IMG/VR virus record: IMGVR_UViG_3300010883_027240
Location: 6,843 to 70,842 of that record
Length of the DNA stretch: 64,000 bases
Strand: one strand, 5' to 3'
DNA from: a virus
Shown here: positions 1-64,000 of the stretch, one piece after another
How the letters are laid out: each line of letters opens with the position of its first letter
Position numbering within the stretch: position 1 is the first letter of the stretch
The notes under the pieces: generated by a model
Databases searched by the model: none
What the model was told of the DNA's origin: nothing
The model's input: the letters and a program-made list of their open reading frames with translations, nothing else
Translations under genes and position numbers: made by a program

Positions 1-486
1 CTCAAAGTTGTAACGCATCATTGGTCAAATAATGAAAAAAAAGGGTTTGATGTATATTCTAAAATTGATGATATGATAACTAATAATGAATTAGATATCA
101 GCTTTACTTATATTGGAAGAATACCAGAGGGGCTTAGATGGAAAAATATTAAACTCATCTCACCAAAAGATGTATCATACTTATCAAAAAACTTACCAAC
201 TTATGATGTTTATTTAACTGCATCCAGAGAAGAGGCAGGCGCTAATCATGTACTTGAAGCCATGGCTGCAGGATTGCCAATTTTGTATCATATAGGCGGC
301 GGCAGCATACCTGAATACTGTAGAGCATATTCAAACTATCAGTACAAAGATGATGAAACTTTAAAAAATGTAATAGCAAAATGCGCAGCGGATTACAAAA
401 GAGCACATTTGGATATATTAAAATTTAATAGAACTACAGACAGTGCTATTAAAGAGTATGTTAAAATTATAGAGAAAATGCAATGA
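1..486 (+). CDS. Glycosyltransferase, GT4/GT-B family (5' truncated by window edge)
   Basis: Frame is open from position 1 (LKVVTHHWSNNEKKGFD...). It carries the C-terminal GT4 motif ASREEAGANHVLEAMAAGLPIL. Confidence 0.85.
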   Translation, partial: LKVVTHHWSNNEKKGFDVYSKIDDMITNNELDISFTYIGRIPEGLRWKNIKLISPKDVSYLSKNLPTYDVYLTASREEAGANHVLEAMAAGLPILYHIGGGSIPEYCRAYSNYQYKDDETLKNVIAKCAADYKRAHLDILKFNRTTDSAIKEYVKIIEKMQ

Positions 487-1595
487 AAAAGTATGATTAT
501 CTAATTGTTGGATCAGGACTTTTTGGATCAACGTTCGCGCGCCAAGCACTAGATGATGGTAAGAAAGTCTTGTTAATTGACAAAAGAAGCCATACAGCAG
601 GTAACTGTTATACTGAAAAAATTAAAGGAATAGAAGTCCACAAATACGGACCTCATGTTTTTCATACAGACAATAAAAAAATATGGGAATATGCAAATAG
701 ATTCGCAAATTTTAATAATTTTACCTATAGACCCAAGGTAAGATTTAAAGATAAAATTTATTCATTTCCAATCAATCTAATGACATTGTACCAACTCTGG
801 GGAGTTAAAACACCAGAAGAAGCAATGAAAAAATTAGAAAGCGTAAGAGTAAAAATAAAAAATCCTAAAAACTTAGAAGAATGGATTTTATCCCAGGTAG
901 GTCAAGAGATTTATGAGACTTTTATAAAAGAGTATACAACAAAACAGTGGCAAAGAGATCCTAAAGAATTACCATCATTTATAATTAAAAGATTACCAAT
1001 AAGGTTAACTTATAATGATAATTATTTTGACGACAGATACCAGGGTGTCCCAATAGGCGGCTACACAAACATGTTAAAAAAAATGACAGATGGCGCTGAC
1101 TTACAGCTAAATGTTGACTATTTTAGTGATAAAAAAACGCTTGACAGAATCGCTGAAAAGACAATATTTACAGGCAAGATAGATGAATATTTTAACTATG
1201 ACTTAGGGCTTCTTGAGTATAGAACTATTAGATTTGAGCATAAACAAATGAAAGGTGACTTTCAGGGCAATGTTGCTATTAATTACACAGACAAAGATAC
1301 ACCCTATACAAGATCTATAGAACACAAACATTTTGAGTTTTTAAATACAGAAGATACGATTGTGACTTTTGAGTACCCGGACGAGTGGGAAAAAAGTAAA
1401 ATACCATTGTATCCAGTTAATGACAGTAAAAATTCAAAAGTTTATAAAGCTTATAAGACACTATCTGAAAGTCACTGTAAAAATATAATTTTTGGTGGTA
1501 GACTAGCAGAATATAAGTACTATGATATGCATCAAGTAATTGGTTCAGCAATTCATAAAGCAAAAAAATATGAGAATCTTTTAGGGGTAAAATGA
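483..1595 (+). CDS. glf: UDP-galactopyranose mutase
   Basis: FAD motif IVGSGLFG, plus HKYGPHVFHT, YTTKQW, YQGVPIGGYT and GRLAEYKYYDMHQ. ATGA overlap with the upstream gene. Confidence 0.95.
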   Translation: MKKYDYLIVGSGLFGSTFARQALDDGKKVLLIDKRSHTAGNCYTEKIKGIEVHKYGPHVFHTDNKKIWEYANRFANFNNFTYRPKVRFKDKIYSFPINLMTLYQLWGVKTPEEAMKKLESVRVKIKNPKNLEEWILSQVGQEIYETFIKEYTTKQWQRDPKELPSFIIKRLPIRLTYNDNYFDDRYQGVPIGGYTNMLKKMTDGADLQLNVDYFSDKKTLDRIAEKTIFTGKIDEYFNYDLGLLEYRTIRFEHKQMKGDFQGNVAINYTDKDTPYTRSIEHKHFEFLNTEDTIVTFEYPDEWEKSKIPLYPVNDSKNSKVYKAYKTLSESHCKNIIFGGRLAEYKYYDMHQVIGSAIHKAKKYENLLGVK

Positions 1596-2497
1596 GTTTA
1601 GTTTTTGTCATAGATAACATGCATGCAGGCAATGCTTACATAAGAGGCATTTTACCAGTAATGGGCATGACAAAAGATAGTATTGATGCAAAATATGTAG
1701 TTGCTTCAAATTTTGATTTAAATAGTGTTGACAGTAATGACACTGTAATCTTTGTAAAATATGACAGACTTGGACAGTCAAGAGGTGTAAAGAAGACAGG
1801 TGCAAAAGTTATTCTAGATGTTGTTGATTCAAAAAAACACTGGAAGCAGCACAGAGAAAGCTTAGATGCTCTAATAGTAAATACAGATACGCAAATAAAA
1901 ATTATAAGTGCTAGGGATAAATTTAAAAAGCCAATCATTAAAATACCGCATATAATAACAAATTTTTCTAAAGACTTGGCCGGCCAAACAAGAAAAAAGC
2001 TTCCAGAGAAAATTAAAAATGTGGGCTACTTAGGCGTCGCAGATACTTTTTCATGTATGCCTGATTTTTCAAGTTTTTGCAAAAACAATAATTTAAATTG
2101 GCAAACATCACAACCCACAATTAATTCAAATGAGCATGATACTTTAAAAATAGATTTGGGCTGTATCTTTTTTGTAGGAGATAAAGAAAGAATTGGCGGC
2201 ACCCTTTCAATATCAAAACCTAGCGCAAAGTTAATAAATTTATTTTCTTATGGTATACCCGCATTATTTTCACCATACGAGTCTTACTTAGATGCAATAG
2301 CAGCATCAGGATACACAGACTTGTTGTGGTGTTGTTGTAATACAAAAGAAGCAATGTTTGATAAAATAAAAGTTTTGATGGAAAATCATGACCTTTACAA
2401 AGAACTATCAAGTCAAGCATATGAAATGTCAAAAAATTACCATATATCAAATACTTCAAAAATATACAAAGACTTAATTAAATTTTCGGATCAATAA
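1592..2497 (+). CDS. Putative glycosyltransferase (GT-B C-terminal domain)
   Basis: KPSAKLINLFSYGIPALFSPYESY resembles the GT-B nucleotide-binding segment; sits in the glycan cluster. Confidence 0.6.
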   Translation: MSLVFVIDNMHAGNAYIRGILPVMGMTKDSIDAKYVVASNFDLNSVDSNDTVIFVKYDRLGQSRGVKKTGAKVILDVVDSKKHWKQHRESLDALIVNTDTQIKIISARDKFKKPIIKIPHIITNFSKDLAGQTRKKLPEKIKNVGYLGVADTFSCMPDFSSFCKNNNLNWQTSQPTINSNEHDTLKIDLGCIFFVGDKERIGGTLSISKPSAKLINLFSYGIPALFSPYESYLDAIAASGYTDLLWCCCNTKEAMFDKIKVLMENHDLYKELSSQAYEMSKNYHISNTSKIYKDLIKFSDQ

Positions 2498-3985
2498 ATG
2501 AATAAAATATGCCTTATTACTCCACCATCACCCTTTTTATTAGACGAGCGTGTATTTATGCACATTGGGATTTTAAAGGTTGCATCTTCATTAGAGTCTA
2601 GAGGTTACAGTGTAGACTTTTTAGACTTGAGTGGGATTGATAATTATTTAACAGTAATCGAAGATTATTGTAAAGAAAATACAGTTAAGGTGTTTGGTCT
2701 GACAGCTTCAACACCACAAATTCCGTTTGCAGCAAACATTACAAGCAAAATCAAAGAAATAGTAAAAGATGCAAAAGTAATACTAGGCGGTCCTCATGTC
2801 ACACTCATGAACACAGCAGCAAAACGAGAAAAAGTAGCCGGCTTATTGAAGTCTGATAGGGCTTCAAAAGATGTTGATAAGCTAAAGTCAATCTTTGATG
2901 TGCTTGTCTGTGGTGATGGAGAGCTTACAATTTTTGAAGCCATGAAGATTGACAAAGGCATCGTAGACGCTGATGACAGGAAGTCACCATACTTTCTATC
3001 AAATCAACAATTTTCAAGTTTACCTTTGCCCGCAAGACATCTTGTAGACGTTGACTCTTACAAGTATACCATAGAAGGAAAAAAATCAACAAGTCTTATA
3101 GCTCAGCTAGGGTGCCCATTTAAGTGTTCTTTTTGTTCAGGTCGCAACTCTCCGTTTTTAAGAAAGATAAGACAGCGAAGTTCAGAATCAATAATTGAAG
3201 AAATGAGAATGCTCAACAAAGACTACGGATTTACAGGTTTTATGTTTTATGATGATGAACTTAATGTAAATAAAAACTTAATAGATTTATTGAATAGAAT
3301 AACAAGATTACAAGATGAAGTAGGTCAAGAATTTAGACTTAGAGGTTTTGTCAAAGCAGAGCTTTTTAATAATGAGCAAGCAGAAGCTATGTATAGGGCA
3401 GGTTTTAGATGGCTACTTACTGGGTTTGAGTCTGGTGATGAAAGAATTCTTAAGAATATCAAGAAGATGGCAAAGAGAGATGACAACACGCGTGCTGTCG
3501 AAATAGCAAAAAGTAATAACCTTAAAGTAAAAGCGCTTATGTCGATTGGGCATGCAGGTGAAAGTTTTGAAACTATAGAAAATACAAAAAAGTGGTTACT
3601 GGAAGCACAGCCGGAAGAGTTTGATTGTACTATTATAACAACTTATCCAGGTTCTCCATACTTTGATGATGCAATAAAAAGTGATGATCACTATGTATAT
3701 ACATCAGATCTTACAGGTGATAAGCTGTATCAGGCATCAATTGACTATTTGTCTGAGCTGGACTATTACAAAGGCGACCCAGACGGCGGCTATGTTTCTT
3801 ATGTGTGGACAGATCACATTACACCGAAAGAGCTTGTGTCTGCAAGAGATAATTTAGAAAAAGAAGTTAGAGAAAGCCTGGGAATAAATTTTAATTCAGC
3901 GCGCCCAGCTCTAAAATATGAACATTCTATGGGTATGGGAAATATAGAAATACCTGATTTTATTCTAAGGAAATCTTCAAAATGA
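2498..3985 (+). CDS. Cobalamin-dependent (class B) radical SAM enzyme, putative methyltransferase
   Basis: N-terminal B12-binding domain (IGILKVASSL, VILGGPHVT, VCGDGE), CxxxCxxC motif GCPFKCSFC, then FYDDE, GFESGD and YPGS. Confidence 0.9.
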   Translation: MNKICLITPPSPFLLDERVFMHIGILKVASSLESRGYSVDFLDLSGIDNYLTVIEDYCKENTVKVFGLTASTPQIPFAANITSKIKEIVKDAKVILGGPHVTLMNTAAKREKVAGLLKSDRASKDVDKLKSIFDVLVCGDGELTIFEAMKIDKGIVDADDRKSPYFLSNQQFSSLPLPARHLVDVDSYKYTIEGKKSTSLIAQLGCPFKCSFCSGRNSPFLRKIRQRSSESIIEEMRMLNKDYGFTGFMFYDDELNVNKNLIDLLNRITRLQDEVGQEFRLRGFVKAELFNNEQAEAMYRAGFRWLLTGFESGDERILKNIKKMAKRDDNTRAVEIAKSNNLKVKALMSIGHAGESFETIENTKKWLLEAQPEEFDCTIITTYPGSPYFDDAIKSDDHYVYTSDLTGDKLYQASIDYLSELDYYKGDPDGGYVSYVWTDHITPKELVSARDNLEKEVRESLGINFNSARPALKYEHSMGMGNIEIPDFILRKSSK

Positions 3986-4653
3986 AACTCACATTAAAGA
4001 CTATAAATTTTGAAGATTTTACAAAAGAAGCAACATCAGACAAGATCATTCAAGTTAAAAAGAAAAGAGAAAGAGCTGTTTATTACTTGCCAAAGAAGAG
4101 GCTTTTTTTCAAGACTTGGGTTAAAAACTGGACACAGTCTGAGATAACTAATTACGGAGTAGAGACAGGTTTTTATAATCAAAAAAATGCTAACTCTCTT
4201 TGTGCTGTGTTGTTTGATGAATCAGGTCCGAGGGGTTATGTGCAACATGCAGGAGAATCAGCTGTTGCGAAAGGAAAAAGTGATAAATGCTGGGAGTATT
4301 TTGTAACTAAGACAACGCTAGATCAGCGAAAAAAATTTATCCATAACATTCTAGAAAATTCAATTAGAGTAAAGGGTACGTACACTGATCTTGCGCCTTC
4401 CAATGTAATTTTTTATCAAGACAGGATCAATCTTATAGACTTCGAGTCATTTAGAAGTTTTGATCTTATATTCAATAGTAAAAGAGCAGACTTTGAAAAA
4501 TTCGAACTTGATGCTTGGTGGAAGCCTGTTGAGACTGCAAAAAGAGATGCTAATAAATATATTAAAGAATATTTTGAAAAGTGCTTGGACATAAAATTTG
4601 ATTTTAATATGAATTCTGAAGTCAACTTTAAGAAAGCCATGAACTTAATATAA
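3982..4653 (+). CDS. Protein-kinase-like fold phosphotransferase (putative sugar/cyclitol kinase)
   Basis: Catalytic loop YTDLAPSNV followed by the metal-binding motif LIDFES; upstream FFKT could supply the ATP lysine. Confidence 0.6.
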   Translation: MKLTLKTINFEDFTKEATSDKIIQVKKKRERAVYYLPKKRLFFKTWVKNWTQSEITNYGVETGFYNQKNANSLCAVLFDESGPRGYVQHAGESAVAKGKSDKCWEYFVTKTTLDQRKKFIHNILENSIRVKGTYTDLAPSNVIFYQDRINLIDFESFRSFDLIFNSKRADFEKFELDAWWKPVETAKRDANKYIKEYFEKCLDIKFDFNMNSEVNFKKAMNLI

Positions 4654-4668
4654 AGATAGGAAAGTACT

Positions 4669-5760
4669 TTGAAGTTAGCTTTTTACATATTTGGAACTAC
4701 AAATTTTCAAGACATGTTTCCAATAATATTTTCATCAATAAGAGATGAAGAAGCTTGCTGGGTTTGTTTTTTTGATATTTTTAATGCAAAAAGACAGCTT
4801 TATAATTATTCAGAAGAAGAAGTGAAAGTATTTTTTGAAGAAAAATGCAAAGAACTTAACTTAAAAGTACCAAAGATAAATTTTTATCGTCATAATGATC
4901 AAGAAAAATTAAATAGAGACTATCAATCTTTTAGTCCTGACTTTATCTTTGCTCAAGAAATTAAGCCAAAGTCAACTTACTGGTACCCGCCAACAAAAGC
5001 AAAAGTTATTCATCTTGCGTGGTGGGATGAGTCACACCATTTGAAAGATAATAAGCATTTAAAGCCACACATATCAATACTAAAGCAGAAAGAAGACAAA
5101 AGGTTTTATCAAAAATACCATACAAGATATTTTGGTGATCTTAGACTAGAACACTTGAAATATAGCAAAGCATCTGTAGGCAATAAAAAAAGATGCTTTA
5201 TACCAGAAACTTATATGAGAATCAATCAAGACTATGCTGAAATAAACAAAGAGCTTATCAGTTTCTATAATCAGCTTTTTAAATTCTTAAAAAACAAAGA
5301 CATTGAAATAGTTTGGAAAAAACGAGAGAAGGGATTCCCTAAGGGTAAATGGGCTAGTCCTTTAGACTTTACAGACACTCAGCCAGACAAGGTAATTGAG
5401 AAAGATCTAATATTTCCTTCATCCCTTGTAGATGAAGCATACCAAGCAGACTTTTGTTTTATCGTAGATGATAGCTTTGCATATTTTGACATAATAAACG
5501 TTAATTCAAATTGCTATATTCTTTACGTAAACAAGAAAAGAAAATATAAAATTGATGAATTTTTTTTAGAATATAAAAATAAGATAATAGAAATAAATGC
5601 TAAAGATAGTTGGAAAAAAATAGAAGAAGTTTGCAATCTTAAAAATAACTTTAAAAAAGAAAATTTAGTCTTAGACAACCCATCTAATAAAATTTTAAAG
5701 TACTGTAGAGAAATTATAAAAAATGAAAAAAATAGCAGTAATACCGATAAAGACAAATAA
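4669..5760 (+). CDS. Hypothetical protein, possible GT-B fold transferase
   Basis: 363-aa ORF with a TTG start, inside the operon. The alternating beta/alpha pattern is only weakly suggestive of GT-B. Confidence 0.4.
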   Translation: MKLAFYIFGTTNFQDMFPIIFSSIRDEEACWVCFFDIFNAKRQLYNYSEEEVKVFFEEKCKELNLKVPKINFYRHNDQEKLNRDYQSFSPDFIFAQEIKPKSTYWYPPTKAKVIHLAWWDESHHLKDNKHLKPHISILKQKEDKRFYQKYHTRYFGDLRLEHLKYSKASVGNKKRCFIPETYMRINQDYAEINKELISFYNQLFKFLKNKDIEIVWKKREKGFPKGKWASPLDFTDTQPDKVIEKDLIFPSSLVDEAYQADFCFIVDDSFAYFDIINVNSNCYILYVNKKRKYKIDEFFLEYKNKIIEINAKDSWKKIEEVCNLKNNFKKENLVLDNPSNKILKYCREIIKNEKNSSNTDKDK

Positions 5761-6373
5761 CCAAAGACTCCAGGGTAAAAATACCATGGTGCTGGGTGAA
5801 AAACCCCTTTATCAACATTTGTTTGATACGATTACAAGTTGTCACAATATAGATGAAGTATACGTAGATAGCTCAGATAAATCAATACTTAAAATCGCAA
5901 AAGATTTTGGTTTAAGCACTTTTTTAAGAGACGAAAGTTTAAATGGCCCAGCTACGTCTGGAAATGATCTTATTAAAAATTTTTTAAACCAAATTGACTG
6001 CGATATACTGGGTCAATTTTTTGTAACTACACCTTTTTTAACTGCGAAAACAATAGACAGATCTTTTGAAATACTTGAAGAAAATGATCATATGGATTCT
6101 TGCTTTGGTCTTTATGAAGTCCATGATAGATTTTGGATTGATAATAAGCCTGTTAATCATGAAATGAAAAAACTTGTAGGTACACAGTACATGAAACCAC
6201 TTAAACGCGAAGCAGGATTCTATGTGTTTAGAAAAAGACCGTTTCTGAAAGAGTGTTCAAGAATAACTGATAGCTTCTGTACATTTGATGTAAAACCTAA
6301 CGAGTGTATTGACATTGATACAATAGAAGATTTTTTATATGCAGAAACAATTTACAACAACATTGCGAAGTAA
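5723..6373 (+). CDS. Cytidylyltransferase, CMP-NeuAc/CMP-ulosonate synthetase family
   Basis: IPIKTNNQRLQGKN...LGEKPL, VYVDSS, TTPFL and ECIDIDTIEDF match NeuA/KdsB-family motifs. Confidence 0.88.
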   Translation: MKKIAVIPIKTNNQRLQGKNTMVLGEKPLYQHLFDTITSCHNIDEVYVDSSDKSILKIAKDFGLSTFLRDESLNGPATSGNDLIKNFLNQIDCDILGQFFVTTPFLTAKTIDRSFEILEENDHMDSCFGLYEVHDRFWIDNKPVNHEMKKLVGTQYMKPLKREAGFYVFRKRPFLKECSRITDSFCTFDVKPNECIDIDTIEDFLYAETIYNNIAK

Positions 6374-7531
6374 ATGAAAATTAGAAGATACAGATTAAAA
6401 TACTCAAAAAAAGATATTGAATTTGTTAATAAACATGTAAAGAAGTTGCTTAATTCTGGGTATCTCACAGACGGTGGTCCCTATGTTGCAAATCTTGAAA
6501 AAATGTGGAAAGATTTTAACGGATCTAGTAATGCTATTGCAGTAAGTAGCTGTACTTCAGGTCTGGAGTGTATTCTTAGGGCAGTTGGAATAGAAGGTCA
6601 TAGTGTGATTGTACCTGCTTATACTTTTATTGCCTCTGTAATGTCAATACACAATTGTAACGGAACACCAATATATGCAGATATTTCAAAAGATACGTTA
6701 GGGTTAAGTTTAGAAAGTATCAAAAAAGCTATCAGGAAAGATACAAAAGCTGTAATGATTGTACATGTAGGCGGTATTATCACAGATGAAATTAATAAAA
6801 TTAGAAAGTACTGCGACAATAAAAATATATTCTTAATAGAAGATGCAGCATGCGCGCACGGAGCAGAATTTAATGGCACGAAGTCTGGAAATTTTGGCCA
6901 TGCTGCATGTTTTTCTTTCCACCACTCAAAAGTTTTAACGTCAGGCGAGGGAGGTATTGTAACAACAGCCTCAGATGACTTGGCAGAAAAAATTAGAAGG
7001 AACAGGGCTATTGGTCTAGATCGATCTATTAACAACTGGGAGTCGTTTAATGTGGGCAGTAATTCAAAGATGTCAGAGCTTACTGCTATTTTAGGAATAC
7101 TACATGTTAAGAATGCAGAAAAAATAATTAATGAAAGAAGAGAAATAGCAAAAATGTATGATTCTTTGATAGCTTTTAAAAGTGACGTTTCAGCTTTCAA
7201 AATACCTCAAAAAACAAAGTCAGGATATTATAAGTACTTTTTAAGAACTACTCCTGAAACTGGCATTTCATTGTCATTATTTCTAAAAAGTAAGGGAATT
7301 GATCTTCCTCCAAAAGCGTATAGCTATACTTGTGACCAGCAAGGGGTGAGCAAAATAATGAAGTGTTCAACTTCTGGTAATTTAGAAAATTCAAAACATA
7401 TGGTAGCAAATCATATTTGTCTACCAATGTATAACGGTCTAAAGAAAAAAGAAATTAAGTATATTGTTAGATGCATAAATCAATTTTTAGAGGAATCAAG
7501 TGAAGATAATTTCAACAATAAAAAATTATGA
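6374..7531 (+). CDS. DegT/DnrJ/EryC1/StrS family PLP-dependent aminotransferase
   Basis: AVSSCTSGL, VPAYTFIAS, IEDAACAHG, FSFHHSKVLTSGEGG (PLP lysine), KMSEL and ICLPMY. Confidence 0.95.
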   Translation: MKIRRYRLKYSKKDIEFVNKHVKKLLNSGYLTDGGPYVANLEKMWKDFNGSSNAIAVSSCTSGLECILRAVGIEGHSVIVPAYTFIASVMSIHNCNGTPIYADISKDTLGLSLESIKKAIRKDTKAVMIVHVGGIITDEINKIRKYCDNKNIFLIEDAACAHGAEFNGTKSGNFGHAACFSFHHSKVLTSGEGGIVTTASDDLAEKIRRNRAIGLDRSINNWESFNVGSNSKMSELTAILGILHVKNAEKIINERREIAKMYDSLIAFKSDVSAFKIPQKTKSGYYKYFLRTTPETGISLSLFLKSKGIDLPPKAYSYTCDQQGVSKIMKCSTSGNLENSKHMVANHICLPMYNGLKKKEIKYIVRCINQFLEESSEDNFNNKKL

Positions 7532-8561
7532 AGTTCACTTTGGTGAAAGCCTACCCCTTGATGAAGACTACTTTATAATAGACAAGAATGTCTATAACTT
7601 GCATAGAAAAAAACTATCAAGTATAAATAAGAATAGAATTTATCTAGTTGACGCTGACGAAAAAGAAAAGTCTTTTAGAAGGTGTGCTGACCATATTGAA
7701 AGTCTTATTTCTTTGGGCTTGCGAAGAGGGCACACAGTTGCCGCCATCGGCGGTGGGATCATTCAAGATCTTTCTGGATTTGTAGCATCAATAATATACA
7801 GAGGTGTTGACTGGAATTTTTATCCAACAACGCTTTTGTCACAATGTGATAGTTGTATTGGTGGAAAAACATCAATAAATTTATCAGGTTCTAAAAATAC
7901 TGTAGGAAATTTCAACCCACCTAACAAGGTAATACTGAATAAAAAGTTTTTAGATACACTTGCAACACAAGAAATACAGTCTGGACTCGGTGAGATTTTA
8001 AAAGTGATGGTAATTGACAAAAAAGATAGAATAAAAACAAATGAGTTTTTGTTATGTGTTGAAAATTCTAGAATAAAAACAGGTGTATTGAAAGCGGCCC
8101 TTAAAATAAAAAAAGAGATTATTGAAAAAGATGAATTTGACAAAGGTGAAAGAAACGTTATGAACTACGGCCATACATTTGGTCACGCAATCGAGTCTAT
8201 AACTAGTTTCAATGTACCTCACGGAATCTCAGTCGGTATCGGGATTAAAATAGCAAACAGTATCTCTGAACATTTAAACTTAGTAGACAAAGAAAAAATC
8301 AAAGAAATCAATAATAGTGTTAACTTTTTTGTAGAAAATAATCAACACCACGTAGACTATTTTTTAAAAAGCTTTGATACAACAAGATACTTAAAGTGTT
8401 TATCAAAAGATAAAAAGAATACAGATAATGATAATTTAACATGTATTCTTTTAGATTCAAACGGGTCACCATTTAAAACAAAAATAAGCAACGTAAGATT
8501 AAATGGAATTCTAGAAAAAAATATTAAAAGCTGGCTCGGAAACAAAAATGAAGATACCTAA
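7500..8561 (+). CDS. 3-dehydroquinate synthase-family sugar-phosphate cyclase (AroB-related)
   Basis: GGGIIQD, RG..PTTLLSQCDSCIGGKTSIN, KN.VG.F..P, GLGEILK, RNVMNYGHTFGHAIES, HG and DKK. Confidence 0.93.
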   Translation: MKIISTIKNYEVHFGESLPLDEDYFIIDKNVYNLHRKKLSSINKNRIYLVDADEKEKSFRRCADHIESLISLGLRRGHTVAAIGGGIIQDLSGFVASIIYRGVDWNFYPTTLLSQCDSCIGGKTSINLSGSKNTVGNFNPPNKVILNKKFLDTLATQEIQSGLGEILKVMVIDKKDRIKTNEFLLCVENSRIKTGVLKAALKIKKEIIEKDEFDKGERNVMNYGHTFGHAIESITSFNVPHGISVGIGIKIANSISEHLNLVDKEKIKEINNSVNFFVENNQHHVDYFLKSFDTTRYLKCLSKDKKNTDNDNLTCILLDSNGSPFKTKISNVRLNGILEKNIKSWLGNKNEDT

Positions 8562-9360
8562 ATTTAAAAACTTAAGAATTGAAATAAATTCTGACTGTAA
8601 TAGAAGGTGCCAGTTTTGCCCAAGAGACAAAGATGATACAAGATGGAAAGTTGATAAAAATAACAAAAAAAAGCTAGTATACAAACTAATGAAAGATGAG
8701 TTAGTTTATTCAATTTTAGATCAAAATGTCTCTCAAGGCTTTAATGCAGCTGTAGGGTTTGATTTTTATAATGAACCTACTATGGACGACCGCCTTTTTA
8801 AATTTTTAGAATTTACATTAAACACCGGCTGCAAAACAGAAATTGTAACAAACGGTGATACAATCAAAAAAGACAAAGACTATGCTCATGAATTTTTTAA
8901 ACGTGTATCATTCACTAATATATCACTATACGATTATAGAGATCTGGAGGGCAGAAAAAAGCTCATGTCTTGGTGGGAAGATTATCTTGCAGACTTGAAA
9001 ATTTCAAAACATAGGTATAGACTAGTAGGAGAATATTTTAACTTTGGGAATAGGGCTGGTACTGTAGATCGTAAAGATAAGTTTATGAATGGAGCACACT
9101 TAGATAGTAAAGTACCTCTCAGCGCAAATTGCGCAAAAATTCATGCAAAGATGAATATAAGATACGACGGTGAGATACCTATTTGCTGTGAAGATGCACT
9201 AGTTCAACACTCACTAGGTAATGTTAATAAAAATACACTATCGGAGATATGGTATGGTCCAGAAATGATTAATGCAACAATGTTATTAGCAAAAGGCAAA
9301 AGATCAGCCATTAGCCCATGTGACAAATGTGTAAAGAGCATAAGACCCATAATACTCTAA
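8548..9360 (+). CDS. Radical SAM/Twitch(SPASM) protein, BtrN-like dehydrogenase
   Basis: IEINSDCNRRCQFCP, FYNEP, TNGD, NRAG, and auxiliary cluster C...PICCED...GN...IW...CDKC. The 270-aa length matches the short BtrN-type architecture. Confidence 0.85.
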   Translation: MKIPKFKNLRIEINSDCNRRCQFCPRDKDDTRWKVDKNNKKKLVYKLMKDELVYSILDQNVSQGFNAAVGFDFYNEPTMDDRLFKFLEFTLNTGCKTEIVTNGDTIKKDKDYAHEFFKRVSFTNISLYDYRDLEGRKKLMSWWEDYLADLKISKHRYRLVGEYFNFGNRAGTVDRKDKFMNGAHLDSKVPLSANCAKIHAKMNIRYDGEIPICCEDALVQHSLGNVNKNTLSEIWYGPEMINATMLLAKGKRSAISPCDKCVKSIRPIIL

Positions 9361-9369
9361 GGGATAAAA

Positions 9370-9957
9370 ATGGAAATTGATTTTGAAGACATAGAAACAA
9401 AATGCAAAGAAGCGTCAGCAACAGACGAATATGAAATTTTAGTTAATAAAGTAAACAAAGCAAAGCGAATATTCTTAATAGGGAATGGAGGTCTTCATTT
9501 TGTTGCTAGTCATATGGCGACAGACTTATCTAGACTGATACCTGACAAAGTTGTATACTCATTTGATAGTGTAGGATTTATCACATCAAATTCAAACGAT
9601 CACGGGTTCGAGCAAGTTTTTGTAAGATGGTTAGCGACAGTTGCTGAAATTGAAGATCCCAGTGAATGTTTAGTAGTGGGCCTTTCATGCTCAGGAAACT
9701 CTTCAAATGTTATTAATGCACTACACTGGGCTGATAGTAAAAAGATGTCAACATTTTTAATAAGCGGGGAGGAGTCTGAAAATTTAAAGAAAGAAATTGA
9801 TGAATTGCCAATAAGGTGCAAATATTTTCACACAGTTGAAGTATCAATTTTGATGATTTTTTATGATCTTATTCACAGAACAGGCAATCACTGCCCAGCA
9901 ATTAGAGACGAAAAAGATAGATTATCTGGCTCTCCCCTTCGTAGTCTCAAGGTCTAG
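9370..9957 (+). CDS. SIS-domain sugar-phosphate isomerase, GmhA-like
   Basis: IFLIGNGG...SH, NDHGFEQVF and GLSCSGNSSNV match phosphoheptose isomerase motifs. Confidence 0.85.
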   Translation: MEIDFEDIETKCKEASATDEYEILVNKVNKAKRIFLIGNGGLHFVASHMATDLSRLIPDKVVYSFDSVGFITSNSNDHGFEQVFVRWLATVAEIEDPSECLVVGLSCSGNSSNVINALHWADSKKMSTFLISGEESENLKKEIDELPIRCKYFHTVEVSILMIFYDLIHRTGNHCPAIRDEKDRLSGSPLRSLKV

Positions 9958-9959
9958 AA

Positions 9960-10742
9960 ATGAAAAATTTAGATTTTAATAAGATAATGATTGTTAATTT
10001 TGCTGTTGAAGAACGGACAGTAGAATTAAGTAATTATTGTTTTGAAAGACTGGGTTTTAAGAATGTCATTACTTTGCAAGGTACTGATGGCTTTCGTGAT
10101 AAATTTTTAAATTTTGCTAAAATTGCTGTTGAGAGTGATTGTGATTGTTTTATAAGAACTGATGCTGACAGGCTTGTTTTTGACGGGATATTTGACTTAA
10201 TTCTAAAATATTATCAGAATAATGATGCTATGTGTGTAGAAGGACTTTGTTTTGACTACTTTATGAACAAGTTGAGAGGGGCGACACCGCATGTTTTTTC
10301 TAGAAGCATACTAGAAATGCTAGATAATGATAATGAATTGATGCCAAATAGTCAAAAACCTGAATCACACTTTGTTGCAAAAGTAGCCCCGACAGATAGT
10401 AAAAAGTTTCTCAGTGTAAAAACTTTAACAAATCTTCATGAGTATGAACAGTATCCTAGCAAAGTATGTAATGCCTACTTAAACAGAATTTACAGAGGTC
10501 ATAAAGGATACTATGATGAGTCACACTTGAAATCTCTGCCTGAAGTATATCAAAATGCGATAAATCAGGCAAAGTATTTTGCTCTTAAACATGAAAGCAA
10601 AAATACAATGGATCATATTGACTTTAAGTTTTTAGACGAAGGATTTCATAAAATTTCAAGTGATCAAATAGAATCACTTTATGAACATTATTTAAACCTT
10701 TATAAGCATATCAATAAAGGTTTAGAAAACAAGAAAGGATAG
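9960..10742 (+). CDS. Putative GT-A fold glycosyltransferase
   Basis: DxD motif FIRTDADRLV after a hydrophobic strand; cluster context. Confidence 0.5.
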   Translation: MKNLDFNKIMIVNFAVEERTVELSNYCFERLGFKNVITLQGTDGFRDKFLNFAKIAVESDCDCFIRTDADRLVFDGIFDLILKYYQNNDAMCVEGLCFDYFMNKLRGATPHVFSRSILEMLDNDNELMPNSQKPESHFVAKVAPTDSKKFLSVKTLTNLHEYEQYPSKVCNAYLNRIYRGHKGYYDESHLKSLPEVYQNAINQAKYFALKHESKNTMDHIDFKFLDEGFHKISSDQIESLYEHYLNLYKHINKGLENKKG

Positions 10743-10747
10743 TTAAG

Positions 10748-11596
10748 ATGAAATTAGGAATAGTAGGAAACGGGTTTGTAGGCTCTGCAATACTTCATGG
10801 GTTCATACTTCACGTCGACGACGTAATAATATATGACAGCAATCCAAAGAGATCAACACACTCTTTAGAAGATCTGGCAAATGAAGCTGATGTAATTTTT
10901 ATTTGTGTTCCGACACCAATGTTTGAGTCTGGAGAATGCGATTTATCAATTGTTAAAAATGTTACGAGTGAACTAACGAAATATGAAAATGCAAAAAATA
11001 AAGTTATTGTTATAAAATCAACAGTAGTACCTGGAACAGTTGAATCAATTGCAAAAGAATATCCAGATATGAACTTTGTATTCAATCCAGAGTTTTTAAC
11101 AGAAAGAAAAGCACGTCTAGACTTTATCAATACTTCAAGAATTGTTCTAGGCAGTAATAAACCAGAAGCTCTGCAAGTTGTAGAAGCTTTGTATAGACTA
11201 AGATTCCCGTATACAAAGATCATCAAAACAGACTTTGGAACAGCACAGCTAATAAAATATATGGCCAATTGCTTCTTCGCCACAAAAGTTTCTTTTATGA
11301 ACGAGATGTATCAAGTATGTGAAGCGATAAACGGAGACTGGAACACAGCTGTTGAGGGACTAATTACAGATGGAAGGATAGGAAATTCTCACATTGATGT
11401 TCCAGGTCACGATGGTGATTTTGGTTTCGGTGGTAAATGCTTTCCAAAAGACTTAAACGCAATGATTAAGAAGGCCGAATCATTAGGGGTCAAGCCTGTT
11501 GTTATGAAAGGTGCATGGAAAAAGAACGAAGAAGTTAGAAAAGACTTAGACTGGTTTGATATACCCGGCGCCGTGTCAAAACAAGATGAAAGCTAA
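10748..11596 (+). CDS. UDP-glucose/GDP-mannose dehydrogenase family protein (short form lacking the C-terminal domain)
   Basis: GIVGNGFVG, ICVPTP, IKSTVVPG, FNPEFL, KYMAN and GFGGKCFPKD. Confidence 0.93.
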   Translation: MKLGIVGNGFVGSAILHGFILHVDDVIIYDSNPKRSTHSLEDLANEADVIFICVPTPMFESGECDLSIVKNVTSELTKYENAKNKVIVIKSTVVPGTVESIAKEYPDMNFVFNPEFLTERKARLDFINTSRIVLGSNKPEALQVVEALYRLRFPYTKIIKTDFGTAQLIKYMANCFFATKVSFMNEMYQVCEAINGDWNTAVEGLITDGRIGNSHIDVPGHDGDFGFGGKCFPKDLNAMIKKAESLGVKPVVMKGAWKKNEEVRKDLDWFDIPGAVSKQDES

Positions 11597-11616
11597 AATT
11601 AGGAGCGGAAAGTAGG

Positions 11617-12510
11617 ATGATAGCATTAGTAACAGGAGGGTGCGGATTTATAGGAAGTCACGTTGTTGACAAACTTGTCGAACTAGGTCATGAAGTAAGA
11701 GTTATTGATGATTTATCAGCAAACGAAAATGAAAAATTTTATTTTAATGAAAAAGCCACATATTACAAAAAAGACATAGCTAAAGACGATTGCTCAGACT
11801 GCTTTATTAATGTTGAATGTGTTTTTCATTTAGCAGCAAGAAGTAGAATACAACCTACAATAAAAGAACCAAGTGAATGTTTTGAAGTTAACGTAGTTGG
11901 TACGCAGAGGGTGCTAGAATGGTCTCGGTTGAACTCTGCAAAGAGAGTAGTATATTCTAGCACGTCTTCGCTGTATGGCCAACAGAATACAATCCCATTC
12001 CAACCAAATATGCCAACAGATTGCTTAAATCCATATTCAATGTCAAAATGGATGGGAGAGCAAGTATGTAAACTCTATAATCAGATGTATAATCTTCCAT
12101 GCATAGTACTAAGATACTTTAATGTTTTTGGTCCTAGAGAACCAGTTAGAGGCGTCTATGCTCCAGTAATAGGCCTATTTAAAAGACAGCATGCTGCAGG
12201 CAAAGAAATGACAATTGTGGGAGACGGCCTACAACGTCGAGATTTTACATTCATAGATGATGTAGTGAGTGCAAATATTTGTGCAATGAATGCTGATGCA
12301 AAGCTTATCCCATACAACATTTATAATATTGGTACAGGAAAAAACTATTCGATAATTGAAGTTGCAGAAATGATAGGGGACAAACTTAAGCTTATTGAAA
12401 AAAGACCTGCTGAAGTTCGTGAAACATTAGCAGACATCAAAACAACATTGAAAGACTTGAACTGGCGCCCCTCTTCTAGTTCGCTAGAATATTTTATAAA
12501 TTCTTATTAG
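11617..12510 (+). CDS. NAD-dependent epimerase/dehydratase (extended SDR)
   Basis: VTGGCGFIGSH, FHLAA, YSMSK (YxxxK), LRYFNVFGP and RDFTFIDDVV. Confidence 0.95.
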   Translation: MIALVTGGCGFIGSHVVDKLVELGHEVRVIDDLSANENEKFYFNEKATYYKKDIAKDDCSDCFINVECVFHLAARSRIQPTIKEPSECFEVNVVGTQRVLEWSRLNSAKRVVYSSTSSLYGQQNTIPFQPNMPTDCLNPYSMSKWMGEQVCKLYNQMYNLPCIVLRYFNVFGPREPVRGVYAPVIGLFKRQHAAGKEMTIVGDGLQRRDFTFIDDVVSANICAMNADAKLIPYNIYNIGTGKNYSIIEVAEMIGDKLKLIEKRPAEVRETLADIKTTLKDLNWRPSSSSLEYFINSY

Positions 12511-12558
12511 ATTTTAAAAAAAATACTATTTTGTAGTAAGATTTAAAGAGGACTAAAA

Positions 12559-13395
12559 ATGAAAGATTTTCCAACTGGCAAAAAGCATGTTTCTTTTTCT
12601 GAGATAAAAGAATGGGCAGAATGCTCATGGCGACACAAGCTAGCAAAAATAGACAAAATTGATATGTTTGAGCCATCACCATATCTTGGTTTTGGAACTG
12701 CAGTACATGAGGGCTGCGAAAATATGTTAGAAGGAAAAGATCTAAATAAAGATAAGTTACTAAATGATATCAGGAATGATTTTAAAAAGCACGGATTTGA
12801 TGATCCTGAATGGGTTGCAAAACAACCCGGGTGGTATAAAAAATCATCTAATGTCGGCGTAGAGAAATGGTGTGAATGGGCCGAGAATATGTGGGCCGAA
12901 GTCCCCAGCTATCTTGATAAAGAGTTTCCGGGATGGGAAACAGTAAAGGCAGAAGAATATCTTTATGAAGAGATCGAAGGTAAACCTGTAAAATTTAAAG
13001 GATTTGTTGATGCTATTATTAAGGTTCCAAAAAAACGAGGCGAGGGATACAGTTACTGGATTCTTGACTGGAAGACAGCAGGAGCGTACGGCTGGCGAAG
13101 AGATAAAAAACAAGATTTCAAACTTCAGGCTCAGCTAGTTCTGTATAAATATTTTTATTCAAAGAAATATAGCATTGAGCTTAAAGATATTCGCTGTGCT
13201 TTTATTCTTCTTAAACGTGGTGGAAAGATTGGTAATATTGTTGATATTGTCCCAGTTTCTGTCGGACCCAAGACACTAGAAAAGGGCATAAAACTAATGA
13301 ATAATATGATAACATCTGTTTCTAATGGAATGTTTTTAAAAAATAGAAATTCTTGTAAGTTTTGCACGTATCAAGACACTGAGTACTGCACATAA
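12559..13395 (+). CDS. PD-(D/E)XK nuclease, RecB/Cas4-like with Fe-S cysteines
   Basis: SFSE...C, FGTAVH, GFVD...DWKT, QLVLY and C-terminal CKFC.....C. Confidence 0.88.
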   Translation: MKDFPTGKKHVSFSEIKEWAECSWRHKLAKIDKIDMFEPSPYLGFGTAVHEGCENMLEGKDLNKDKLLNDIRNDFKKHGFDDPEWVAKQPGWYKKSSNVGVEKWCEWAENMWAEVPSYLDKEFPGWETVKAEEYLYEEIEGKPVKFKGFVDAIIKVPKKRGEGYSYWILDWKTAGAYGWRRDKKQDFKLQAQLVLYKYFYSKKYSIELKDIRCAFILLKRGGKIGNIVDIVPVSVGPKTLEKGIKLMNNMITSVSNGMFLKNRNSCKFCTYQDTEYCT

Positions 13396-13452
13396 TAATT
13401 CAATTTTAAATTATTTTTTACATGTATATAATACGTTTCTAGGAGCAAATTC

Positions 13453-14715
13453 ATGACTGAAGACGGAAAGTTTAAAGTTTTAGTTTTGTCAGACCACGCA
13501 CTTTCAACTAGTGGTGTTGGAACACAAACTAGACATTTAATAGAAGGGCTTTTGGCTAAAGGCAGCTGGTCATTTAGACAGTTTGGTGCAGCATTAAAGC
13601 ACAATGATTATAACACTATTGTTGTAAATAGTGATTTTATAATCAAGCCTATCGATGGTTTTGGAGACGAAAATCTTATTAGACAAACTTTGATTTCTGA
13701 AAAACCTGACGTGCTTTTTATCTTTACAGACCCAAGATTTTTTACATGGCTTTTTAAAATAGAAGATGAAATTCATCAAGTTTGTCCTATAGTATGGTGG
13801 CATGTTTGGGATAATTACCCATATCCTAAATTTAATAATAACTTCTATCAATCGACTGATACAATTAATTGCCACTCTCATATGACTTATACTATGATTA
13901 ATGAAGAAGGCACACATTCTGACAAGGTTAATTTTATTCCACATGCAATCCCAGATAACCACTACTTTAGAATGACAGAAGAAGCAAGGGCAAGTAATAA
14001 AGCAGTACTATTAGGTAAAGATAAAAAAGATAACTTTGTAGCCATTTGGGTAAATAGAAATGCTAAAAGAAAACGCCCAGCAGATGTCCTTCTATCTTGG
14101 AAAATGTTCTTAGATAAGCTTTATGAAAAAGAAGGTCATAGAAATGCAACTTTAGTCATGCATACAGAGCCTCTAGATCAAGAAGGTCCAAACTTATTTG
14201 CAGTGGCAGAAAACTTAAACTTGGGAGACAGTGTATTTTTCTCTAGAGATAGAGTTGACTTTGATCAAATGAACACACTTTATAATATAAGTGATTTTTG
14301 TTATAGTTTGTCATATGCTGAAGGGTTTGGGCTTTCAACTTTGGAATCAATGATGACAGGTACACCGATAATAGCACCCTGTACGGGTGGTTTAACAAGG
14401 CAGGTAGTCGATCATAGAGATGGGTCACATAATGGTGTTGCACTTCCTATAGAATGCAAAACTTTAGTAGGCAGTCAGTCTGTTCCTTATATATATGAAG
14501 ATTATGTATCCAACGAAACGGCATCATCAGCCATACTTGATTTTTATGAAAAATCTAAAGTCAAAGAGTTTAAGGAAGAATTAAGTAAAAAAGTGCTTAG
14601 CTACGTAGCAGAAGAATTTTCATATCAAAAAACAATAGATTTGTGGCATGAAAGTATGCTTTCTTCTATAGAAGCATTTAAGACAAGAAAAAATTGGGAC
14701 AATATTAGTCTTTGA
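13453..14715 (+). CDS. Glycosyltransferase family 4
   Basis: SGVGTQ, NRNAKRK and SYAEGFGLSTLESMMTGTP. Confidence 0.92.
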   Translation: MTEDGKFKVLVLSDHALSTSGVGTQTRHLIEGLLAKGSWSFRQFGAALKHNDYNTIVVNSDFIIKPIDGFGDENLIRQTLISEKPDVLFIFTDPRFFTWLFKIEDEIHQVCPIVWWHVWDNYPYPKFNNNFYQSTDTINCHSHMTYTMINEEGTHSDKVNFIPHAIPDNHYFRMTEEARASNKAVLLGKDKKDNFVAIWVNRNAKRKRPADVLLSWKMFLDKLYEKEGHRNATLVMHTEPLDQEGPNLFAVAENLNLGDSVFFSRDRVDFDQMNTLYNISDFCYSLSYAEGFGLSTLESMMTGTPIIAPCTGGLTRQVVDHRDGSHNGVALPIECKTLVGSQSVPYIYEDYVSNETASSAILDFYEKSKVKEFKEELSKKVLSYVAEEFSYQKTIDLWHESMLSSIEAFKTRKNWDNISL

Positions 14716-14722
14716 GGTTTAA

Positions 14723-15901
14723 ATGAAAAAAGTTTTATTAAGAGCACCATTACTAACAAATAGTGGTTATGGAGTGCATTCTAGACAGATATACATGTGG
14801 CTTGAAGAAAAAGAAGACATAGAACTATATGTTGAATGTCTTCATTGGGGTTTAACGTCATGGGTAGTTAATACTGAAACAGAAGAAGGGCTATTTGGCA
14901 GAATAGTATCACGATCACTTTCAGACCTGTCAACGATAGACTTTGATTTATCATTCCAAGTTCAACTTCCAGATGAGTGGGATAGTAAAATAGCTAAGAA
15001 GAATGTTGGTGTTACGGCGCTTGTTGAGACAGACATATGTAATCTTGAGTGGATTAAAAAAATAAATGAGATGGATCATATTATAGTTCCATCTACGTTT
15101 ACAAAAAATGTAATCAAAGATACAGCAAAATTTATTAGTGCAAAAACTCCAATATCAGTTGTTCCAGAATGGTTTAATCAAGCTTTGCTAAATAAGCAAG
15201 AGCTTGAATCTTGTTACGATAGTAGATATAATTTTACTACACAGAAAAACTTACTGCTTGTTGGGACTTTAACATCTCAAAACGTCGAAGATGATAGAAA
15301 GAATTTGGTCAATACAATTGCTTGGACCCTTGAAGCATTCAAGGACAATCCAGACGTTGGAATTATTGCAAAGGTTTGTGTTGGAAAATCAACTTCAGAA
15401 GACAGAAGTATTACTTTAGACTTTTTTAATAAAATAATTAATACTTTTAGACAAGGACCCTTTCCAAGAGTACACTTAATCCACGGGCACATGACTGACA
15501 AAGAGATTGCCGCACTCTTTGCTCACAAGTCTATAGTTGGTTACATTTCAGCAACAAGAGGCGAAGGGTATGGTCTACCTCTTGTTGATGCAGCAGCAGC
15601 AGGAGTGCCTGTTGTGGCAACAAACTGGTCAGGTCACTTAGACTTTTTAGATAAGAAATTTATAAAAGTTGATTATGACTTAGTTAAAATAAGCGATTCT
15701 CGAGTAGACGGGAGAATATTTGTTACAAATGCACAATGGGCAGAGCCAAGAAAAGAAAGCTTCCAAGAAGGTATATTAAAACTTTTAAAAGGCAGAGAAA
15801 ATTGTTTAAAAAAATCTGCAGAATTAAAAAAGAAGGTTAGAAAGAAGTTTTCTAAAAAATCAATAACACAACTTTACGATAAAGTATTACAAGAGGTATA
15901 A
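14723..15901 (+). CDS. Glycosyltransferase family 4
   Basis: SGYGVHSR, VPSTF, DRKN and TRGEGYGLPLVDAAAAGVPVVATNWSGHLDF. Confidence 0.92.
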   Translation: MKKVLLRAPLLTNSGYGVHSRQIYMWLEEKEDIELYVECLHWGLTSWVVNTETEEGLFGRIVSRSLSDLSTIDFDLSFQVQLPDEWDSKIAKKNVGVTALVETDICNLEWIKKINEMDHIIVPSTFTKNVIKDTAKFISAKTPISVVPEWFNQALLNKQELESCYDSRYNFTTQKNLLLVGTLTSQNVEDDRKNLVNTIAWTLEAFKDNPDVGIIAKVCVGKSTSEDRSITLDFFNKIINTFRQGPFPRVHLIHGHMTDKEIAALFAHKSIVGYISATRGEGYGLPLVDAAAAGVPVVATNWSGHLDFLDKKFIKVDYDLVKISDSRVDGRIFVTNAQWAEPRKESFQEGILKLLKGRENCLKKSAELKKKVRKKFSKKSITQLYDKVLQEV

Positions 15902-15903
15902 AA

Positions 15904-16215
15904 ATGGGTTTATCAGAAATACTTATTCTTTGTATAATAGTCTTGTTTGCGTTTTGTTCAGTTGTGACATGGAAATTAATTAAGTTTTCACTACTTCTAC
16001 TTGAAGTTGAGGAAGCCATTGACGAGTGCGTTGAATTGTTAGATACAAAATACAGAACTATGGGAGCAGTATTAGAAACTCCTGTTTTTTTTGACTCTAT
16101 TGAAGTAAGAAAAGTAATTTCTGATATTAAAGATTGTCAAAATGCTGTTGTTGTAGTTGCTAACAAACTTACAAGAGACATAGGGTTGAAGGGTGAAGTT
16201 GCAGAAAAAAATTAA
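15904..16215 (+). CDS. Small membrane-anchored hypothetical protein
   Basis: N-terminal hydrophobic helix ILILCIIVLFAFCSVVTW followed by a helical region; GAGG RBS upstream. Confidence 0.7.
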   Translation: MGLSEILILCIIVLFAFCSVVTWKLIKFSLLLLEVEEAIDECVELLDTKYRTMGAVLETPVFFDSIEVRKVISDIKDCQNAVVVVANKLTRDIGLKGEVAEKN

Positions 16216-16921
16216 GAAGAAAATTATAAAAAAAGAACCTTACTTTGGTAAGGCTGCTCACAAAGCGATAGTTGAGTATCAATTGTCAAATTGTATAAAA
16301 GAAAAGCATCTAATTTATGACAATACAATAAAAAGATCATTTGAAAAGCTTGCTGAAAATCTTATTTACATTTATCGCTTTTCAAGAGATCCAGAACATT
16401 TTAAAGTATTAAAGTTAGATTGTGTGTCTTTTTTATATGAGACATTGGAAAAATTTGATGCTGAAAGAGGCTCAAAAGCATTCTCTTACTTTAATGTTTG
16501 TGCTAAGAATCATTTATTGATGAAAAGCAAAAAGACAACAAAGCGAAAAATAAGAAATGTTTCTTTAGAAGATATTTCTCAATTAAATAGCGTTGAAAAA
16601 GATATGGTCGAAAAATATAAAATGATTCCGGCCCAAGATTCAATTCTAATAAGAGAAGAAGATAAAGAGCTGCTTAAGGAAATTTTAGGAAAGATAAAGG
16701 TTAGGGTTAATAATGAAAATGAAAAATTATGCATAAATTCTGTCATTACTCTTTTTGAAAATATTGATGATTTAGACTTTTTAAACAAAAGAGCAATTTT
16801 TGTTTATTTGAGAGAGATTTCAGGGCTTAATCCAAAACAATTAAGTGTTTCACTGTCTAGTATAAGAAAACATTATCGCGATATAGTTAAGTCTGACGAT
16901 ATGTTTTTGCTATTTGGGTAA
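16193..16921 (+). CDS. Putative late-transcription sigma factor (T4 gp55-like)
   Basis: KLAENLI...KFD.ERGSKAFSYFNVCAKNHL resembles the sigma region 2 / gp55 FAYF motif; lies at the head of the structural module. Confidence 0.65.
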   Translation: MKLQKKIKKKIIKKEPYFGKAAHKAIVEYQLSNCIKEKHLIYDNTIKRSFEKLAENLIYIYRFSRDPEHFKVLKLDCVSFLYETLEKFDAERGSKAFSYFNVCAKNHLLMKSKKTTKRKIRNVSLEDISQLNSVEKDMVEKYKMIPAQDSILIREEDKELLKEILGKIKVRVNNENEKLCINSVITLFENIDDLDFLNKRAIFVYLREISGLNPKQLSVSLSSIRKHYRDIVKSDDMFLLFG

Positions 16922-16925
16922 TTTT

Positions 16926-17264
16926 ATGACTAAAAAAAAGACTTCTGAAGAGAAAATAAAAGATTTTGCAGACCTGTTAGACTCTCTAGAGACCACAAAA
17001 GATAAAAAGAAATTGCTTTGGAAAGAAGCTTATAGAAATGCAATTGATGATAGAGTTAGTGCTTCTATTCTTGTAGATGATTTACTTTTACAAATTCAAG
17101 GAAACTTAACAAATCATCAAACATATGGAACAATAGTCTCGAAGTACCTTGAAAGAATGGCAAAATCAAATGACCAGGTACTGAAGCTCGCAGAGCTTGT
17201 TTCAAAAGAGCAAGAAGATGAAACCATATCATCTGATGATATTTTTAGTGAGATAAATTCATGA
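16926..17264 (+). CDS. Hypothetical helical phage protein
   Basis: ORF between the sigma-like gene and the baseplate hub gene; the ATG at 16926 is preferred to the TTG at 16914. Confidence 0.65.
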   Translation: MTKKKTSEEKIKDFADLLDSLETTKDKKKLLWKEAYRNAIDDRVSASILVDDLLLQIQGNLTNHQTYGTIVSKYLERMAKSNDQVLKLAELVSKEQEDETISSDDIFSEINS

Positions 17265-19216
17265 GTTTTAAAAAGATAAAAAAAGCAATTGAAAATCCAG
17301 ATGTTATTGATAAAGAAGATTTATTAGATTTACAGCGCGTAATTGGAACACTCAAGTCAGAAGCTAGTTCAGGAACAGAAACACATACAGGCGTTGTACT
17401 CGAAGTAATATCAAACCCAGATAACTATCTTAAAAGACCTTTTTATGTAGCGGGCGCACAAGCAAAAATGTTAGTTGATCCACTTGACCCGGCTTCTTCT
17501 CAAGTAGACATTTTAGTAGGTGATGTTTTATCAGGAAGAGCAAAAAAAGACGAAGTGTCTGGAACACCACTTCAGACACTTTATATCAACTCATCAGCAA
17601 CAGATGTCATGCCTTTAAATTCTTGCATAGCATTTCTTTCTGATGACGTAGACGGCACAACAGCATCAAAACCTGTGTTATGCTATCCCTTTTTCCCACC
17701 TCACTTATCATTACCTTTGAAGCCTGGCGAACATATCTGGATTATGAAAGAAAGTTCAACCGTTGCTGATGCAAATTATTATTGGATGTGTAGGAAGCCT
17801 GCAATTAGACAAGTTGACGATTTAAATATTACTCATCATGAAAGAGAAAGAGAAGTTTCAAATGCTCTTACTTCATTGCACGCCCCCGGCTCACCTGGCG
17901 CGCCACTGAAAGATGAAAATATACATACAGTAAATAATTTTGGACCTGCCGCTGCCGGCAATTCATTTTCAATGGAAGAATTTGATAGGATTCACCAGGG
18001 GTCGGTGGCTTATAGAGAAGAGTTTACTGGCGAAGTAGTACCTAGACAAGCAAAGCGTTGCGGAGACTTGTTAATTCAAGGCTCGAATAATTCTCATATA
18101 ATGTTGGGAACTGAAAAGTTTCAAACTGCTAGGCTTTCTGTAAGAGGCGGAGGAAGCTTTGAAGATTCAGGACTAGATCCTACTGACATGACTCCTCACA
18201 GTTCTGCAGCGGACACAATTTCATCAAGAGGTCCTTTGGGACCTGCAATTGATATTTGTTTATTTAGAAAGTCAAGAGAAATTTTTGATATAAGAAATAC
18301 ACTTGTCCCGGCTGCAAGAGCTACTGATGCTAATGTAGTAGCATCTGAGCCTGGGACTGGACATGCAGGGTTAGGATACGGATTAGGTGCTGTTAAAGGA
18401 AAAAGAACAGGAACAGGAAAAAGGCTAGAGCATTTTGAAGTTGATAAAACAAGAGAGTTAAACAAAGATCGAGCAGATAACCTTTTTGTAACAGAACTAG
18501 AAGATAGTGATATCTACAATGTTATTGGTCGAATTTATATGTCAAATTTAAAAAATATTGACAAGCTTCTTCTCTTAGAACCTCATACAGGTGGAGGCAT
18601 GCCCGCTTGGGGTACAGGAAAGGGCATTCCTGAAGACTTGCTAAGCTTAGGAAACTTCGGGTCAACTGTCGTTATAGGACCAAATACACGTGTTATCGGT
18701 ACCGAGTCAGTTAAAATTCAGCAAATTAACTGCCAGGGATTAATACAAATTTCACAAGATGGTTCTATTGTTCTGGCTGCAGGAACTGGTACAGGGGACG
18801 CAACCCGAGGCAATGGTGCAAAAATAACACTTACTGCCGGAGGTGATATTATCCTATACGCCCCCGGACACATTAAATTAATTCCCGATGCAGGGTTTGT
18901 CCACTGCGGTGCAGATTTTGGTGCAACCGATGCCGGCGCAAAAGGAACAATTCCTGTGGGTGGTGTACCAGCCGGCGGCGGCGCATCAATTGGGGTAGGG
19001 TCAGGCGATGAAGCCGACGGCGATGGTCGCGGCAACCCGCTAGGTACAGGAATTGGTGTACCGACTAATCCTTTCCACGGATTTACACCTGAGGCATGTT
19101 TTACTTCAACTTCCGGAGAATTGGAAGAGTTTATTGGGGGTGTGCCTTTCCATTACCCAGGCAAGCCACCTCCAATGACATCAACTAGATACGCTAAGAA
19201 AGTTATAATGAGGTAA
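17261..19216 (+). CDS. Putative baseplate hub/central spike protein (gp5/VgrG-like)
   Basis: OB-fold-like PFFPPHLSLPLKPGEHIW..YYW, then GDLLIQGSNNSHIMLG and beta-repeat segments (IQISQDGSIVL, ITLTAGGDIIL). Lies upstream of gp25/gp6. Confidence 0.6.
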   Translation: MSFKKIKKAIENPDVIDKEDLLDLQRVIGTLKSEASSGTETHTGVVLEVISNPDNYLKRPFYVAGAQAKMLVDPLDPASSQVDILVGDVLSGRAKKDEVSGTPLQTLYINSSATDVMPLNSCIAFLSDDVDGTTASKPVLCYPFFPPHLSLPLKPGEHIWIMKESSTVADANYYWMCRKPAIRQVDDLNITHHEREREVSNALTSLHAPGSPGAPLKDENIHTVNNFGPAAAGNSFSMEEFDRIHQGSVAYREEFTGEVVPRQAKRCGDLLIQGSNNSHIMLGTEKFQTARLSVRGGGSFEDSGLDPTDMTPHSSAADTISSRGPLGPAIDICLFRKSREIFDIRNTLVPAARATDANVVASEPGTGHAGLGYGLGAVKGKRTGTGKRLEHFEVDKTRELNKDRADNLFVTELEDSDIYNVIGRIYMSNLKNIDKLLLLEPHTGGGMPAWGTGKGIPEDLLSLGNFGSTVVIGPNTRVIGTESVKIQQINCQGLIQISQDGSIVLAAGTGTGDATRGNGAKITLTAGGDIILYAPGHIKLIPDAGFVHCGADFGATDAGAKGTIPVGGVPAGGGASIGVGSGDEADGDGRGNPLGTGIGVPTNPFHGFTPEACFTSTSGELEEFIGGVPFHYPGKPPPMTSTRYAKKVIMR

Positions 19217-19220
19217 TGCT

Positions 19221-20186
19221 ATGGGAACTCTTACTTACTTGGAATTGATAGATCCAGAAAGTAATATATTTACAGAAAGGGTACAAGAAGCACTAAGGAC
19301 AGATGGCGATAGTGCTTCTTTAGGCGTTCCTGGTATCGCGGCAGTTGGTCCAGCTGCAGAGTTTCCTGTATGGTATACTGAAGAAAGTCTTGATCAAAAA
19401 GCTGATAATTTAGAATTTGCTACACAGCAAGCAGTATTTTGGAATGCCTTTCATTCTAGTACAATGGCAGCGCTCGATGTAATTCCAATGGCCGGTGCAC
19501 TAAACCCTTTTGGTGTTATTGATCCGACTTTTCCAATTCCAGCACCGAAAATAATTGCAATACTGACTGATCTTGGGATAGATCCAATCCCAGAGTGGTT
19601 GGAGACAAATTTGCCTGCACTTGCAACACCCGATCTTATTCCTGCATTTGCAGGCTTTGCTATATGCGAAAACGATAAGCTTGCAAAAGCTTTCGTTGAT
19701 ATTGATTCCACTTTAGATGAAGACACAGTAAAAGAAAAACTTTCAAATCATTGCGGCTTTAACATTCCAGAGCTCCCCAGTCTGGATTTTGAAATACCAA
19801 TACCAGGCCTAGATTTAGAACCCTTGTTTGGCCCACCAGAGTTTAACGGTCTTTTGTGGAAACTTATTGCAGTATTTGAAAAAATCCCAGGTCTCTTAAT
19901 CAGCTTCATGACGCCTTCTTTTGATTTAGCAGCAGAGCTCTTGAAAGGAATTCCTGGTTTTATTATGTGGATAATAGAATTTTTATTTGAGACAATTTTA
20001 GAGCTCTTCATGGCGGTCTTTGAGTTTCTTAAACAGTGTGTCATATTAATTGCTTGCGTAATTGTCTGGATTAAAGATGTCGTCGCAGCAATTGTAGTAT
20101 CAATAATAGGCTTTCTTGTAGGTCCTGGGCTCATAGTAACTTTTGCAGCTGTCTTACTAGGCTTGATAGGTCTTCCGGGTTTATAA
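19221..20186 (+). CDS. Pro-rich acidic protein with a strongly hydrophobic C-terminus (hypothetical)
   Basis: The last ~100 aa are amphipathic/hydrophobic helices (IVVSIIGFLVGPGLIVTFAAVLLGLIGLPGL). Confidence 0.7.
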   Translation: MGTLTYLELIDPESNIFTERVQEALRTDGDSASLGVPGIAAVGPAAEFPVWYTEESLDQKADNLEFATQQAVFWNAFHSSTMAALDVIPMAGALNPFGVIDPTFPIPAPKIIAILTDLGIDPIPEWLETNLPALATPDLIPAFAGFAICENDKLAKAFVDIDSTLDEDTVKEKLSNHCGFNIPELPSLDFEIPIPGLDLEPLFGPPEFNGLLWKLIAVFEKIPGLLISFMTPSFDLAAELLKGIPGFIMWIIEFLFETILELFMAVFEFLKQCVILIACVIVWIKDVVAAIVVSIIGFLVGPGLIVTFAAVLLGLIGLPGL

Positions 20187-20226
20187 ATACTTTAATTTAT
20201 AAACAAGCCACTTTTTAAAAAGAGTG

Positions 20227-20234
20227 ATATTTAT
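20227..20234 (+). promoter_or_regulatory. Candidate phage late promoter (ATATTTAT)
   Basis: An ATAnTTAT motif recurs 15-25 nt before structural gene starts in the rare intergenic gaps. Confidence 0.5.
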
Positions 20235-20249
20235 TAACAGGAAAATGTT

Positions 20250-20750
20250 ATGGGCAGTGATTTATTTAAATTTAAAAGTTCTGGCACAAGACGTACGGAC
20301 AGGCAGAACAAGCGCGCTGAGCGAATTACGCTAACACAAGACATAGGTATTAAAACACCCGTGTCAAACAAAACGGGCAGAACATTTTTTGATATGACAA
20401 CAGACGCACAAGTTCAACTTAAAGATAATATGAAAAACTTTATTATGACAAATGCCGGCGAAAGACTGGGTTTACCTCAATTTGGCGCAAATCTTTACCC
20501 GCTATTATTTGACTTTACGTCTAGAGAAGATTTTATTCAAGCAGCTACAAAAAATATAATAGAAGGCGCAGCAATATATTTTTCAGCAGTCCACATTGAG
20601 AATATAATAATTTTAGATGTTGATAGAAGTGAAATTGCTGAAATAAACAAAAAATCAATGGCAAAAGTAAAACTTAGGGTAGTTTTTGGCGTTCCCTCGC
20701 TACGAATAGCAAATTTGGCTGTAGACGTAATACTGGTTCCAGGAGGATAA
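20250..20750 (+). CDS. Baseplate wedge protein, gp25-like
   Basis: QLKDNMKNFIMTNAGERLGLPQFGANLYPLLFD is the gp25/GPW signature. Confidence 0.9.
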   Translation: MGSDLFKFKSSGTRRTDRQNKRAERITLTQDIGIKTPVSNKTGRTFFDMTTDAQVQLKDNMKNFIMTNAGERLGLPQFGANLYPLLFDFTSREDFIQAATKNIIEGAAIYFSAVHIENIIILDVDRSEIAEINKKSMAKVKLRVVFGVPSLRIANLAVDVILVPGG

Positions 20751-20751
20751 G

Positions 20752-22596
20752 TTGGCAAGAAATATTAAAAAAGAAGTAAGGGTTCACAAAGAAGTGAATT
20801 ATTCAAATAAAGACTTTGAAAGTCTTCGCCAAGACTTAAGAAGATATGCAGCAGTTCATTTTCCAAATGTCATTGTAGACACTAGCGATAGTTCTATGGC
20901 CGGCCTACTAATGGATTTAGCAGCATATGTTGGTGACAGCATGGCATATTATTTAGATCATCAATTTAATGAAAATTCTCTCGAGCGCGCAGTAGAAATA
21001 GAGAATATACAAAGGTTTGTTAGAGAGGCAGGAGTCGAAATTAGAGGTGCTTCAGCAGCAATTGCACCAATAAGAGTAACAATAATAGTGCCATCAACGT
21101 CAATAACGGGTGAGTACTTACCAAACAAAAGCTATCTACCTGTTATAAAAAGGGAGTCTGTTTTTACATCTACACCGGGCATAGACTTTTATTTACTTGA
21201 TGATATTGACTTTACAGCGACTGACATAAACGGTGATATCAAAGCAACAATTGAAATAAACAGAACATCAAATAATCGCCCGGTAGACTTTTTATTAACA
21301 TTACCAGGATTTGTAACATCAGCAAAGTCAGATACACAAGTTGTCCCTATGGGCAGTACATTTAAACCATTTAGATCTATAACATTATCGAGCCAGAATA
21401 TTCATGAGATTATTAGTGTAAAGGACTCTGACGGTGACGAGTACTACGAAGTCGAATCCTTGACTCAAAGTACAGTATTTCAAAGAATGGTAAATTCAAG
21501 AGGTGACTCAGAACAGTCTCCTGAGCGTCTTAAGCTTGCGCATGCCCCTAAGCGTTTTATGAGAAATAGGGATGCAACAAGCGGCCTAACATCATTAAGA
21601 TTTGGGTCAGGAAATGAAAATGTTTTTGATGAAGACATTATTCCAGATCCCTCAGACCACGCTATAAGGCTGTTTGGTGATAAGAAAACATTAAACAAGA
21701 TAACAATCGATCCAAATAGTTTTCTTACAACACAGACATTAGGGATAAGCCCAACAAATACAACCTTAACAGTGAGATATCGCCATGGCGGGGGATTGAG
21801 TCATAATGTAGACGTATCTCAAATAAATGGAGTAAGAACGTTAATAACTAATTTTAAATCTTCAGTGCCTACTTCAATTGCAACTAGTATTAGAGCATCT
21901 ATGGGGATACTTAATACTTCACCTGCTGCCGGCGGTGAAGATGAACCATCGATTGAAGAATTGAGGGGAATAGCTTTGTTTAATAAAAACGCGCAAAACA
22001 GAGTTGTAACAAGGGAAGATTTAATTGCAAGAGTATATTCAATGCCTGCAAACTTTGGTAGAGTTTTTAGAGTTGCTGTAAGAGACAATCCAAACAATCC
22101 ACAAGCAGCAGAGCTTTATGTAGTATCTAGAAACAACTTGGGAAATTTAACAATGTCTTCAGACACACTTAAGCAAAGCTTGTCAAGGTATCTGAGCAAG
22201 TTTAGATTAATATCAGATGCTGTAGACATGCTCGATGCAAAAATTATCAACATAGGAATAAGATACAAAGTTACAATAGATCCAACTGCTAATTCAGACG
22301 TAGTACTAGCTTCAATAAATAAAAAACTTGCTAAATATACAGAGTTGAAGAATTTTCACATAGATCAACCAATAAGTATGGGTGATCTTGAAAATATGAT
22401 ATTAAACACTCAAGATGTAGTTAATATAATTTCACTTAGATTCTTTGGCAGGTTTGGTGTGCAGGATGGTAACGTATATTCAGGCTTTGCTTTTAGTCCA
22501 AGAAGGTTCATCGATAGAGGCTATCTATTTCCACCTCGAGGCGGAATTTTTGAACTAAAGTATCCTGATCAAGATATCATAGGAAGGATTTCGTAA
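20752..22596 (+). CDS. Baseplate wedge subunit, gp6/baseplate-J-like
   Basis: KDFESLR..L, DLAAYVGD..YYLD.Q.NE, LRFGSG, VRYRHGGG and AAGGEDE...QNRVVTREDL. Confidence 0.9.
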   Translation: MARNIKKEVRVHKEVNYSNKDFESLRQDLRRYAAVHFPNVIVDTSDSSMAGLLMDLAAYVGDSMAYYLDHQFNENSLERAVEIENIQRFVREAGVEIRGASAAIAPIRVTIIVPSTSITGEYLPNKSYLPVIKRESVFTSTPGIDFYLLDDIDFTATDINGDIKATIEINRTSNNRPVDFLLTLPGFVTSAKSDTQVVPMGSTFKPFRSITLSSQNIHEIISVKDSDGDEYYEVESLTQSTVFQRMVNSRGDSEQSPERLKLAHAPKRFMRNRDATSGLTSLRFGSGNENVFDEDIIPDPSDHAIRLFGDKKTLNKITIDPNSFLTTQTLGISPTNTTLTVRYRHGGGLSHNVDVSQINGVRTLITNFKSSVPTSIATSIRASMGILNTSPAAGGEDEPSIEELRGIALFNKNAQNRVVTREDLIARVYSMPANFGRVFRVAVRDNPNNPQAAELYVVSRNNLGNLTMSSDTLKQSLSRYLSKFRLISDAVDMLDAKIINIGIRYKVTIDPTANSDVVLASINKKLAKYTELKNFHIDQPISMGDLENMILNTQDVVNIISLRFFGRFGVQDGNVYSGFAFSPRRFIDRGYLFPPRGGIFELKYPDQDIIGRIS

Positions 22597-24134
22597 TGCA
22601 TAGAATTTTATCTGCTTCTAAAGATACATACATAACTAATAAAGTGATCAATAATAACTTTAGAGCAACCGACGCAAACGTAGGACAAGCAGGTACTCTT
22701 GATCTTTTTAAGCTTTATGAAGAGTCAACGTGGGTATCTGGTTCAACAAAAGTAACGGGATCTGTTAAAGAAATTTCTAGAATCTTGCTGAAGTTTGACT
22801 TAAGTGCTATTAATAGAATGCAAGCTGCCGGAAAGATTGATATGAACAGCAGCAATTTTATTTGCAATTTAAAATTACACGATGTTTATGGCGGACAGAC
22901 AACACCAGATAAATTTAACATAATTGTGTTTCCTCTTTCTAAATCTTTTGATGAAGGCTCTGGATACGATGTTAAAATGTTTCAAGACTTAGACGTAGTT
23001 AATTTTATAACTGCATCATATAAAAATGGTATTCTGTCAAAATGGAACTTACCCGGCGCCATGGCTTCCGGGACACTAAATGAAAACAATATTGATGTGA
23101 TATCAAGCGGCACAATTGCAGGCCCTGCGGGCAGCGCTTTAACGTCACTGAGCCCAATTCAGTATTTTGAAAACGGAACAGAAGATTTAGAAATTAACAT
23201 TACTAAAATAATATCAGGAACTGTCTCTGGGCAAATTCCTGACTTAGGGCTACTTGTAGCATTTTCTGGATCGTATGAAACAGACAGAAATACTTACTTT
23301 GTTAAGCGATTTGCGTCTAGAAATTCTGCGAATACAGCAATAAGACCAAAAATTATTGTTAAGTATGACGACAGTATACATGATAATCATGAAGACTTTA
23401 TTTTTGATAGTACAGGATCACTTTACTTAAATAATTTTTCTTTTGACAGTACATCAAATATAAGAACTGGGCTTGGCGGCACAGAGTTGACTGGTGGAAA
23501 TGTAATGGTATTAAAGTTAACAACGGGCAGTTTTAAGAAAACATTTAATGTTTCACAAGCTTTAAGGGGTGATAACAAAATAACAGGACTTTACTCTTCA
23601 TCATTTGCAATAAGTAGTTTTGAGACAGACTTGCGATCGCACATACTTGCATCCGGCAGTGTAACATTCGATCAGGTTTGGTCAAATTCAGCAGAGACAA
23701 TTACTTACTTGTCATCTTCATTAATTGTAAAACCTAATAAGCGGACTGCATTTGACAACTTTCATCAAAATCTACTAGTAACTGTTACAAACTTAAGAGA
23801 GTCATATAAGACAGGTGACGTTATTAAATTAAGAGTATTCTCTGAAGATAGAGAACGAGATATTAAATTTAAAAAATTACCATATGAGAAAAAATCACAA
23901 GTCTATCATCAAATGTTCTATCGAGTAAGAGACTTTAAATCAGGTGACATATTGATTAATTTTGATACAAAGTATAATTCAACAAGGCTGTCAACAGACT
24001 CTGGCGGCATGTATTTTGAATTTTATGTCGATTCTTTACCAATAGGTCGAACATACGTTTTTGATTTTTTAATTAAGAAAAATGGATTTGATACAGTTAT
24101 CACAGACGCCGCGTCAAAATTTAGGGTTGAGTGA
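22596..24134 (+). CDS. Virion structural protein (beta-rich, baseplate-associated)
   Basis: SKDTYITN...SRILLKFDL...RPKIIVKYDD; S/T/G-rich; translationally coupled to the gp6-like gene. Confidence 0.65.
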   Translation: MHRILSASKDTYITNKVINNNFRATDANVGQAGTLDLFKLYEESTWVSGSTKVTGSVKEISRILLKFDLSAINRMQAAGKIDMNSSNFICNLKLHDVYGGQTTPDKFNIIVFPLSKSFDEGSGYDVKMFQDLDVVNFITASYKNGILSKWNLPGAMASGTLNENNIDVISSGTIAGPAGSALTSLSPIQYFENGTEDLEINITKIISGTVSGQIPDLGLLVAFSGSYETDRNTYFVKRFASRNSANTAIRPKIIVKYDDSIHDNHEDFIFDSTGSLYLNNFSFDSTSNIRTGLGGTELTGGNVMVLKLTTGSFKKTFNVSQALRGDNKITGLYSSSFAISSFETDLRSHILASGSVTFDQVWSNSAETITYLSSSLIVKPNKRTAFDNFHQNLLVTVTNLRESYKTGDVIKLRVFSEDRERDIKFKKLPYEKKSQVYHQMFYRVRDFKSGDILINFDTKYNSTRLSTDSGGMYFEFYVDSLPIGRTYVFDFLIKKNGFDTVITDAASKFRVE

Positions 24135-27100
24135 TGGGAAAAAAGAAACTTTTAGATAGAAGTATTCCTTCTACACTTTTTAAACCTAAATTTAGAAATA
24201 GTGACGATATATCTGCAGATCAATTCTTAAAGCCTGCACAGAATATTAATAAAAATAATATGCTGTTAAAAGACACAGATATTCAAAGTTCTAGCTCTTA
24301 TAGATACGGAGATAAAAAAGTTCTTGTATCTACGCAACAACTTAGAACAGATTTTTCAAAATTTCAAAATCATACTTTTTTCCATTCAGCAGTTGCAAAA
24401 GTAAACGAAGCAATGGATAAAATAGTTAACTTCTATCCGATAGATGGAACTAAAAAAGAATTTGAAAAATATGAAGATAATTTAACTGGATATGAAAAAT
24501 ACGTACTTGATAATTTTCCTAAAAACATAGGCTATTTAAATTTTTCAGGTACAAAGACGGGAGAAGTGGGTGGTACAGGAACTTCAATTACTGTTCTAGA
24601 TAGTGAAGGTACAATGTACAAAGAACTTTCTTCTAAAATAACAGCAAGAGCAGTACTTGATCCAAAAACTAGCCCATTCTCAATAAGTTTTCATTGCAAG
24701 CTTCCTGCAATTGCAAATGACAATCAAGTTATTTTTCAAAAAAGAGGAACACTTGCAAATAACTTTACCTTGATACTTTCTGAGTCAAGTTCTACGGAGA
24801 AAGCTAGCCTAGTATTTGGAATAACATCAGGATCGCAATATTCATTTGTTACTAGTTCTATTAGAAAAGGATCGTTTACTAATGTATCAGTAGTTTACGA
24901 CCCAGATGGCGACGGAAAGACAAAAATCTGTGTGGGCGATACATTTGTATCTTCAAGTATGACAACTTTTTTTGATAATCTTTATTATGATGCAGCAGAC
25001 TTTACAATAGGCACGGGCAGCCAAGTAAGATTAAACAATGTATTATTTGATCAAAAAGAGACTTTTTCAGGATCGATAGACGAATTACGGTATGAACACA
25101 AAGCAATAAACATTAAAGATATAGAAGACACGCGTTACGAAACAATTTATTCTTCTGACGATTTAAAACTTTACTTTAAGTTCAACGAACCAAACGGTAC
25201 CTTTAGGGGTAAAAAGATGGTTCTAGATAGTTCAAAGTCTGGTTTGCACTCAAAAATTCACAACTATATCGACACGCACACAAGAGTAACTGGTTCTGAT
25301 GTACCTGTAAAAAATGAATTAATTGAAAGATCTCCAATACTCTTTCCAGACTTTGCAAACGTAACTACATTAAACACCACTTTGTTTGCGTCAGCAAGTA
25401 TGTATGATTCAGTAAATCCTAACTTAATAACTAAATTAGTTCCTCCTCACTATTTTTTGGAAGCAAACGACGAAGAAGGATTTACAAAAGTACTAGGAAA
25501 TTTAAGCGATAAATTTACAACAGTTACAAATAATTTTCCTAATAAACAAACCTCAGAAATACCAAGTGCTGCACTCATGGTTAAGTTTTTACTATCTTGG
25601 GCGAAACTTTTTGACGAACTTAAGCTTCTAATAGATGCTGTAACTGCAATAAAGCACACAGACTACGAAGAGCTTGAAACAACACCAGACGTATTTCTCG
25701 AAGAGCGAGCAAGACAATTAAATTTGTTATTGCCACCTCTTTTTGCAAATGCAAACTTTTCTCAATTACTTTCTGGAATAAATCTTACTGAAGACTATGA
25801 AAATGGTGTACAGTCACTAAATCAAATAAAAAACTTAGTCTGGAGAAGAATTATATCAGACGCCACACACTTAAAAACATCAAAAGGTACTATAGACTCA
25901 ATTAAAAGTGTATTTAGATCAGCCGGTATTGAACCTGATAATATTCTAACATTTAGAGAGTATGGCGGTGCAAAAGCAAGATCTCTTGAAACTTCAAGAG
26001 AAATAAAGCTTGATGTGCTTGGTTTTATTAATTTTTCAGGTTCTATCGGCGCAGCAGTAACACCGCTAGACTATCAAGGTTTTCCAACATCACAAAACCC
26101 AAAGCTTAAATCAAGCTTTTTAAGTGCTTCAAGAATTGAAGTTGGAAACCCTCTGATAGACGGCACGATGATTGCTAGTAGTGACAAATTTATGCACGGC
26201 ATAAGTAATGATGCAAGTGACGGTCTTCTTACAAGCGGTTCTTTCACATATGAGGGACTATACTCTTGGGATAACTATCGAGGAAGAGAAGAGAGTTTAG
26301 TTAGGCTAAACACAACAGGCTCTGGGACAGCGGCTTCAAGAGGCGCAGTTATAACAAACTTAGTTGCATCAGATCAAAAAGTATCTTTATTCATTAGAGA
26401 CTCGCGGTCAGCCTCAGCTGGAATTGTAAACCAGCTTTTTTTAACGGGGGTAAATATTTTTGATAAAGATGAATGGCATGTATCTTTTGGTAGACAAAAT
26501 GTACATGATAACGCATCAAAAAATAGATCCACATACTTTTTAAGAGCAATAAAACAGGAAAACGGAGAGATGATACATTATCACAATACATCATCACACT
26601 TTGTCAACTCCTCAGACAGTAATTTTGACAATGTCACAACAGCATATAATACTTCTGGTTCTTTTTTAACAATAGGTTATCAGTCTTTTCTAGGCGGCTC
26701 AGCAGGCAGATTCTTGAATGCATCTGCATTCTCAGATACACTCTTCCAGTCATCAAGTTTTACCGGCCATGTATCTGGATTTAAGTTTTGGTCAAAAGCA
26801 CTTACAGAGAATGAATCGAAGAATCATGCAAAAAATCCACTTTCTCACGGTGTGCTAGATCCAAAAGTAAATTATAACTTTACAGAAACAACAACAGGCT
26901 CTTTTGAAAGAATAAGGTTAAGGACAGATCCCAAGCAATCAACAACAGGATCTGACACTTCAGGCAATATTACAATATTTGACTTTTCACAAAACAGTAA
27001 TCACATTATGGGATCGGGATTCGAACCAAGTATAACTGTAATGAAACCTAGACAAGTAATGTTTGAGATGTTGTCAGATAAGTTTGATTTAAATATTGCA

Positions 27101-27637
27101 AAAACAAAAATTAGAGTAAGAAGCTATCAAAATGACGATCTTTTTGATGAAGCAGGATATGCAACAACAGCGCCAGTTTACAGTACACCCTTAAATGAAG
27201 AGGTCGTAGATGATAACAGATTTTCAATAGACATGTCACTACAAAAAGGCCTTAATGAAAATATAATGAGAATGTTTTCAGACTTTTCAGCACTTGATGA
27301 CGCATTGGGCCGGCCAAATAATCTATTTGGTGCTTCATATAAAGATTTAGAGCAACTTAGAAAAGTATACTTTAATAATGTTTTAGAAAAAACAGATCTT
27401 GGTAAATTTAGAAATATATTTAAATGGATTGATAATTCATTCACTGATCTTGTTTTTTCTTTGATACCTAGATCTACAAACTTCATGGGAATAAACTTTA
27501 TTTATGAATCACATGTTTTAGAAAGACACAAGCTTAAGTATCTTTTTGATGAAATATATTTAAAAGCGTTACCAAGAAGCTCAGATAGAGGCAACTTGCT
27601 ATTGAGTCAGTTTGTTGCTAAAGTTAAAAAGTATTAG
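24131..27637 (+). CDS. Large baseplate/virion protein with LamG/ConA-like domains
   Basis: FSISF..K, FSGSIDELRY, LKLYFKFNE, WHVSF and FTGHVSGFKFWSKALT. KTSKGTIDSIK resembles a wedge/tail-protein-I motif. Confidence 0.7.
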   Translation: MMGKKKLLDRSIPSTLFKPKFRNSDDISADQFLKPAQNINKNNMLLKDTDIQSSSSYRYGDKKVLVSTQQLRTDFSKFQNHTFFHSAVAKVNEAMDKIVNFYPIDGTKKEFEKYEDNLTGYEKYVLDNFPKNIGYLNFSGTKTGEVGGTGTSITVLDSEGTMYKELSSKITARAVLDPKTSPFSISFHCKLPAIANDNQVIFQKRGTLANNFTLILSESSSTEKASLVFGITSGSQYSFVTSSIRKGSFTNVSVVYDPDGDGKTKICVGDTFVSSSMTTFFDNLYYDAADFTIGTGSQVRLNNVLFDQKETFSGSIDELRYEHKAINIKDIEDTRYETIYSSDDLKLYFKFNEPNGTFRGKKMVLDSSKSGLHSKIHNYIDTHTRVTGSDVPVKNELIERSPILFPDFANVTTLNTTLFASASMYDSVNPNLITKLVPPHYFLEANDEEGFTKVLGNLSDKFTTVTNNFPNKQTSEIPSAALMVKFLLSWAKLFDELKLLIDAVTAIKHTDYEELETTPDVFLEERARQLNLLLPPLFANANFSQLLSGINLTEDYENGVQSLNQIKNLVWRRIISDATHLKTSKGTIDSIKSVFRSAGIEPDNILTFREYGGAKARSLETSREIKLDVLGFINFSGSIGAAVTPLDYQGFPTSQNPKLKSSFLSASRIEVGNPLIDGTMIASSDKFMHGISNDASDGLLTSGSFTYEGLYSWDNYRGREESLVRLNTTGSGTAASRGAVITNLVASDQKVSLFIRDSRSASAGIVNQLFLTGVNIFDKDEWHVSFGRQNVHDNASKNRSTYFLRAIKQENGEMIHYHNTSSHFVNSSDSNFDNVTTAYNTSGSFLTIGYQSFLGGSAGRFLNASAFSDTLFQSSSFTGHVSGFKFWSKALTENESKNHAKNPLSHGVLDPKVNYNFTETTTGSFERIRLRTDPKQSTTGSDTSGNITIFDFSQNSNHIMGSGFEPSITVMKPRQVMFEMLSDKFDLNIAKTKIRVRSYQNDDLFDEAGYATTAPVYSTPLNEEVVDDNRFSIDMSLQKGLNENIMRMFSDFSALDDALGRPNNLFGASYKDLEQLRKVYFNNVLEKTDLGKFRNIFKWIDNSFTDLVFSLIPRSTNFMGINFIYESHVLERHKLKYLFDEIYLKALPRSSDRGNLLLSQFVAKVKKY

Positions 27638-27646
27638 GGGTTAATT

Positions 27647-29272
27647 ATGTCTTCACCAGCTACAAACGTTGTAGAAAGTACAGATTTGCAAAATGATATA
27701 TGGTTTGTAGATAGACCTGGGGGTACATTTGTTGATATTGTATCTCGAGACGGGGAAGGATTATTAAGAATACCATCTTCTGTAAATACAGCAGCAACGC
27801 TAAGACTTAATCAGTCTGTTCATAGAATAACTGCGTCTTTCCAGCAGATGGAATCATCGGGAGTTGGAGGCGCAAGAGTTGGAAGAGTGACTGTTTTTAC
27901 AGAAGGTTCAGTTGTTGATCACTTTGATTCTTTTCGACAGGGTAAAAATATTCAAAATCTAAGACAGTTTTCAAAGACTTTGCTGCCACAGATAACAGTC
28001 AATAGGTCTGACTTCTTAACAAGAAAGAATCGATTTAACTACAGAGTACAACAAATAGAATATGGACAAAGTACAAACTATAAAACTTATGATGAAAATA
28101 AGAAAAAGTTTATACCTTTTGAAGATTTTCCAGGAAAATTAAATCCTGTTGATTTAGTTAAAGCGGGCGACTATACACTTCAGTATATGATAATAACAGA
28201 CTTGACAAGAGATATGAATCAATTTGTCAATCCTGATAATTTAGATGGTGCAATAGAAGTTTTTGAGTCAAAAGAAAGTTTTGCAAATACAGGTTTTAGT
28301 GATATTCAAGTTAGAGGATTCAAGGCCAGCTTAACAAATCAAAATTATTTTGAAACTGGTTTCGGGGCTTCACCTATTGAAAACAGGTATGAACTAACTC
28401 AAAAAAAGCATAGCTTTTTTGAAGACTCAGCAGACTTACTATTTACAGACGAAACATTTTCAAATAAGCTAGGTTATGCAATAGCAACAGCATCACTTGC
28501 TTTGCCAGGATTTGTTTCAGATACTCAAAGAGTTATGTCACCGTTTAGCGAGCAAGGTCCAGATATAAAATTTCAATACAATAGACACTTGAGAGACTTT
28601 GTTGAAACAACAACATATCCGCAAGAAGCCGCAATTGCAGCTTTTGAAATTGCTCAGCATGCAACAGGTGCAGTAGTCATTACTGATTCGTTTGGAACAG
28701 TAAAATCTTATCACTTTAATTCATCTTCTAATGGTACAACACATGTCTCATTTACTAACACAGCAGGACAAGTAGTCCCTGCCGGAATTTGCGTTCAGTC
28801 CAATGGTATTTCAGCAACCACTATGGCGTCCGCATTCATAGCACAAGTAGCAAGTTCTACAGGTCACAACGGTACAATTTTAGGATCATCAGGTAATACA
28901 TCTATTGGTGTGTATGCACAATTAACTCAATCTATACTGCCTGGAATGAACGGAAATACTGGCAACACTATAATAAGCTATATTCCTGCGACAGCAAGCA
29001 CAGGCCCAATAGCTGGTTCAGCAACGCTAGGACCAAATATAGGACCAAACGGAGGAGATTCAGCCTTTAGATCAGGATCTAGTACACCATTTACAAGCTC
29101 AATAGGCAGGCAGTTGACTGCGCCAGAAATGGGAACAAGATTCAGGTCTTCAAATAGTGGTTTTATAATGTCACCAAATTACAGTAAGATTACAGGTGTA
29201 TCATTTGCAGATGAGGTTATAACTAACCCAGGGACAGATTCAATTGCTTTTATTGGAACAAGTAGATCATAG
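27647..29272 (+). CDS. Putative virion structural protein
   Basis: 541-aa ORF in the structural module with an S/T/G-rich internal domain. Confidence 0.6.
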   Translation: MSSPATNVVESTDLQNDIWFVDRPGGTFVDIVSRDGEGLLRIPSSVNTAATLRLNQSVHRITASFQQMESSGVGGARVGRVTVFTEGSVVDHFDSFRQGKNIQNLRQFSKTLLPQITVNRSDFLTRKNRFNYRVQQIEYGQSTNYKTYDENKKKFIPFEDFPGKLNPVDLVKAGDYTLQYMIITDLTRDMNQFVNPDNLDGAIEVFESKESFANTGFSDIQVRGFKASLTNQNYFETGFGASPIENRYELTQKKHSFFEDSADLLFTDETFSNKLGYAIATASLALPGFVSDTQRVMSPFSEQGPDIKFQYNRHLRDFVETTTYPQEAAIAAFEIAQHATGAVVITDSFGTVKSYHFNSSSNGTTHVSFTNTAGQVVPAGICVQSNGISATTMASAFIAQVASSTGHNGTILGSSGNTSIGVYAQLTQSILPGMNGNTGNTIISYIPATASTGPIAGSATLGPNIGPNGGDSAFRSGSSTPFTSSIGRQLTAPEMGTRFRSSNSGFIMSPNYSKITGVSFADEVITNPGTDSIAFIGTSRS

Positions 29273-29319
29273 AAACTGCGTAGGAATATACGTATATGTT
29301 AAAGTTAACGAGAGTGTAG

Positions 29320-32300
29320 ATGCCTAGAGTCACAAGATCAAATAAATTAGCTTATAGCCTGCTGACAGAAATGACAAGTCTAGAAGGGGATATCTATAAA
29401 AGTTTTAGTTCATTGTACGCATGGTATCAATTTGGTACTGACATTTCATCAAGCGGCAATCTAGTAGATCTCTCTGGGAACAGTAGAGATCTTCAGCCAG
29501 AAGACGCCGACGACAGACCTTTGGCTCCTACAGGTGATTCACCCGCAGGCCCAAGAGCGCCGACAACATTTCCGTCAAAAAGTTCTGTTTTCTCAGATGA
29601 TATATTAGAAGACAAGAGTGGTACTGCATCAAACTTTAGTTTTGGAAATGCCGCCTCAGATACTGATTCACCCTTTTCAGTGTCTGTATGGATTAAGACA
29701 ACAGACGCAACAACAACAGACCAGTATGTTATCAGTAAGTTTGACTGGTCATCTAATAACGATAGGGAGTGGATCCTTTTTCTAGACAATGGCCAGCCTA
29801 GATTTAAATTGACAAATACAGGCGCATCTTGGGGGAGTAATTATATAGAGTTTAGGCACTCTCAAACAATGAAATCAAATACGTGGTATCACATATGCGC
29901 TACTTATGATGGATCAACATTAGCAAGCGGCTTAAAAATATACTTAAATGGTTATGCTGATTCTGACATAAATGAAAAAAACGGCACCTACAACGGGATG
30001 ACCGGAGTCTCATCTGCAAAGTTTGCAATAGGCAACGCAGATAACGAGGAACCCACCGGCGATGTTATAGGTCCGTACGCTGAAGCTGCAGTCTGGTCTT
30101 CAAAGCTCACTCATGAAGAAGCCCGAGCACTTTACTCACTTCATAAGGGCATTGCTAAGCGTTCTTCTGGATATTTAAATATTCCGCCAAGACTAATTAT
30201 AGGTGAAAGAGACTGCGCAACTGGATCGTATCCCACTGTTCGTAGAATGGGAGACTTTTCCAGGTCAGGTAATTATAAAATACACTTTGATGATACAAAA
30301 ACTATACCTTATAATAATAAGATAGAAGATTCATTTACTCTGACAAATAAGAAACCAGGTTACACGTCATACTCAACAGCAATCAATGAAGATTATTGGG
30401 TTTCGTCTGGGAAGCTTATAATCAAAGAAGAGAGTTATGTAGCTAGTGAAGGCGGCGAAACATCCAAAGACGGCGCACTTTGTTTTTCAGGCCCGCTGAC
30501 AAGTAGCAAAGATACGTCAATCGACCCTGGCGGAAGGTGGATTAGAACAAAAAATAGACTAAGAAGCCCTACTTTGAGATTTGATGCTATAGTCGGCCCT
30601 TACAATCTTGACCCGGAAGGCCTAAACTTATACGCACCGACAATTTTTGAAACATTAAAAGTTCAAGCATCAATTGATCTTGTGTTATGGAAGACTGTTT
30701 TAGAGTTGTCACCTTTTACACTTTTTAATTATTTTGCAGATAGAGATAAGGTATCGATCAAAGAGATAGGTTTTGAACAAAATAGTAGAAAAAGAATACA
30801 AGTTGTATTAGGAAGGCAGGATTTTCTTACAGGCAGTGCATCAACACTTTCAGGCTCTTACATAAGAATCAAGCAGGAAAGAATTGATAATGAAAATGGT
30901 CCAGTGTGGGCCCTTGGAGGAATTGAGATAGATTCTTACGATCAAAGAAACATAGCTTATCCGCTTCTTTTACCGGCCCACACAAAAATTGCAAAAGATG
31001 CAGAAAGAAATATTATTGCAACACCTCACTTAACAGGAGGCATAGTTGTCCAGCATGGTAGAACAGTGTCTGGGTTAAGCGACAATCATATAGCTTTTAC
31101 ACCCGGAGAAAACTTTACACCGTTCAATGAGGATTCTGACTTTTTTAAACCAGACAATGTATTCTACAGACAGGGAACACCTTCAGAAATCATGCAAGGG
31201 TTCACATCGCCTGTTAGATCAAAAACAATAATTGACATTCCTTTAGCATGCACTGAACCGACAACTTTCAATTTTACAAAATTGACTGGCGTCCCGGACT
31301 CATCAACAGGCCGAGCCGAATTTGGATTCAGAATTGCTACAGGCATCACCGGCGCCGTATCATTTTTGTCTATGACAGGATCTATGTACGCGCTTCATCT
31401 CGGCACTTATGGTTCAAGTGGCGCCGGCGCGATTATTGGACAAAATCATAGCGTCCTGCTCGGAGCTTGCCCAGCTGGGGTAAGAGTTAAAACAGATGGT
31501 ATAGCTGTAGACACTATCGGTGCCGATATTGTTACACGCCTGAGAGGGTTAATTAGATCATCGGATGGTTTACATCCGCATGGGACTCTTATTCCTTCAT
31601 ACAACACAACAACAAAAATTGTTACAATAAAAGCAACACTACCGGGTGTAACACCTGCATTATATCAATCTCCGGTTTATCATATAGCACACCTGGCTGG
31701 CACCCCAGCTTCTGTGCTCGGTGGCTCGGCCGCAACCACAGCCGGCAAAAATGCAGAAGGCGCAGACGCACGTTTTAGATCAGGATCAGACGAAGTTCTC
31801 AATTATAATATTACATCAAGTCAGATGATTGAGCAAAGCACAAACAGCCCTGAAACAAGACATCAAGTAATGGGCTATTTTAACTTTAGATTGAATAAAT
31901 GGGAAAAAATAGCTAAAGGGTACGGCGCAAATGTATGTGCCACACCGCTTTCCAGACTTCAGGAAGGCGATCCTGTAGCTTACAATACAGGGACAACAGA
32001 CTTTCAAAGTAACCTGACAGCTAGCTTTTTAAGAGAGGCAGCAGTAGGTTTTGGGCCAATTTGTGCAATAAGTACTGGGTCAAGCGCGAATGATCTATCT
32101 GATCAAAAATTATATGACGATAGAATACTAAACACATATGTTAGACCCGTTGAACAATTTGGATTTCCTCTAGCAGCAAAATTTCATGCAACAGGAAGCC
32201 AAACTGTCAAAGCTAGAGACTTAGGTATAACAAGCCCATTTCTTTTAGAAAAGGTGGTTTTAGACTTTAACGCAAAGATTCAGAGTAGCAATCTTGGAAT

Positions 32301-34884
32301 ATTCCCGCCAGGAGATGATGGTCCTCATACAATTATAGGAACAGGAAGCGCAAGATTTCAACACTCATTTGCTTTTACCCCTCCTATCGCAGCAGGTAGT
32401 TCTTCAAGGTCGGAGTACGAAGCACTAATTGCTGGAGAATCAAAGACGTATCTAAGCCCACTAAATAAAGTGATGAGAATTAAAATACCGACATTTTTTA
32501 TCATGAGGCAATTCCAGAACAGAAGAAAAGTTTATACTAGAGTTAAAATAGGAGTAAATGATCTAGGTTCACAATCAACCAAGAGTCATACTGAATTTCA
32601 AGGATTAGAGTTTAAAGTGCCCGATACTGCAAAACTATCTTCTGCAAGTAATGCGGAGTCATATGTTTCAACAGATAGGGATTTAATAACTTACGGCCAG
32701 CTCACTGTAGTATATTCAGGATCGCAATCAGATCTCGTAGGAATTAAAGCCTGGCCGCATATAATTGATGATATTACCAATTCGTCGCTCAGAAGAGATG
32801 CCCTTACTGTTCTGCCTTTGAATGATAATAGTGGTGCAGCAATATTATCACATACAGGCTCTTTTAGAATAGAATTTCCTTGTAGACAAACAGGAAGATA
32901 TCCAAACATGCTAAGACTAAAAGTCTGGCACCCAAAGTCAAACGTTGTCAATGCTCCAGGCGGAGCATCAGCCCGGGCCATCAATCAGTTCTTCATAAAT
33001 AGTGCTGCCGGGGCAACTGCAGCATATACTTTAGCAAGAATTGGTCATGTTATGCTAGGATCAGAAAATCATGCCGGCCGCAGCTTCGGAAAGTTAGAAG
33101 CTTCTAGAGCGTATGCCGGCGGCCATCCTGTTAGAAGACCTTCATTTGATAGAATAAGCTACATAGGACAATCAAATGGTTCTAGTCCGTATACAAACTT
33201 AGTTGGCAATTCAAGTTTAACAGGCGCTATAGAATTCCCAGAAGCGGAAACGTTTGACAGAATATCACCTTACTTAATATTACCAGATGATGACTTGGTG
33301 ATAGGTTTCCAATATCCAATAACTTCAGAGCCTGTATTTGTACAGCCAAAACCCACAGATGTAGAATTTGGAATGACGTTGTACGGCGCCGGCAAGATAA
33401 GACTAGTAGGCTCACTTTTGCAAGATAAAAAGGAGATACATGACGGATTAAATCAAAATATATCTTCAGACGCAATACATGAGATGATAGGGTCTGAAAT
33501 TATTCAAGATCAACATGATCTCGCAGAAAGAGGAGAGCTTGAAGGTACGTTTATAGATCAACTCAATACATCACAAACAAAGTCACCATTAAGCAGGATT
33601 GGATCTAAGAATTACTCTGTTAATGAATTTGGCGATTCTGGAAAATCAAAGTTACCAAGCGTAGCTTACTATGCTCTAGTATTTGGAAGTAATAAGAGTT
33701 ATTTTCAGCCTAGGATTGACTGGTCTGGTATCAGTGGTGGTACGTATCACGGTGACATGATATCAATCCCTAGAAGTAATAATAGGTCAGAAGATATAGT
33801 GTTTGAAGCTAGCTATTACTCCTTTGGCGCATACTCACCAGTTGGAGCAGGTAGAATACCAATGCCGGGAGGATTAATATATCAAGTACTTGCTAACTTG
33901 ATTCCTGCAAGCTTTTTTGGTACAAATTTTGCTCCGAGTTATTGGACAGCGTTTAATTTCTTTTTAGCACTCTTAGATCCAAGAGCGTGGTATACACACG
34001 GTTGCTTTGCTGTGACGCCTCCAATACCCGATTTTTTACAATTGATTAATGGAACACCAGTAACAACTTTGATAATAGGGGTAGCAGGCGCAGATCCTTC
34101 TGTGGAAGGTGAAAGAATAAAAGTTTTCCAGTCTCCTGTACCATTGGGATTAGATTATCTCGCCGGCATCACCACAAACTTAGACGGTGACGGCACAGTC
34201 ACCTTCCTCGATAGTAATGAAATTTATGATGCCCCAGACCGGACTGGTAATCCGCTCGGCCTCGGAGTCGATGGAGGCGTCGGCGGCGGTCCATTTTTAA
34301 GTCTCGGACCTTTAACGGGTAGCTCTGGTGGCGGATCTGGTCTGTATTCATCAGCTGCAACAGCTCCAGGCTATTCCGGAAAATATTCTTTAGGTAGATT
34401 TTTTAATCTACAAGATAATAAGCGAGCCTACATAGACTCGTTATTTAAACAAGGTCACTTCAGACCAGGCACTTCGACCGGCGAGGGTACAATAGGTACA
34501 ATGCAATCAGACTTTAATGATAGCTACGGTGTTTTAAGACCAAAGTTCTATTTTAATCACAAAAAGTATGGTAACTTTTCTGATCTAATAGGGGGAGGCA
34601 GGGACTCAACTGCATGGCCGTTAGGATACACTAAAAATATGGGTTTGTCACTAGGGTCACCCGTTAAAGGGATATTCGTATCAGGTTCAAATATTGATGG
34701 AACAATCATTAGACAATATTCTAGATTACCGCTCTCAGCAGACGGAACGCTACTTATTTCTAGTACAGCAAGTAGCCAAAATAGATCACCAACATCACTT
34801 CTGACGTCCTCTCATGACGACAGACCTGACCACAGAGGAACAGGCGACAACTATTTTGTCACGCTTGTATCAGGCTCAGCATAG
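29320..34884 (+). CDS. Large virion protein with an N-terminal LamG/ConA-like domain (putative fibre/receptor-binding)
   Basis: DLSGNSRD, FSVSVWIK, WYHICATYDG, KIYLNG, FAIGN and AVWSSKLT..E...LY; 1854 aa. Confidence 0.75.
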   Translation: MPRVTRSNKLAYSLLTEMTSLEGDIYKSFSSLYAWYQFGTDISSSGNLVDLSGNSRDLQPEDADDRPLAPTGDSPAGPRAPTTFPSKSSVFSDDILEDKSGTASNFSFGNAASDTDSPFSVSVWIKTTDATTTDQYVISKFDWSSNNDREWILFLDNGQPRFKLTNTGASWGSNYIEFRHSQTMKSNTWYHICATYDGSTLASGLKIYLNGYADSDINEKNGTYNGMTGVSSAKFAIGNADNEEPTGDVIGPYAEAAVWSSKLTHEEARALYSLHKGIAKRSSGYLNIPPRLIIGERDCATGSYPTVRRMGDFSRSGNYKIHFDDTKTIPYNNKIEDSFTLTNKKPGYTSYSTAINEDYWVSSGKLIIKEESYVASEGGETSKDGALCFSGPLTSSKDTSIDPGGRWIRTKNRLRSPTLRFDAIVGPYNLDPEGLNLYAPTIFETLKVQASIDLVLWKTVLELSPFTLFNYFADRDKVSIKEIGFEQNSRKRIQVVLGRQDFLTGSASTLSGSYIRIKQERIDNENGPVWALGGIEIDSYDQRNIAYPLLLPAHTKIAKDAERNIIATPHLTGGIVVQHGRTVSGLSDNHIAFTPGENFTPFNEDSDFFKPDNVFYRQGTPSEIMQGFTSPVRSKTIIDIPLACTEPTTFNFTKLTGVPDSSTGRAEFGFRIATGITGAVSFLSMTGSMYALHLGTYGSSGAGAIIGQNHSVLLGACPAGVRVKTDGIAVDTIGADIVTRLRGLIRSSDGLHPHGTLIPSYNTTTKIVTIKATLPGVTPALYQSPVYHIAHLAGTPASVLGGSAATTAGKNAEGADARFRSGSDEVLNYNITSSQMIEQSTNSPETRHQVMGYFNFRLNKWEKIAKGYGANVCATPLSRLQEGDPVAYNTGTTDFQSNLTASFLREAAVGFGPICAISTGSSANDLSDQKLYDDRILNTYVRPVEQFGFPLAAKFHATGSQTVKARDLGITSPFLLEKVVLDFNAKIQSSNLGIFPPGDDGPHTIIGTGSARFQHSFAFTPPIAAGSSSRSEYEALIAGESKTYLSPLNKVMRIKIPTFFIMRQFQNRRKVYTRVKIGVNDLGSQSTKSHTEFQGLEFKVPDTAKLSSASNAESYVSTDRDLITYGQLTVVYSGSQSDLVGIKAWPHIIDDITNSSLRRDALTVLPLNDNSGAAILSHTGSFRIEFPCRQTGRYPNMLRLKVWHPKSNVVNAPGGASARAINQFFINSAAGATAAYTLARIGHVMLGSENHAGRSFGKLEASRAYAGGHPVRRPSFDRISYIGQSNGSSPYTNLVGNSSLTGAIEFPEAETFDRISPYLILPDDDLVIGFQYPITSEPVFVQPKPTDVEFGMTLYGAGKIRLVGSLLQDKKEIHDGLNQNISSDAIHEMIGSEIIQDQHDLAERGELEGTFIDQLNTSQTKSPLSRIGSKNYSVNEFGDSGKSKLPSVAYYALVFGSNKSYFQPRIDWSGISGGTYHGDMISIPRSNNRSEDIVFEASYYSFGAYSPVGAGRIPMPGGLIYQVLANLIPASFFGTNFAPSYWTAFNFFLALLDPRAWYTHGCFAVTPPIPDFLQLINGTPVTTLIIGVAGADPSVEGERIKVFQSPVPLGLDYLAGITTNLDGDGTVTFLDSNEIYDAPDRTGNPLGLGVDGGVGGGPFLSLGPLTGSSGGGSGLYSSAATAPGYSGKYSLGRFFNLQDNKRAYIDSLFKQGHFRPGTSTGEGTIGTMQSDFNDSYGVLRPKFYFNHKKYGNFSDLIGGGRDSTAWPLGYTKNMGLSLGSPVKGIFVSGSNIDGTIIRQYSRLPLSADGTLLISSTASSQNRSPTSLLTSSHDDRPDHRGTGDNYFVTLVSGSA

Positions 34885-34936
34885 GACTTAAACAAGCTTA
34901 TCTATTTAGCTTTAGGTTTATAAAATTTTCAGGATT

Positions 34937-34944
34937 ATAATTAT
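34937..34944 (+). promoter_or_regulatory. Candidate phage late promoter (ATAATTAT)
   Basis: Same motif class as at 20227 and 45762; precedes the GAGG RBS of the gene at 34961. Confidence 0.5.
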
Positions 34945-34960
34945 TAAAAGGTAGAGGTAT

Positions 34961-36010
34961 ATGGCAGGCATTTTAGATAGCAAGACTAGATTTATAGATC
35001 TAGTAGTCACGCAAGAAGGCAAACGACAGATAGCGTCAGGAGAATTAAGAGCTGTCTATGCCTCTATCAGCGATGCATCTGTCTTCTATGACACATCAGA
35101 CCCAACGTCGATTAATGATAAAATATATTTTGAAGTTGCTGAATCTCATTCAAACACAATTGTTATTGAGAAGGACGACAGCGGAAAACTTTTTGATTTT
35201 AATTTTTCACCAACAGGAAGTATCGTTGGAAATAATATTTTTGATAAAGACGCAACTGCAACAAATAGTTTAAAGCTAAAACCAGTAACAGGCAGTGCAT
35301 TTTCTTCTACATCAACTTCTTTAATGCAAACTTTCTTGACACACTTTAAGTCACATCAAATCGTCGGATCTAAAGAAGATGACGAAGCAAAGTTCAAACT
35401 AAGCAAAAACACTATTCATTTTGCAATATCAAACTCTGTACCGTGGAAAGATGGCCCAACTAATGAAACAGTTGATGTAGATGACGCAGAACCATTCTTT
35501 TTCGATTCTAAGCTAACTCATTTAAATAATTTTAAATTCTTACCACCTGTTAATACAAATGGATCAAATTATGGTATTCATAGAGACTTTAGATCATTAA
35601 AACGAGAGACGCTTGACGACATAAAGCGAGACTTAGGGTATTTTGGCTTCGCCACAATTGGAGACGACCAAAATGGCGGCAATACCTATGCACAGCGAAA
35701 GTATAGATCAGATAAAGCCGGCGATTTTGATGTTTTAAATAGAAAAAACAAAGTATCTGCCAGCGAGATAAAGCAATATCAGACAGTATATTTTGAAAAG
35801 ACTTCAAATAATAATAATTTACTTATGCAGATTTTTGAAGACGGACCAAACTCAAAACTAGCAAAACTTGATATTGTCGATGCAGGATCTTTCCACGATA
35901 AGGATGATAATAAACACCCGGAAAAAAGGATCTTCTATGTTGGGAAGGTATTTTTTGATAGTTTTAATACACCAACTTTTATAAACATATTTACAATAGT
36001 ATTTGAGTAG
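34961..36010 (+). CDS. Virion structural protein (N-terminus paralogous to 45787..46479)
   Basis: MAGILDSKTRFIDLVVTQEGKRQIA aligns with MGFLDHSTNNIIVDAVLTDLGRQSLA. Confidence 0.65.
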   Translation: MAGILDSKTRFIDLVVTQEGKRQIASGELRAVYASISDASVFYDTSDPTSINDKIYFEVAESHSNTIVIEKDDSGKLFDFNFSPTGSIVGNNIFDKDATATNSLKLKPVTGSAFSSTSTSLMQTFLTHFKSHQIVGSKEDDEAKFKLSKNTIHFAISNSVPWKDGPTNETVDVDDAEPFFFDSKLTHLNNFKFLPPVNTNGSNYGIHRDFRSLKRETLDDIKRDLGYFGFATIGDDQNGGNTYAQRKYRSDKAGDFDVLNRKNKVSASEIKQYQTVYFEKTSNNNNLLMQIFEDGPNSKLAKLDIVDAGSFHDKDDNKHPEKRIFYVGKVFFDSFNTPTFINIFTIVFE

Positions 36011-36014
36011 TAAC

Positions 36015-38738
36015 ATGTCACTAATCTGCACAACTGAAAAATTAGAAATTTTTGCACCCGGTACACCCAGTGACCTTGTGCCTCGAATAATTTCAACAAA
36101 TAAAATTACATTTAAAAAGTCTCCTAATGACGAACCTCAAGTATTTGATATTGTAGATGTAGAGTTTTATTCTTTCGTAGATCAGCGAAAAATACTAGCA
36201 AATGATCTTAGTAAGATAGAAGTTTTTCTTTCAAAGAAGCCTTTGGAAGAATATAAAACTAACTTTACACCATTTGATCAGGTAGATATCAGAAGTCAAA
36301 AAGAAATAAATGACATATTATATGACTACTCGTATACAATGCACGATTTAATAAGCTCGCACTTCAACGGGATACACAAGCTTTCAAATATGGATCCACA
36401 GCAACATATTAGAAAACCTGGAGTTAAAGTATCTACTATTAATAAGCAGACTGATAGAGAACTCTTCGGAGTTAGAAAAGTTTATAAAACAAAACAAAAA
36501 AGAAGACATTCTAGATTTAACAAGCGAAGATCCGACACGCTGAGCATTTTAAATCAAGAGCTTCAGAATCCAGTAAGCAATGATGGAGGCTTTGAAGAAA
36601 GGTTTAAAAGACAGTATAGAAGGGCAGTAAAAAAAGGTATTGATCCAATGATTTACTTGCAGGATCAAGATCATTATGTATCTATGGAAGAGCGTGTAAG
36701 AGGTCTTGGTAGGTTTAGAAAGCCAAGAAAAAGTAGGCTGAGAAATTATTTTAAAAATTATATAAATACTTCTTACGATGACGACAGAGGCGTAAATTTT
36801 GAGATTACTGTAAGTGAAGAATCAAGAAGGATATCAAGGATAAAGACCAAAATTAAAATGAATTCAGTATCGTTAATAGGGCTTTTTTCTGCAGGCTTTG
36901 AGTATGTTATTATGTTTGCATATGATAGATTTGGAAATAGAGTAGACTCGTCAGGCTACAAAATTGACCTACAACAAATGTTTGATGATTTTATAAATCC
37001 AACACTTGATTTTGACTTGATTGCTTCTAAAAATAAATACAACAATATAATATCAAAGATAATGAATGCAGAATTCCAGCCTGGTTTTTATAACTTATAT
37101 CAAAAAAGATTTAATTTTAACTCCCCTCCTTTGAGAACAGGGTTTGAAAAAAAGGGCTCGGGTCTTGTAGGCGCTAGAACATCTAAGAGAATAATTAATG
37201 GTACTCAAAATACCAAACAAAGACAGCGGGGCTATTGTAATACTAAGTCAGTTTTTCATAGAGTGACATTTAATCATCTAGGTCGTGAAATTGCAAATAC
37301 AAAAGCAGCTTCTGTAAGAGCAACAGAAACACCAGCAACACAAATTAATTGCAAGGTTATTGCAAGGGTTGATAATCAAAATGGAAAGATGATAGTAAGA
37401 GTATATGATTTTACAGATGAGGTTTCTTCATTCCGAGTTGTTAAAAGAATAGTAAGAGGCTTAAGAGGTTCAAACTTTAAGCCTGTCAAACAAATGGAAC
37501 AAAATAGACTTGTTGAAGTACCCAGAGTTATTATACAAGACAAGCCTAATGAATCTTATTCTTATGATGATGACGATGTTGAAGATGATGAAATGTATGA
37601 ATATGCAGCAATCCTTTATGATTCATCAGGTACAAAACATATGTCAGCAAGTAGTTTTTATGAAGAATACGTTAATAGAGACGAAATTGTCGATGTAAAA
37701 ATGCTAGCATCTGCAGCGAGAGCAATGCCACCGTCAAACTCAAGCGATTCATCTGCGCTAATTAGTCAAAAATTTGAAATTATTTTAAGAAAAACTGAAG
37801 ATGACATTGAAAAGGTAATCAATGCACTGTTTGGAGACAATAGGGCGCTTTTTGACGACGATCTTAAGGAAATAAGAGAGGGATCAAATCTTCTTTACGG
37901 TGCACGAGTAACAAGGATTGACTATTACACAGGCGAGGCAGTTTTTGTTGGAACATTTAGGGCACATAAACAATCCTCTAAGTCAGAAACTGCGAACACA
38001 GACATTCCAAAAAATCATAAAATTAGTTTTGTAGATTCAATACCTGCGTACTCTAGACAGTTGTACAAAATTGAACCTTACGCCGTTCCACCCACTCAAA
38101 TACTTGACAAGCTTATTGATACTTTAAAATACAAAGTTGCTAAAGATATGGGAAAAAGAACAGCATATGGAAGATTGTTGTTATCAAAAAATAAAATACT
38201 AAAAAGTGATGCAATTTCAAAAATTGGAAGTAAGTATGGATCAACATCGAAGAAGAAAGGTAAAATAACTGAAGATCTTTCATTTGTTGAGATTAGCAGA
38301 GGCGACATATTTCACGAAGGTTATACAGGCGATATCAGGTATTATCAACACAATGCTATGGAAAATATACCGCCCTTCGATGAAATAAGCCTTAAAGATA
38401 AGAGTGTAACTCAGTTTTATGCACTTGAAAGAGCTGATAGAGAAACAAGAAGTATATCAAAGAATTTTATGAAAGTCAACTTTCAAGTTGGAGCTGCTAA
38501 TAACTTGGTTGATTTTTATGTAATTCTAAGAGTTGAAAACAATAACCCACAAGTTGTTATTGACGGTGTTGTTCACAGTAAAGACAGCGATACAGCTTCA
38601 TCAAATAGTTATGCTTATAGCTATTTGTCTGAGACTAGAACCACAGTAGGATATATTAGCTATTTTGCTGTAGCTGTTTCTAAAATAGGGCAGCTCAGTA
38701 ATCTTTTATATATTGATGATATTCATCTAAGGAATTAG
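36015..38738 (+). CDS. Large hypothetical protein, probably structural
   Basis: ~907 aa from the ATG at 36015; FN3-like segment YSYDDDDVEDDEMYEYAAI. Confidence 0.6.
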   Translation: MSLICTTEKLEIFAPGTPSDLVPRIISTNKITFKKSPNDEPQVFDIVDVEFYSFVDQRKILANDLSKIEVFLSKKPLEEYKTNFTPFDQVDIRSQKEINDILYDYSYTMHDLISSHFNGIHKLSNMDPQQHIRKPGVKVSTINKQTDRELFGVRKVYKTKQKRRHSRFNKRRSDTLSILNQELQNPVSNDGGFEERFKRQYRRAVKKGIDPMIYLQDQDHYVSMEERVRGLGRFRKPRKSRLRNYFKNYINTSYDDDRGVNFEITVSEESRRISRIKTKIKMNSVSLIGLFSAGFEYVIMFAYDRFGNRVDSSGYKIDLQQMFDDFINPTLDFDLIASKNKYNNIISKIMNAEFQPGFYNLYQKRFNFNSPPLRTGFEKKGSGLVGARTSKRIINGTQNTKQRQRGYCNTKSVFHRVTFNHLGREIANTKAASVRATETPATQINCKVIARVDNQNGKMIVRVYDFTDEVSSFRVVKRIVRGLRGSNFKPVKQMEQNRLVEVPRVIIQDKPNESYSYDDDDVEDDEMYEYAAILYDSSGTKHMSASSFYEEYVNRDEIVDVKMLASAARAMPPSNSSDSSALISQKFEIILRKTEDDIEKVINALFGDNRALFDDDLKEIREGSNLLYGARVTRIDYYTGEAVFVGTFRAHKQSSKSETANTDIPKNHKISFVDSIPAYSRQLYKIEPYAVPPTQILDKLIDTLKYKVAKDMGKRTAYGRLLLSKNKILKSDAISKIGSKYGSTSKKKGKITEDLSFVEISRGDIFHEGYTGDIRYYQHNAMENIPPFDEISLKDKSVTQFYALERADRETRSISKNFMKVNFQVGAANNLVDFYVILRVENNNPQVVIDGVVHSKDSDTASSNSYAYSYLSETRTTVGYISYFAVAVSKIGQLSNLLYIDDIHLRN

Positions 38739-38739
38739 C

Positions 38740-41700
38740 ATGGCAGTAAATCTAGTTAAGTCAAACATAAAATGTAAAGTTGACTTAAAAGAAGTTGAAA
38801 AACCTACAACTTTAATAATATCAAGTACTATTGATGAATTTGATAATCTTGACAGTGAACAGGAAATTGCATTTAATAGTGTTGATTCGTCAGCACAATT
38901 TAAAATCTTAAGTGAGGTGGGCATGAGCCCGCTTAAGGCAGTTCTCTTAGCAAGTACAGAATATATTCCAATCGGCGCCGGCGAAGATTTTTCAAATAAT
39001 ACAATAAAAGTAAAGTTGGGAGAAGATAAGACAGCTGTATCAGTTAATAACATTGCAAGATTAATGGTATTACATAGACAAATTCGTGCAGTAACACTCC
39101 GCTCAGCAGACAAGCTTATGAACGAAGCGAAAGGTTACGATGTTCATAAATTTTATAAAGTTTCTAGACCTCTTATAAAAAAGATGTATCGTTCGATAGT
39201 GAAAGAAACTATAGAGAAAACTGTAGATGCTGCAATTTATGAGCTTAAACGAACAGGACAAACTTTTATATTCCTCAACAGAGGCCTACCTAGAAACTTT
39301 TCGATAAAAACGGCCTCAGCAACTGATACAGCCTATGATGCAGCATTTTCAAACTCTAGCACCACTACTTCTAGCACCTCTACTATCCAGCCGGCCCAAA
39401 CGATCACCGCTGCCGTCACTAAGCTTGCAAGTAGCAATCCCAGCAATGGGTTTGTAAGGGCTCTAGCAAAAGATAAAGAAAGGGATGCTTTTTTCAGGAC
39501 GCTTGTTGAATATACAATTCACGAAGTCTTGATTGCTGATGTTATTAAATACTTATCTGGCATTTTTAGAATGAAGTTTTTTTTAGAATCAAGATATTCT
39601 ATAGACAGAATCACTGATAAGCATATGGATTCAAATGTTTACATTCCATACGCGATAAGAGACGCAATGAAAGAATTTGTTGGAACATACACACTAAATG
39701 ATAGAACATTTAAAAACGGCGACGAAGATTATAAAGAGAGTATACAAGAAAAATTATCTTCTTTGATAGCAGCACAGTCCTTGGAATTATCCAAAGAAAA
39801 TTCTGAATTATCGTCAGAAGTAGGTTCATCTATCTTAGCAGTACAAGCAGGGCTTAGCACACTAAAGTCAGTTTCTGGGTATAGATCACAGCTTTCAAGA
39901 GTGGCTGGAGTTGACTCATATCAAGCATCACCAGAACCTGGAAAACTTTGGAATTATAGTGTTGGTAACGACATCGCGATCGCGATGTTATATATTAAGA
40001 GGTTATCATTATTTACGCTAGCACACGGTGGTATGGCTACAGATGAGCATCGCAGTGGGCAGCTCACAAACTTTCAAAATATAAGAGCTTTTTTACCTTA
40101 CAACGTTAGATCAGCAGCAGCGAAGATAGGAAATACAGATGGCTCTGTAGTTCGTACAGGTACAGATGATCGTCGGGCTTGGGCAGAACTCTTAGTTGCA
40201 TCAATATTTGATACACTTACATCAATACAAAAAGAAAACTTACAAGAAGGTAAAAAGAAAAAAGCAATTAAATTTCTACGCGGAAGTGCAGGTACCGCCG
40301 GGTACAGAGGACATCCAATAGGTATAAAGAAATACTTTAAGGTAATGTTTGGAGATTATGCAGAAGAAATGATGATTAGTCCAAAAAGAGCATTCGGCGA
40401 ATTGGACATGATTTCTAAGCTAGATACCATGGACAAGCATATAACATTTGAAAACCCATCGATTAATCCTGATAAAGATTTGGGATTGTTTACAGAAAAA
40501 CTTAACAAAGCGAACTTTCAAAATAATAAAAGATTTATTCCTTTTGAGTCAAAGTCAGGATTATTTGGTACTAAAAATGCACTAACTGGCCCAGAGTATT
40601 TTTTGGATGAAGCAATACACAGAGGCGACTTCGAGTTAACAGAAGCGTTTGAATTTATAGAGCAGTATAAAAAATTTGGGGAATATTACTTTGAAGATAT
40701 TATCGCCTTGTCAGGGGTAAACTATGCAGAAGAAGTTTTTGAAAAGATTTGTCATGATATTTCAGAAGAGTTTTACGCAGCTTCAACCAGTAAAGAAAAG
40801 TACAGGGAATCTATGCCTTTTATTGCAATGCTAGTTGGAGATGACACTTGGGAAGGTAAGGATCTTTTTCCTTCTGCATTTTTTGGTCTAAAAGTAGACA
40901 GTGGTAATGCAGGTGCAGAGGTTAATACTTTTCATCGACCGAAGGTTCCCGGCACTTATCCGTTTGACTCAACAGATAATACAGAACTCGCGAGAAAAAT
41001 ACAAGATGGTCCTGGGGATCTCGAACCCGCGTATGATATAATTAGAGAGGAAGGTGCAAGACGTGCCATGCGATATAGAAACAATGAGGCACTAAAGTAT
41101 TTTTTAAGAACTACTTGCGATATCAACGATCAACACCTAGCATACTTTAGACCGTCAAAAGTTCGAGCTTCGAATAAATCAACTGATGATAGCACAACTA
41201 ATTTTACTAACAATGCGTACTTTTGGGATTGTGCAGGAGAAAAATACAAAGGTCTTAATGGTCAAAAATATACGTCAAACGATAATGAATTTGCAAGGAT
41301 AGACTTAAAAAGAATAAATAGTTATACTGGAAACAGGCGAGGCAACATTAGTTTTAAAAAAGAGACTGATCTTATAAAAGTTGCAGCAGGCTCACAATTT
41401 ATCGCTCCTTATCTAATACCTAGATATAATGGTTCGAGCGACAGCATGAACAATCTACAGACTTCGCTTGACAAATATGGTATTAGATTCACTGCAGGCG
41501 CGCCAACCTCACTTAGAAACTTTGTAAAATTTAAGCACTTTAATAAACCTATTAATGAAAAAGGCAGGCTAAACAGCATTGGAGACTTCAGGAGTACTTT
41601 AAAGAAATCAACTGTCCAGCCGGTCGGCGGCGAACTCAATGTTGCAGACCGCGCTCCAAATTATATGCCTGGGCAGGCAGCTCACTATCTTTCCGAAAAG

Positions 41701-43554
41701 AATTGTGGAGAGTTTTTTAATCTTGGAGAACACCACAGAGCATTGATATTTTTTAGATGGATTCAGTCAATAATGAAGAAATCATTAACAGTAGCAATTG
41801 ATTCTGTCAATCCTGTAGGTGAAAGAAATTCAATGATTAGAATTTCCGGGCTCGCTTTCGAGATGCAAGGAATTGCACTTGCTTTTGATAGAGCATCAAC
41901 TGGCATGAGGCTTGGAGGGCTCAAAAACAGTGATATAAAGTGGATTCAAGAGGATGGAGTTGGGCAAACCGGCTGGGGAGACAATCCAAGACTTGCCGTC
42001 AAAGAAACTGCAATTGAGACATGTAATCACCTTAAAATGGCTAGAAATTTATTGATAAAAAGAAAGAGGCAAATATATGCTTCAGCACTTATCTATTACA
42101 CGCATGCGCTGTACTTGGAAGAAAGCTTTAAGAGAATGAGAAGTTTTCTAAAAGGAGATACAGGGATGAAAAGTACAGAATTAATAAAAAATACGCTCTT
42201 TCAAGCAACAGACTATAACAGACTAATGACAATGCTGTCTCCTGAAGCAATTGAACAAATTCTTAATAGTCATGTCAATACATTTGTTTCATTACCTAAT
42301 AAGCTTTTCACGCCGGAAGACCAGTTCTTTCAAAGAAAATTTGATCTTTGCTTTAAGATACTCACCCAGCCCGGCTTCGGTCTTTTGAGTACAGAAAAAA
42401 GAGGAAATAAGACAGCGCTCCATGTCGGAATACCAAACTCTATGATAGAGATCATGAGAAAGAAAGCAGTCCAGTATACAGGCAATTCTAAATTTGCAAC
42501 AAGTAAGAACATTTGTATTAATGTTTTTAAAAAAAATGAACTAAACGCAGCAGAGGCATTGTATCCAAAAGTCTTTACTTTTGATACATCAAAATACATA
42601 CATGACTTTGATGTAAGGGGAAACCTTCACAAGCATATTAGAAATTTTAGCAAGTCTTGGTCAGCAAAAGAAGCTATTGATAACTTAGTGTTTACAAGCA
42701 TGACAAAATCGGGCAGCAAGAAACGGAGTGACAATAGTTTAACTAATGACACGAGAATTGTTTCATTTTCTCAGAAAGAAGCTAATGATGCTGGGAAAAT
42801 GCCAGATGCAGTTATTTCAAATCACGCAATGGACTATGCACTTAAGGCCTATTATAAGCTTTCGTTGGGCGTAGACTTTGGAGAATATAACTTTCCAATA
42901 GATTCTGAAGCGAATAGTCTTCACGGCCAGGGCGGCGGCTTTTCTGATGCAAAAAATGATATGCAAGATGACTTTGACTCGGTTATAACACAATTAAAAT
43001 CATTGTATCCTGCAGCTAATGTTGATGATGATCTTGCTAGAGAATTATTTAAAAATATTGAAACAATGGGCTCAAATCCTGTTTACACTCTGGCAAATAG
43101 ATTTAAAAGAGTCGTAGAACCTAAAAAGTTTGATAGAGTGTTTTCGTTTCTAGTAAATGATAAAGACTTTATAATACACCCAGACAGCGTAGGTAAAGAC
43201 TTCAATAGTATATACGCGCAAACGCCCAATTTTAATCTAACTTCTGAAATTGAAATATTGACAGGCGACGGATTATATACCTCAGGGCCGTTTGTTTCTG
43301 ATTACAGTTATGGTGGCTTCGATGGAGTATTGGGCGGCCGCACTTTTGCAGATCAGAGTGTTTTAAGAAAATACAAAGATTCTACCAGAGAAGATTTTCC
43401 AGAAGTTTATAGCTATTATATCACTGTGTCACTATTGACAGATGATGCTCACAATCCTGAAGAATTCGTCGACCCCACAAAGATGGAAGCAGTTTCATCA
43501 CCTACTAATGCAAATCAATTTAATAAAAAAAGTCAAATACATAAAAACTTTTAA
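38740..43554 (+). CDS. Very large hypothetical protein, probably virion-associated
   Basis: 1604-aa uninterrupted ORF in the structural module; no recognisable motif. Confidence 0.6.
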   Translation: MAVNLVKSNIKCKVDLKEVEKPTTLIISSTIDEFDNLDSEQEIAFNSVDSSAQFKILSEVGMSPLKAVLLASTEYIPIGAGEDFSNNTIKVKLGEDKTAVSVNNIARLMVLHRQIRAVTLRSADKLMNEAKGYDVHKFYKVSRPLIKKMYRSIVKETIEKTVDAAIYELKRTGQTFIFLNRGLPRNFSIKTASATDTAYDAAFSNSSTTTSSTSTIQPAQTITAAVTKLASSNPSNGFVRALAKDKERDAFFRTLVEYTIHEVLIADVIKYLSGIFRMKFFLESRYSIDRITDKHMDSNVYIPYAIRDAMKEFVGTYTLNDRTFKNGDEDYKESIQEKLSSLIAAQSLELSKENSELSSEVGSSILAVQAGLSTLKSVSGYRSQLSRVAGVDSYQASPEPGKLWNYSVGNDIAIAMLYIKRLSLFTLAHGGMATDEHRSGQLTNFQNIRAFLPYNVRSAAAKIGNTDGSVVRTGTDDRRAWAELLVASIFDTLTSIQKENLQEGKKKKAIKFLRGSAGTAGYRGHPIGIKKYFKVMFGDYAEEMMISPKRAFGELDMISKLDTMDKHITFENPSINPDKDLGLFTEKLNKANFQNNKRFIPFESKSGLFGTKNALTGPEYFLDEAIHRGDFELTEAFEFIEQYKKFGEYYFEDIIALSGVNYAEEVFEKICHDISEEFYAASTSKEKYRESMPFIAMLVGDDTWEGKDLFPSAFFGLKVDSGNAGAEVNTFHRPKVPGTYPFDSTDNTELARKIQDGPGDLEPAYDIIREEGARRAMRYRNNEALKYFLRTTCDINDQHLAYFRPSKVRASNKSTDDSTTNFTNNAYFWDCAGEKYKGLNGQKYTSNDNEFARIDLKRINSYTGNRRGNISFKKETDLIKVAAGSQFIAPYLIPRYNGSSDSMNNLQTSLDKYGIRFTAGAPTSLRNFVKFKHFNKPINEKGRLNSIGDFRSTLKKSTVQPVGGELNVADRAPNYMPGQAAHYLSEKNCGEFFNLGEHHRALIFFRWIQSIMKKSLTVAIDSVNPVGERNSMIRISGLAFEMQGIALAFDRASTGMRLGGLKNSDIKWIQEDGVGQTGWGDNPRLAVKETAIETCNHLKMARNLLIKRKRQIYASALIYYTHALYLEESFKRMRSFLKGDTGMKSTELIKNTLFQATDYNRLMTMLSPEAIEQILNSHVNTFVSLPNKLFTPEDQFFQRKFDLCFKILTQPGFGLLSTEKRGNKTALHVGIPNSMIEIMRKKAVQYTGNSKFATSKNICINVFKKNELNAAEALYPKVFTFDTSKYIHDFDVRGNLHKHIRNFSKSWSAKEAIDNLVFTSMTKSGSKKRSDNSLTNDTRIVSFSQKEANDAGKMPDAVISNHAMDYALKAYYKLSLGVDFGEYNFPIDSEANSLHGQGGGFSDAKNDMQDDFDSVITQLKSLYPAANVDDDLARELFKNIETMGSNPVYTLANRFKRVVEPKKFDRVFSFLVNDKDFIIHPDSVGKDFNSIYAQTPNFNLTSEIEILTGDGLYTSGPFVSDYSYGGFDGVLGGRTFADQSVLRKYKDSTREDFPEVYSYYITVSLLTDDAHNPEEFVDPTKMEAVSSPTNANQFNKKSQIHKNF

Positions 43555-43568
43555 TGTGAGGAGAAATC

Positions 43569-45740
43569 ATGCCCGCCAACCCGACTCACGGCAGCAAAGG
43601 AAAAGCAGTATCCACAAAGTCTGCATCGAAAGCCTCTGTTGCCAAGCCAGCCCATCCAACAATAATAATTCCTGGAATACATCATGAGGCTCAAGAATTA
43701 GCAGGTCTTGAAAATGCAATAGTAGAAAAACATTCTGAACAATTAGGCGCATATCAAACTGCACAGACTTACGACTCTTATGCATCTTTGTCTGCCTTGA
43801 GAATTAATGTACCTGAAGTTACAAATCAAAAAGCATCATTTGTTTACAACTACTTTACTGCAGACGAGAGGATAAAATTCGATCCTGAAAACAAGGTCTT
43901 AGATATTTCTAAAAGCAATCACGATGAGCTGTTTTTTCAGATAAAAAATGACAATATTCCAAGATTTGTAAAGTTATCTTTTACTCCACCTAAAAAACAC
44001 GGTTTGATCAAAAGCGAAACAGACAAAGACGTAATTTTAAGTAACATCGATAAAATTTTAATTGAAGGCTCTTCTACAAATCAATTCTATACAGGCTTTG
44101 AACTTCTTGATACAGGCGCAGAATCTGAACTTTATAAGCGCTTAAACGGCGGAATGTTTTTTATGGAAGTTGATACACCGAAAAATTCGCCTGCCGACTC
44201 ACTAGATGCACTTCTGGATAAGTTAAATGAAAATGCAGACATCGAAGATACGGGTACGCTAACCGGCCAGGATAAGAAACTTTTAAAATCAGCGCTAAGA
44301 AATATTCAACCATCCGGCGGAGTCGCAGGAAAACTATCAACAGCACCTACAGATGTTTCTCCAGAAATAGCAAATTTTGCCAATGACCCGGTTCAAAGGC
44401 AGAGTTTTTCACTTCAGTTTGACAATATAATTTTAAGACAATTGACAGAATCAGCTACTAGAATTCCAGATACAGTTTTTCAAGACGAATTTTTTAGTAT
44501 TAATGAAGTATCAAAAGACCTAGAGGCGTCAAATTTAAAAAGGCATGACCCGAATGCAGTCGGCGAAAAGTATAGTTCTTTTACTGTTATTCCAATCAAG
44601 GTAAGACCCTATGGGAAATCAATGCATGGAAGACGACCTCGCCCGTTTCAAGAAGCTGAATCAGAGAAATCCAAAGTACCAATGGCTGCTTTTGCAGAAT
44701 ACCCAAAAATAAAAATAGTAGGATACGTTGTACAAAAATTCGAAACAAACGAAGAGGGCACATTAATAAATCATGGAATGTTATTTTCAGATAACCCTGA
44801 CGGCTTGTATATTATTGATAAAAAAATTAGATACGGAGGCTCTTATACTTACAAGATAAGATCGCTTTACGAAATTGAAATGTTTTCAGAAATTCGTTAT
44901 TCAGGAGATGCATCGCTAACTGATAGTGCGATTTGCAATATTTTAGTCGCATCAGAAGGTAAGTTAACATCTGTTAGCTGCGTTGAAAATATTCCACCGC
45001 CCCCACCTCAAAACCTTAGAGCAAGTTTTAACTTTAGAGAAAAAAAGCCTCATCTATCATGGGAGTTTCCTATCAATCCTCAGCGTGACATAAAAAGATT
45101 TCAAATCTTTAAGCGAAAAAACACTAATGTTCCATTTAGACTAATAATGGAGTATGACTTTGATAATTCTGCCATTAGATCAGGTGTACCTGAAGTAGCA
45201 ACAAATGATAGAATAAAGCGTTTTGACTCACCGCGAATTACTTTTCTTGATGAAGAGTTTGAAATAGGTGAGTCACCTATCTATACAATAGCATCTGTAG
45301 ATGCACACGGAATGTCTTCCAACTATGGCGTCCAAATGAGAGTATCTTATGATGAAAGAAAAAACAAAGTCAAAAAAGAATTTATTAGTCCACCAGGCGC
45401 CCCAAAACCGTATCCTAACTTATTATTAGCGGTAGACGCATTTGAAGATTCAATAAGAGTTAGTGATTATGATAGGATGAGGATTTACTTCGATCCAGAA
45501 TATTATAAGGTTTACAAGACACACGGGCAACTTGCAAATCAGCAAGTACAAAATGATTTAAATTTTTTAAGGATTGATCCTAACAAAGATACGTATAAGA
45601 TACATATGATTAACTTAGATCTACAAAAAGACAAAATATTAAATATTAAGCTTGCTGACAAGAGCGGTTCACCAAACACTTCTGCTACGCCGGCGACATT
45701 TTCAAAAAATAGTTTAAACTTTGAATTTGGCACTGATTGA
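43569..45740 (+). CDS. Putative structural protein with fibronectin-III-like domains
   Basis: YGGSYTYKIRS, PPPPPQNL...LSW..P...IKRFQIFKR and YTIASVDAHGMSSNY. Confidence 0.65.
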   Translation: MPANPTHGSKGKAVSTKSASKASVAKPAHPTIIIPGIHHEAQELAGLENAIVEKHSEQLGAYQTAQTYDSYASLSALRINVPEVTNQKASFVYNYFTADERIKFDPENKVLDISKSNHDELFFQIKNDNIPRFVKLSFTPPKKHGLIKSETDKDVILSNIDKILIEGSSTNQFYTGFELLDTGAESELYKRLNGGMFFMEVDTPKNSPADSLDALLDKLNENADIEDTGTLTGQDKKLLKSALRNIQPSGGVAGKLSTAPTDVSPEIANFANDPVQRQSFSLQFDNIILRQLTESATRIPDTVFQDEFFSINEVSKDLEASNLKRHDPNAVGEKYSSFTVIPIKVRPYGKSMHGRRPRPFQEAESEKSKVPMAAFAEYPKIKIVGYVVQKFETNEEGTLINHGMLFSDNPDGLYIIDKKIRYGGSYTYKIRSLYEIEMFSEIRYSGDASLTDSAICNILVASEGKLTSVSCVENIPPPPPQNLRASFNFREKKPHLSWEFPINPQRDIKRFQIFKRKNTNVPFRLIMEYDFDNSAIRSGVPEVATNDRIKRFDSPRITFLDEEFEIGESPIYTIASVDAHGMSSNYGVQMRVSYDERKNKVKKEFISPPGAPKPYPNLLLAVDAFEDSIRVSDYDRMRIYFDPEYYKVYKTHGQLANQQVQNDLNFLRIDPNKDTYKIHMINLDLQKDKILNIKLADKSGSPNTSATPATFSKNSLNFEFGTD

Positions 45741-45761
45741 TAGGACTATTTTTTCTTGAGT

Positions 45762-45769
45762 ATAATTAT
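45762..45769 (+). promoter_or_regulatory. Candidate phage late promoter (ATAATTAT)
   Basis: Intergenic, followed by a strong AAGGAG RBS and the ATG at 45787. Confidence 0.5.
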
Positions 45770-45786
45770 AAAAAAAGGAGAATTTT

Positions 45787-46479
45787 ATGGGATTTCTTGA
45801 CCACAGCACGAACAACATTATAGTCGATGCTGTTTTAACAGATCTGGGAAGACAATCTTTAGCTAAAAATGATGGTTCTTTTCAAATATATCAGTTCGCG
45901 CTAGGCGATGATGAAGTAGACTATACGATAGTCCAACAGTTTGGAAGAACCGTAGGTAGGGAAAAAATTGAAAAAAATACACCTGTTATTGAGGCTTTAA
46001 CAGCAGGAAGTTTAGGGTTAAAACATAAGCTATTGAGTATTTCAGATGAATTTTTATCTCACTTGCCAGTTTTAGAGCTTTCTGTTGAAAATGATACATC
46101 TGGAATTACAGTAATGGATAGATCTAATATGACAACAAGGAAGATAACTGTAACTGTATCATCAAAAGTTAATGCAGGAATAGAGCCTGATCTTCTAGAT
46201 GGAGAATTTAGAATTGAACTTAACGACCTATTCTTTAGAATACAAGGCGAGACACCCGATGTCCAGTTTACAGACAATATGGCTATTTATAGATTTCCTG
46301 CAACATTCGGTAGTCTAGGAGCTTCTGTTACTACAACTTTACCTATTGAACTAAAAGGTTTTTCACCTGCTGTATTTAAAGCATATAGTATTTCTGGTGG
46401 TAATAAGATTAGAACTTTTATTAAAGTGACAGGCGTAAATTCAGGCCTCACTCAGAACATAGAAGTTCAGATAACTTAA
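45787..46479 (+). CDS. Virion structural protein (tail-collar/baseplate-like N-terminus)
   Basis: DAVLTDLGRQSLA...IYQFALGDDEVDY resembles the start of tail-collar fibre domains. Confidence 0.65.
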   Translation: MGFLDHSTNNIIVDAVLTDLGRQSLAKNDGSFQIYQFALGDDEVDYTIVQQFGRTVGREKIEKNTPVIEALTAGSLGLKHKLLSISDEFLSHLPVLELSVENDTSGITVMDRSNMTTRKITVTVSSKVNAGIEPDLLDGEFRIELNDLFFRIQGETPDVQFTDNMAIYRFPATFGSLGASVTTTLPIELKGFSPAVFKAYSISGGNKIRTFIKVTGVNSGLTQNIEVQIT

Positions 46480-46494
46480 TTCTTAGAGGAAACA

Positions 46495-47673
46495 ATGGCA
46501 ACATTTAAAACGATATCAAGTGCAGACATCAAGACAACAAGAACAACACTAAATCAATTAGTTGATTTTATTGAAGAAGATCTTTCAGGATCTTCGACAA
46601 GGAAAAGGTATGAGGTTTTTGTTACTTCTTCTGGGGGTAAAGCACTTACGTCATCTCTATTTCATACTGTATATGATCAGCAACATAATTTGCAAACTGC
46701 AAATGAAATTATGGATTTGACATATGGAGTATTTTCAGGATCAGGACATGTTTCTTCTGCATCAATAGGTGTAGATACAAATGGAAAAATTCTATTTAAT
46801 GTTTCTTCGTCTATGATGAGAGAAAAAATTAACATCTATAGACAATATTCACAGACCCTTCTTGGCGATGCAAATATACAATTTTCTGCACCTTTTGCTA
46901 GTTCAACATCGTCTGACAAGATTGAAACAGCACTATTCTTGAACTTTAAGAGACTTTTTGTAAGAGACGGTATTAAACGAGAATCTTTTGCAATGAGATT
47001 TTATCAGTCATCTTCAGGCCCAGGCAACGACAATATTTCGCAATTGACAGCTGTACACCCACCTTCAGGTGCTGTTATCTTTACTGATGTAGGGTCTGCA
47101 GCTGCTCTAGAAAGATCACAGTACGGAGGCGATGTAGGAAATCTTGTACTTGCTTCAGACACATCAAGAACTGTAGGGCTTCTATTTTATCAACAAGGGA
47201 TAGCGATCCTCGATTTGAAAAAAGCACTAGACGCTGATCAGAAATTGACTGGATCGATTCCTACATGCATTAGTTCTGCTGATTCTGTAATAAGCGCATC
47301 TTTTGTTCCTCACTTTGTTAATTCTGCGTCTATTGATACAATCTTGGATCATATCGCAACGTCAAGATTTAGCAGCGGTTCTAATACATGCATAACATTT
47401 CAAAACAATACACAGATAAATTCAACGCTTGTTTTCTGTCGTGCAACAGCTGATGAGTTTAACTATTCTTCAAATCCGACGTTCACGAATGCAGCAGGCA
47501 GAATCTTGGTGAAGGATGAGTCTGAAGCGGGAACTCAAAAGTCATTCTCTTTCGTTACGACAATCGGTCTTTACGATGCTAACGAGGAGCTACTTGCAAC
47601 TGCTAAGCTCTCAAGGCCCGTTGAGAAAAACGACGAAAAGGATTTGACATTTAGAGTCCGCCTAGACTTCTAA
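46495..47673 (+). CDS. Virion structural protein (tail-collar-like C-terminus)
   Basis: FNYSSNPTF...TTIGLYDANEELLATAKLSRPVEK...RVRLDF. Confidence 0.7.
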   Translation: MATFKTISSADIKTTRTTLNQLVDFIEEDLSGSSTRKRYEVFVTSSGGKALTSSLFHTVYDQQHNLQTANEIMDLTYGVFSGSGHVSSASIGVDTNGKILFNVSSSMMREKINIYRQYSQTLLGDANIQFSAPFASSTSSDKIETALFLNFKRLFVRDGIKRESFAMRFYQSSSGPGNDNISQLTAVHPPSGAVIFTDVGSAAALERSQYGGDVGNLVLASDTSRTVGLLFYQQGIAILDLKKALDADQKLTGSIPTCISSADSVISASFVPHFVNSASIDTILDHIATSRFSSGSNTCITFQNNTQINSTLVFCRATADEFNYSSNPTFTNAAGRILVKDESEAGTQKSFSFVTTIGLYDANEELLATAKLSRPVEKNDEKDLTFRVRLDF

Positions 47674-47683
47674 CGAGGCGATT

Positions 47684-50080
47684 ATGTCATTTGTCAAGCT
47701 TGACAAAAAAAATTCAGAATATACTTCTCTGATTCTTCGACCAAGTAATCACTTTATTTCATCATCGAAGGGCGGAGGGGTTACTGGATCACAGTATGTG
47801 AGCCCAGTTAGATCTAAGTGTATAAAACAAGTAATTGATTGGTCTGCGGCGGCTCATAATCTTGCCGATGACGCCAGTGACGGCGATTCTAATATTAGTC
47901 AATTTAATATAGACAATGTAATAAGAGCATTAGCGCTAGAAACAGCGCTTGCATTAAAAAAAGCAGGAAATACGAATATTAGTAATGCAATGGATACTTA
48001 TCTTTCTTTAATCGATGAAGCACCAAAAGATGTTAGGTTTGATAAACAGTTAGATATTTTTAGATTTGACATGCCTTTCAAGTACACAAAAAATACTACT
48101 ATCAAGAATGTTGTTAGAAATGTATTGATGCCTTACCACGAACACAAGTATGAGAATTGCGGTTTTCACTATACAAACTATCATACATTAAATTTCTTCG
48201 ATAATACTGATAAGATTACAACAGGTTCTAGTATTTTATATCCTAATATTAGCGGATCATATAATTTACCTGATGACTTTACAATTAACTTTTGGATTAA
48301 CCCAAGATACTCAACAGCGGCAAGAGATTATAGAGCTGGAACAATTCTTCATATGTCTTCTTCCATTTGTATTTCAATAGTATCAGGTTCTACTGTTGAT
48401 AAAGATGGCGCAGAAGATACGTTTAAAATACTTTTGCAGCTGAGTTCTAGTGCTGATAAGGCTCCGTCGACTATAGATCTACAAAGCCCGGCAAGTTCGG
48501 CACCAAATGATTTAATTTTTACATCTTCTAATTTGCTCAACAAGAATAGCTGGCATAATGTTTACATTACATGGTCAAAAATTAATCAAAACGGAACAGG
48601 CTCATTGTTCGTAGATGATATTGAGACAACTTTCGAAGCGCCTCACAACTCACTATCATCTTCAATAAAGCACTCAGCAATTGTTTTAGGTAATTATTTT
48701 GATGCTAACTATGTAACATTAGGTAAGCTTGTAGGAGATTCTTACTCGTCAAACGAGGGTTTTGTACCAGAGTCTTCTGGGTTGGGAACAGTAACACCTG
48801 GTGCTAATGTATTTTCTCATCCTCTCAATGCAGAAATTCATGATATTAGAATTTACAGTAAGATTATTAATAAAAAATTAAAAGCAAATAGAGAGATTAC
48901 AGCTGTGAGCCCTAAAAGACTTGATAATTTAATTTTTTATGTACCGCCCTACTTTTATCCCTCATCATCAAATAGACAAGTACTTGTAACACCGTTTCAA
49001 ACCATTAGCAGTACAACAAATGATCCGTTCAATGTACAATATTCATTTGGTGTAGGCGGAAAAATGATAAATCTAGAAAACTTTACACTAGATTTTGTTA
49101 ATATGAGACAACCCAGACTGCTCGAGTTAACACCTAATACGATTAATTCAACAATACAAAATATTACTGCAGATGAATTTACATACGGGTCAATTTCTGA
49201 AGCAAAATTGATAACAGCAGGACACCCGGTTAATCATAATTTGTATCATGGGTTGAAAAGAAATTTCACAATTTTGCCAAATGATAATGGACTACACAGA
49301 CCACAATATGATATTTTACAAAACTCAGCAATGTCAAGCAGCGCAATGTTTCAAAAGAGAAATAAAGTATCAGACTTTTCAATTATAAGTCTAAATAATT
49401 TAATTCCAACTGCTTCACTATATCCAGGCCTAGTATTTGTAACAGGGTCTATTTTTCAAGATATATGTGGAACTGCACCAGAAAATCCGGGCGTCGCGCC
49501 AGGATCGGTATTAACAATTGCGCAAAGAACAAGAGACGTAAGTTCTAATGAAATATCTATAATTGATATATCAAATATTTATTATGGGTCAAAAGTACAT
49601 CCAACGTCAATCGTGGCTTATGAAGAAAATCTAACTGGATCAAGCGGAGATATAAGCATTACTTTGAAAGATAATGGCCGCGGAGGATTGTTTAGGGCAG
49701 ACTGTCTTACAAAACAAGCTGACTGGAACAATGTGGGAAATGTGCTTTATGAAGATGGGGTGGTTGTAATAAAGACACCACACTTATTCTTTTATGGAAA
49801 AGATAAGTTAGACTTGAAATTTAGAGGAGAGCAAAGCTTACATAGTATGATCTTGAACATACCTTGCCCTATGAATAAGTTTATGTCATCATCTAATAAA
49901 ACATATCAAAAAATTAAACCTGACAATACGCTAAGCAATAAAGGTCTTACAGCTATTTATGTTTCAAATATCAACATACATGATGAAAACTTAAATGTTA
50001 TTATGAAAGCAAATCTATCCCAACCGATCCAAAAGACAGAAGAAGATGAGTTTATTATAAGACTTAAGCAGGATTTTTAG
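47684..50080 (+). CDS. Virion structural protein with a LamG-like domain; C-terminus paralogous to 46495..47673
   Basis: FTINFWINP, WHNVYITW and IHDIRIYSK; ends SNINIHDENLNVIMKANLSQPIQK...RLKQDF. Confidence 0.7.
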   Translation: MSFVKLDKKNSEYTSLILRPSNHFISSSKGGGVTGSQYVSPVRSKCIKQVIDWSAAAHNLADDASDGDSNISQFNIDNVIRALALETALALKKAGNTNISNAMDTYLSLIDEAPKDVRFDKQLDIFRFDMPFKYTKNTTIKNVVRNVLMPYHEHKYENCGFHYTNYHTLNFFDNTDKITTGSSILYPNISGSYNLPDDFTINFWINPRYSTAARDYRAGTILHMSSSICISIVSGSTVDKDGAEDTFKILLQLSSSADKAPSTIDLQSPASSAPNDLIFTSSNLLNKNSWHNVYITWSKINQNGTGSLFVDDIETTFEAPHNSLSSSIKHSAIVLGNYFDANYVTLGKLVGDSYSSNEGFVPESSGLGTVTPGANVFSHPLNAEIHDIRIYSKIINKKLKANREITAVSPKRLDNLIFYVPPYFYPSSSNRQVLVTPFQTISSTTNDPFNVQYSFGVGGKMINLENFTLDFVNMRQPRLLELTPNTINSTIQNITADEFTYGSISEAKLITAGHPVNHNLYHGLKRNFTILPNDNGLHRPQYDILQNSAMSSSAMFQKRNKVSDFSIISLNNLIPTASLYPGLVFVTGSIFQDICGTAPENPGVAPGSVLTIAQRTRDVSSNEISIIDISNIYYGSKVHPTSIVAYEENLTGSSGDISITLKDNGRGGLFRADCLTKQADWNNVGNVLYEDGVVVIKTPHLFFYGKDKLDLKFRGEQSLHSMILNIPCPMNKFMSSSNKTYQKIKPDNTLSNKGLTAIYVSNINIHDENLNVIMKANLSQPIQKTEEDEFIIRLKQDF

Positions 50081-50637
50081 TGATACTTGGAATTGACATA
50101 TCTACAAGCTGTACTGGATTCTGTGTCATGAATGAAAAGGGTGAAGTTGTTGACTTTTCTTTTGTAGACTTAAAGAAGGTTGAAAATTTTTTTGAAAAAG
50201 TAAAAAAGATAAAGTTTCATATGACACATATCATAGTGAATTATCATATTAGCGAGATTGCAGTAGAAGAATTTTTACAAGCGTTTAGAACGGGATTTTC
50301 TTCTGCATCTACACTTTTTAAATTAGCAAAATTTAATGGAATAATACAGTGGTTGTGCTTTGATCACTTTGATATTGAAGTAAGTAGCTTGAATGTTAAC
50401 ACAGCTAGAAAGCTTGCGGGTATAAAGATTGATAGAAAGTCAGACAAAACAACAAAAGATCAAGTACTTGAACAGGTTAGTAAAGATATCGGTGACGTAT
50501 ACAAGTGGCCAACAAAGGTTTTAAAGTCAGGTCCTAGAAAAGGTCAGACAATTATTGATAAAAATAGCTATGATATGGCAGATGCATTTGTAATAGCAAA
50601 AGCACGATGGGTTGAAAAAACACAATTAATTGATTAA
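50080..50637 (+). CDS. ruvC: RuvC-like Holliday junction resolvase
   Basis: ILGIDISTSCTG, IAVEE and YDMADAFVIA provide the RNase H-fold acidic residues. Confidence 0.85.
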   Translation: MILGIDISTSCTGFCVMNEKGEVVDFSFVDLKKVENFFEKVKKIKFHMTHIIVNYHISEIAVEEFLQAFRTGFSSASTLFKLAKFNGIIQWLCFDHFDIEVSSLNVNTARKLAGIKIDRKSDKTTKDQVLEQVSKDIGDVYKWPTKVLKSGPRKGQTIIDKNSYDMADAFVIAKARWVEKTQLID

Positions 50638-50640
50638 TAT
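50612..50640 (+). promoter_or_regulatory. Candidate sigma70-like promoter for primase
   Basis: TTGAAA-N17-TAATAT ending 9 nt before the ATG at 50650. Confidence 0.35.
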
Positions 50641-50649
50641 TCACTGTAG

Positions 50650-51615
50650 ATGAGCATTATCACAACAAAAGAAAAGATTGACACAATTGCAGCAATCTTT
50701 GGAGAAGTTCAACAGTCAAGTGACTGTAAAAACATTTCAACATACTGCCCAGTTTGCGCAAAGTCTAGCAAAACAAAAAAGAAAAGAAAGTTATCAATAT
50801 CACTTGAGACAGGTGTCTTTCACTGTTGGGTCTGTGAATCAAAAGGAAGAAATGTTTATTCTTTTGCTAAAAAAAATTGCATAAAAAGTAGCGACATAGA
50901 TAGGCTAAAAGCAATATTTGGAAACATAGACACAAATAAAAATAAAGAAGAAGAAACATACGCAAGGCTTCCAGACGACTTTAAACTCTTATCACTTACT
51001 AATTCTAGAATCTCTAAAATGATCAAAAGATATCTGAGAAATAGAGGCCTTACTGATGACGACCTGCTAAAGTACAAAGCAGGCTTTAGTGAAAAAAGAG
51101 AATTCAAAGATAGCGTAATATTTCCATCTTTTGATGACAAGCTTTGTTTAAATTATTACCTTGCAAGGGTCATAAGAAAAGATGCATATATCAAATATAA
51201 GAATTGTGGTGTATCAAAGAAAGATATTATTTTTAATGAAAATACAATCAACTGGAAAAATGAAGTAATTCTAGTAGAAGGTATATTTGATGCAATAAAA
51301 ATCGGAGATAATGCTATTCCAATACTGGGTAGCTGGATAGACGAAGACTACTATTTGTTTCAAAAAATAATTCAAGAAAATGCCAGTGTTATCATTTGTT
51401 TAGACTTAGATGCAAGAAAAAAGCAAATTAAACTTTTAAGAAAATTCTATGAATATGGAATAGAAGTAAAAACAGTGGACTTAGAATCAGATAAAGATAT
51501 AGGCGACTTTTCTAAAAAAGAAGTATTTGATATTATAAGTCAAGCTAAACGTTTTGACAATACACAGAGAATGAGATACTTAATAAGCGGAATTAAATCA
51601 GGGTCCGTTTTTTAA
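50650..51615 (+). CDS. DNA primase (zinc-binding domain + TOPRIM)
   Basis: CPVC...FHCWVC, YLRNRGL, LVEGIFDA, LDLDA and KDIGD. Confidence 0.92.
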   Translation: MSIITTKEKIDTIAAIFGEVQQSSDCKNISTYCPVCAKSSKTKKKRKLSISLETGVFHCWVCESKGRNVYSFAKKNCIKSSDIDRLKAIFGNIDTNKNKEEETYARLPDDFKLLSLTNSRISKMIKRYLRNRGLTDDDLLKYKAGFSEKREFKDSVIFPSFDDKLCLNYYLARVIRKDAYIKYKNCGVSKKDIIFNENTINWKNEVILVEGIFDAIKIGDNAIPILGSWIDEDYYLFQKIIQENASVIICLDLDARKKQIKLLRKFYEYGIEVKTVDLESDKDIGDFSKKEVFDIISQAKRFDNTQRMRYLISGIKSGSVF

Positions 51616-51625
51616 GAGGAACCAT

Positions 51626-52168
51626 ATGAAATTTAAAAAAGAAGCATTTAGAAAGATGATTAAAAATGAAATCAGGAAACTGCTAGATGATGACATGATA
51701 AGAGAACCACCCGTTGTCGGCGATCCTAATTTTCTAGCATATGCTTCTAGAGAAAAAACTTGCAAAGATTGCGGGAAATCACCTTGCACATGCCAAGATG
51801 ACCCATCTATATGCGGATCTTGTCGTGTTAATCCTTGCGAGTGCGGATATGCAGACATCATGGAACAAAAACTAACTTGTACGGCTTGCGGCGGCATTCT
51901 ATTTTTAGAAGGCGACTGCGGCTGTAAAAAACAAGTATCGATGTTTACGCCGCACGATGCTGAAGAAGATGATAACGATGCGCCTATTGCTTATATGGCA
52001 AAGTCCCAGTTGATGAAAATTACAAAATATTCACAAAAGCTTCAACACATGATACACGATGATCATAATTTAGACGATTGGATGAGAAGCCATATTGCTC
52101 AAGCTGCAGATGATATTGGTGAAGTTTATCACAAATTAGATTATCAGTTTTCAATCGAAGAAGACTAA
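51626..52168 (+). CDS. Cys-rich small protein, possibly head-associated
   Basis: Repeated CxxC...CxC motifs, an amphipathic N-terminus and a helical C-terminal domain (YMAKSQL...LDDW). Confidence 0.65.
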   Translation: MKFKKEAFRKMIKNEIRKLLDDDMIREPPVVGDPNFLAYASREKTCKDCGKSPCTCQDDPSICGSCRVNPCECGYADIMEQKLTCTACGGILFLEGDCGCKKQVSMFTPHDAEEDDNDAPIAYMAKSQLMKITKYSQKLQHMIHDDHNLDDWMRSHIAQAADDIGEVYHKLDYQFSIEED

Positions 52169-52186
52169 ACTATAAAGGATTGCCAA

Positions 52187-53449
52187 ATGTCTCTTTTGAA
52201 ATCTCTTTTTAACGAAACATCAGATCATGGTGTAGCAAAAAAACATTTAAAAAGAATTTCTAGAAGATATCCAGAATTAGAAGGCTTTGAAGAAGTAATT
52301 CCATCTTTAAACTATCCCAAGCAAGGGACGAGTGACTTTGAAGATGACATTAGCGAGGTAAGGAGATGTCTTAGTGACAAGTCACTAAGCGATGTTTTTT
52401 TAAAATCATCAAATACTTCAGTCGAGTCAGTTTTTAAAAAGTATCTAAAAGACAATAACTTAGATTTTAATTGGGATGTTGCTGATAGATTAGTTGAAGA
52501 TTTAGATACAGTAATCTTAAGGTTAAAATATAGTTATAACAGACAGCGACCAAAAGAATACTTTTCAAGCAATGGAGAAGCAAATCTAGATATCGTCGAT
52601 GCAACTTCGCCTTCGTTTCCAAGCGGCCATACTGCTATAGCCTTTTTGTTGTCTTCTATTATCTCAGATAAGTTTCCAGATCATAGAATGACATTACAAA
52701 CGCTGTCTGAAATGATCGGTCAGTCAAGATTAGAAAATGGGGCACACTTTCCGTCAGACATAGTTATAGGCAGATTTTTAGGTGAAGCAGCATTTGACTT
52801 TTATTTAATAAAATCAAAAGATTCTCCATCAATAAAAGATAGTCACAAAAACCTTCGATTAGAGTTTGAAAACACAGCAATGAATTCTAGATCTACAGTA
52901 GAATGTGAAAAAGCTATATCTTTATTTTGTAATGACCTGGGAGAGTTTTTAAATGATTGCACAAGAGCAAATGAAAAAGAGTGTCACGAATGTGCAAATG
53001 ATTATATGGCCGGACTTTCACCTGAGTTTGCAACAAATGATATTTCAGTAAAAAGAATCTTAGACTTTCTTGCTGAAGTTAATTTATTGAAAGATGACGA
53101 CTACTTAGGTATTGTTTCATGTCAAAAAATACTAGAAGATTCTAGCAGTGTTGTTTTTAGAAATCAAAAAAAGAATAGTAAACTAGGCGTTTCTCACCCA
53201 GACCCAGAAAATATTTTACCGATGATAAAAAAGTGCTTTGAAATAGATCAAAGACCTTATATAAAATTCTTATTAATAAACTTTATCAAACCTTTTTCGA
53301 ATGGTAATAAAAGATTTTCTAAGGCAATTCTTGCTAAAGACTTGGAATACAATTTTGATATTGTAAATCAACTTTTAGATAGAGACATAGATACAGAAGT
53401 TTCACTTCTTTGTGAATCATATGATATTAATATCTTGTTATCTTCGTAG
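52187..53449 (+). CDS. PAP2-family phosphatase fused to a degenerate Fic/Doc-like domain
   Basis: PAP2 motifs KYSYNRQRP, PSGH and SRLENGAHFPSD; C-terminal IKPFSNGNKRFSK. Confidence 0.75.
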   Translation: MSLLKSLFNETSDHGVAKKHLKRISRRYPELEGFEEVIPSLNYPKQGTSDFEDDISEVRRCLSDKSLSDVFLKSSNTSVESVFKKYLKDNNLDFNWDVADRLVEDLDTVILRLKYSYNRQRPKEYFSSNGEANLDIVDATSPSFPSGHTAIAFLLSSIISDKFPDHRMTLQTLSEMIGQSRLENGAHFPSDIVIGRFLGEAAFDFYLIKSKDSPSIKDSHKNLRLEFENTAMNSRSTVECEKAISLFCNDLGEFLNDCTRANEKECHECANDYMAGLSPEFATNDISVKRILDFLAEVNLLKDDDYLGIVSCQKILEDSSSVVFRNQKKNSKLGVSHPDPENILPMIKKCFEIDQRPYIKFLLINFIKPFSNGNKRFSKAILAKDLEYNFDIVNQLLDRDIDTEVSLLCESYDINILLSS

Positions 53450-53456
53450 CGGACTC

Positions 53457-53485
53457 GTGTAATTGATTTTTTCTTGTATTATACT
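53457..53485 (+). promoter_or_regulatory. Candidate early promoter
   Basis: GTGTAA-N17-TATACT in an intergenic gap; a near-twin lies at 53966. Confidence 0.5.
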
Positions 53486-53503
53486 ACACTTAAGAGGTGA
53501 TAA

Positions 53504-53962
53504 GTGGCCAATACGAAAATTCCAAATTCAAAGTTAAGTGATATTAGGCAAAAGTACAATAAAGCCAAGAACGATGCATTTGTTGAGGATACTGAAAATG
53601 ACAAAGACACCACACTTAAAACATTAGAAGTCATAAAAGAAATTGCACGAGATAATAAAATTAACGAAACAGGCTTATCTCCAAAAGAAATGGCTGCCAA
53701 CAAAAAAGAAGAATTAGCAAGTATAAAAAGAAGTTATAAGTCTGATAAGAAAATTGAAGCAAAATGGAATTTTGAAGTAGGTGATCTTGTCGAATTTCAA
53801 GATAAGAGTAACTCTACAAAACATATAGGTATAGTTGTTGACTTGATGCTGAAGGACAAGCACAACTCTAGAAATAGCGCTAAAAAAGCAGGTCAAGCAC
53901 TGGTTTTTTCATCGGCCGGCCGCATCTGGAAAAATCCTGCCGCATTAAGAAGAATTGATTAA
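53504..53962 (+). CDS. Hypothetical protein with a C-terminal KOW/SH3-like domain
   Basis: FEVGDLVEF...IGIVVD; GAGGTGA RBS and GTG start. Confidence 0.65.
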   Translation: MANTKIPNSKLSDIRQKYNKAKNDAFVEDTENDKDTTLKTLEVIKEIARDNKINETGLSPKEMAANKKEELASIKRSYKSDKKIEAKWNFEVGDLVEFQDKSNSTKHIGIVVDLMLKDKHNSRNSAKKAGQALVFSSAGRIWKNPAALRRID

Positions 53963-53965
53963 TTC

Positions 53966-53994
53966 GTGCAAATTAAAAAATTATATTTTATTAT
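53966..53994 (+). promoter_or_regulatory. Candidate early promoter
   Basis: GTGCAA-N17-TATTAT in the intergenic gap upstream of the AAA gene. Confidence 0.5.
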
Positions 53995-54023
53995 AAACTG
54001 AAACTTACAGGAGCTAGCAAAAA

Positions 54024-55076
54024 TTGGATACTAAAACTTTTATTAATGTTGCAAAAAACTTACCTTCACACATTTCTATACTCGCAAAAGGCGAAACTGG
54101 AATAGGGAAATCAGATATATTTAAGCAGATAAGCAAAACGCTGGGTTTAGATGTTATTGATAGAAGGCTTTCTCAAATGCAAGAAGGTGATCTAATTGGT
54201 CTACCTGAGCTTGTCGACGGCGTTACAAGATTCGCGCCGCCCGATTGGTATATGAGAGCATGCAGGGAGCCAGTCGTCGTTTTTCTTGATGAATTAAATA
54301 GAGCTGTTCCAGAACTTCAACAATGTGCATTTCAAATCATTCTCGATAGAGAGCTGAATGGTCATAAATTGCACCCAGACACTAGAGTCTATGCAGCTGT
54401 AAATGAAGGCAGAGACTTCCAGGTGAACGAAATGGACCCAGCATTACTAAGAAGATTTTTTGTTGTTGATTTAGAACCTACAACAGAAGACTGGCTAGCC
54501 TGGGCAGCTACAGCAAAAATTGATGATACAATGATTGCGTTTATTAAAAAGTACCCAGCACATCTTAAGCACGATGGGTCTAGACACCCTGGCCAAGTCT
54601 ATCCTTACCCAGCTTCTTGGCATCGCCTAGATACTTCTCTTAAATATGCAGAGATATCGCCTTCAAAATATGCAGGATCAAGACCTCCAGACATGATGTT
54701 TTCGATGGCTTCAGGGTTCGTTGGTGAAGTTACAGCAATTGCATTTATAGATTTTGTTAAAAATTATATAACTAGATTCAATGCAGAAGATGTATTAGAT
54801 AGATTTGATGAAAATAAAGAAGCATTAGAAGCACTTTCAAGTGATAAGCGAAATGATATTCTATCTCAAGTTATAACTTTTTGTGAAACAAATACTCTTA
54901 TTCTTGACCAGGCAAAAAATTTAGATCTTTTTCTAGATATTTGTGGTGATGAACCTCTTGTTAATTTTATAAACTCTTTGATGTCAACAAAACATAGAGA
55001 TAATATCAAGATTGTTCACAAGTTAGTTGGACAAAAAGTTGTTGCAGCAGTAAGCGCATCAATGAAAATAAAATGA
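54024..55076 (+). CDS. MoxR/dynein-related AAA+ ATPase
   Basis: Walker A GETGIGKS, DLIGLP, Walker B VFLDELNRA and MDPALLRRF; TTG start after AGGAG. Confidence 0.92.
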   Translation: MDTKTFINVAKNLPSHISILAKGETGIGKSDIFKQISKTLGLDVIDRRLSQMQEGDLIGLPELVDGVTRFAPPDWYMRACREPVVVFLDELNRAVPELQQCAFQIILDRELNGHKLHPDTRVYAAVNEGRDFQVNEMDPALLRRFFVVDLEPTTEDWLAWAATAKIDDTMIAFIKKYPAHLKHDGSRHPGQVYPYPASWHRLDTSLKYAEISPSKYAGSRPPDMMFSMASGFVGEVTAIAFIDFVKNYITRFNAEDVLDRFDENKEALEALSSDKRNDILSQVITFCETNTLILDQAKNLDLFLDICGDEPLVNFINSLMSTKHRDNIKIVHKLVGQKVVAAVSASMKIK

Positions 55077-56320
55077 AAATAGAAGATAACAAAAATCATA
55101 TTTCTGAAAAAAGATTTGATAGTATTTTATTAAAGTTTCTAATAGATGAACCTTTCTTTGCTACAATAGTTAGGTCATTTTCTAAACATAGGACAAGAGA
55201 AATTCCGACAGCAGGCGTTATGTGTTCAGAAGAAGAAATAAATCTTTTTTGGAATCCTGATTTTTTAAGTGAATTAGAAGTAAAAGAAGTCTTTGGATTA
55301 TTAAAACATGAGTGTTATCATTTAATTTTTGGTCATATAACTTCTAGAAAGCAAGAGCCACACGTTTTGTGGAATATTGCAACTGACTTAGCAATCAATA
55401 GCTTGATACCGATATCTGAGCTTCCAAAGTCAGGATTAATACCTGGAATACGACCTGAGATTGAAATTAATAAAGATGCTAAAATTTCCCAAGAAAGAAT
55501 GAAAAAAATTGAAAATCTTGCTGATTTTATTGAAAGTCTACCCACAAGAAAAGCATCTGAGTGGTATATGCATCAAATTAAAAATAACAAAGAGATTGCA
55601 AAAGACTTTGAAGATCTTTATGGTACAAAATCTGTCGTAACGCTTGATGAACATATGGATTCTGACCTTTCTGAAGTTGATGCAAAAATTACAAATGCAA
55701 AAGTTGAAAAAATTCTTAAAGATGCAAGAAAGATTGGAAGACAAAGAGGGTTTGGCTCTTTAGACGTAGGGACTAAGACTCTAATTGATGAAAAACTATC
55801 TGTAAGGGTTGATTGGAAAAAAGCCTTGTCATACTTCTGCGGAACTAAGCAAAGAGCAAATAAGTCAAGAACATTTAGGAGAATCAATAAGAAGTATCCT
55901 TATATACATGCAGGAACAAAAAAGAGAAAGACTTCAAGCTTAGCTGTTTATATTGATGAGAGCGGAAGTGTTAGAGACGACGAAGTTGTAAAGTTCTTTA
56001 AAGCTTTAGAAAAATTATCGTCAACTCATTCTTTTACTGTTTATCCTTTTGATTCAAAAGTTTCTGAAGATAAAAGCTTTGTTTGGAAAAAAGGAGAAAA
56101 GGTTAAGCTAGTTAGGCACATGTGCGGCGGAACAAGTTTTCACGCAGTAGAAAAGCACTATAGAAAAGTCTCTAAAAACTACGATGGGTACATTGTTATG
56201 ACAGACGGAGGCGCTGACAAACCAAAAACTTGTATTTCTAAGAGATGTTGGGTATTATTACCAGATACGCTGTTAGCATTTCTGCCAGATAAAAGAGACA
56301 CTATTGTCAAGATGAGATAA
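55073..56320 (+). CDS. Metallopeptidase-like (HExxH) plus VWA domain protein
   Basis: LKHECYHLIFGH, WNIATDLAIN, MIDAS motif YIDESGSV, GGTSF and MTDG. Confidence 0.9.
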   Translation: MKIEDNKNHISEKRFDSILLKFLIDEPFFATIVRSFSKHRTREIPTAGVMCSEEEINLFWNPDFLSELEVKEVFGLLKHECYHLIFGHITSRKQEPHVLWNIATDLAINSLIPISELPKSGLIPGIRPEIEINKDAKISQERMKKIENLADFIESLPTRKASEWYMHQIKNNKEIAKDFEDLYGTKSVVTLDEHMDSDLSEVDAKITNAKVEKILKDARKIGRQRGFGSLDVGTKTLIDEKLSVRVDWKKALSYFCGTKQRANKSRTFRRINKKYPYIHAGTKKRKTSSLAVYIDESGSVRDDEVVKFFKALEKLSSTHSFTVYPFDSKVSEDKSFVWKKGEKVKLVRHMCGGTSFHAVEKHYRKVSKNYDGYIVMTDGGADKPKTCISKRCWVLLPDTLLAFLPDKRDTIVKMR

Positions 56321-56326
56321 TATAAT

Positions 56327-59300
56327 ATGAAAATTGTTCATATAGCTGATGTGCACTGGCGAGGTTTGTCAAGGCACGAAGAATATGTGCTTGTTTTTAA
56401 CAAGCTATTTAAGCAAATAAAAAAGTTATGTCCAGATGTAATTTATATCGGTGGAGACATAGTACATTCAAAGACACAAGGGATATCGCCTGAGCTTATA
56501 GAAAACTTAGCTTGGTGGTTTACTGAATTTGCAAATATTGCTCCAACACATATAATATTAGGTAATCACGACGGTCTTTTGCACAACAAAGACAGGCAAG
56601 ATGCAATTACACCAATTGTTCAAGCCTTAGACAATGATAATATATTTTTGTATAAAGAGTCAGGAGTTTATCCGACAGGCGTACCAGGTTTCGACTGGTG
56701 TGTTTTTTCATGTTTTGATGAAGAATCTTGGAAAAATTTAAAAAGATCAGACAATATATCAATTGCACTTTTTCATGGTGCAGTAAGAGGCTCATTAACT
56801 GATGCTGACTGGTCCATGGAAGGCGAAGTTCCAATAAGCTTTTTTGATAGTTTTGATTTTGCTCTATTGGGTGACATTCATAAGCGCCAATTCTTAAATG
56901 AAGAAAAAACAATAGCTTACAGCGGCAGTACAATTCAGCAAAACTATGGCGAAGATTTAGAAAAAGGATTTTTATTTTGGGATATTCAAAGCAAAGATAA
57001 GTTTACATCTAAATTCTATAAAATAGAAAACAACTTTTCTTTTGTAACAGTCGATTGGCGTGGGACCGTAGAGAAAACATTAAAAGCATGCGCAGACTAC
57101 CCAAGGCAATCTAGATTTAGAATAAAATCTGATAATTATGTTACGCAAGCTGAAGCAAGAACTTTACAAAAGTCACTAATAAAAACTAAAAATGCAGCTG
57201 AGGTTGTATTTAAAATAGATAATTCTTTTGAATCTGAAAATATTGCTAAGATCACATCAGCAAGCTTAAACTTAAGAGACGCGTCAACGCACAAAAATTT
57301 ACTTAAAGACTATTACGCGAATCTTGTACTTAGCGAAATCGAATGGGCAGAGCTTGAAGGTATGGTCGACAAATACATATCAGAAATAGCATCATCAGAA
57401 AGCGACTTAAGGAATGTTAAGTGGTCGATTCATAATGTCTCTTTTGATAATACATTTTCCTATAGCGAAGGTAATCATATTAATTTTGACAATTTACCGG
57501 GAATAACTGGAATATTTGGAAAAAACGCAAGAGGAAAATCTTCAATCATTGGAACACTTGCTTACGGTCTTTTTAACACAACAGACCGCGGCGCAATTAA
57601 AAATATTCACATTATTAATAGTAGAAGAAATGATTGCAGGGTGTCAATTGATATATCAATAAATAACATCCCATACAGAATCGTTAGAAAGACTGTCAAA
57701 AAACAAACAAAAAGCGGCCCATGGGCACCTACAACTTTAAACTTCTATCGATTGGATAATGCTTCAGAAATAATTGAAGATCTTACAGAAGAACAAAGAA
57801 GAGAAACAGAAAAAATAGTTAGAAATATGATTGGTAGTCCAGAAGAATTTTTAATGACTAGTCTTGCCTCTCAAGGAGAGATGAATACTTTTATTAGAGA
57901 AAAAGCAAGTTCAAGAAAAAATATACTAAGTAGTTTTCTTGATATGACAGTGTTTGAAACACTTTATGATTTGGCAAAAAAAGAATCTAATGAAATACGA
58001 GTAAGCGCAAAGTCTCTATCTTCAGAAAACTGGGCGAAGAAGATAGAGGAACTTGATCAAAGCATAAAAAGAAGAACAAGTCGACTTGAGACAATTAGCG
58101 TTGAAATTGAAAAAACTCAAGAAAAAATAGAAGGGCTTTCAAAAGATCTTCATCAAAATACAGAATTTGAATATATTAGTAAGCACGATATAGAAAAATA
58201 CAAAAACAAGATTTCAGAAATTGAACTTTCAATAGATGAAAAAGAAACAGACTTAGATACTCAAAAAGACAACATATTTGATATTGATCAAAAAATTGTT
58301 AAAATTAACAATTTTATTGACTCTTTTGACGTAGACGATGTAAGAGAGCGAAAAAGAGCAGCTGAAAAAGCAAAAGAGGCGCTCTGGAACATTAAGAATG
58401 TTTTCAATATAGAAAAAATAGAGTTAGATAATTTAACTAAGTCAGTCAAAAAGTTAGAAGAAGTACCTTGCGGGGACCAGTTTTTAACATGTAAGTTTAT
58501 TAAAGATTCACATAAGAACAAAGCAAGATTAGAAAAAAAGAGATCTAAAGTAGCGACATTGCGAACAAATTTAAAAGATCTCGAGATAGCTCATAAGAAA
58601 CTTGCAAAAGAAAGTTATGAAGAGCAGATTGAAAAATATAATAAAATTGTGGAAAAAAAGTCAAACTTGGTAACACAAATTTCTGCAGGCAAGGTTAATA
58701 TTGAAAGTTTGCAAAATCAAATTAAAAATCTTGAAAACGATGTAAACGAGAAGCGAGAAGATTTTGAGGTCATACTTAGCAAATTTAATTCTCAAGAAAA
58801 GAATGATTCACTTTCTATTATTTCAAAAATGCTTTATGAAAAGAAGAAAGCACTAAAAGCACATGACAGTGAAAGAATAGCAATTATCAACAAGGTAGCA
58901 AGAGACTCAGCAGAACTTGACATAGCAAACAAGAATAAAAAGAAATACGAAGATGAAAAAAATAAAGTAAAAGTATATGACTTGTTTTTGCAGGCAACAT
59001 CAAAGAGAGGCATACCTGTTCAGATAATAAACTCTTTGTTACCTAAAATTAATGATGAAATATCAAAAATTCTAAAAGGCGTCGTAGGTTTTACTGTTGT
59101 GCTTGAAGCAGATCTTGAATCAAATGCAATGGATATTTATATAGACTACGGAGACTCAAGAAGGATTGTCGAGCTAGGTTCCGGAATGGAAAAAATGATA
59201 GCATCTTTAGCAATTAGAGTCGCGCTTATAAATGTTTCTTCTCTACCTAAGACAAATATGATTATAATTGACGAAGGTTTTGGTTCTTTAGATGAAATTA

Positions 59301-59452
59301 ACTTAGAATCATGCGGAAGACTTCTAAGATCTCTAAAAAAATTATTTAAAAATATAATTATTATTTCACATATTGATACAATTAAAGACATTGTTGACAA
59401 CACTATAGAAATAACAAAAAAAGGAGCAAACTCATATGTCCATAGTGGTTAA
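56327..59452 (+). CDS. Fused Mre11(SbcD/gp47)-Rad50(SbcC/gp46) nuclease-ATPase
   Basis: HIADVH, GGDIVH, LGNHD, FHG and LGDIH; then Walker A GKNARGKSS, a coiled coil, GSGMEK, IIDEGFGSLD and ISH, all in one frame. Confidence 0.93.
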   Translation: MKIVHIADVHWRGLSRHEEYVLVFNKLFKQIKKLCPDVIYIGGDIVHSKTQGISPELIENLAWWFTEFANIAPTHIILGNHDGLLHNKDRQDAITPIVQALDNDNIFLYKESGVYPTGVPGFDWCVFSCFDEESWKNLKRSDNISIALFHGAVRGSLTDADWSMEGEVPISFFDSFDFALLGDIHKRQFLNEEKTIAYSGSTIQQNYGEDLEKGFLFWDIQSKDKFTSKFYKIENNFSFVTVDWRGTVEKTLKACADYPRQSRFRIKSDNYVTQAEARTLQKSLIKTKNAAEVVFKIDNSFESENIAKITSASLNLRDASTHKNLLKDYYANLVLSEIEWAELEGMVDKYISEIASSESDLRNVKWSIHNVSFDNTFSYSEGNHINFDNLPGITGIFGKNARGKSSIIGTLAYGLFNTTDRGAIKNIHIINSRRNDCRVSIDISINNIPYRIVRKTVKKQTKSGPWAPTTLNFYRLDNASEIIEDLTEEQRRETEKIVRNMIGSPEEFLMTSLASQGEMNTFIREKASSRKNILSSFLDMTVFETLYDLAKKESNEIRVSAKSLSSENWAKKIEELDQSIKRRTSRLETISVEIEKTQEKIEGLSKDLHQNTEFEYISKHDIEKYKNKISEIELSIDEKETDLDTQKDNIFDIDQKIVKINNFIDSFDVDDVRERKRAAEKAKEALWNIKNVFNIEKIELDNLTKSVKKLEEVPCGDQFLTCKFIKDSHKNKARLEKKRSKVATLRTNLKDLEIAHKKLAKESYEEQIEKYNKIVEKKSNLVTQISAGKVNIESLQNQIKNLENDVNEKREDFEVILSKFNSQEKNDSLSIISKMLYEKKKALKAHDSERIAIINKVARDSAELDIANKNKKKYEDEKNKVKVYDLFLQATSKRGIPVQIINSLLPKINDEISKILKGVVGFTVVLEADLESNAMDIYIDYGDSRRIVELGSGMEKMIASLAIRVALINVSSLPKTNMIIIDEGFGSLDEINLESCGRLLRSLKKLFKNIIIISHIDTIKDIVDNTIEITKKGANSYVHSG

Positions 59453-59705
59453 GATAGTTAGTAGCGGATGTACCCAGAATGACTCTGGAGAAACATTTTT
59501 TTGTAGCGTGTGTGGTTTTCCTCTAAAGTCAAGAGATGACTTCCAGAGCAATACAGAGTACAAGTGCTGCCATGATTGCTACATGGTGTTTGTTGAATCA
59601 AACAAGGATTCATGGCAGAACAACTGCAGACCAGAAAAAAAATTAATAAAAAACCATATTATGAAAAAGAGGAAGTTATTTATGAAAAGAAGGGAGTTAT
59701 TATGA
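59436..59705 (+). CDS. Small zinc-finger hypothetical protein
   Basis: CSVC...CCHDC; ATGA overlap with the next gene. Confidence 0.6.
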   Translation: MSIVVKIVSSGCTQNDSGETFFCSVCGFPLKSRDDFQSNTEYKCCHDCYMVFVESNKDSWQNNCRPEKKLIKNHIMKKRKLFMKRRELL

Positions 59706-60079
59706 ATTTTCAAGATTATAATGTTCTAGGATCGCTTATTGATGATACGTTTGGAAAATCAAACGATACAAACAGCGGTTTTAAGTGTGCAGCAAGAATT
59801 ACAAAAGAAAACAGGTTAACAGTAACATGCATGGTTGTTGTTAATCTTTTAAATAGATCAGAAATGAATTCAGAGGCTAAAAAAGCAGAAGATCAGCTGA
59901 GCAAGCTTTGTAATTCATATATGAAGAATATAAAAAAGGACTTTAAATTGCAAACCGGAAGAGCTTTAAAAGCTAAGCAGGTTTCAAATGATGCATCTGT
60001 TGAACTAGTCAACATGTCAAGCTACTCGCCAAAAGGAACATCATTGGTAAGACAGGTCACTGTTTTTGACATTAGCTGA
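59702..60079 (+). CDS. Hypothetical protein
   Basis: ATG at 59702 preceded by a GGGAG RBS; the upstream in-frame extension overlaps the previous gene. Confidence 0.65.
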   Translation: MNFQDYNVLGSLIDDTFGKSNDTNSGFKCAARITKENRLTVTCMVVVNLLNRSEMNSEAKKAEDQLSKLCNSYMKNIKKDFKLQTGRALKAKQVSNDASVELVNMSSYSPKGTSLVRQVTVFDIS

Positions 60080-60104
60080 TCGCTAATAATACTTACTTAT
60101 TGTA

Positions 60105-61721
60105 ATGGCTAAATTTACAAAACAAAGACAAGTTCAAGAAATTATTAAATGTGGTAAAGATCCAGAATACTTTTTTAAAAATTACTTGAAAATACAGCAC
60201 CCAGTAAGGGGTCTTATCCCTTTTGAGACTTTTGAATTTCAAGATGACTGCATAGAACATTTTCTTGATAATCGATTTAATATAGTACTCAAGTCTAGAC
60301 AATTAGGTATGTCAACACTTGTCGCAGCATATTCAGTTTGGATGGCAATATTCCAAAGAGAGAAGAATATACTTATTATTGCAACAAAACTTGCTGTTGC
60401 ACAAAATTTCATCGTCAAAGTAAAGACAATGATAAGGTCTTTACCGAAGTGGTTGTTATTACCAGAAATTGTTGCTAATAACAAGCAAATGATACAATTT
60501 AGTCATGGCTCACAGATTAAAGCAATACCAACATCAGAAGATGCAGGACGCTCGGAGGCACTATCTCTACTAATAGTAGATGAAGCAGCTTTTGTTAGAA
60601 ATTTTGATACAATATGGACAGGAATTTATCCTACTATTTCAACAGGTGGGCGTGTCATTATCTTGTCGACGCCTAACGGAGTAGGTGGCCAGTATCATAA
60701 GCTTTATGTAGATGCAGTATCTGGTCTGAATGAATTCAATCCTATAAACTTGCCTTGGGAGGTTCATCCTGAACGAGATGCAGAGTGGTTTCAAAAAACT
60801 ACTGTGAACATGACGAAGCGCCAAATTTCTCAAGAATATTTGTGTGACTTTTCAACAAGCGGCGAGACTTTTCTTGATAGTAATACAATTACATGGATGG
60901 GCGAGCATGTTAAGGATCCTATAGCAAGAGAAGGTTTTGATAGAAACGTATGGATATGGAAGCACCCTCTGTCTGAGCATGATTATATTTTATCAGCTGA
61001 TGTTTCTAGAGGTGATGCAAAAGATTATTCAACTTTTCATATTATAGACACAGCAGAAAATGAAGTTGTCGCAGAGTACAAAGGAAAAGTTAAACCTGAC
61101 AACTTTGCAGAAATGATTAATGAGTTTGGCTTGCTATATAATAAAGCGCTAGTTTGTCCTGAAAATAACAGTTACGGATATGCAACAATTTTAAAACTCC
61201 AGGACCTTCAGTATCCTAAGATATATTATAGAAAAAAGAAACAGGTCTACGTAGGCAATTATGTTCCTCAATCATCTGTTGATATCGCTGGATTTAATAC
61301 AAATGGAAAAACACGCAGTACAATTCTATCTAAGCTAGAAGAAGTTTTGAGAAATAGACAGCTAATTACTTACTCTTCTAGATTTTATGAAGAAACAAAA
61401 GTTTTCACATGGAATGGAGGTAGAGCCCAAGCAAGAAAAGGATTTAATGACGACTTAGTTATGAGTCTTGCAATAGGCTCTTGGCTTTTTGATGCTTCTT
61501 CTGACTATTCGAAAAATAATAAAGGCCTCAACGACGCAATGTTAGATGGTATGGGCAAGAAAGTTACAAAATTTAATCATACGTCAGATCAAGTTTACTC
61601 AGACTACCGCGAATTCTCAAATTCAAAAAATGTAAATAATAAAAATAACGTCAAGCAAGATATAAATAAAACTAAAAATCAAAGTGGTGTACCAACAGAT
61701 TTTTTTTGGTTAATTAGGTAA
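60105..61721 (+). CDS. terL: Terminase large subunit (T4 gp17-like)
   Basis: LKSRQLGMST, LLIVDEAAFV, ILSTPNG, QEYLCDF, ADVSRG..DYS, ENN and DDLVMS. Confidence 0.95.
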   Translation: MAKFTKQRQVQEIIKCGKDPEYFFKNYLKIQHPVRGLIPFETFEFQDDCIEHFLDNRFNIVLKSRQLGMSTLVAAYSVWMAIFQREKNILIIATKLAVAQNFIVKVKTMIRSLPKWLLLPEIVANNKQMIQFSHGSQIKAIPTSEDAGRSEALSLLIVDEAAFVRNFDTIWTGIYPTISTGGRVIILSTPNGVGGQYHKLYVDAVSGLNEFNPINLPWEVHPERDAEWFQKTTVNMTKRQISQEYLCDFSTSGETFLDSNTITWMGEHVKDPIAREGFDRNVWIWKHPLSEHDYILSADVSRGDAKDYSTFHIIDTAENEVVAEYKGKVKPDNFAEMINEFGLLYNKALVCPENNSYGYATILKLQDLQYPKIYYRKKKQVYVGNYVPQSSVDIAGFNTNGKTRSTILSKLEEVLRNRQLITYSSRFYEETKVFTWNGGRAQARKGFNDDLVMSLAIGSWLFDASSDYSKNNKGLNDAMLDGMGKKVTKFNHTSDQVYSDYREFSNSKNVNNKNNVKQDINKTKNQSGVPTDFFWLIR

Positions 61722-61725
61722 TAAA

Positions 61726-63714
61726 ATGGCAGAATCTAGAAACAACATATTCCAAAGACTTACTCGACTATTCAGAAGCGGTCCAGTAGTTAAGCGAAAG
61801 GTTATCAAACCTGATGACAAGTATACTTCATCTGCTTTTGAACTCTTTAGAAAAAATCAAAGTCGTGTATACAGTAATGCTATGTCTGCATATGGGACGT
61901 ATGACAGAATGGCAAGATACTCAGACTTTAGTGAAATGGAATATACACCTGAGATAGGTAGTGCTCTTGACATTTATGCAGAAGAGTCAGTTTCAGCTGA
62001 TGAGTCCGGCAATGTCTTACATATTCACTCTGACAATTCAAAGATAAAGCAAATATTATCAGACTTGTTTTATGACACATTAAATGTAGAATTCAATATG
62101 ACTTCTTGGGCTAGAAACCTTGTTAAGTACGGTGACTTTTTTATGTTTAATGATGTCTCTCCAGAACTTGGTATAATAAATGCTTATCCTTTGCCAATAT
62201 CTGAAGTAGAAAGAGAAGAAGGGTATGATCCTATGGATCCCATGGCAGTAAGATTTCGATGGGTAACACAAGGAAACCAGGTTTTAGAAAATTGGCAAGT
62301 TTCTCATATGCGACTTTTGGGAAATGATGCATTTTTGCCATACGGATCTTCTGTATTAGAACCTGCGCGCCGAATATGGCGGCAGCTAATTCTTCTTGAG
62401 GACGCAATGCTCGTCTACAGAATTGTTAGAGCACCTGAGAGAAGAGTCTTTAAAATAGATGTTGGAAACGTGCCTCCCGAAGAAATTCCGATGTATATGG
62501 AGCGAGCTCAATCTGCTCTAAAACGAGCACCGATAACCGATAGCAATACAGGCAAAGTTGACTTACGATATAATCCACTGTCAGTTGATGAAGATTATTT
62601 TATACCGGTAAGAGGTTCAGAGTCTGGTACTGCTATTGAAACATTGGGCGGTGGTGTCATGGCCGGCGAAACAAACGATGTTGAGTATATACAAAAGAAG
62701 CTCTTTGCTGCTTTGAAAGTTCCAAAAGCTTATCTTGGGTATGACGAAGGCCTTGGCGCTAAAGCAACGCTCTCTCAAGAGGACATAAGGTTTTCTAGAA
62801 CTATTGCGAGAGTTCAAAGAACGATACTTTCAGAAATGAATAAAATTGCAATAATTCATCTATACTGTCATGGTTTTACTGATACAGACCTTCTTGACTT
62901 TTCTCTAAAGCTTTCTAATCCGTCTACTATAGCACAGCAGCAAAAACTTGAATTATTTAGAACAAGATTTGAGACTGCAACTTCTTCACTTACAACCCCG
63001 GGCCTTGTTGACAAACTATGGGTTCAGAAAAACATTTTAAGATTAAATGATGCTGAAATACTTGAAATACGAAATGGTCAAAAACGTGACAAAATGCATG
63101 AGCTTGATATAGAATCAACACAGATGACATCGCCTGAAGGTCCTGAAGCGCCGGATGAGGATAATATGCCTAGTGCAGCTATTGACCTTGGTTTTGCTAT
63201 GGGAGACGAAGAAGGGATTTCTGAAAATGACTCTGTGGATGATATCAATGTGCCTATCAGAATTCAAAATAAAATACAAGATGTAGAAACAATGCTAAAC
63301 GAAGCAGAAGATGATGATGAACAAAAAGATGATGAAGAAGAAGATCTTTCTGAGTTCGAATTATCAAGAAAAGAAGCTTTAGAAAAATACAAAGAAAAGA
63401 GAAGAAAAGCACAACATGTAGACAGTGCTAATTTTGTTCACAATACTTCAAGCACGTATCAAAGAAATAGAAGACAGAACGATGTAAGCGGCTTACCAAG
63501 GGAAAAAGATCAAGTTATGGCTTTAGGTAAACTTAAGTTGGAAGATTTAGATATAGATGGATATTTAGATAACAAGATAGTTCAAAATGGACATATGACA
63601 GATATGATTAAGGCTACAATTAATAAACTTGAAACAAATTACGGAAAACCAAAAACATTTACGGGAGTAATCTCTGAGAATAATTCGTCAGGGGGAATAG
63701 ATGAAACAGATTAA
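61726..63714 (+). CDS. Portal protein (T4 gp20-like)
   Basis: LEDAMLVYRIVRAPERRVFKIDVGN, EDYFIPVRG, DVEYIQKKLFAALKVPK and EDIRF. Confidence 0.95.
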   Translation: MAESRNNIFQRLTRLFRSGPVVKRKVIKPDDKYTSSAFELFRKNQSRVYSNAMSAYGTYDRMARYSDFSEMEYTPEIGSALDIYAEESVSADESGNVLHIHSDNSKIKQILSDLFYDTLNVEFNMTSWARNLVKYGDFFMFNDVSPELGIINAYPLPISEVEREEGYDPMDPMAVRFRWVTQGNQVLENWQVSHMRLLGNDAFLPYGSSVLEPARRIWRQLILLEDAMLVYRIVRAPERRVFKIDVGNVPPEEIPMYMERAQSALKRAPITDSNTGKVDLRYNPLSVDEDYFIPVRGSESGTAIETLGGGVMAGETNDVEYIQKKLFAALKVPKAYLGYDEGLGAKATLSQEDIRFSRTIARVQRTILSEMNKIAIIHLYCHGFTDTDLLDFSLKLSNPSTIAQQQKLELFRTRFETATSSLTTPGLVDKLWVQKNILRLNDAEILEIRNGQKRDKMHELDIESTQMTSPEGPEAPDEDNMPSAAIDLGFAMGDEEGISENDSVDDINVPIRIQNKIQDVETMLNEAEDDDEQKDDEEEDLSEFELSRKEALEKYKEKRRKAQHVDSANFVHNTSSTYQRNRRQNDVSGLPREKDQVMALGKLKLEDLDIDGYLDNKIVQNGHMTDMIKATINKLETNYGKPKTFTGVISENNSSGGIDETD

Positions 63715-64000
63715 ACACAATAAAAAAAGAAATATTGGTCTTATTTACGAGCTTTTGCTTAGAAGTCTTAGTGAATGTGTAATAACTAATAATAAAAAAG
63801 GCACAAAAGTAGTCACATCAATATTAGAAAAACGATTTGCAAAAGGAACTGAACTTTATAAAGAATTCAGATTGTTTAATGCACTAGCACAAACAACAGC
63901 TAGCAATACCCATATTATGGCTTCAATACTTGCAGAAGCAAAAGCTGCAGCAAGAAGAACAAATAACAAAAAACTTGAAAATGAAAAGTCTGGTTTAATA
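63701..64000 (+). CDS. Hypothetical protein downstream of portal (3' truncated; absent from the ORF track)
   Basis: ATG at 63701 after a GGGGGA RBS; the frame MKQIKHNKKRNIGLIYELLLR... stays open to the window end. Confidence 0.8.
   Translation, partial: MKQIKHNKKRNIGLIYELLLRSLSECVITNNKKGTKVVTSILEKRFAKGTELYKEFRLFNALAQTTASNTHIMASILAEAKAAARRTNNKKLENEKSGLI

Follow-up and report, generated by a model that had tools for sequence, protein, structure and literature searches.

Two described enzymes serve as references for the genes analysed here: 3-dehydroquinate synthase (DHQS), represented by E. coli AroB, and BtrN, the radical SAM enzyme of butirosin biosynthesis. To our knowledge, every characterised member of the DHQS superfamily cyclises. 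In the DHQS motif R-x3-N-x-G-H-x2-G-H, the Arg binds the carboxylate of DAHP, and DOIS carries a Glu at the position of the Asn. In phages, one preprint describes a CTP transferase, a kinase-like enzyme and a GT-B that put heptose on DNA, and reports gene clusters of metagenomic phages by which heptose, Kdo and HexA (uronic acids) are installed on cytosine/5hmC (bioRxiv 10.1101/2023.12.21.572611). Another report (PMC12801897) concerns a cyanophage in culture whose "antibiotic synthesis genes" comprise a DegT-family gene, a radical SAM and an amidinotransferase, and which has kdsA/kdsB as well. An earlier note on this DNA knew of no described phage pathway of the present type, and none including a cyclase was found in the literature search.

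The window, the whole stretch of 64,000 nucleotides that was analysed, is a piece of a large marine myovirus genome. The earlier note had claimed three consecutive, overlapping genes for a DegT aminotransferase, a DHQS-family protein and a short radical SAM protein; these ORFs were found where it had placed them, on the + strand, and their domains were confirmed. The flanking B12-radical SAM, cytidylyltransferase, GmhA-like isomerase and glycosyltransferases were recovered in profile searches, and the genes for the baseplate wedge, the large terminase and the portal share their strand, as claimed. The trio was confirmed as real and as translationally coupled, with overlaps of 32 bases (DegT/AroB-related) and 14 bases (AroB-related/radical SAM), and stands at the centre of an island of glycan-biosynthesis genes that spans at least 22 kb. 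The genes of the trio and its nearest neighbours are as follows:

2498-3985, + strand: B12-binding-domain radical SAM protein, a methylase or AprD4-like dehydratase (Pfam B12-binding and Radical_SAM; CX3CX2C at 206)
3982-4653, + strand: small (223 aa) protein-kinase-like (PKL) protein from an orphan family with marine and viral members (alignment A3, AlphaFold model)
4669-5760, + strand: GT-B-fold transferase, 363 aa, candidate transferase for the CMP-activated unit (ESM Atlas look-alikes, taken as leads)
5723-6373, + strand: CTP_transf_3 cytidylyltransferase of the CMP-ulosonic-acid synthetase type (Pfam PF02348, 75.7 bits, cut-off 22.6)
6374-7531, + strand: DegT/DnrJ/EryC1 PLP-dependent aminotransferase (Pfam DegT_DnrJ_EryC1, 292 bits)
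7500-8561, + strand: AroB-related NAD/metal enzyme of the TIGR04425 radiation (Pfam DHQ_synthase N and C domains)
8548-9360, + strand: BtrN-like radical SAM/Twitch protein, 270 aa (Pfam Radical_SAM and SPASM)
9370-9957, + strand: GmhA-like SIS-domain sugar-phosphate isomerase (NCBIfam gmhA models, 63-65 bits, below cut-offs)

The reading that we favour, tentatively and at a little less than an even chance, is that this module supplies a phage-directed glycan with an aminated C7 acid sugar that is activated with CMP and may or may not be carbocyclic.

The AroB-related protein retains all the DHQS catalytic and ligand motifs common with E. coli AroB, but belongs to another clade, TIGR04425. In alignment A2 (16 rows, including E. 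coli AroB), GGK, KN, E165, R218, N222, H225, H229 and H241 were invariant, and K168 (the lysine of E..K) and the DKK motif were conserved too; among these residues are those that we take to bind the carboxylate and phosphate of DAHP in DHQS structures. From the motif set, the putative substrate would be a DAHP-like ulosonate phosphate, a call that relies on motif conservation and on the roles of DHQS residues because TIGR04425 has no member with a known reaction. Against the PDB, DHQS (157 bits) scored above DOIS (105), ValA (85) and DDGS (61). The profile scores were 375.4 bits for TIGR04425 (cut-off 400), a model named "putative sugar phosphate phospholyase, cyclizing", and 257.1 bits for aroB TIGR01357 (cut-off 305). 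The position slightly below the family cut-off was counted against the favoured reading. The GTG start was backed by homologues starting at the same residue. In the tree, canonical AroBs formed a clade of their own (support 100/99) with the viral protein outside, and a separate above-cut-off aroB was present in 5/5 bacterial genomes holding a member of TIGR04425, a paralogous family common across bacterial polysaccharide loci. Judged by sequence, the protein is nearer DHQS than DOIS or EEVS and distinct from the housekeeping aroB, and the analogy of the cyclase with butirosin BtrC/DOIS or EEVS, drawn in the earlier note, was not supported.

The likeness to butirosin BtrN, in turn, was borne out for 8548-9360 in both sequence and fold. 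Only two BtrN entries were significant in a PDB sequence search (E 4e-10, full length), the remaining 7 of 9 rows having E ≥ 0.08, and Foldseek with the predicted structure (pLDDT 88.8) gave BtrN 4m7t as the best match (E 2e-14, TM 0.72/0.79; next about E 1e-6). BtrN is the sole clear solved relative of this sequence and its modelled fold, and the protein is a probable radical SAM alcohol dehydrogenase. The cysteines conserved in the family are CX3CX2C plus C195, C213, C214, C258 and C261. Its distant phage relatives neighbour KdsA-like, cytidylyltransferase and sialyltransferase-like genes: among 78 IMG/VR loci (one representative annotated per cluster), GT29 sialyltransferase-like genes were found in 23, class I/II aminotransferases in 12, and DAHP_synth_1 and CTP_transf_3 in 11 each. 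Of 84 loci retrieved for relatives of the radical SAM, only 2 have an AroB-related gene within about 10 kb, which was also counted against the favoured reading.

The DegT protein is taken as a true aminotransferase, as the earlier note had it, because the PLP lysine motif SFHHSK is present at 181-186. Its best PDB matches were perosamine synthetase (146 bits) and glutamine-scyllo-inositol transaminase (146 bits, full length), with KdnA (115 bits) and BtrR (115 bits, partial) as further matches. The cytidylyltransferase matched only enzymes of the NeuA, KdsB and PseF types: PseF (66.7 bits) and KdsB models (at most 42 bits) in NCBIfam, all below the equivalog cut-offs, and NeuA-type CMP-sialic acid synthetases and KdsB in the PDB. 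These matches suggest a module of ulosonic-acid type, held, like the whole reading, at slightly under even confidence; alternatively, the cytidylyltransferase could serve a heptose branch together with the GmhA-like, HldA-like and GT9 genes.

The kinase-like protein of the earlier note stands if the 223-aa ORF is meant. This protein was without Pfam and NCBIfam matches, and none of the 74 proteins of its family has a precomputed Pfam domain; D136, N141 and D153 were invariant in alignment A3. With its AlphaFold model (pLDDT 68), all 18 Foldseek PDB matches (E ≤ 0.001) were protein-kinase/pseudokinase domains or a pre-40S kinase chain (TM 0.34-0.46). The 363-aa ORF was rejected as a kinase, its ESM Atlas look-alikes having a GT-B fold. 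The structure look-alikes, which are leads, included DUF354, TagF-type Glyphos_transf, a Kdo transferase family, GT4 and MurG (TM 0.64-0.72), and the feature look-alikes, likewise leads, included Lept_O_ant_chp1 (46% of cluster members) and alpha-2,8-polysialyltransferase (13%). The 363-aa ORF shares 38 bases with the cytidylyltransferase gene. The B12-domain protein scored far under the NCBIfam cut-offs (PhpK-type, 101.6 of 600; AprD4, 70 of 500), its nearest PDB entries being 9ccb, AprD4 (6fd2, E 5e-12) and TsrM, and has homologues of 69-82% identity in L001, L031 and L028. All 13 PDB matches of the SIS protein were phosphoheptose isomerases.

The order DegT, AroB-related, radical SAM, SIS and GT-A recurs in L027, a separate JGI metagenome contig (99.6-100% protein identity), and in a diverged relative phage, L031 (trio 50-72% identity). 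In the diverged phages G000, G002 and G003, the cytidylyltransferase, DegT and AroB-related genes follow one another in a constant order, abutting or overlapping (50-66% identity); the AroB-related and radical SAM genes are both held by G000, G003 and L027, with the radical SAM about 80 bases downstream of the AroB-related gene in G003 (tblastn coordinates). Nevertheless, the trio is separable and was not upheld as an obligate unit. The fragment G002 (67.6 kb) has AroB-related and DegT genes without a BtrN-like gene. The fragment G001 (24.6 kb) retains kinase-like, GT-A, GT-B, CTP_transf_3 and BtrN-like genes and carries, in place of the AroB-related and DegT genes, a true Kdo8P synthase KdsA (330 bits, cut-off 314) and an FSA-CBS fusion. 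Seven cluster pairs whose longest contigs match in size provide an indirect link between the radical SAM family and AroB-related genes for 7 further contigs. The AroB-related comparison set comprised 21 other loci (18 bacterial, 3 viral). GmhA-like SIS and CTP_transf_3 genes were both present in the same 7 of these (6 bacterial, 1 viral), one of which, L008, also holds a YhcH/NanQ-type anomerase homologue and an HpaI-type pyruvate aldolase. The commonest bacterial partner was a classical SDR (18/21 loci), which was absent from the window by Pfam/NCBIfam annotation, a further point counted against the favoured reading.

From the gene identities, folds, motif conservation, synteny and co-occurrence, we infer a substrate, an order of steps, CMP activation of the module product and a target. 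Genes 3982-9957 would form one module making an unusual acidic C7 sugar. The AroB-related enzyme would act with DHQS-type chemistry on a DAHP-like 3-deoxy-2-ulosonate 7-phosphate, by NAD-dependent oxidation beside the phosphate-bearing carbon followed by phosphate elimination. The substrate, host DAHP or a near analogue, would need a host source because the window has no ulosonate synthase or aldolase. DegT would aminate the resulting keto product, and the BtrN-like enzyme would oxidise another secondary alcohol, making a second amination or an epimerisation possible. The CTP_transf_3 protein would activate a C2-type tertiary hydroxyl beside the carboxylate, the neighbouring GT-B would move the unit onto a glycan that other island transferases extend, and tailoring of the product would fall to the B12-domain radical SAM and the small kinase-like protein. 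Within this reading it is about a toss-up whether the DHQS reaction is completed, giving an amino-quinate-like carbocycle (a carba-analogue of an ulosonic acid); otherwise the unit would be a 7-deoxy amino ulosonic acid. On chemical grounds, poor glycosyl-donor ability is expected of a saturated carbocycle, and this was counted against the favoured reading.

Further genes of the island are as follows:

1-486, + strand: GT4 glycosyltransferase, C-terminal part (whole gene L026:6393-7328, same record; Pfam Glycos_transf_1/Glyco_trans_1_4)
483-1595, + strand: UDP-galactopyranose mutase, glf (TIGR00031, 364.8 bits, cut-off 303.75; Pfam GLF, 243 bits)
1592-2497, + strand: conserved 301-aa protein, possible transferase (weak C-terminal PglH match only, E 0.0026, NCBIfam)
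9960-10742, + strand: GT-A (GT2-like) fold protein (ESM Atlas structure TM 0.54 to GT2 clusters)
10748-11596, + strand: short (282 aa) NDP-sugar dehydrogenase without C-terminal domain (TIGR03026, 193.7 bits, cut-off 189.8)
11617-12510, + strand: extended-SDR NDP-sugar epimerase/dehydratase (Pfam Epimerase, 194 bits)
12559-13395, + strand: PD-(D/E)XK nuclease-family protein (Pfam PDDEXK_1, 67.5 bits; same place in L001 and L031)
13453-14715 and 14723-15901, + strand: two GT4 glycosyltransferases (Pfam Glycos_transf_1; weaker GT4-conflict matches)

The homologues of the first GT4 in L028 and L032 are complete ORFs. The 301-aa protein had no Pfam match even with E up to 1; its homologues in L001, L031 and L028 (65-68% identical) are each time flanked by glf and the B12-domain radical SAM. 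The GT-A protein, without a Pfam match, had GT2 or GT7C as minority families among its ESM Atlas feature look-alikes, and its gene is placed between the kinase-like and GT-B genes in L001 and L031. The TIGR03026 match of the dehydrogenase spans model positions 67-296 of 413, with only N and central domains in Pfam, and its homologues in L001 and L031 show 81% identity. The epimerase/dehydratase scored 168 bits for GalE, 142 for LegB, 128 for heptose epimerase and 124 for dTDP-glucose dehydratase, each below cut-off.

It is possible, if unlikely, that the island is a mosaic in which the three adjacent genes are not one pathway and adjacency reflects glycan genes packed in one late operon. DegT may then serve a conventional NDP-amino-sugar branch, aminating an NDP-4-keto-6-deoxy sugar from the SDR dehydratase/epimerase, since perosamine synthetase is among its best solved relatives, the top ones being NDP-sugar aminotransferases, and this SDR gene is nearby; the BtrN-like enzyme would act on a host-derived Kdo-type sugar and the AroB-related one would feed another branch. 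Several independent sugar branches are indeed present (glf; NDP-sugar dehydrogenase; GmhA-like, HldA-like and GT9 heptose genes), G002 and G001 each have just one of the AroB-related and radical SAM genes, the L028 radical SAM lies upstream of glf and away from any AroB-related gene, and the bacterial AroB-related loci have no orthologous adjacent DegT (identities at most 32%, positions varying). Nevertheless, the conserved cytidylyltransferase-DegT-AroB-related order, the close spacing of the radical SAM gene in the window and G003 and, indirectly, the 7 matched contigs speak against such a mosaic.

DNA hypermodification, in which activated sugars on hydroxymethylated phage bases would block host nucleases, was judged quite unlikely; as a statement on the target, it can stand alongside the chemistry proposed above. 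The phage clusters with an APH-like kinase, cytidylyltransferase and GT-B DNA glycosyltransferase reported in 10.1101/2023.12.21.572611, the lack of membrane proteins in the island, its PD-(D/E)XK nuclease and the weak GT4-conflict matches in both GT4s agree with it. However, a Tet/JBP dioxygenase and a thymidylate-synthase-like hydroxymethylase were not found in four related records, a weak point because these are 18-36% complete and Tet_JBP was unmatched in the control genomes too; the island's immediate neighbours on its own strand are baseplate and tail genes, so that virion glycosylation fits equally well; and a complex glycan rather than a base adduct is suggested by the transferase-like genes, which number at least nine.

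A strict form of the pathway first proposed for the trio, from glucose-6-phosphate or sedoheptulose-7-phosphate through cyclase, transamination, BtrN-type oxidation and second transamination to a 2-deoxystreptamine-like or C7N-aminocyclitol, acting as a pseudo-sugar cap or diffusible aminoglycoside-like molecule, is very doubtful. The clear match of the radical SAM to BtrN and to no other solved protein, the JGI name 2-deoxy-scyllo-inosamine dehydrogenase on 2/43 clusters of its family, AprD4 (an aminoglycoside enzyme) as second-nearest solved relative of the B12-domain protein and the adjacent GmhA-like isomerase, of a type handling sedoheptulose-7-phosphate, would suit it, and the kinase-like protein, nucleotidyltransferase and GT-B are all present, as in validamycin-type logic. 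Nevertheless, the cyclase is nearer DHQS than DOIS, EEVS and DDGS and retains the Arg and Asn of the DHQS motif, the cytidylyltransferase is of CMP-ulosonic-acid rather than NDP-hexose type, the BtrN-like gene also occurs in a cyclase-free Kdo module, and resistance, export and self-protection genes were not seen in the island. Finally, an auxiliary metabolic gene, an ordinary DHQS boosting host shikimate/aromatic amino acid synthesis during infection, is hardly credible: the full catalytic motif set and 257 bits on the aroB model are outweighed by the higher TIGR04425 score and an aroB score below cut-off, the place outside the AroB clade, the separate aroB of the bacterial genomes, the embedding among and overlap with glycan genes, and the lack of any further shikimate gene in the window (Pfam/NCBIfam annotation).

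Overall, the earlier interpretation was partly supported. Nothing favours its diffusible aminoglycoside-like molecule, given the CMP-ulosonic-acid-type cytidylyltransferase and the glycan-assembly contexts; its nucleotide-activated, aminated, possibly carbocyclic C7 unit for a glycan is still a live reading, with an activating enzyme and transferases adjacent. For the phage, such a unit may be destined for a virion protein, a host surface glycan or DNA. Because the island is without membrane-type proteins (0 of 27 ORFs with two or more hydrophobic segments) and its enzymes are soluble only, a cytoplasmic acceptor is mildly favoured.

The open reading frames from which the earlier note had assembled an aminocyclitol or carbasugar cassette were recovered on the plus strand. 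The central ones were the following:

3982-4653, plus strand, kinase-like protein
4669-5760, plus strand, protein of GT-B fold
5723-6373, plus strand, cytidylyltransferase of the CTP_transf_3 family
6374-7531, plus strand, DegT-family aminotransferase
7500-8561, plus strand, AroB-related protein
8548-9360, plus strand, BtrN-like radical SAM protein

The last three genes (the trio) overlap by 32 and 14 bases, and the GTG start at 7500 was backed by homologues starting at the same residue. The same gene order was found in L027, a separate JGI metagenome contig, at 99.6-100% protein identity, and in a diverged phage (L031), in which the trio was 50-72% identical.

Both 3-dehydroquinate synthase (DHQS) domains were present in the product of 7500-8561. 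Its best-scoring family was TIGR04425, [quoted passage not shown], with 375.4 bits, just below the cut-off of 400; the counterparts in the related phage records G002 and G003 scored 373.9 and 367.1 bits, and that of a bacterial locus from Algoriphagus (L008) 441.3 bits. The aroB model TIGR01357 gave 257.1 bits and its equivalog cut-off of 305 was not reached. A cyclase of the DOIS type, whose substrate is glucose-6-phosphate, or of the EEVS, EVS or DDGS types, had been expected from the butirosin and C7-cyclitol pathways. Neither expectation held: among the PDB matches the DHQSs (157.5 down to 107 bits) were followed by the DOIS BtrC (105.2 bits), the EEVS ValA (4p53, 84.9 bits) and a DDGS (5tpr, 61.4 bits), the last two scoring under every DHQS match. 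Furthermore, the DHQS motif R-x3-N-x-G-H-x2-G-H was intact, and it is at the position of its Asn that DOIS carries a Glu. When 16 sequences including E. coli AroB were aligned, the motifs GGK, KN, E..K, R218-x3-N222-x-G-H225-x3-H229, H241 and DKK were conserved, and all of them were invariant except for the lysine of E..K. These residues are presumably the metal ligands, the catalytic histidine and the holders of the DAHP phosphate and C1 carboxylate.

A maximum-likelihood tree was built from 39 rows. Canonical AroBs grouped in one clade of it (support 100/99), and the window protein fell outside that clade; its own clade, also supported at 100/99, comprised eight sequences from viruses and metagenomes and lay inside the TIGR04425-like rows. 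The phylogeny proposed in the earlier note thus separated the protein from AroB, on a tree that holds no DOIS or EEVS reference sequences. Additionally, all five bacterial genomes carrying a TIGR04425-type gene (5/5) possessed a separate aroB above the cut-off. Taken together, scores, motifs, paralogy and tree indicated that the AroB-related protein was neither a housekeeping DHQS nor similar to DOIS or EEVS. On sequence grounds, it is a member of an uncharacterized paralogous family with a predicted DHQS-type pocket. This family has thousands of metagenomic relatives, with members in SAR11, Bacteroidota, Coxiellaceae, cyanobacteria and other bacteria. A TIGR04425-like gene was not found by tblastn in 50,697 GenBank phage records; 15 records matched at ≤34% identity, those annotated being aroB or 3-dehydroquinate synthase, and two of the 15 were Salmonella genome contigs filed in the phage collection. 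No match to 2498-9957 was obtained by blastn against the GenBank phages. A third DHQS-family paralogue of 389 aa, on a very long tree branch, was observed in a Verrucomicrobiae MAG (L123, G009:C46). In this protein Asp replaces the motif Asn, the Arg is displaced by one residue and the best PDB matches are DHQSs; the protein is possibly a sugar phosphate cyclase of another kind.

Clustering was applied to the gene neighbors at 21 further AroB-related loci (18 from bacteria, 3 from viruses). A classical SDR adjoined the AroB-related gene in 18 of them. A first group of 11 loci added a TPP enzyme, and most of these also contained a DegT/E1-like protein, an NDP-sugar dehydratase and an HpcH-like protein. 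A second group of seven loci (6 bacterial, 1 viral) carried a GmhA-like SIS protein and a CTP_transf_3 protein in each case, together with a Gfo/Idh/MocA oxidoreductase (6/7), a D-2-hydroxyacid dehydrogenase (5/7) and an HpaI-type aldolase (3/7). Its members came from Cyclobacteriaceae, Algoriphagus, Coxiellaceae, three Pelagibacteraceae and the viral locus L002, and the Algoriphagus locus also encoded a YhcH/NanQ-type anomerase homologue. In L002 (7651-8781) the CTP_transf_3 domain is fused to a cupin domain, and the surrounding cassette, with its AroB-related, SIS, Gfo/Idh/MocA and 2-hydroxyacid dehydrogenase genes, resembles the bacterial ones. The window belongs with this second group: it shares the company of SIS and CTP_transf_3, and its AroB-related protein lies inside the radiation of above-cut-off members such as that of L008. 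Nevertheless, the phage clade lacks the classical SDR, Gfo/Idh/MocA, 2-hydroxyacid dehydrogenase and HpaI-type aldolase genes, and adds DegT, a kinase-like protein and two radical SAM proteins, one BtrN-like and one with a B12 domain. Neither of these radical SAM types was detected in any of 23 AroB-related loci searched (20 bacterial, 3 viral; E ≤ 1e-4).

The DegT/DnrJ/EryC1 protein scored 292 bits and carried the PLP-lysine motif SFHHSK at residues 181-186; this lysine identifies it as an aminotransferase and not a dehydratase of the His type. Its PDB matches included perosamine synthetase and glutamine-scyllo-inositol transaminase (146 bits each) and BtrR (2c7t, 115 bits, residues 27-218 only), and on the PseC model it reached 185 bits against a cut-off of 424. 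The cytidylyltransferase matched CTP_transf_3 (PF02348) with 75.7 bits (cut-off 22.6), and its PDB matches were exclusively NeuA (CMP-sialic acid) and KdsB (CMP-Kdo) synthetases, except for one chance row at E 0.008. It stayed below the equivalog cut-offs for PseF (66.7 vs 205.7 bits) and for the KdsB models (≤42 bits vs 155-281).

A kinase-like neighbor had also been claimed, which fitted 3982-4653 but not 4669-5760. The former, with a predicted structure of moderate confidence (pLDDT 68), showed invariant D..N and D motifs, and all 18 Foldseek matches at E ≤ 0.001 were kinase-fold chains; it belongs to an orphan family of 74 proteins, none with a Pfam domain. The 363-aa product of 4669-5760 was discarded as a kinase, since it has a GT-B fold, with look-alikes in the ESM Atlas (taken as leads only) that included a Leptospira O-antigen family, polysialyltransferase, TagF-type proteins and Kdo transferases. 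A GT-A-like protein was encoded at 9960-10742. The B12-domain radical SAM protein matched no curated family, and its nearest solved relatives (9ccb, AprD4 and TsrM) would be compatible with either methylation or dehydration.

The product of 8548-9360 is a radical SAM/SPASM protein of 270 aa, and here the BtrN architecture proposed earlier, a short protein with the radical SAM cluster plus a Twitch auxiliary cluster, was borne out by sequence and predicted fold. Two BtrN entries were its only significant PDB sequence matches (E 4e-10, full length). With a structure predicted from 29 homologues (pLDDT 88.8), BtrN 4m7t was the first Foldseek match (E 2e-14, TM 0.72/0.79), followed by DesII, anSME and SuiB at about E 1e-6; the identity to BtrN in the structural alignment was about 19%. 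The CX3CX2C motif and five more cysteines were conserved in 29 family members.

The close family of this protein comprised 43 clusters, 47-79% identical and from marine sources. Distant relatives (24-30% identity) were found by an alignment-based scan in 241 of 306 candidate IMG/VR stretches, while a single-protein scan of viral contigs gave no match. Among GenBank phages, a distant relative was encoded only by one faecal contig and by Campylobacter phages of the CP220 type (6 records), where further radical SAM genes surround it along with amidinotransferase and aminotransferase genes. One of these phages, vB_CjeM_WX1, clusters at least four radical SAM genes at 107712-122440 with genes for an amidinotransferase and an aminotransferase; the same cluster includes a gene that carries the annotation “BtrN protein” and is 27% identical to the radical SAM protein of the window. 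The neighbors of the distant relatives were analyzed at 78 IMG/VR loci, with one representative annotated per cluster: SDR-like proteins occurred at 27 loci, GT8 at 25, GT29 sialyltransferase-like proteins at 23, cupins at 17, class I/II aminotransferases at 12, and DAHP_synth_1 (KdsA-like) and CTP_transf_3 proteins at 11 each. Through these neighbors, the radical SAM family in its wider sense is linked to aminotransferases and to sugar modules of the ulosonic-acid or sialyl type. By analogy, such a setting would fit a BtrN-style role, in which a secondary alcohol is oxidized and then aminated or epimerized.

The IMG/VR record from which the window derives measures 70.8 kb and is 28% complete (CheckV); the window spans its bases 6843-70842. 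Of four DNA sequencing runs, which yielded only short contig pieces, one (X1) covered the whole stretch piecewise and may be the source sample, and another (X2) contained several identical pieces. Baseplate wedge, large terminase and portal genes follow the island on the same strand, and the terminase shared 41% identity with its counterpart in Microcystis phage Mel-JY01, 40% with those of Flavobacterium “immuto” myophages and 33-35% with those of T4-like cyanophages; the virus is, as judged from its genes, a large, uncultured marine myovirus. Its GC content, the identities of its AroB-related protein and the relatives of its terminase point to SAR11, Flavobacteria and cyanobacteria as candidate hosts. 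The glycan genes begin before the window; counted from the 6.8 kb upstream (L026) through position 15901 of the window, they constitute an island of at least 22.7 kb. The upstream part encodes a GT9 heptosyltransferase-like protein, a domain like the heptose-7-phosphate kinase HldA (rfaE_dom_I, 152 bits, under the cut-off), two or three methyltransferases, a second radical SAM/SPASM protein of 353 aa and a GT4. The GT9, HldA-like and GmhA-like genes suggest a phage heptose branch without a recognizable GmhB or adenylyltransferase. The GmhA-like gene was rejected as proof of a sedoheptulose-7-phosphate cyclase, since this branch is an equally possible owner of it.

None of the 27 island ORFs contained two or more hydrophobic segments, and no flippase, polymerase, ligase or priming transferase was found among them. 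The sole multi-pass candidate close to the island was the product of 19221-20186, directly past it, a protein of 321 aa without a Pfam family and with four C-terminal hydrophobic segments. Within the island, the NDP-sugar dehydrogenase at 10748-11596 is a short form of only 282 aa, with the UDP-binding domain at the C-terminus missing, yet two diverged relatives encode it with 81% identity; the short form hence looks functional, not decayed. A PD-(D/E)XK nuclease-family gene (12559-13395) lies between the epimerase and the GT4 pair and was kept at the same place in L001 and L031, preceded there by about 2 kb of extra sequence. In the structural region, the ORFs 29320-34884 (1854 aa) and 38740-43554 (1604 aa) probably encode tail or fibre proteins, and several ORFs around them had no PHROG match.

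The reading that we favor, and hold tentatively, places the trio in the synthesis of a CMP-activated sugar acid. The AroB-related enzyme would apply DHQS chemistry to a DAHP-like ulosonate phosphate, the resulting ketone would be aminated by DegT, another hydroxyl would be oxidized by the radical SAM protein, the cytidylyltransferase would make the CMP derivative and the GT-B protein would attach the activated unit to a glycan. A route using every conserved gene would run from a heptose/tetrose phosphate through an aldonic/2-keto acid 7-phosphate to the AroB-related step, with reduction/amination and CMP activation to follow. Kdo8P was discarded as the substrate by reasoning only, since its pyranose form offers the DHQS mechanism no activatable carbon to which the phosphate would be beta. 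To our knowledge, every characterized enzyme of the DHQS superfamily cyclizes, and DHQS catalysis runs largely spontaneously in its later steps. On these grounds we give a carbocyclic amino-quinate-like product and a 7-deoxy amino ulosonic acid about equal odds. A carbocycle would be a poor glycosyl donor.

The window shares with the CMP-Kdo and nonulosonic acid pathways (KdsA/KdsB/WaaA; Pse/Leg; Kdo8N KdnA/KdnB) a CTP_transf_3 gene adjoining a GT-B gene and a DegT protein in the family of KdnA, PseC and LegC, and a true KdsA is encoded in the module of a sister phage. It differs from them in that a KdsA or NeuB-type synthase is absent, the AroB-related enzyme being present instead, and in that all equivalog scores are below their cut-offs. 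A bolder version of the preferred reading, which we consider doubtful, is that the phage clade and the bacteria with TIGR04425 cassettes (SAR11, Bacteroidota and others) make a CMP-activated carbocyclic analogue of an ulosonic acid. This amino-quinate-type “carba-Kdo/carba-sialic” unit would arise from a DAHP-like precursor by DHQS chemistry, would be aminated by DegT with the help of the BtrN-like dehydrogenase, and would then enter glycosidase-proof glycans or act as a non-transferable CMP-Kdo mimic blocking host envelope synthesis.

That the genes are instead a mosaic of unrelated sugar branches seems rather unlikely, and the related phage records bear on this in both directions. The trio, which the earlier note had treated as a unit, was together in the source record (G000), in G003 (L031), which has the full gene set, and in L027, but G002 (L001, 67.6 kb) has all the genes except the BtrN-like one, and G001 (L032, 24.6 kb) retains the kinase-like, GT-A, GT-B, CTP_transf_3 and BtrN-like genes without the AroB-related and DegT genes, all of these records being fragments. 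In place of the two missing genes, G001 has a genuine Kdo8P synthase (330 bits, above the cut-off of 314), two SDRs, methyltransferases and a fusion of an FSA-type aldolase with a KpsF-like CBS region. Its gene content implies a common module that serves a Kdo-type ulosonic acid in one phage and is fed by the AroB-related and DegT enzymes in the others. The fusion (L032:3497-4507), which adjoins the true KdsA, joins a fructose-6-phosphate-aldolase/transaldolase-type domain to a CBS pair similar to the C-terminal part of the arabinose-5-phosphate isomerases KpsF/GutQ, and may be an alternative supplier of arabinose-5-phosphate. Additionally, in each of seven AroB-related/radical SAM cluster pairs the longest contigs of the two clusters were of equal length, which hints at further linked cases.

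DNA, and not a glycan, could be the target, an option compatible with the chemistry of the preferred reading that we judge improbable. Phage clusters have been described whose enzymes decorate 5hmC with Kdo, heptose and uronic acids, and one of these clusters combines a GT-B protein with a CTP transferase and a kinase-like/HAD enzyme (10.1101/2023.12.21.572611). Enzymes of the Tet/JBP and thymidylate-synthase-like types, which would form 5-hydroxymethylpyrimidines, gave no match in G000-G003, records that are 18-36% complete, and the Tet_JBP search was silent in control genomes too.

A strict aminocyclitol model, with a diffusible aminoglycoside-like product as one outcome, is very unlikely. 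The phage trio does share with BtrC/BtrS(BtrR)/BtrN of butirosin three enzyme superfamilies in adjacent genes, a radical SAM protein of BtrN size with the auxiliary-cluster cysteines, and an aminotransferase with the PLP lysine. Nevertheless, the phage cyclase is DHQS-like and not DOIS-like, BtrR is a mid-rank, partial match for the phage DegT, and the genes lie in a glycan-assembly context with a CMP-type cytidylyltransferase, not in an antibiotic cluster. The validamycin/acarbose logic employs an EEVS, a kinase, a nucleotidyltransferase, an aminotransferase and a pseudo-glycosyltransferase. Each step has a superfamily-level parallel in the phage, the kinase-like and GT-B proteins included, but ValA is a weak relative (85 bits), the phage nucleotidyltransferase is of another family (CTP_transf_3) and the kinase is an orphan PKL protein, not of the ValC type. 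Finally, that the AroB-related gene is an aroB auxiliary gene is scarcely credible: it shares fold and conserved motifs with AroB (TIGR01357), and DHQSs are its best solved relatives, but it forms a separate clade under the equivalog cut-off, in a paralogue family found in glycan loci rather than shikimate operons.

Large phages with many glycosyltransferase and sugar-nucleotide genes, Kdo and heptose types included, have been reported, among them cyanophages with cell-wall/LPS gene sets and phages with DNA glycan hypermodification clusters, and the accessible text of these reports does not mention a DHQS-family enzyme in them (PMC12801897; 10.1101/2023.12.21.572611). A cultured cyanophage is reported to carry kdsA, kdsB, a DegT-family “AHBA_syn”, a radical SAM gene and an amidinotransferase, the last three termed by the authors antibiotic synthesis genes of unclear role (PMC12801897). 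The literature search found no paper on TIGR04425 or a phage sugar-phosphate cyclase, nothing on dehydroquinate synthase in O-antigen gene clusters, and nothing relevant on bacteriophage 2-deoxy-scyllo-inosose, BtrN in phages, carbocyclic DHQS/polysaccharide/cytidylyltransferase pathways or heptulosonic pathways with a cytidylyltransferase.

Glycan pathways are known from phages, but one with a DHQS-family enzyme was found neither in print nor among the 50,697 GenBank phage records. Short radical SAM enzymes of the BtrN-like type occur commonly in the sugar modules of phages (a relative in 241/306 IMG/VR candidate stretches), which suggests a general viral route to amino sugars by radical SAM oxidation and subsequent transamination. 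The compact phage version, with its defined partners, offers a convenient entry point to the product of the whole uncharacterized family. Should this product prove to be an amino ulosonic acid of the carbocyclic or the 7-deoxy type, abundant microbes of the ocean and the viruses that infect them would possess a surface sugar of a new class, with a bearing on phage-host recognition.
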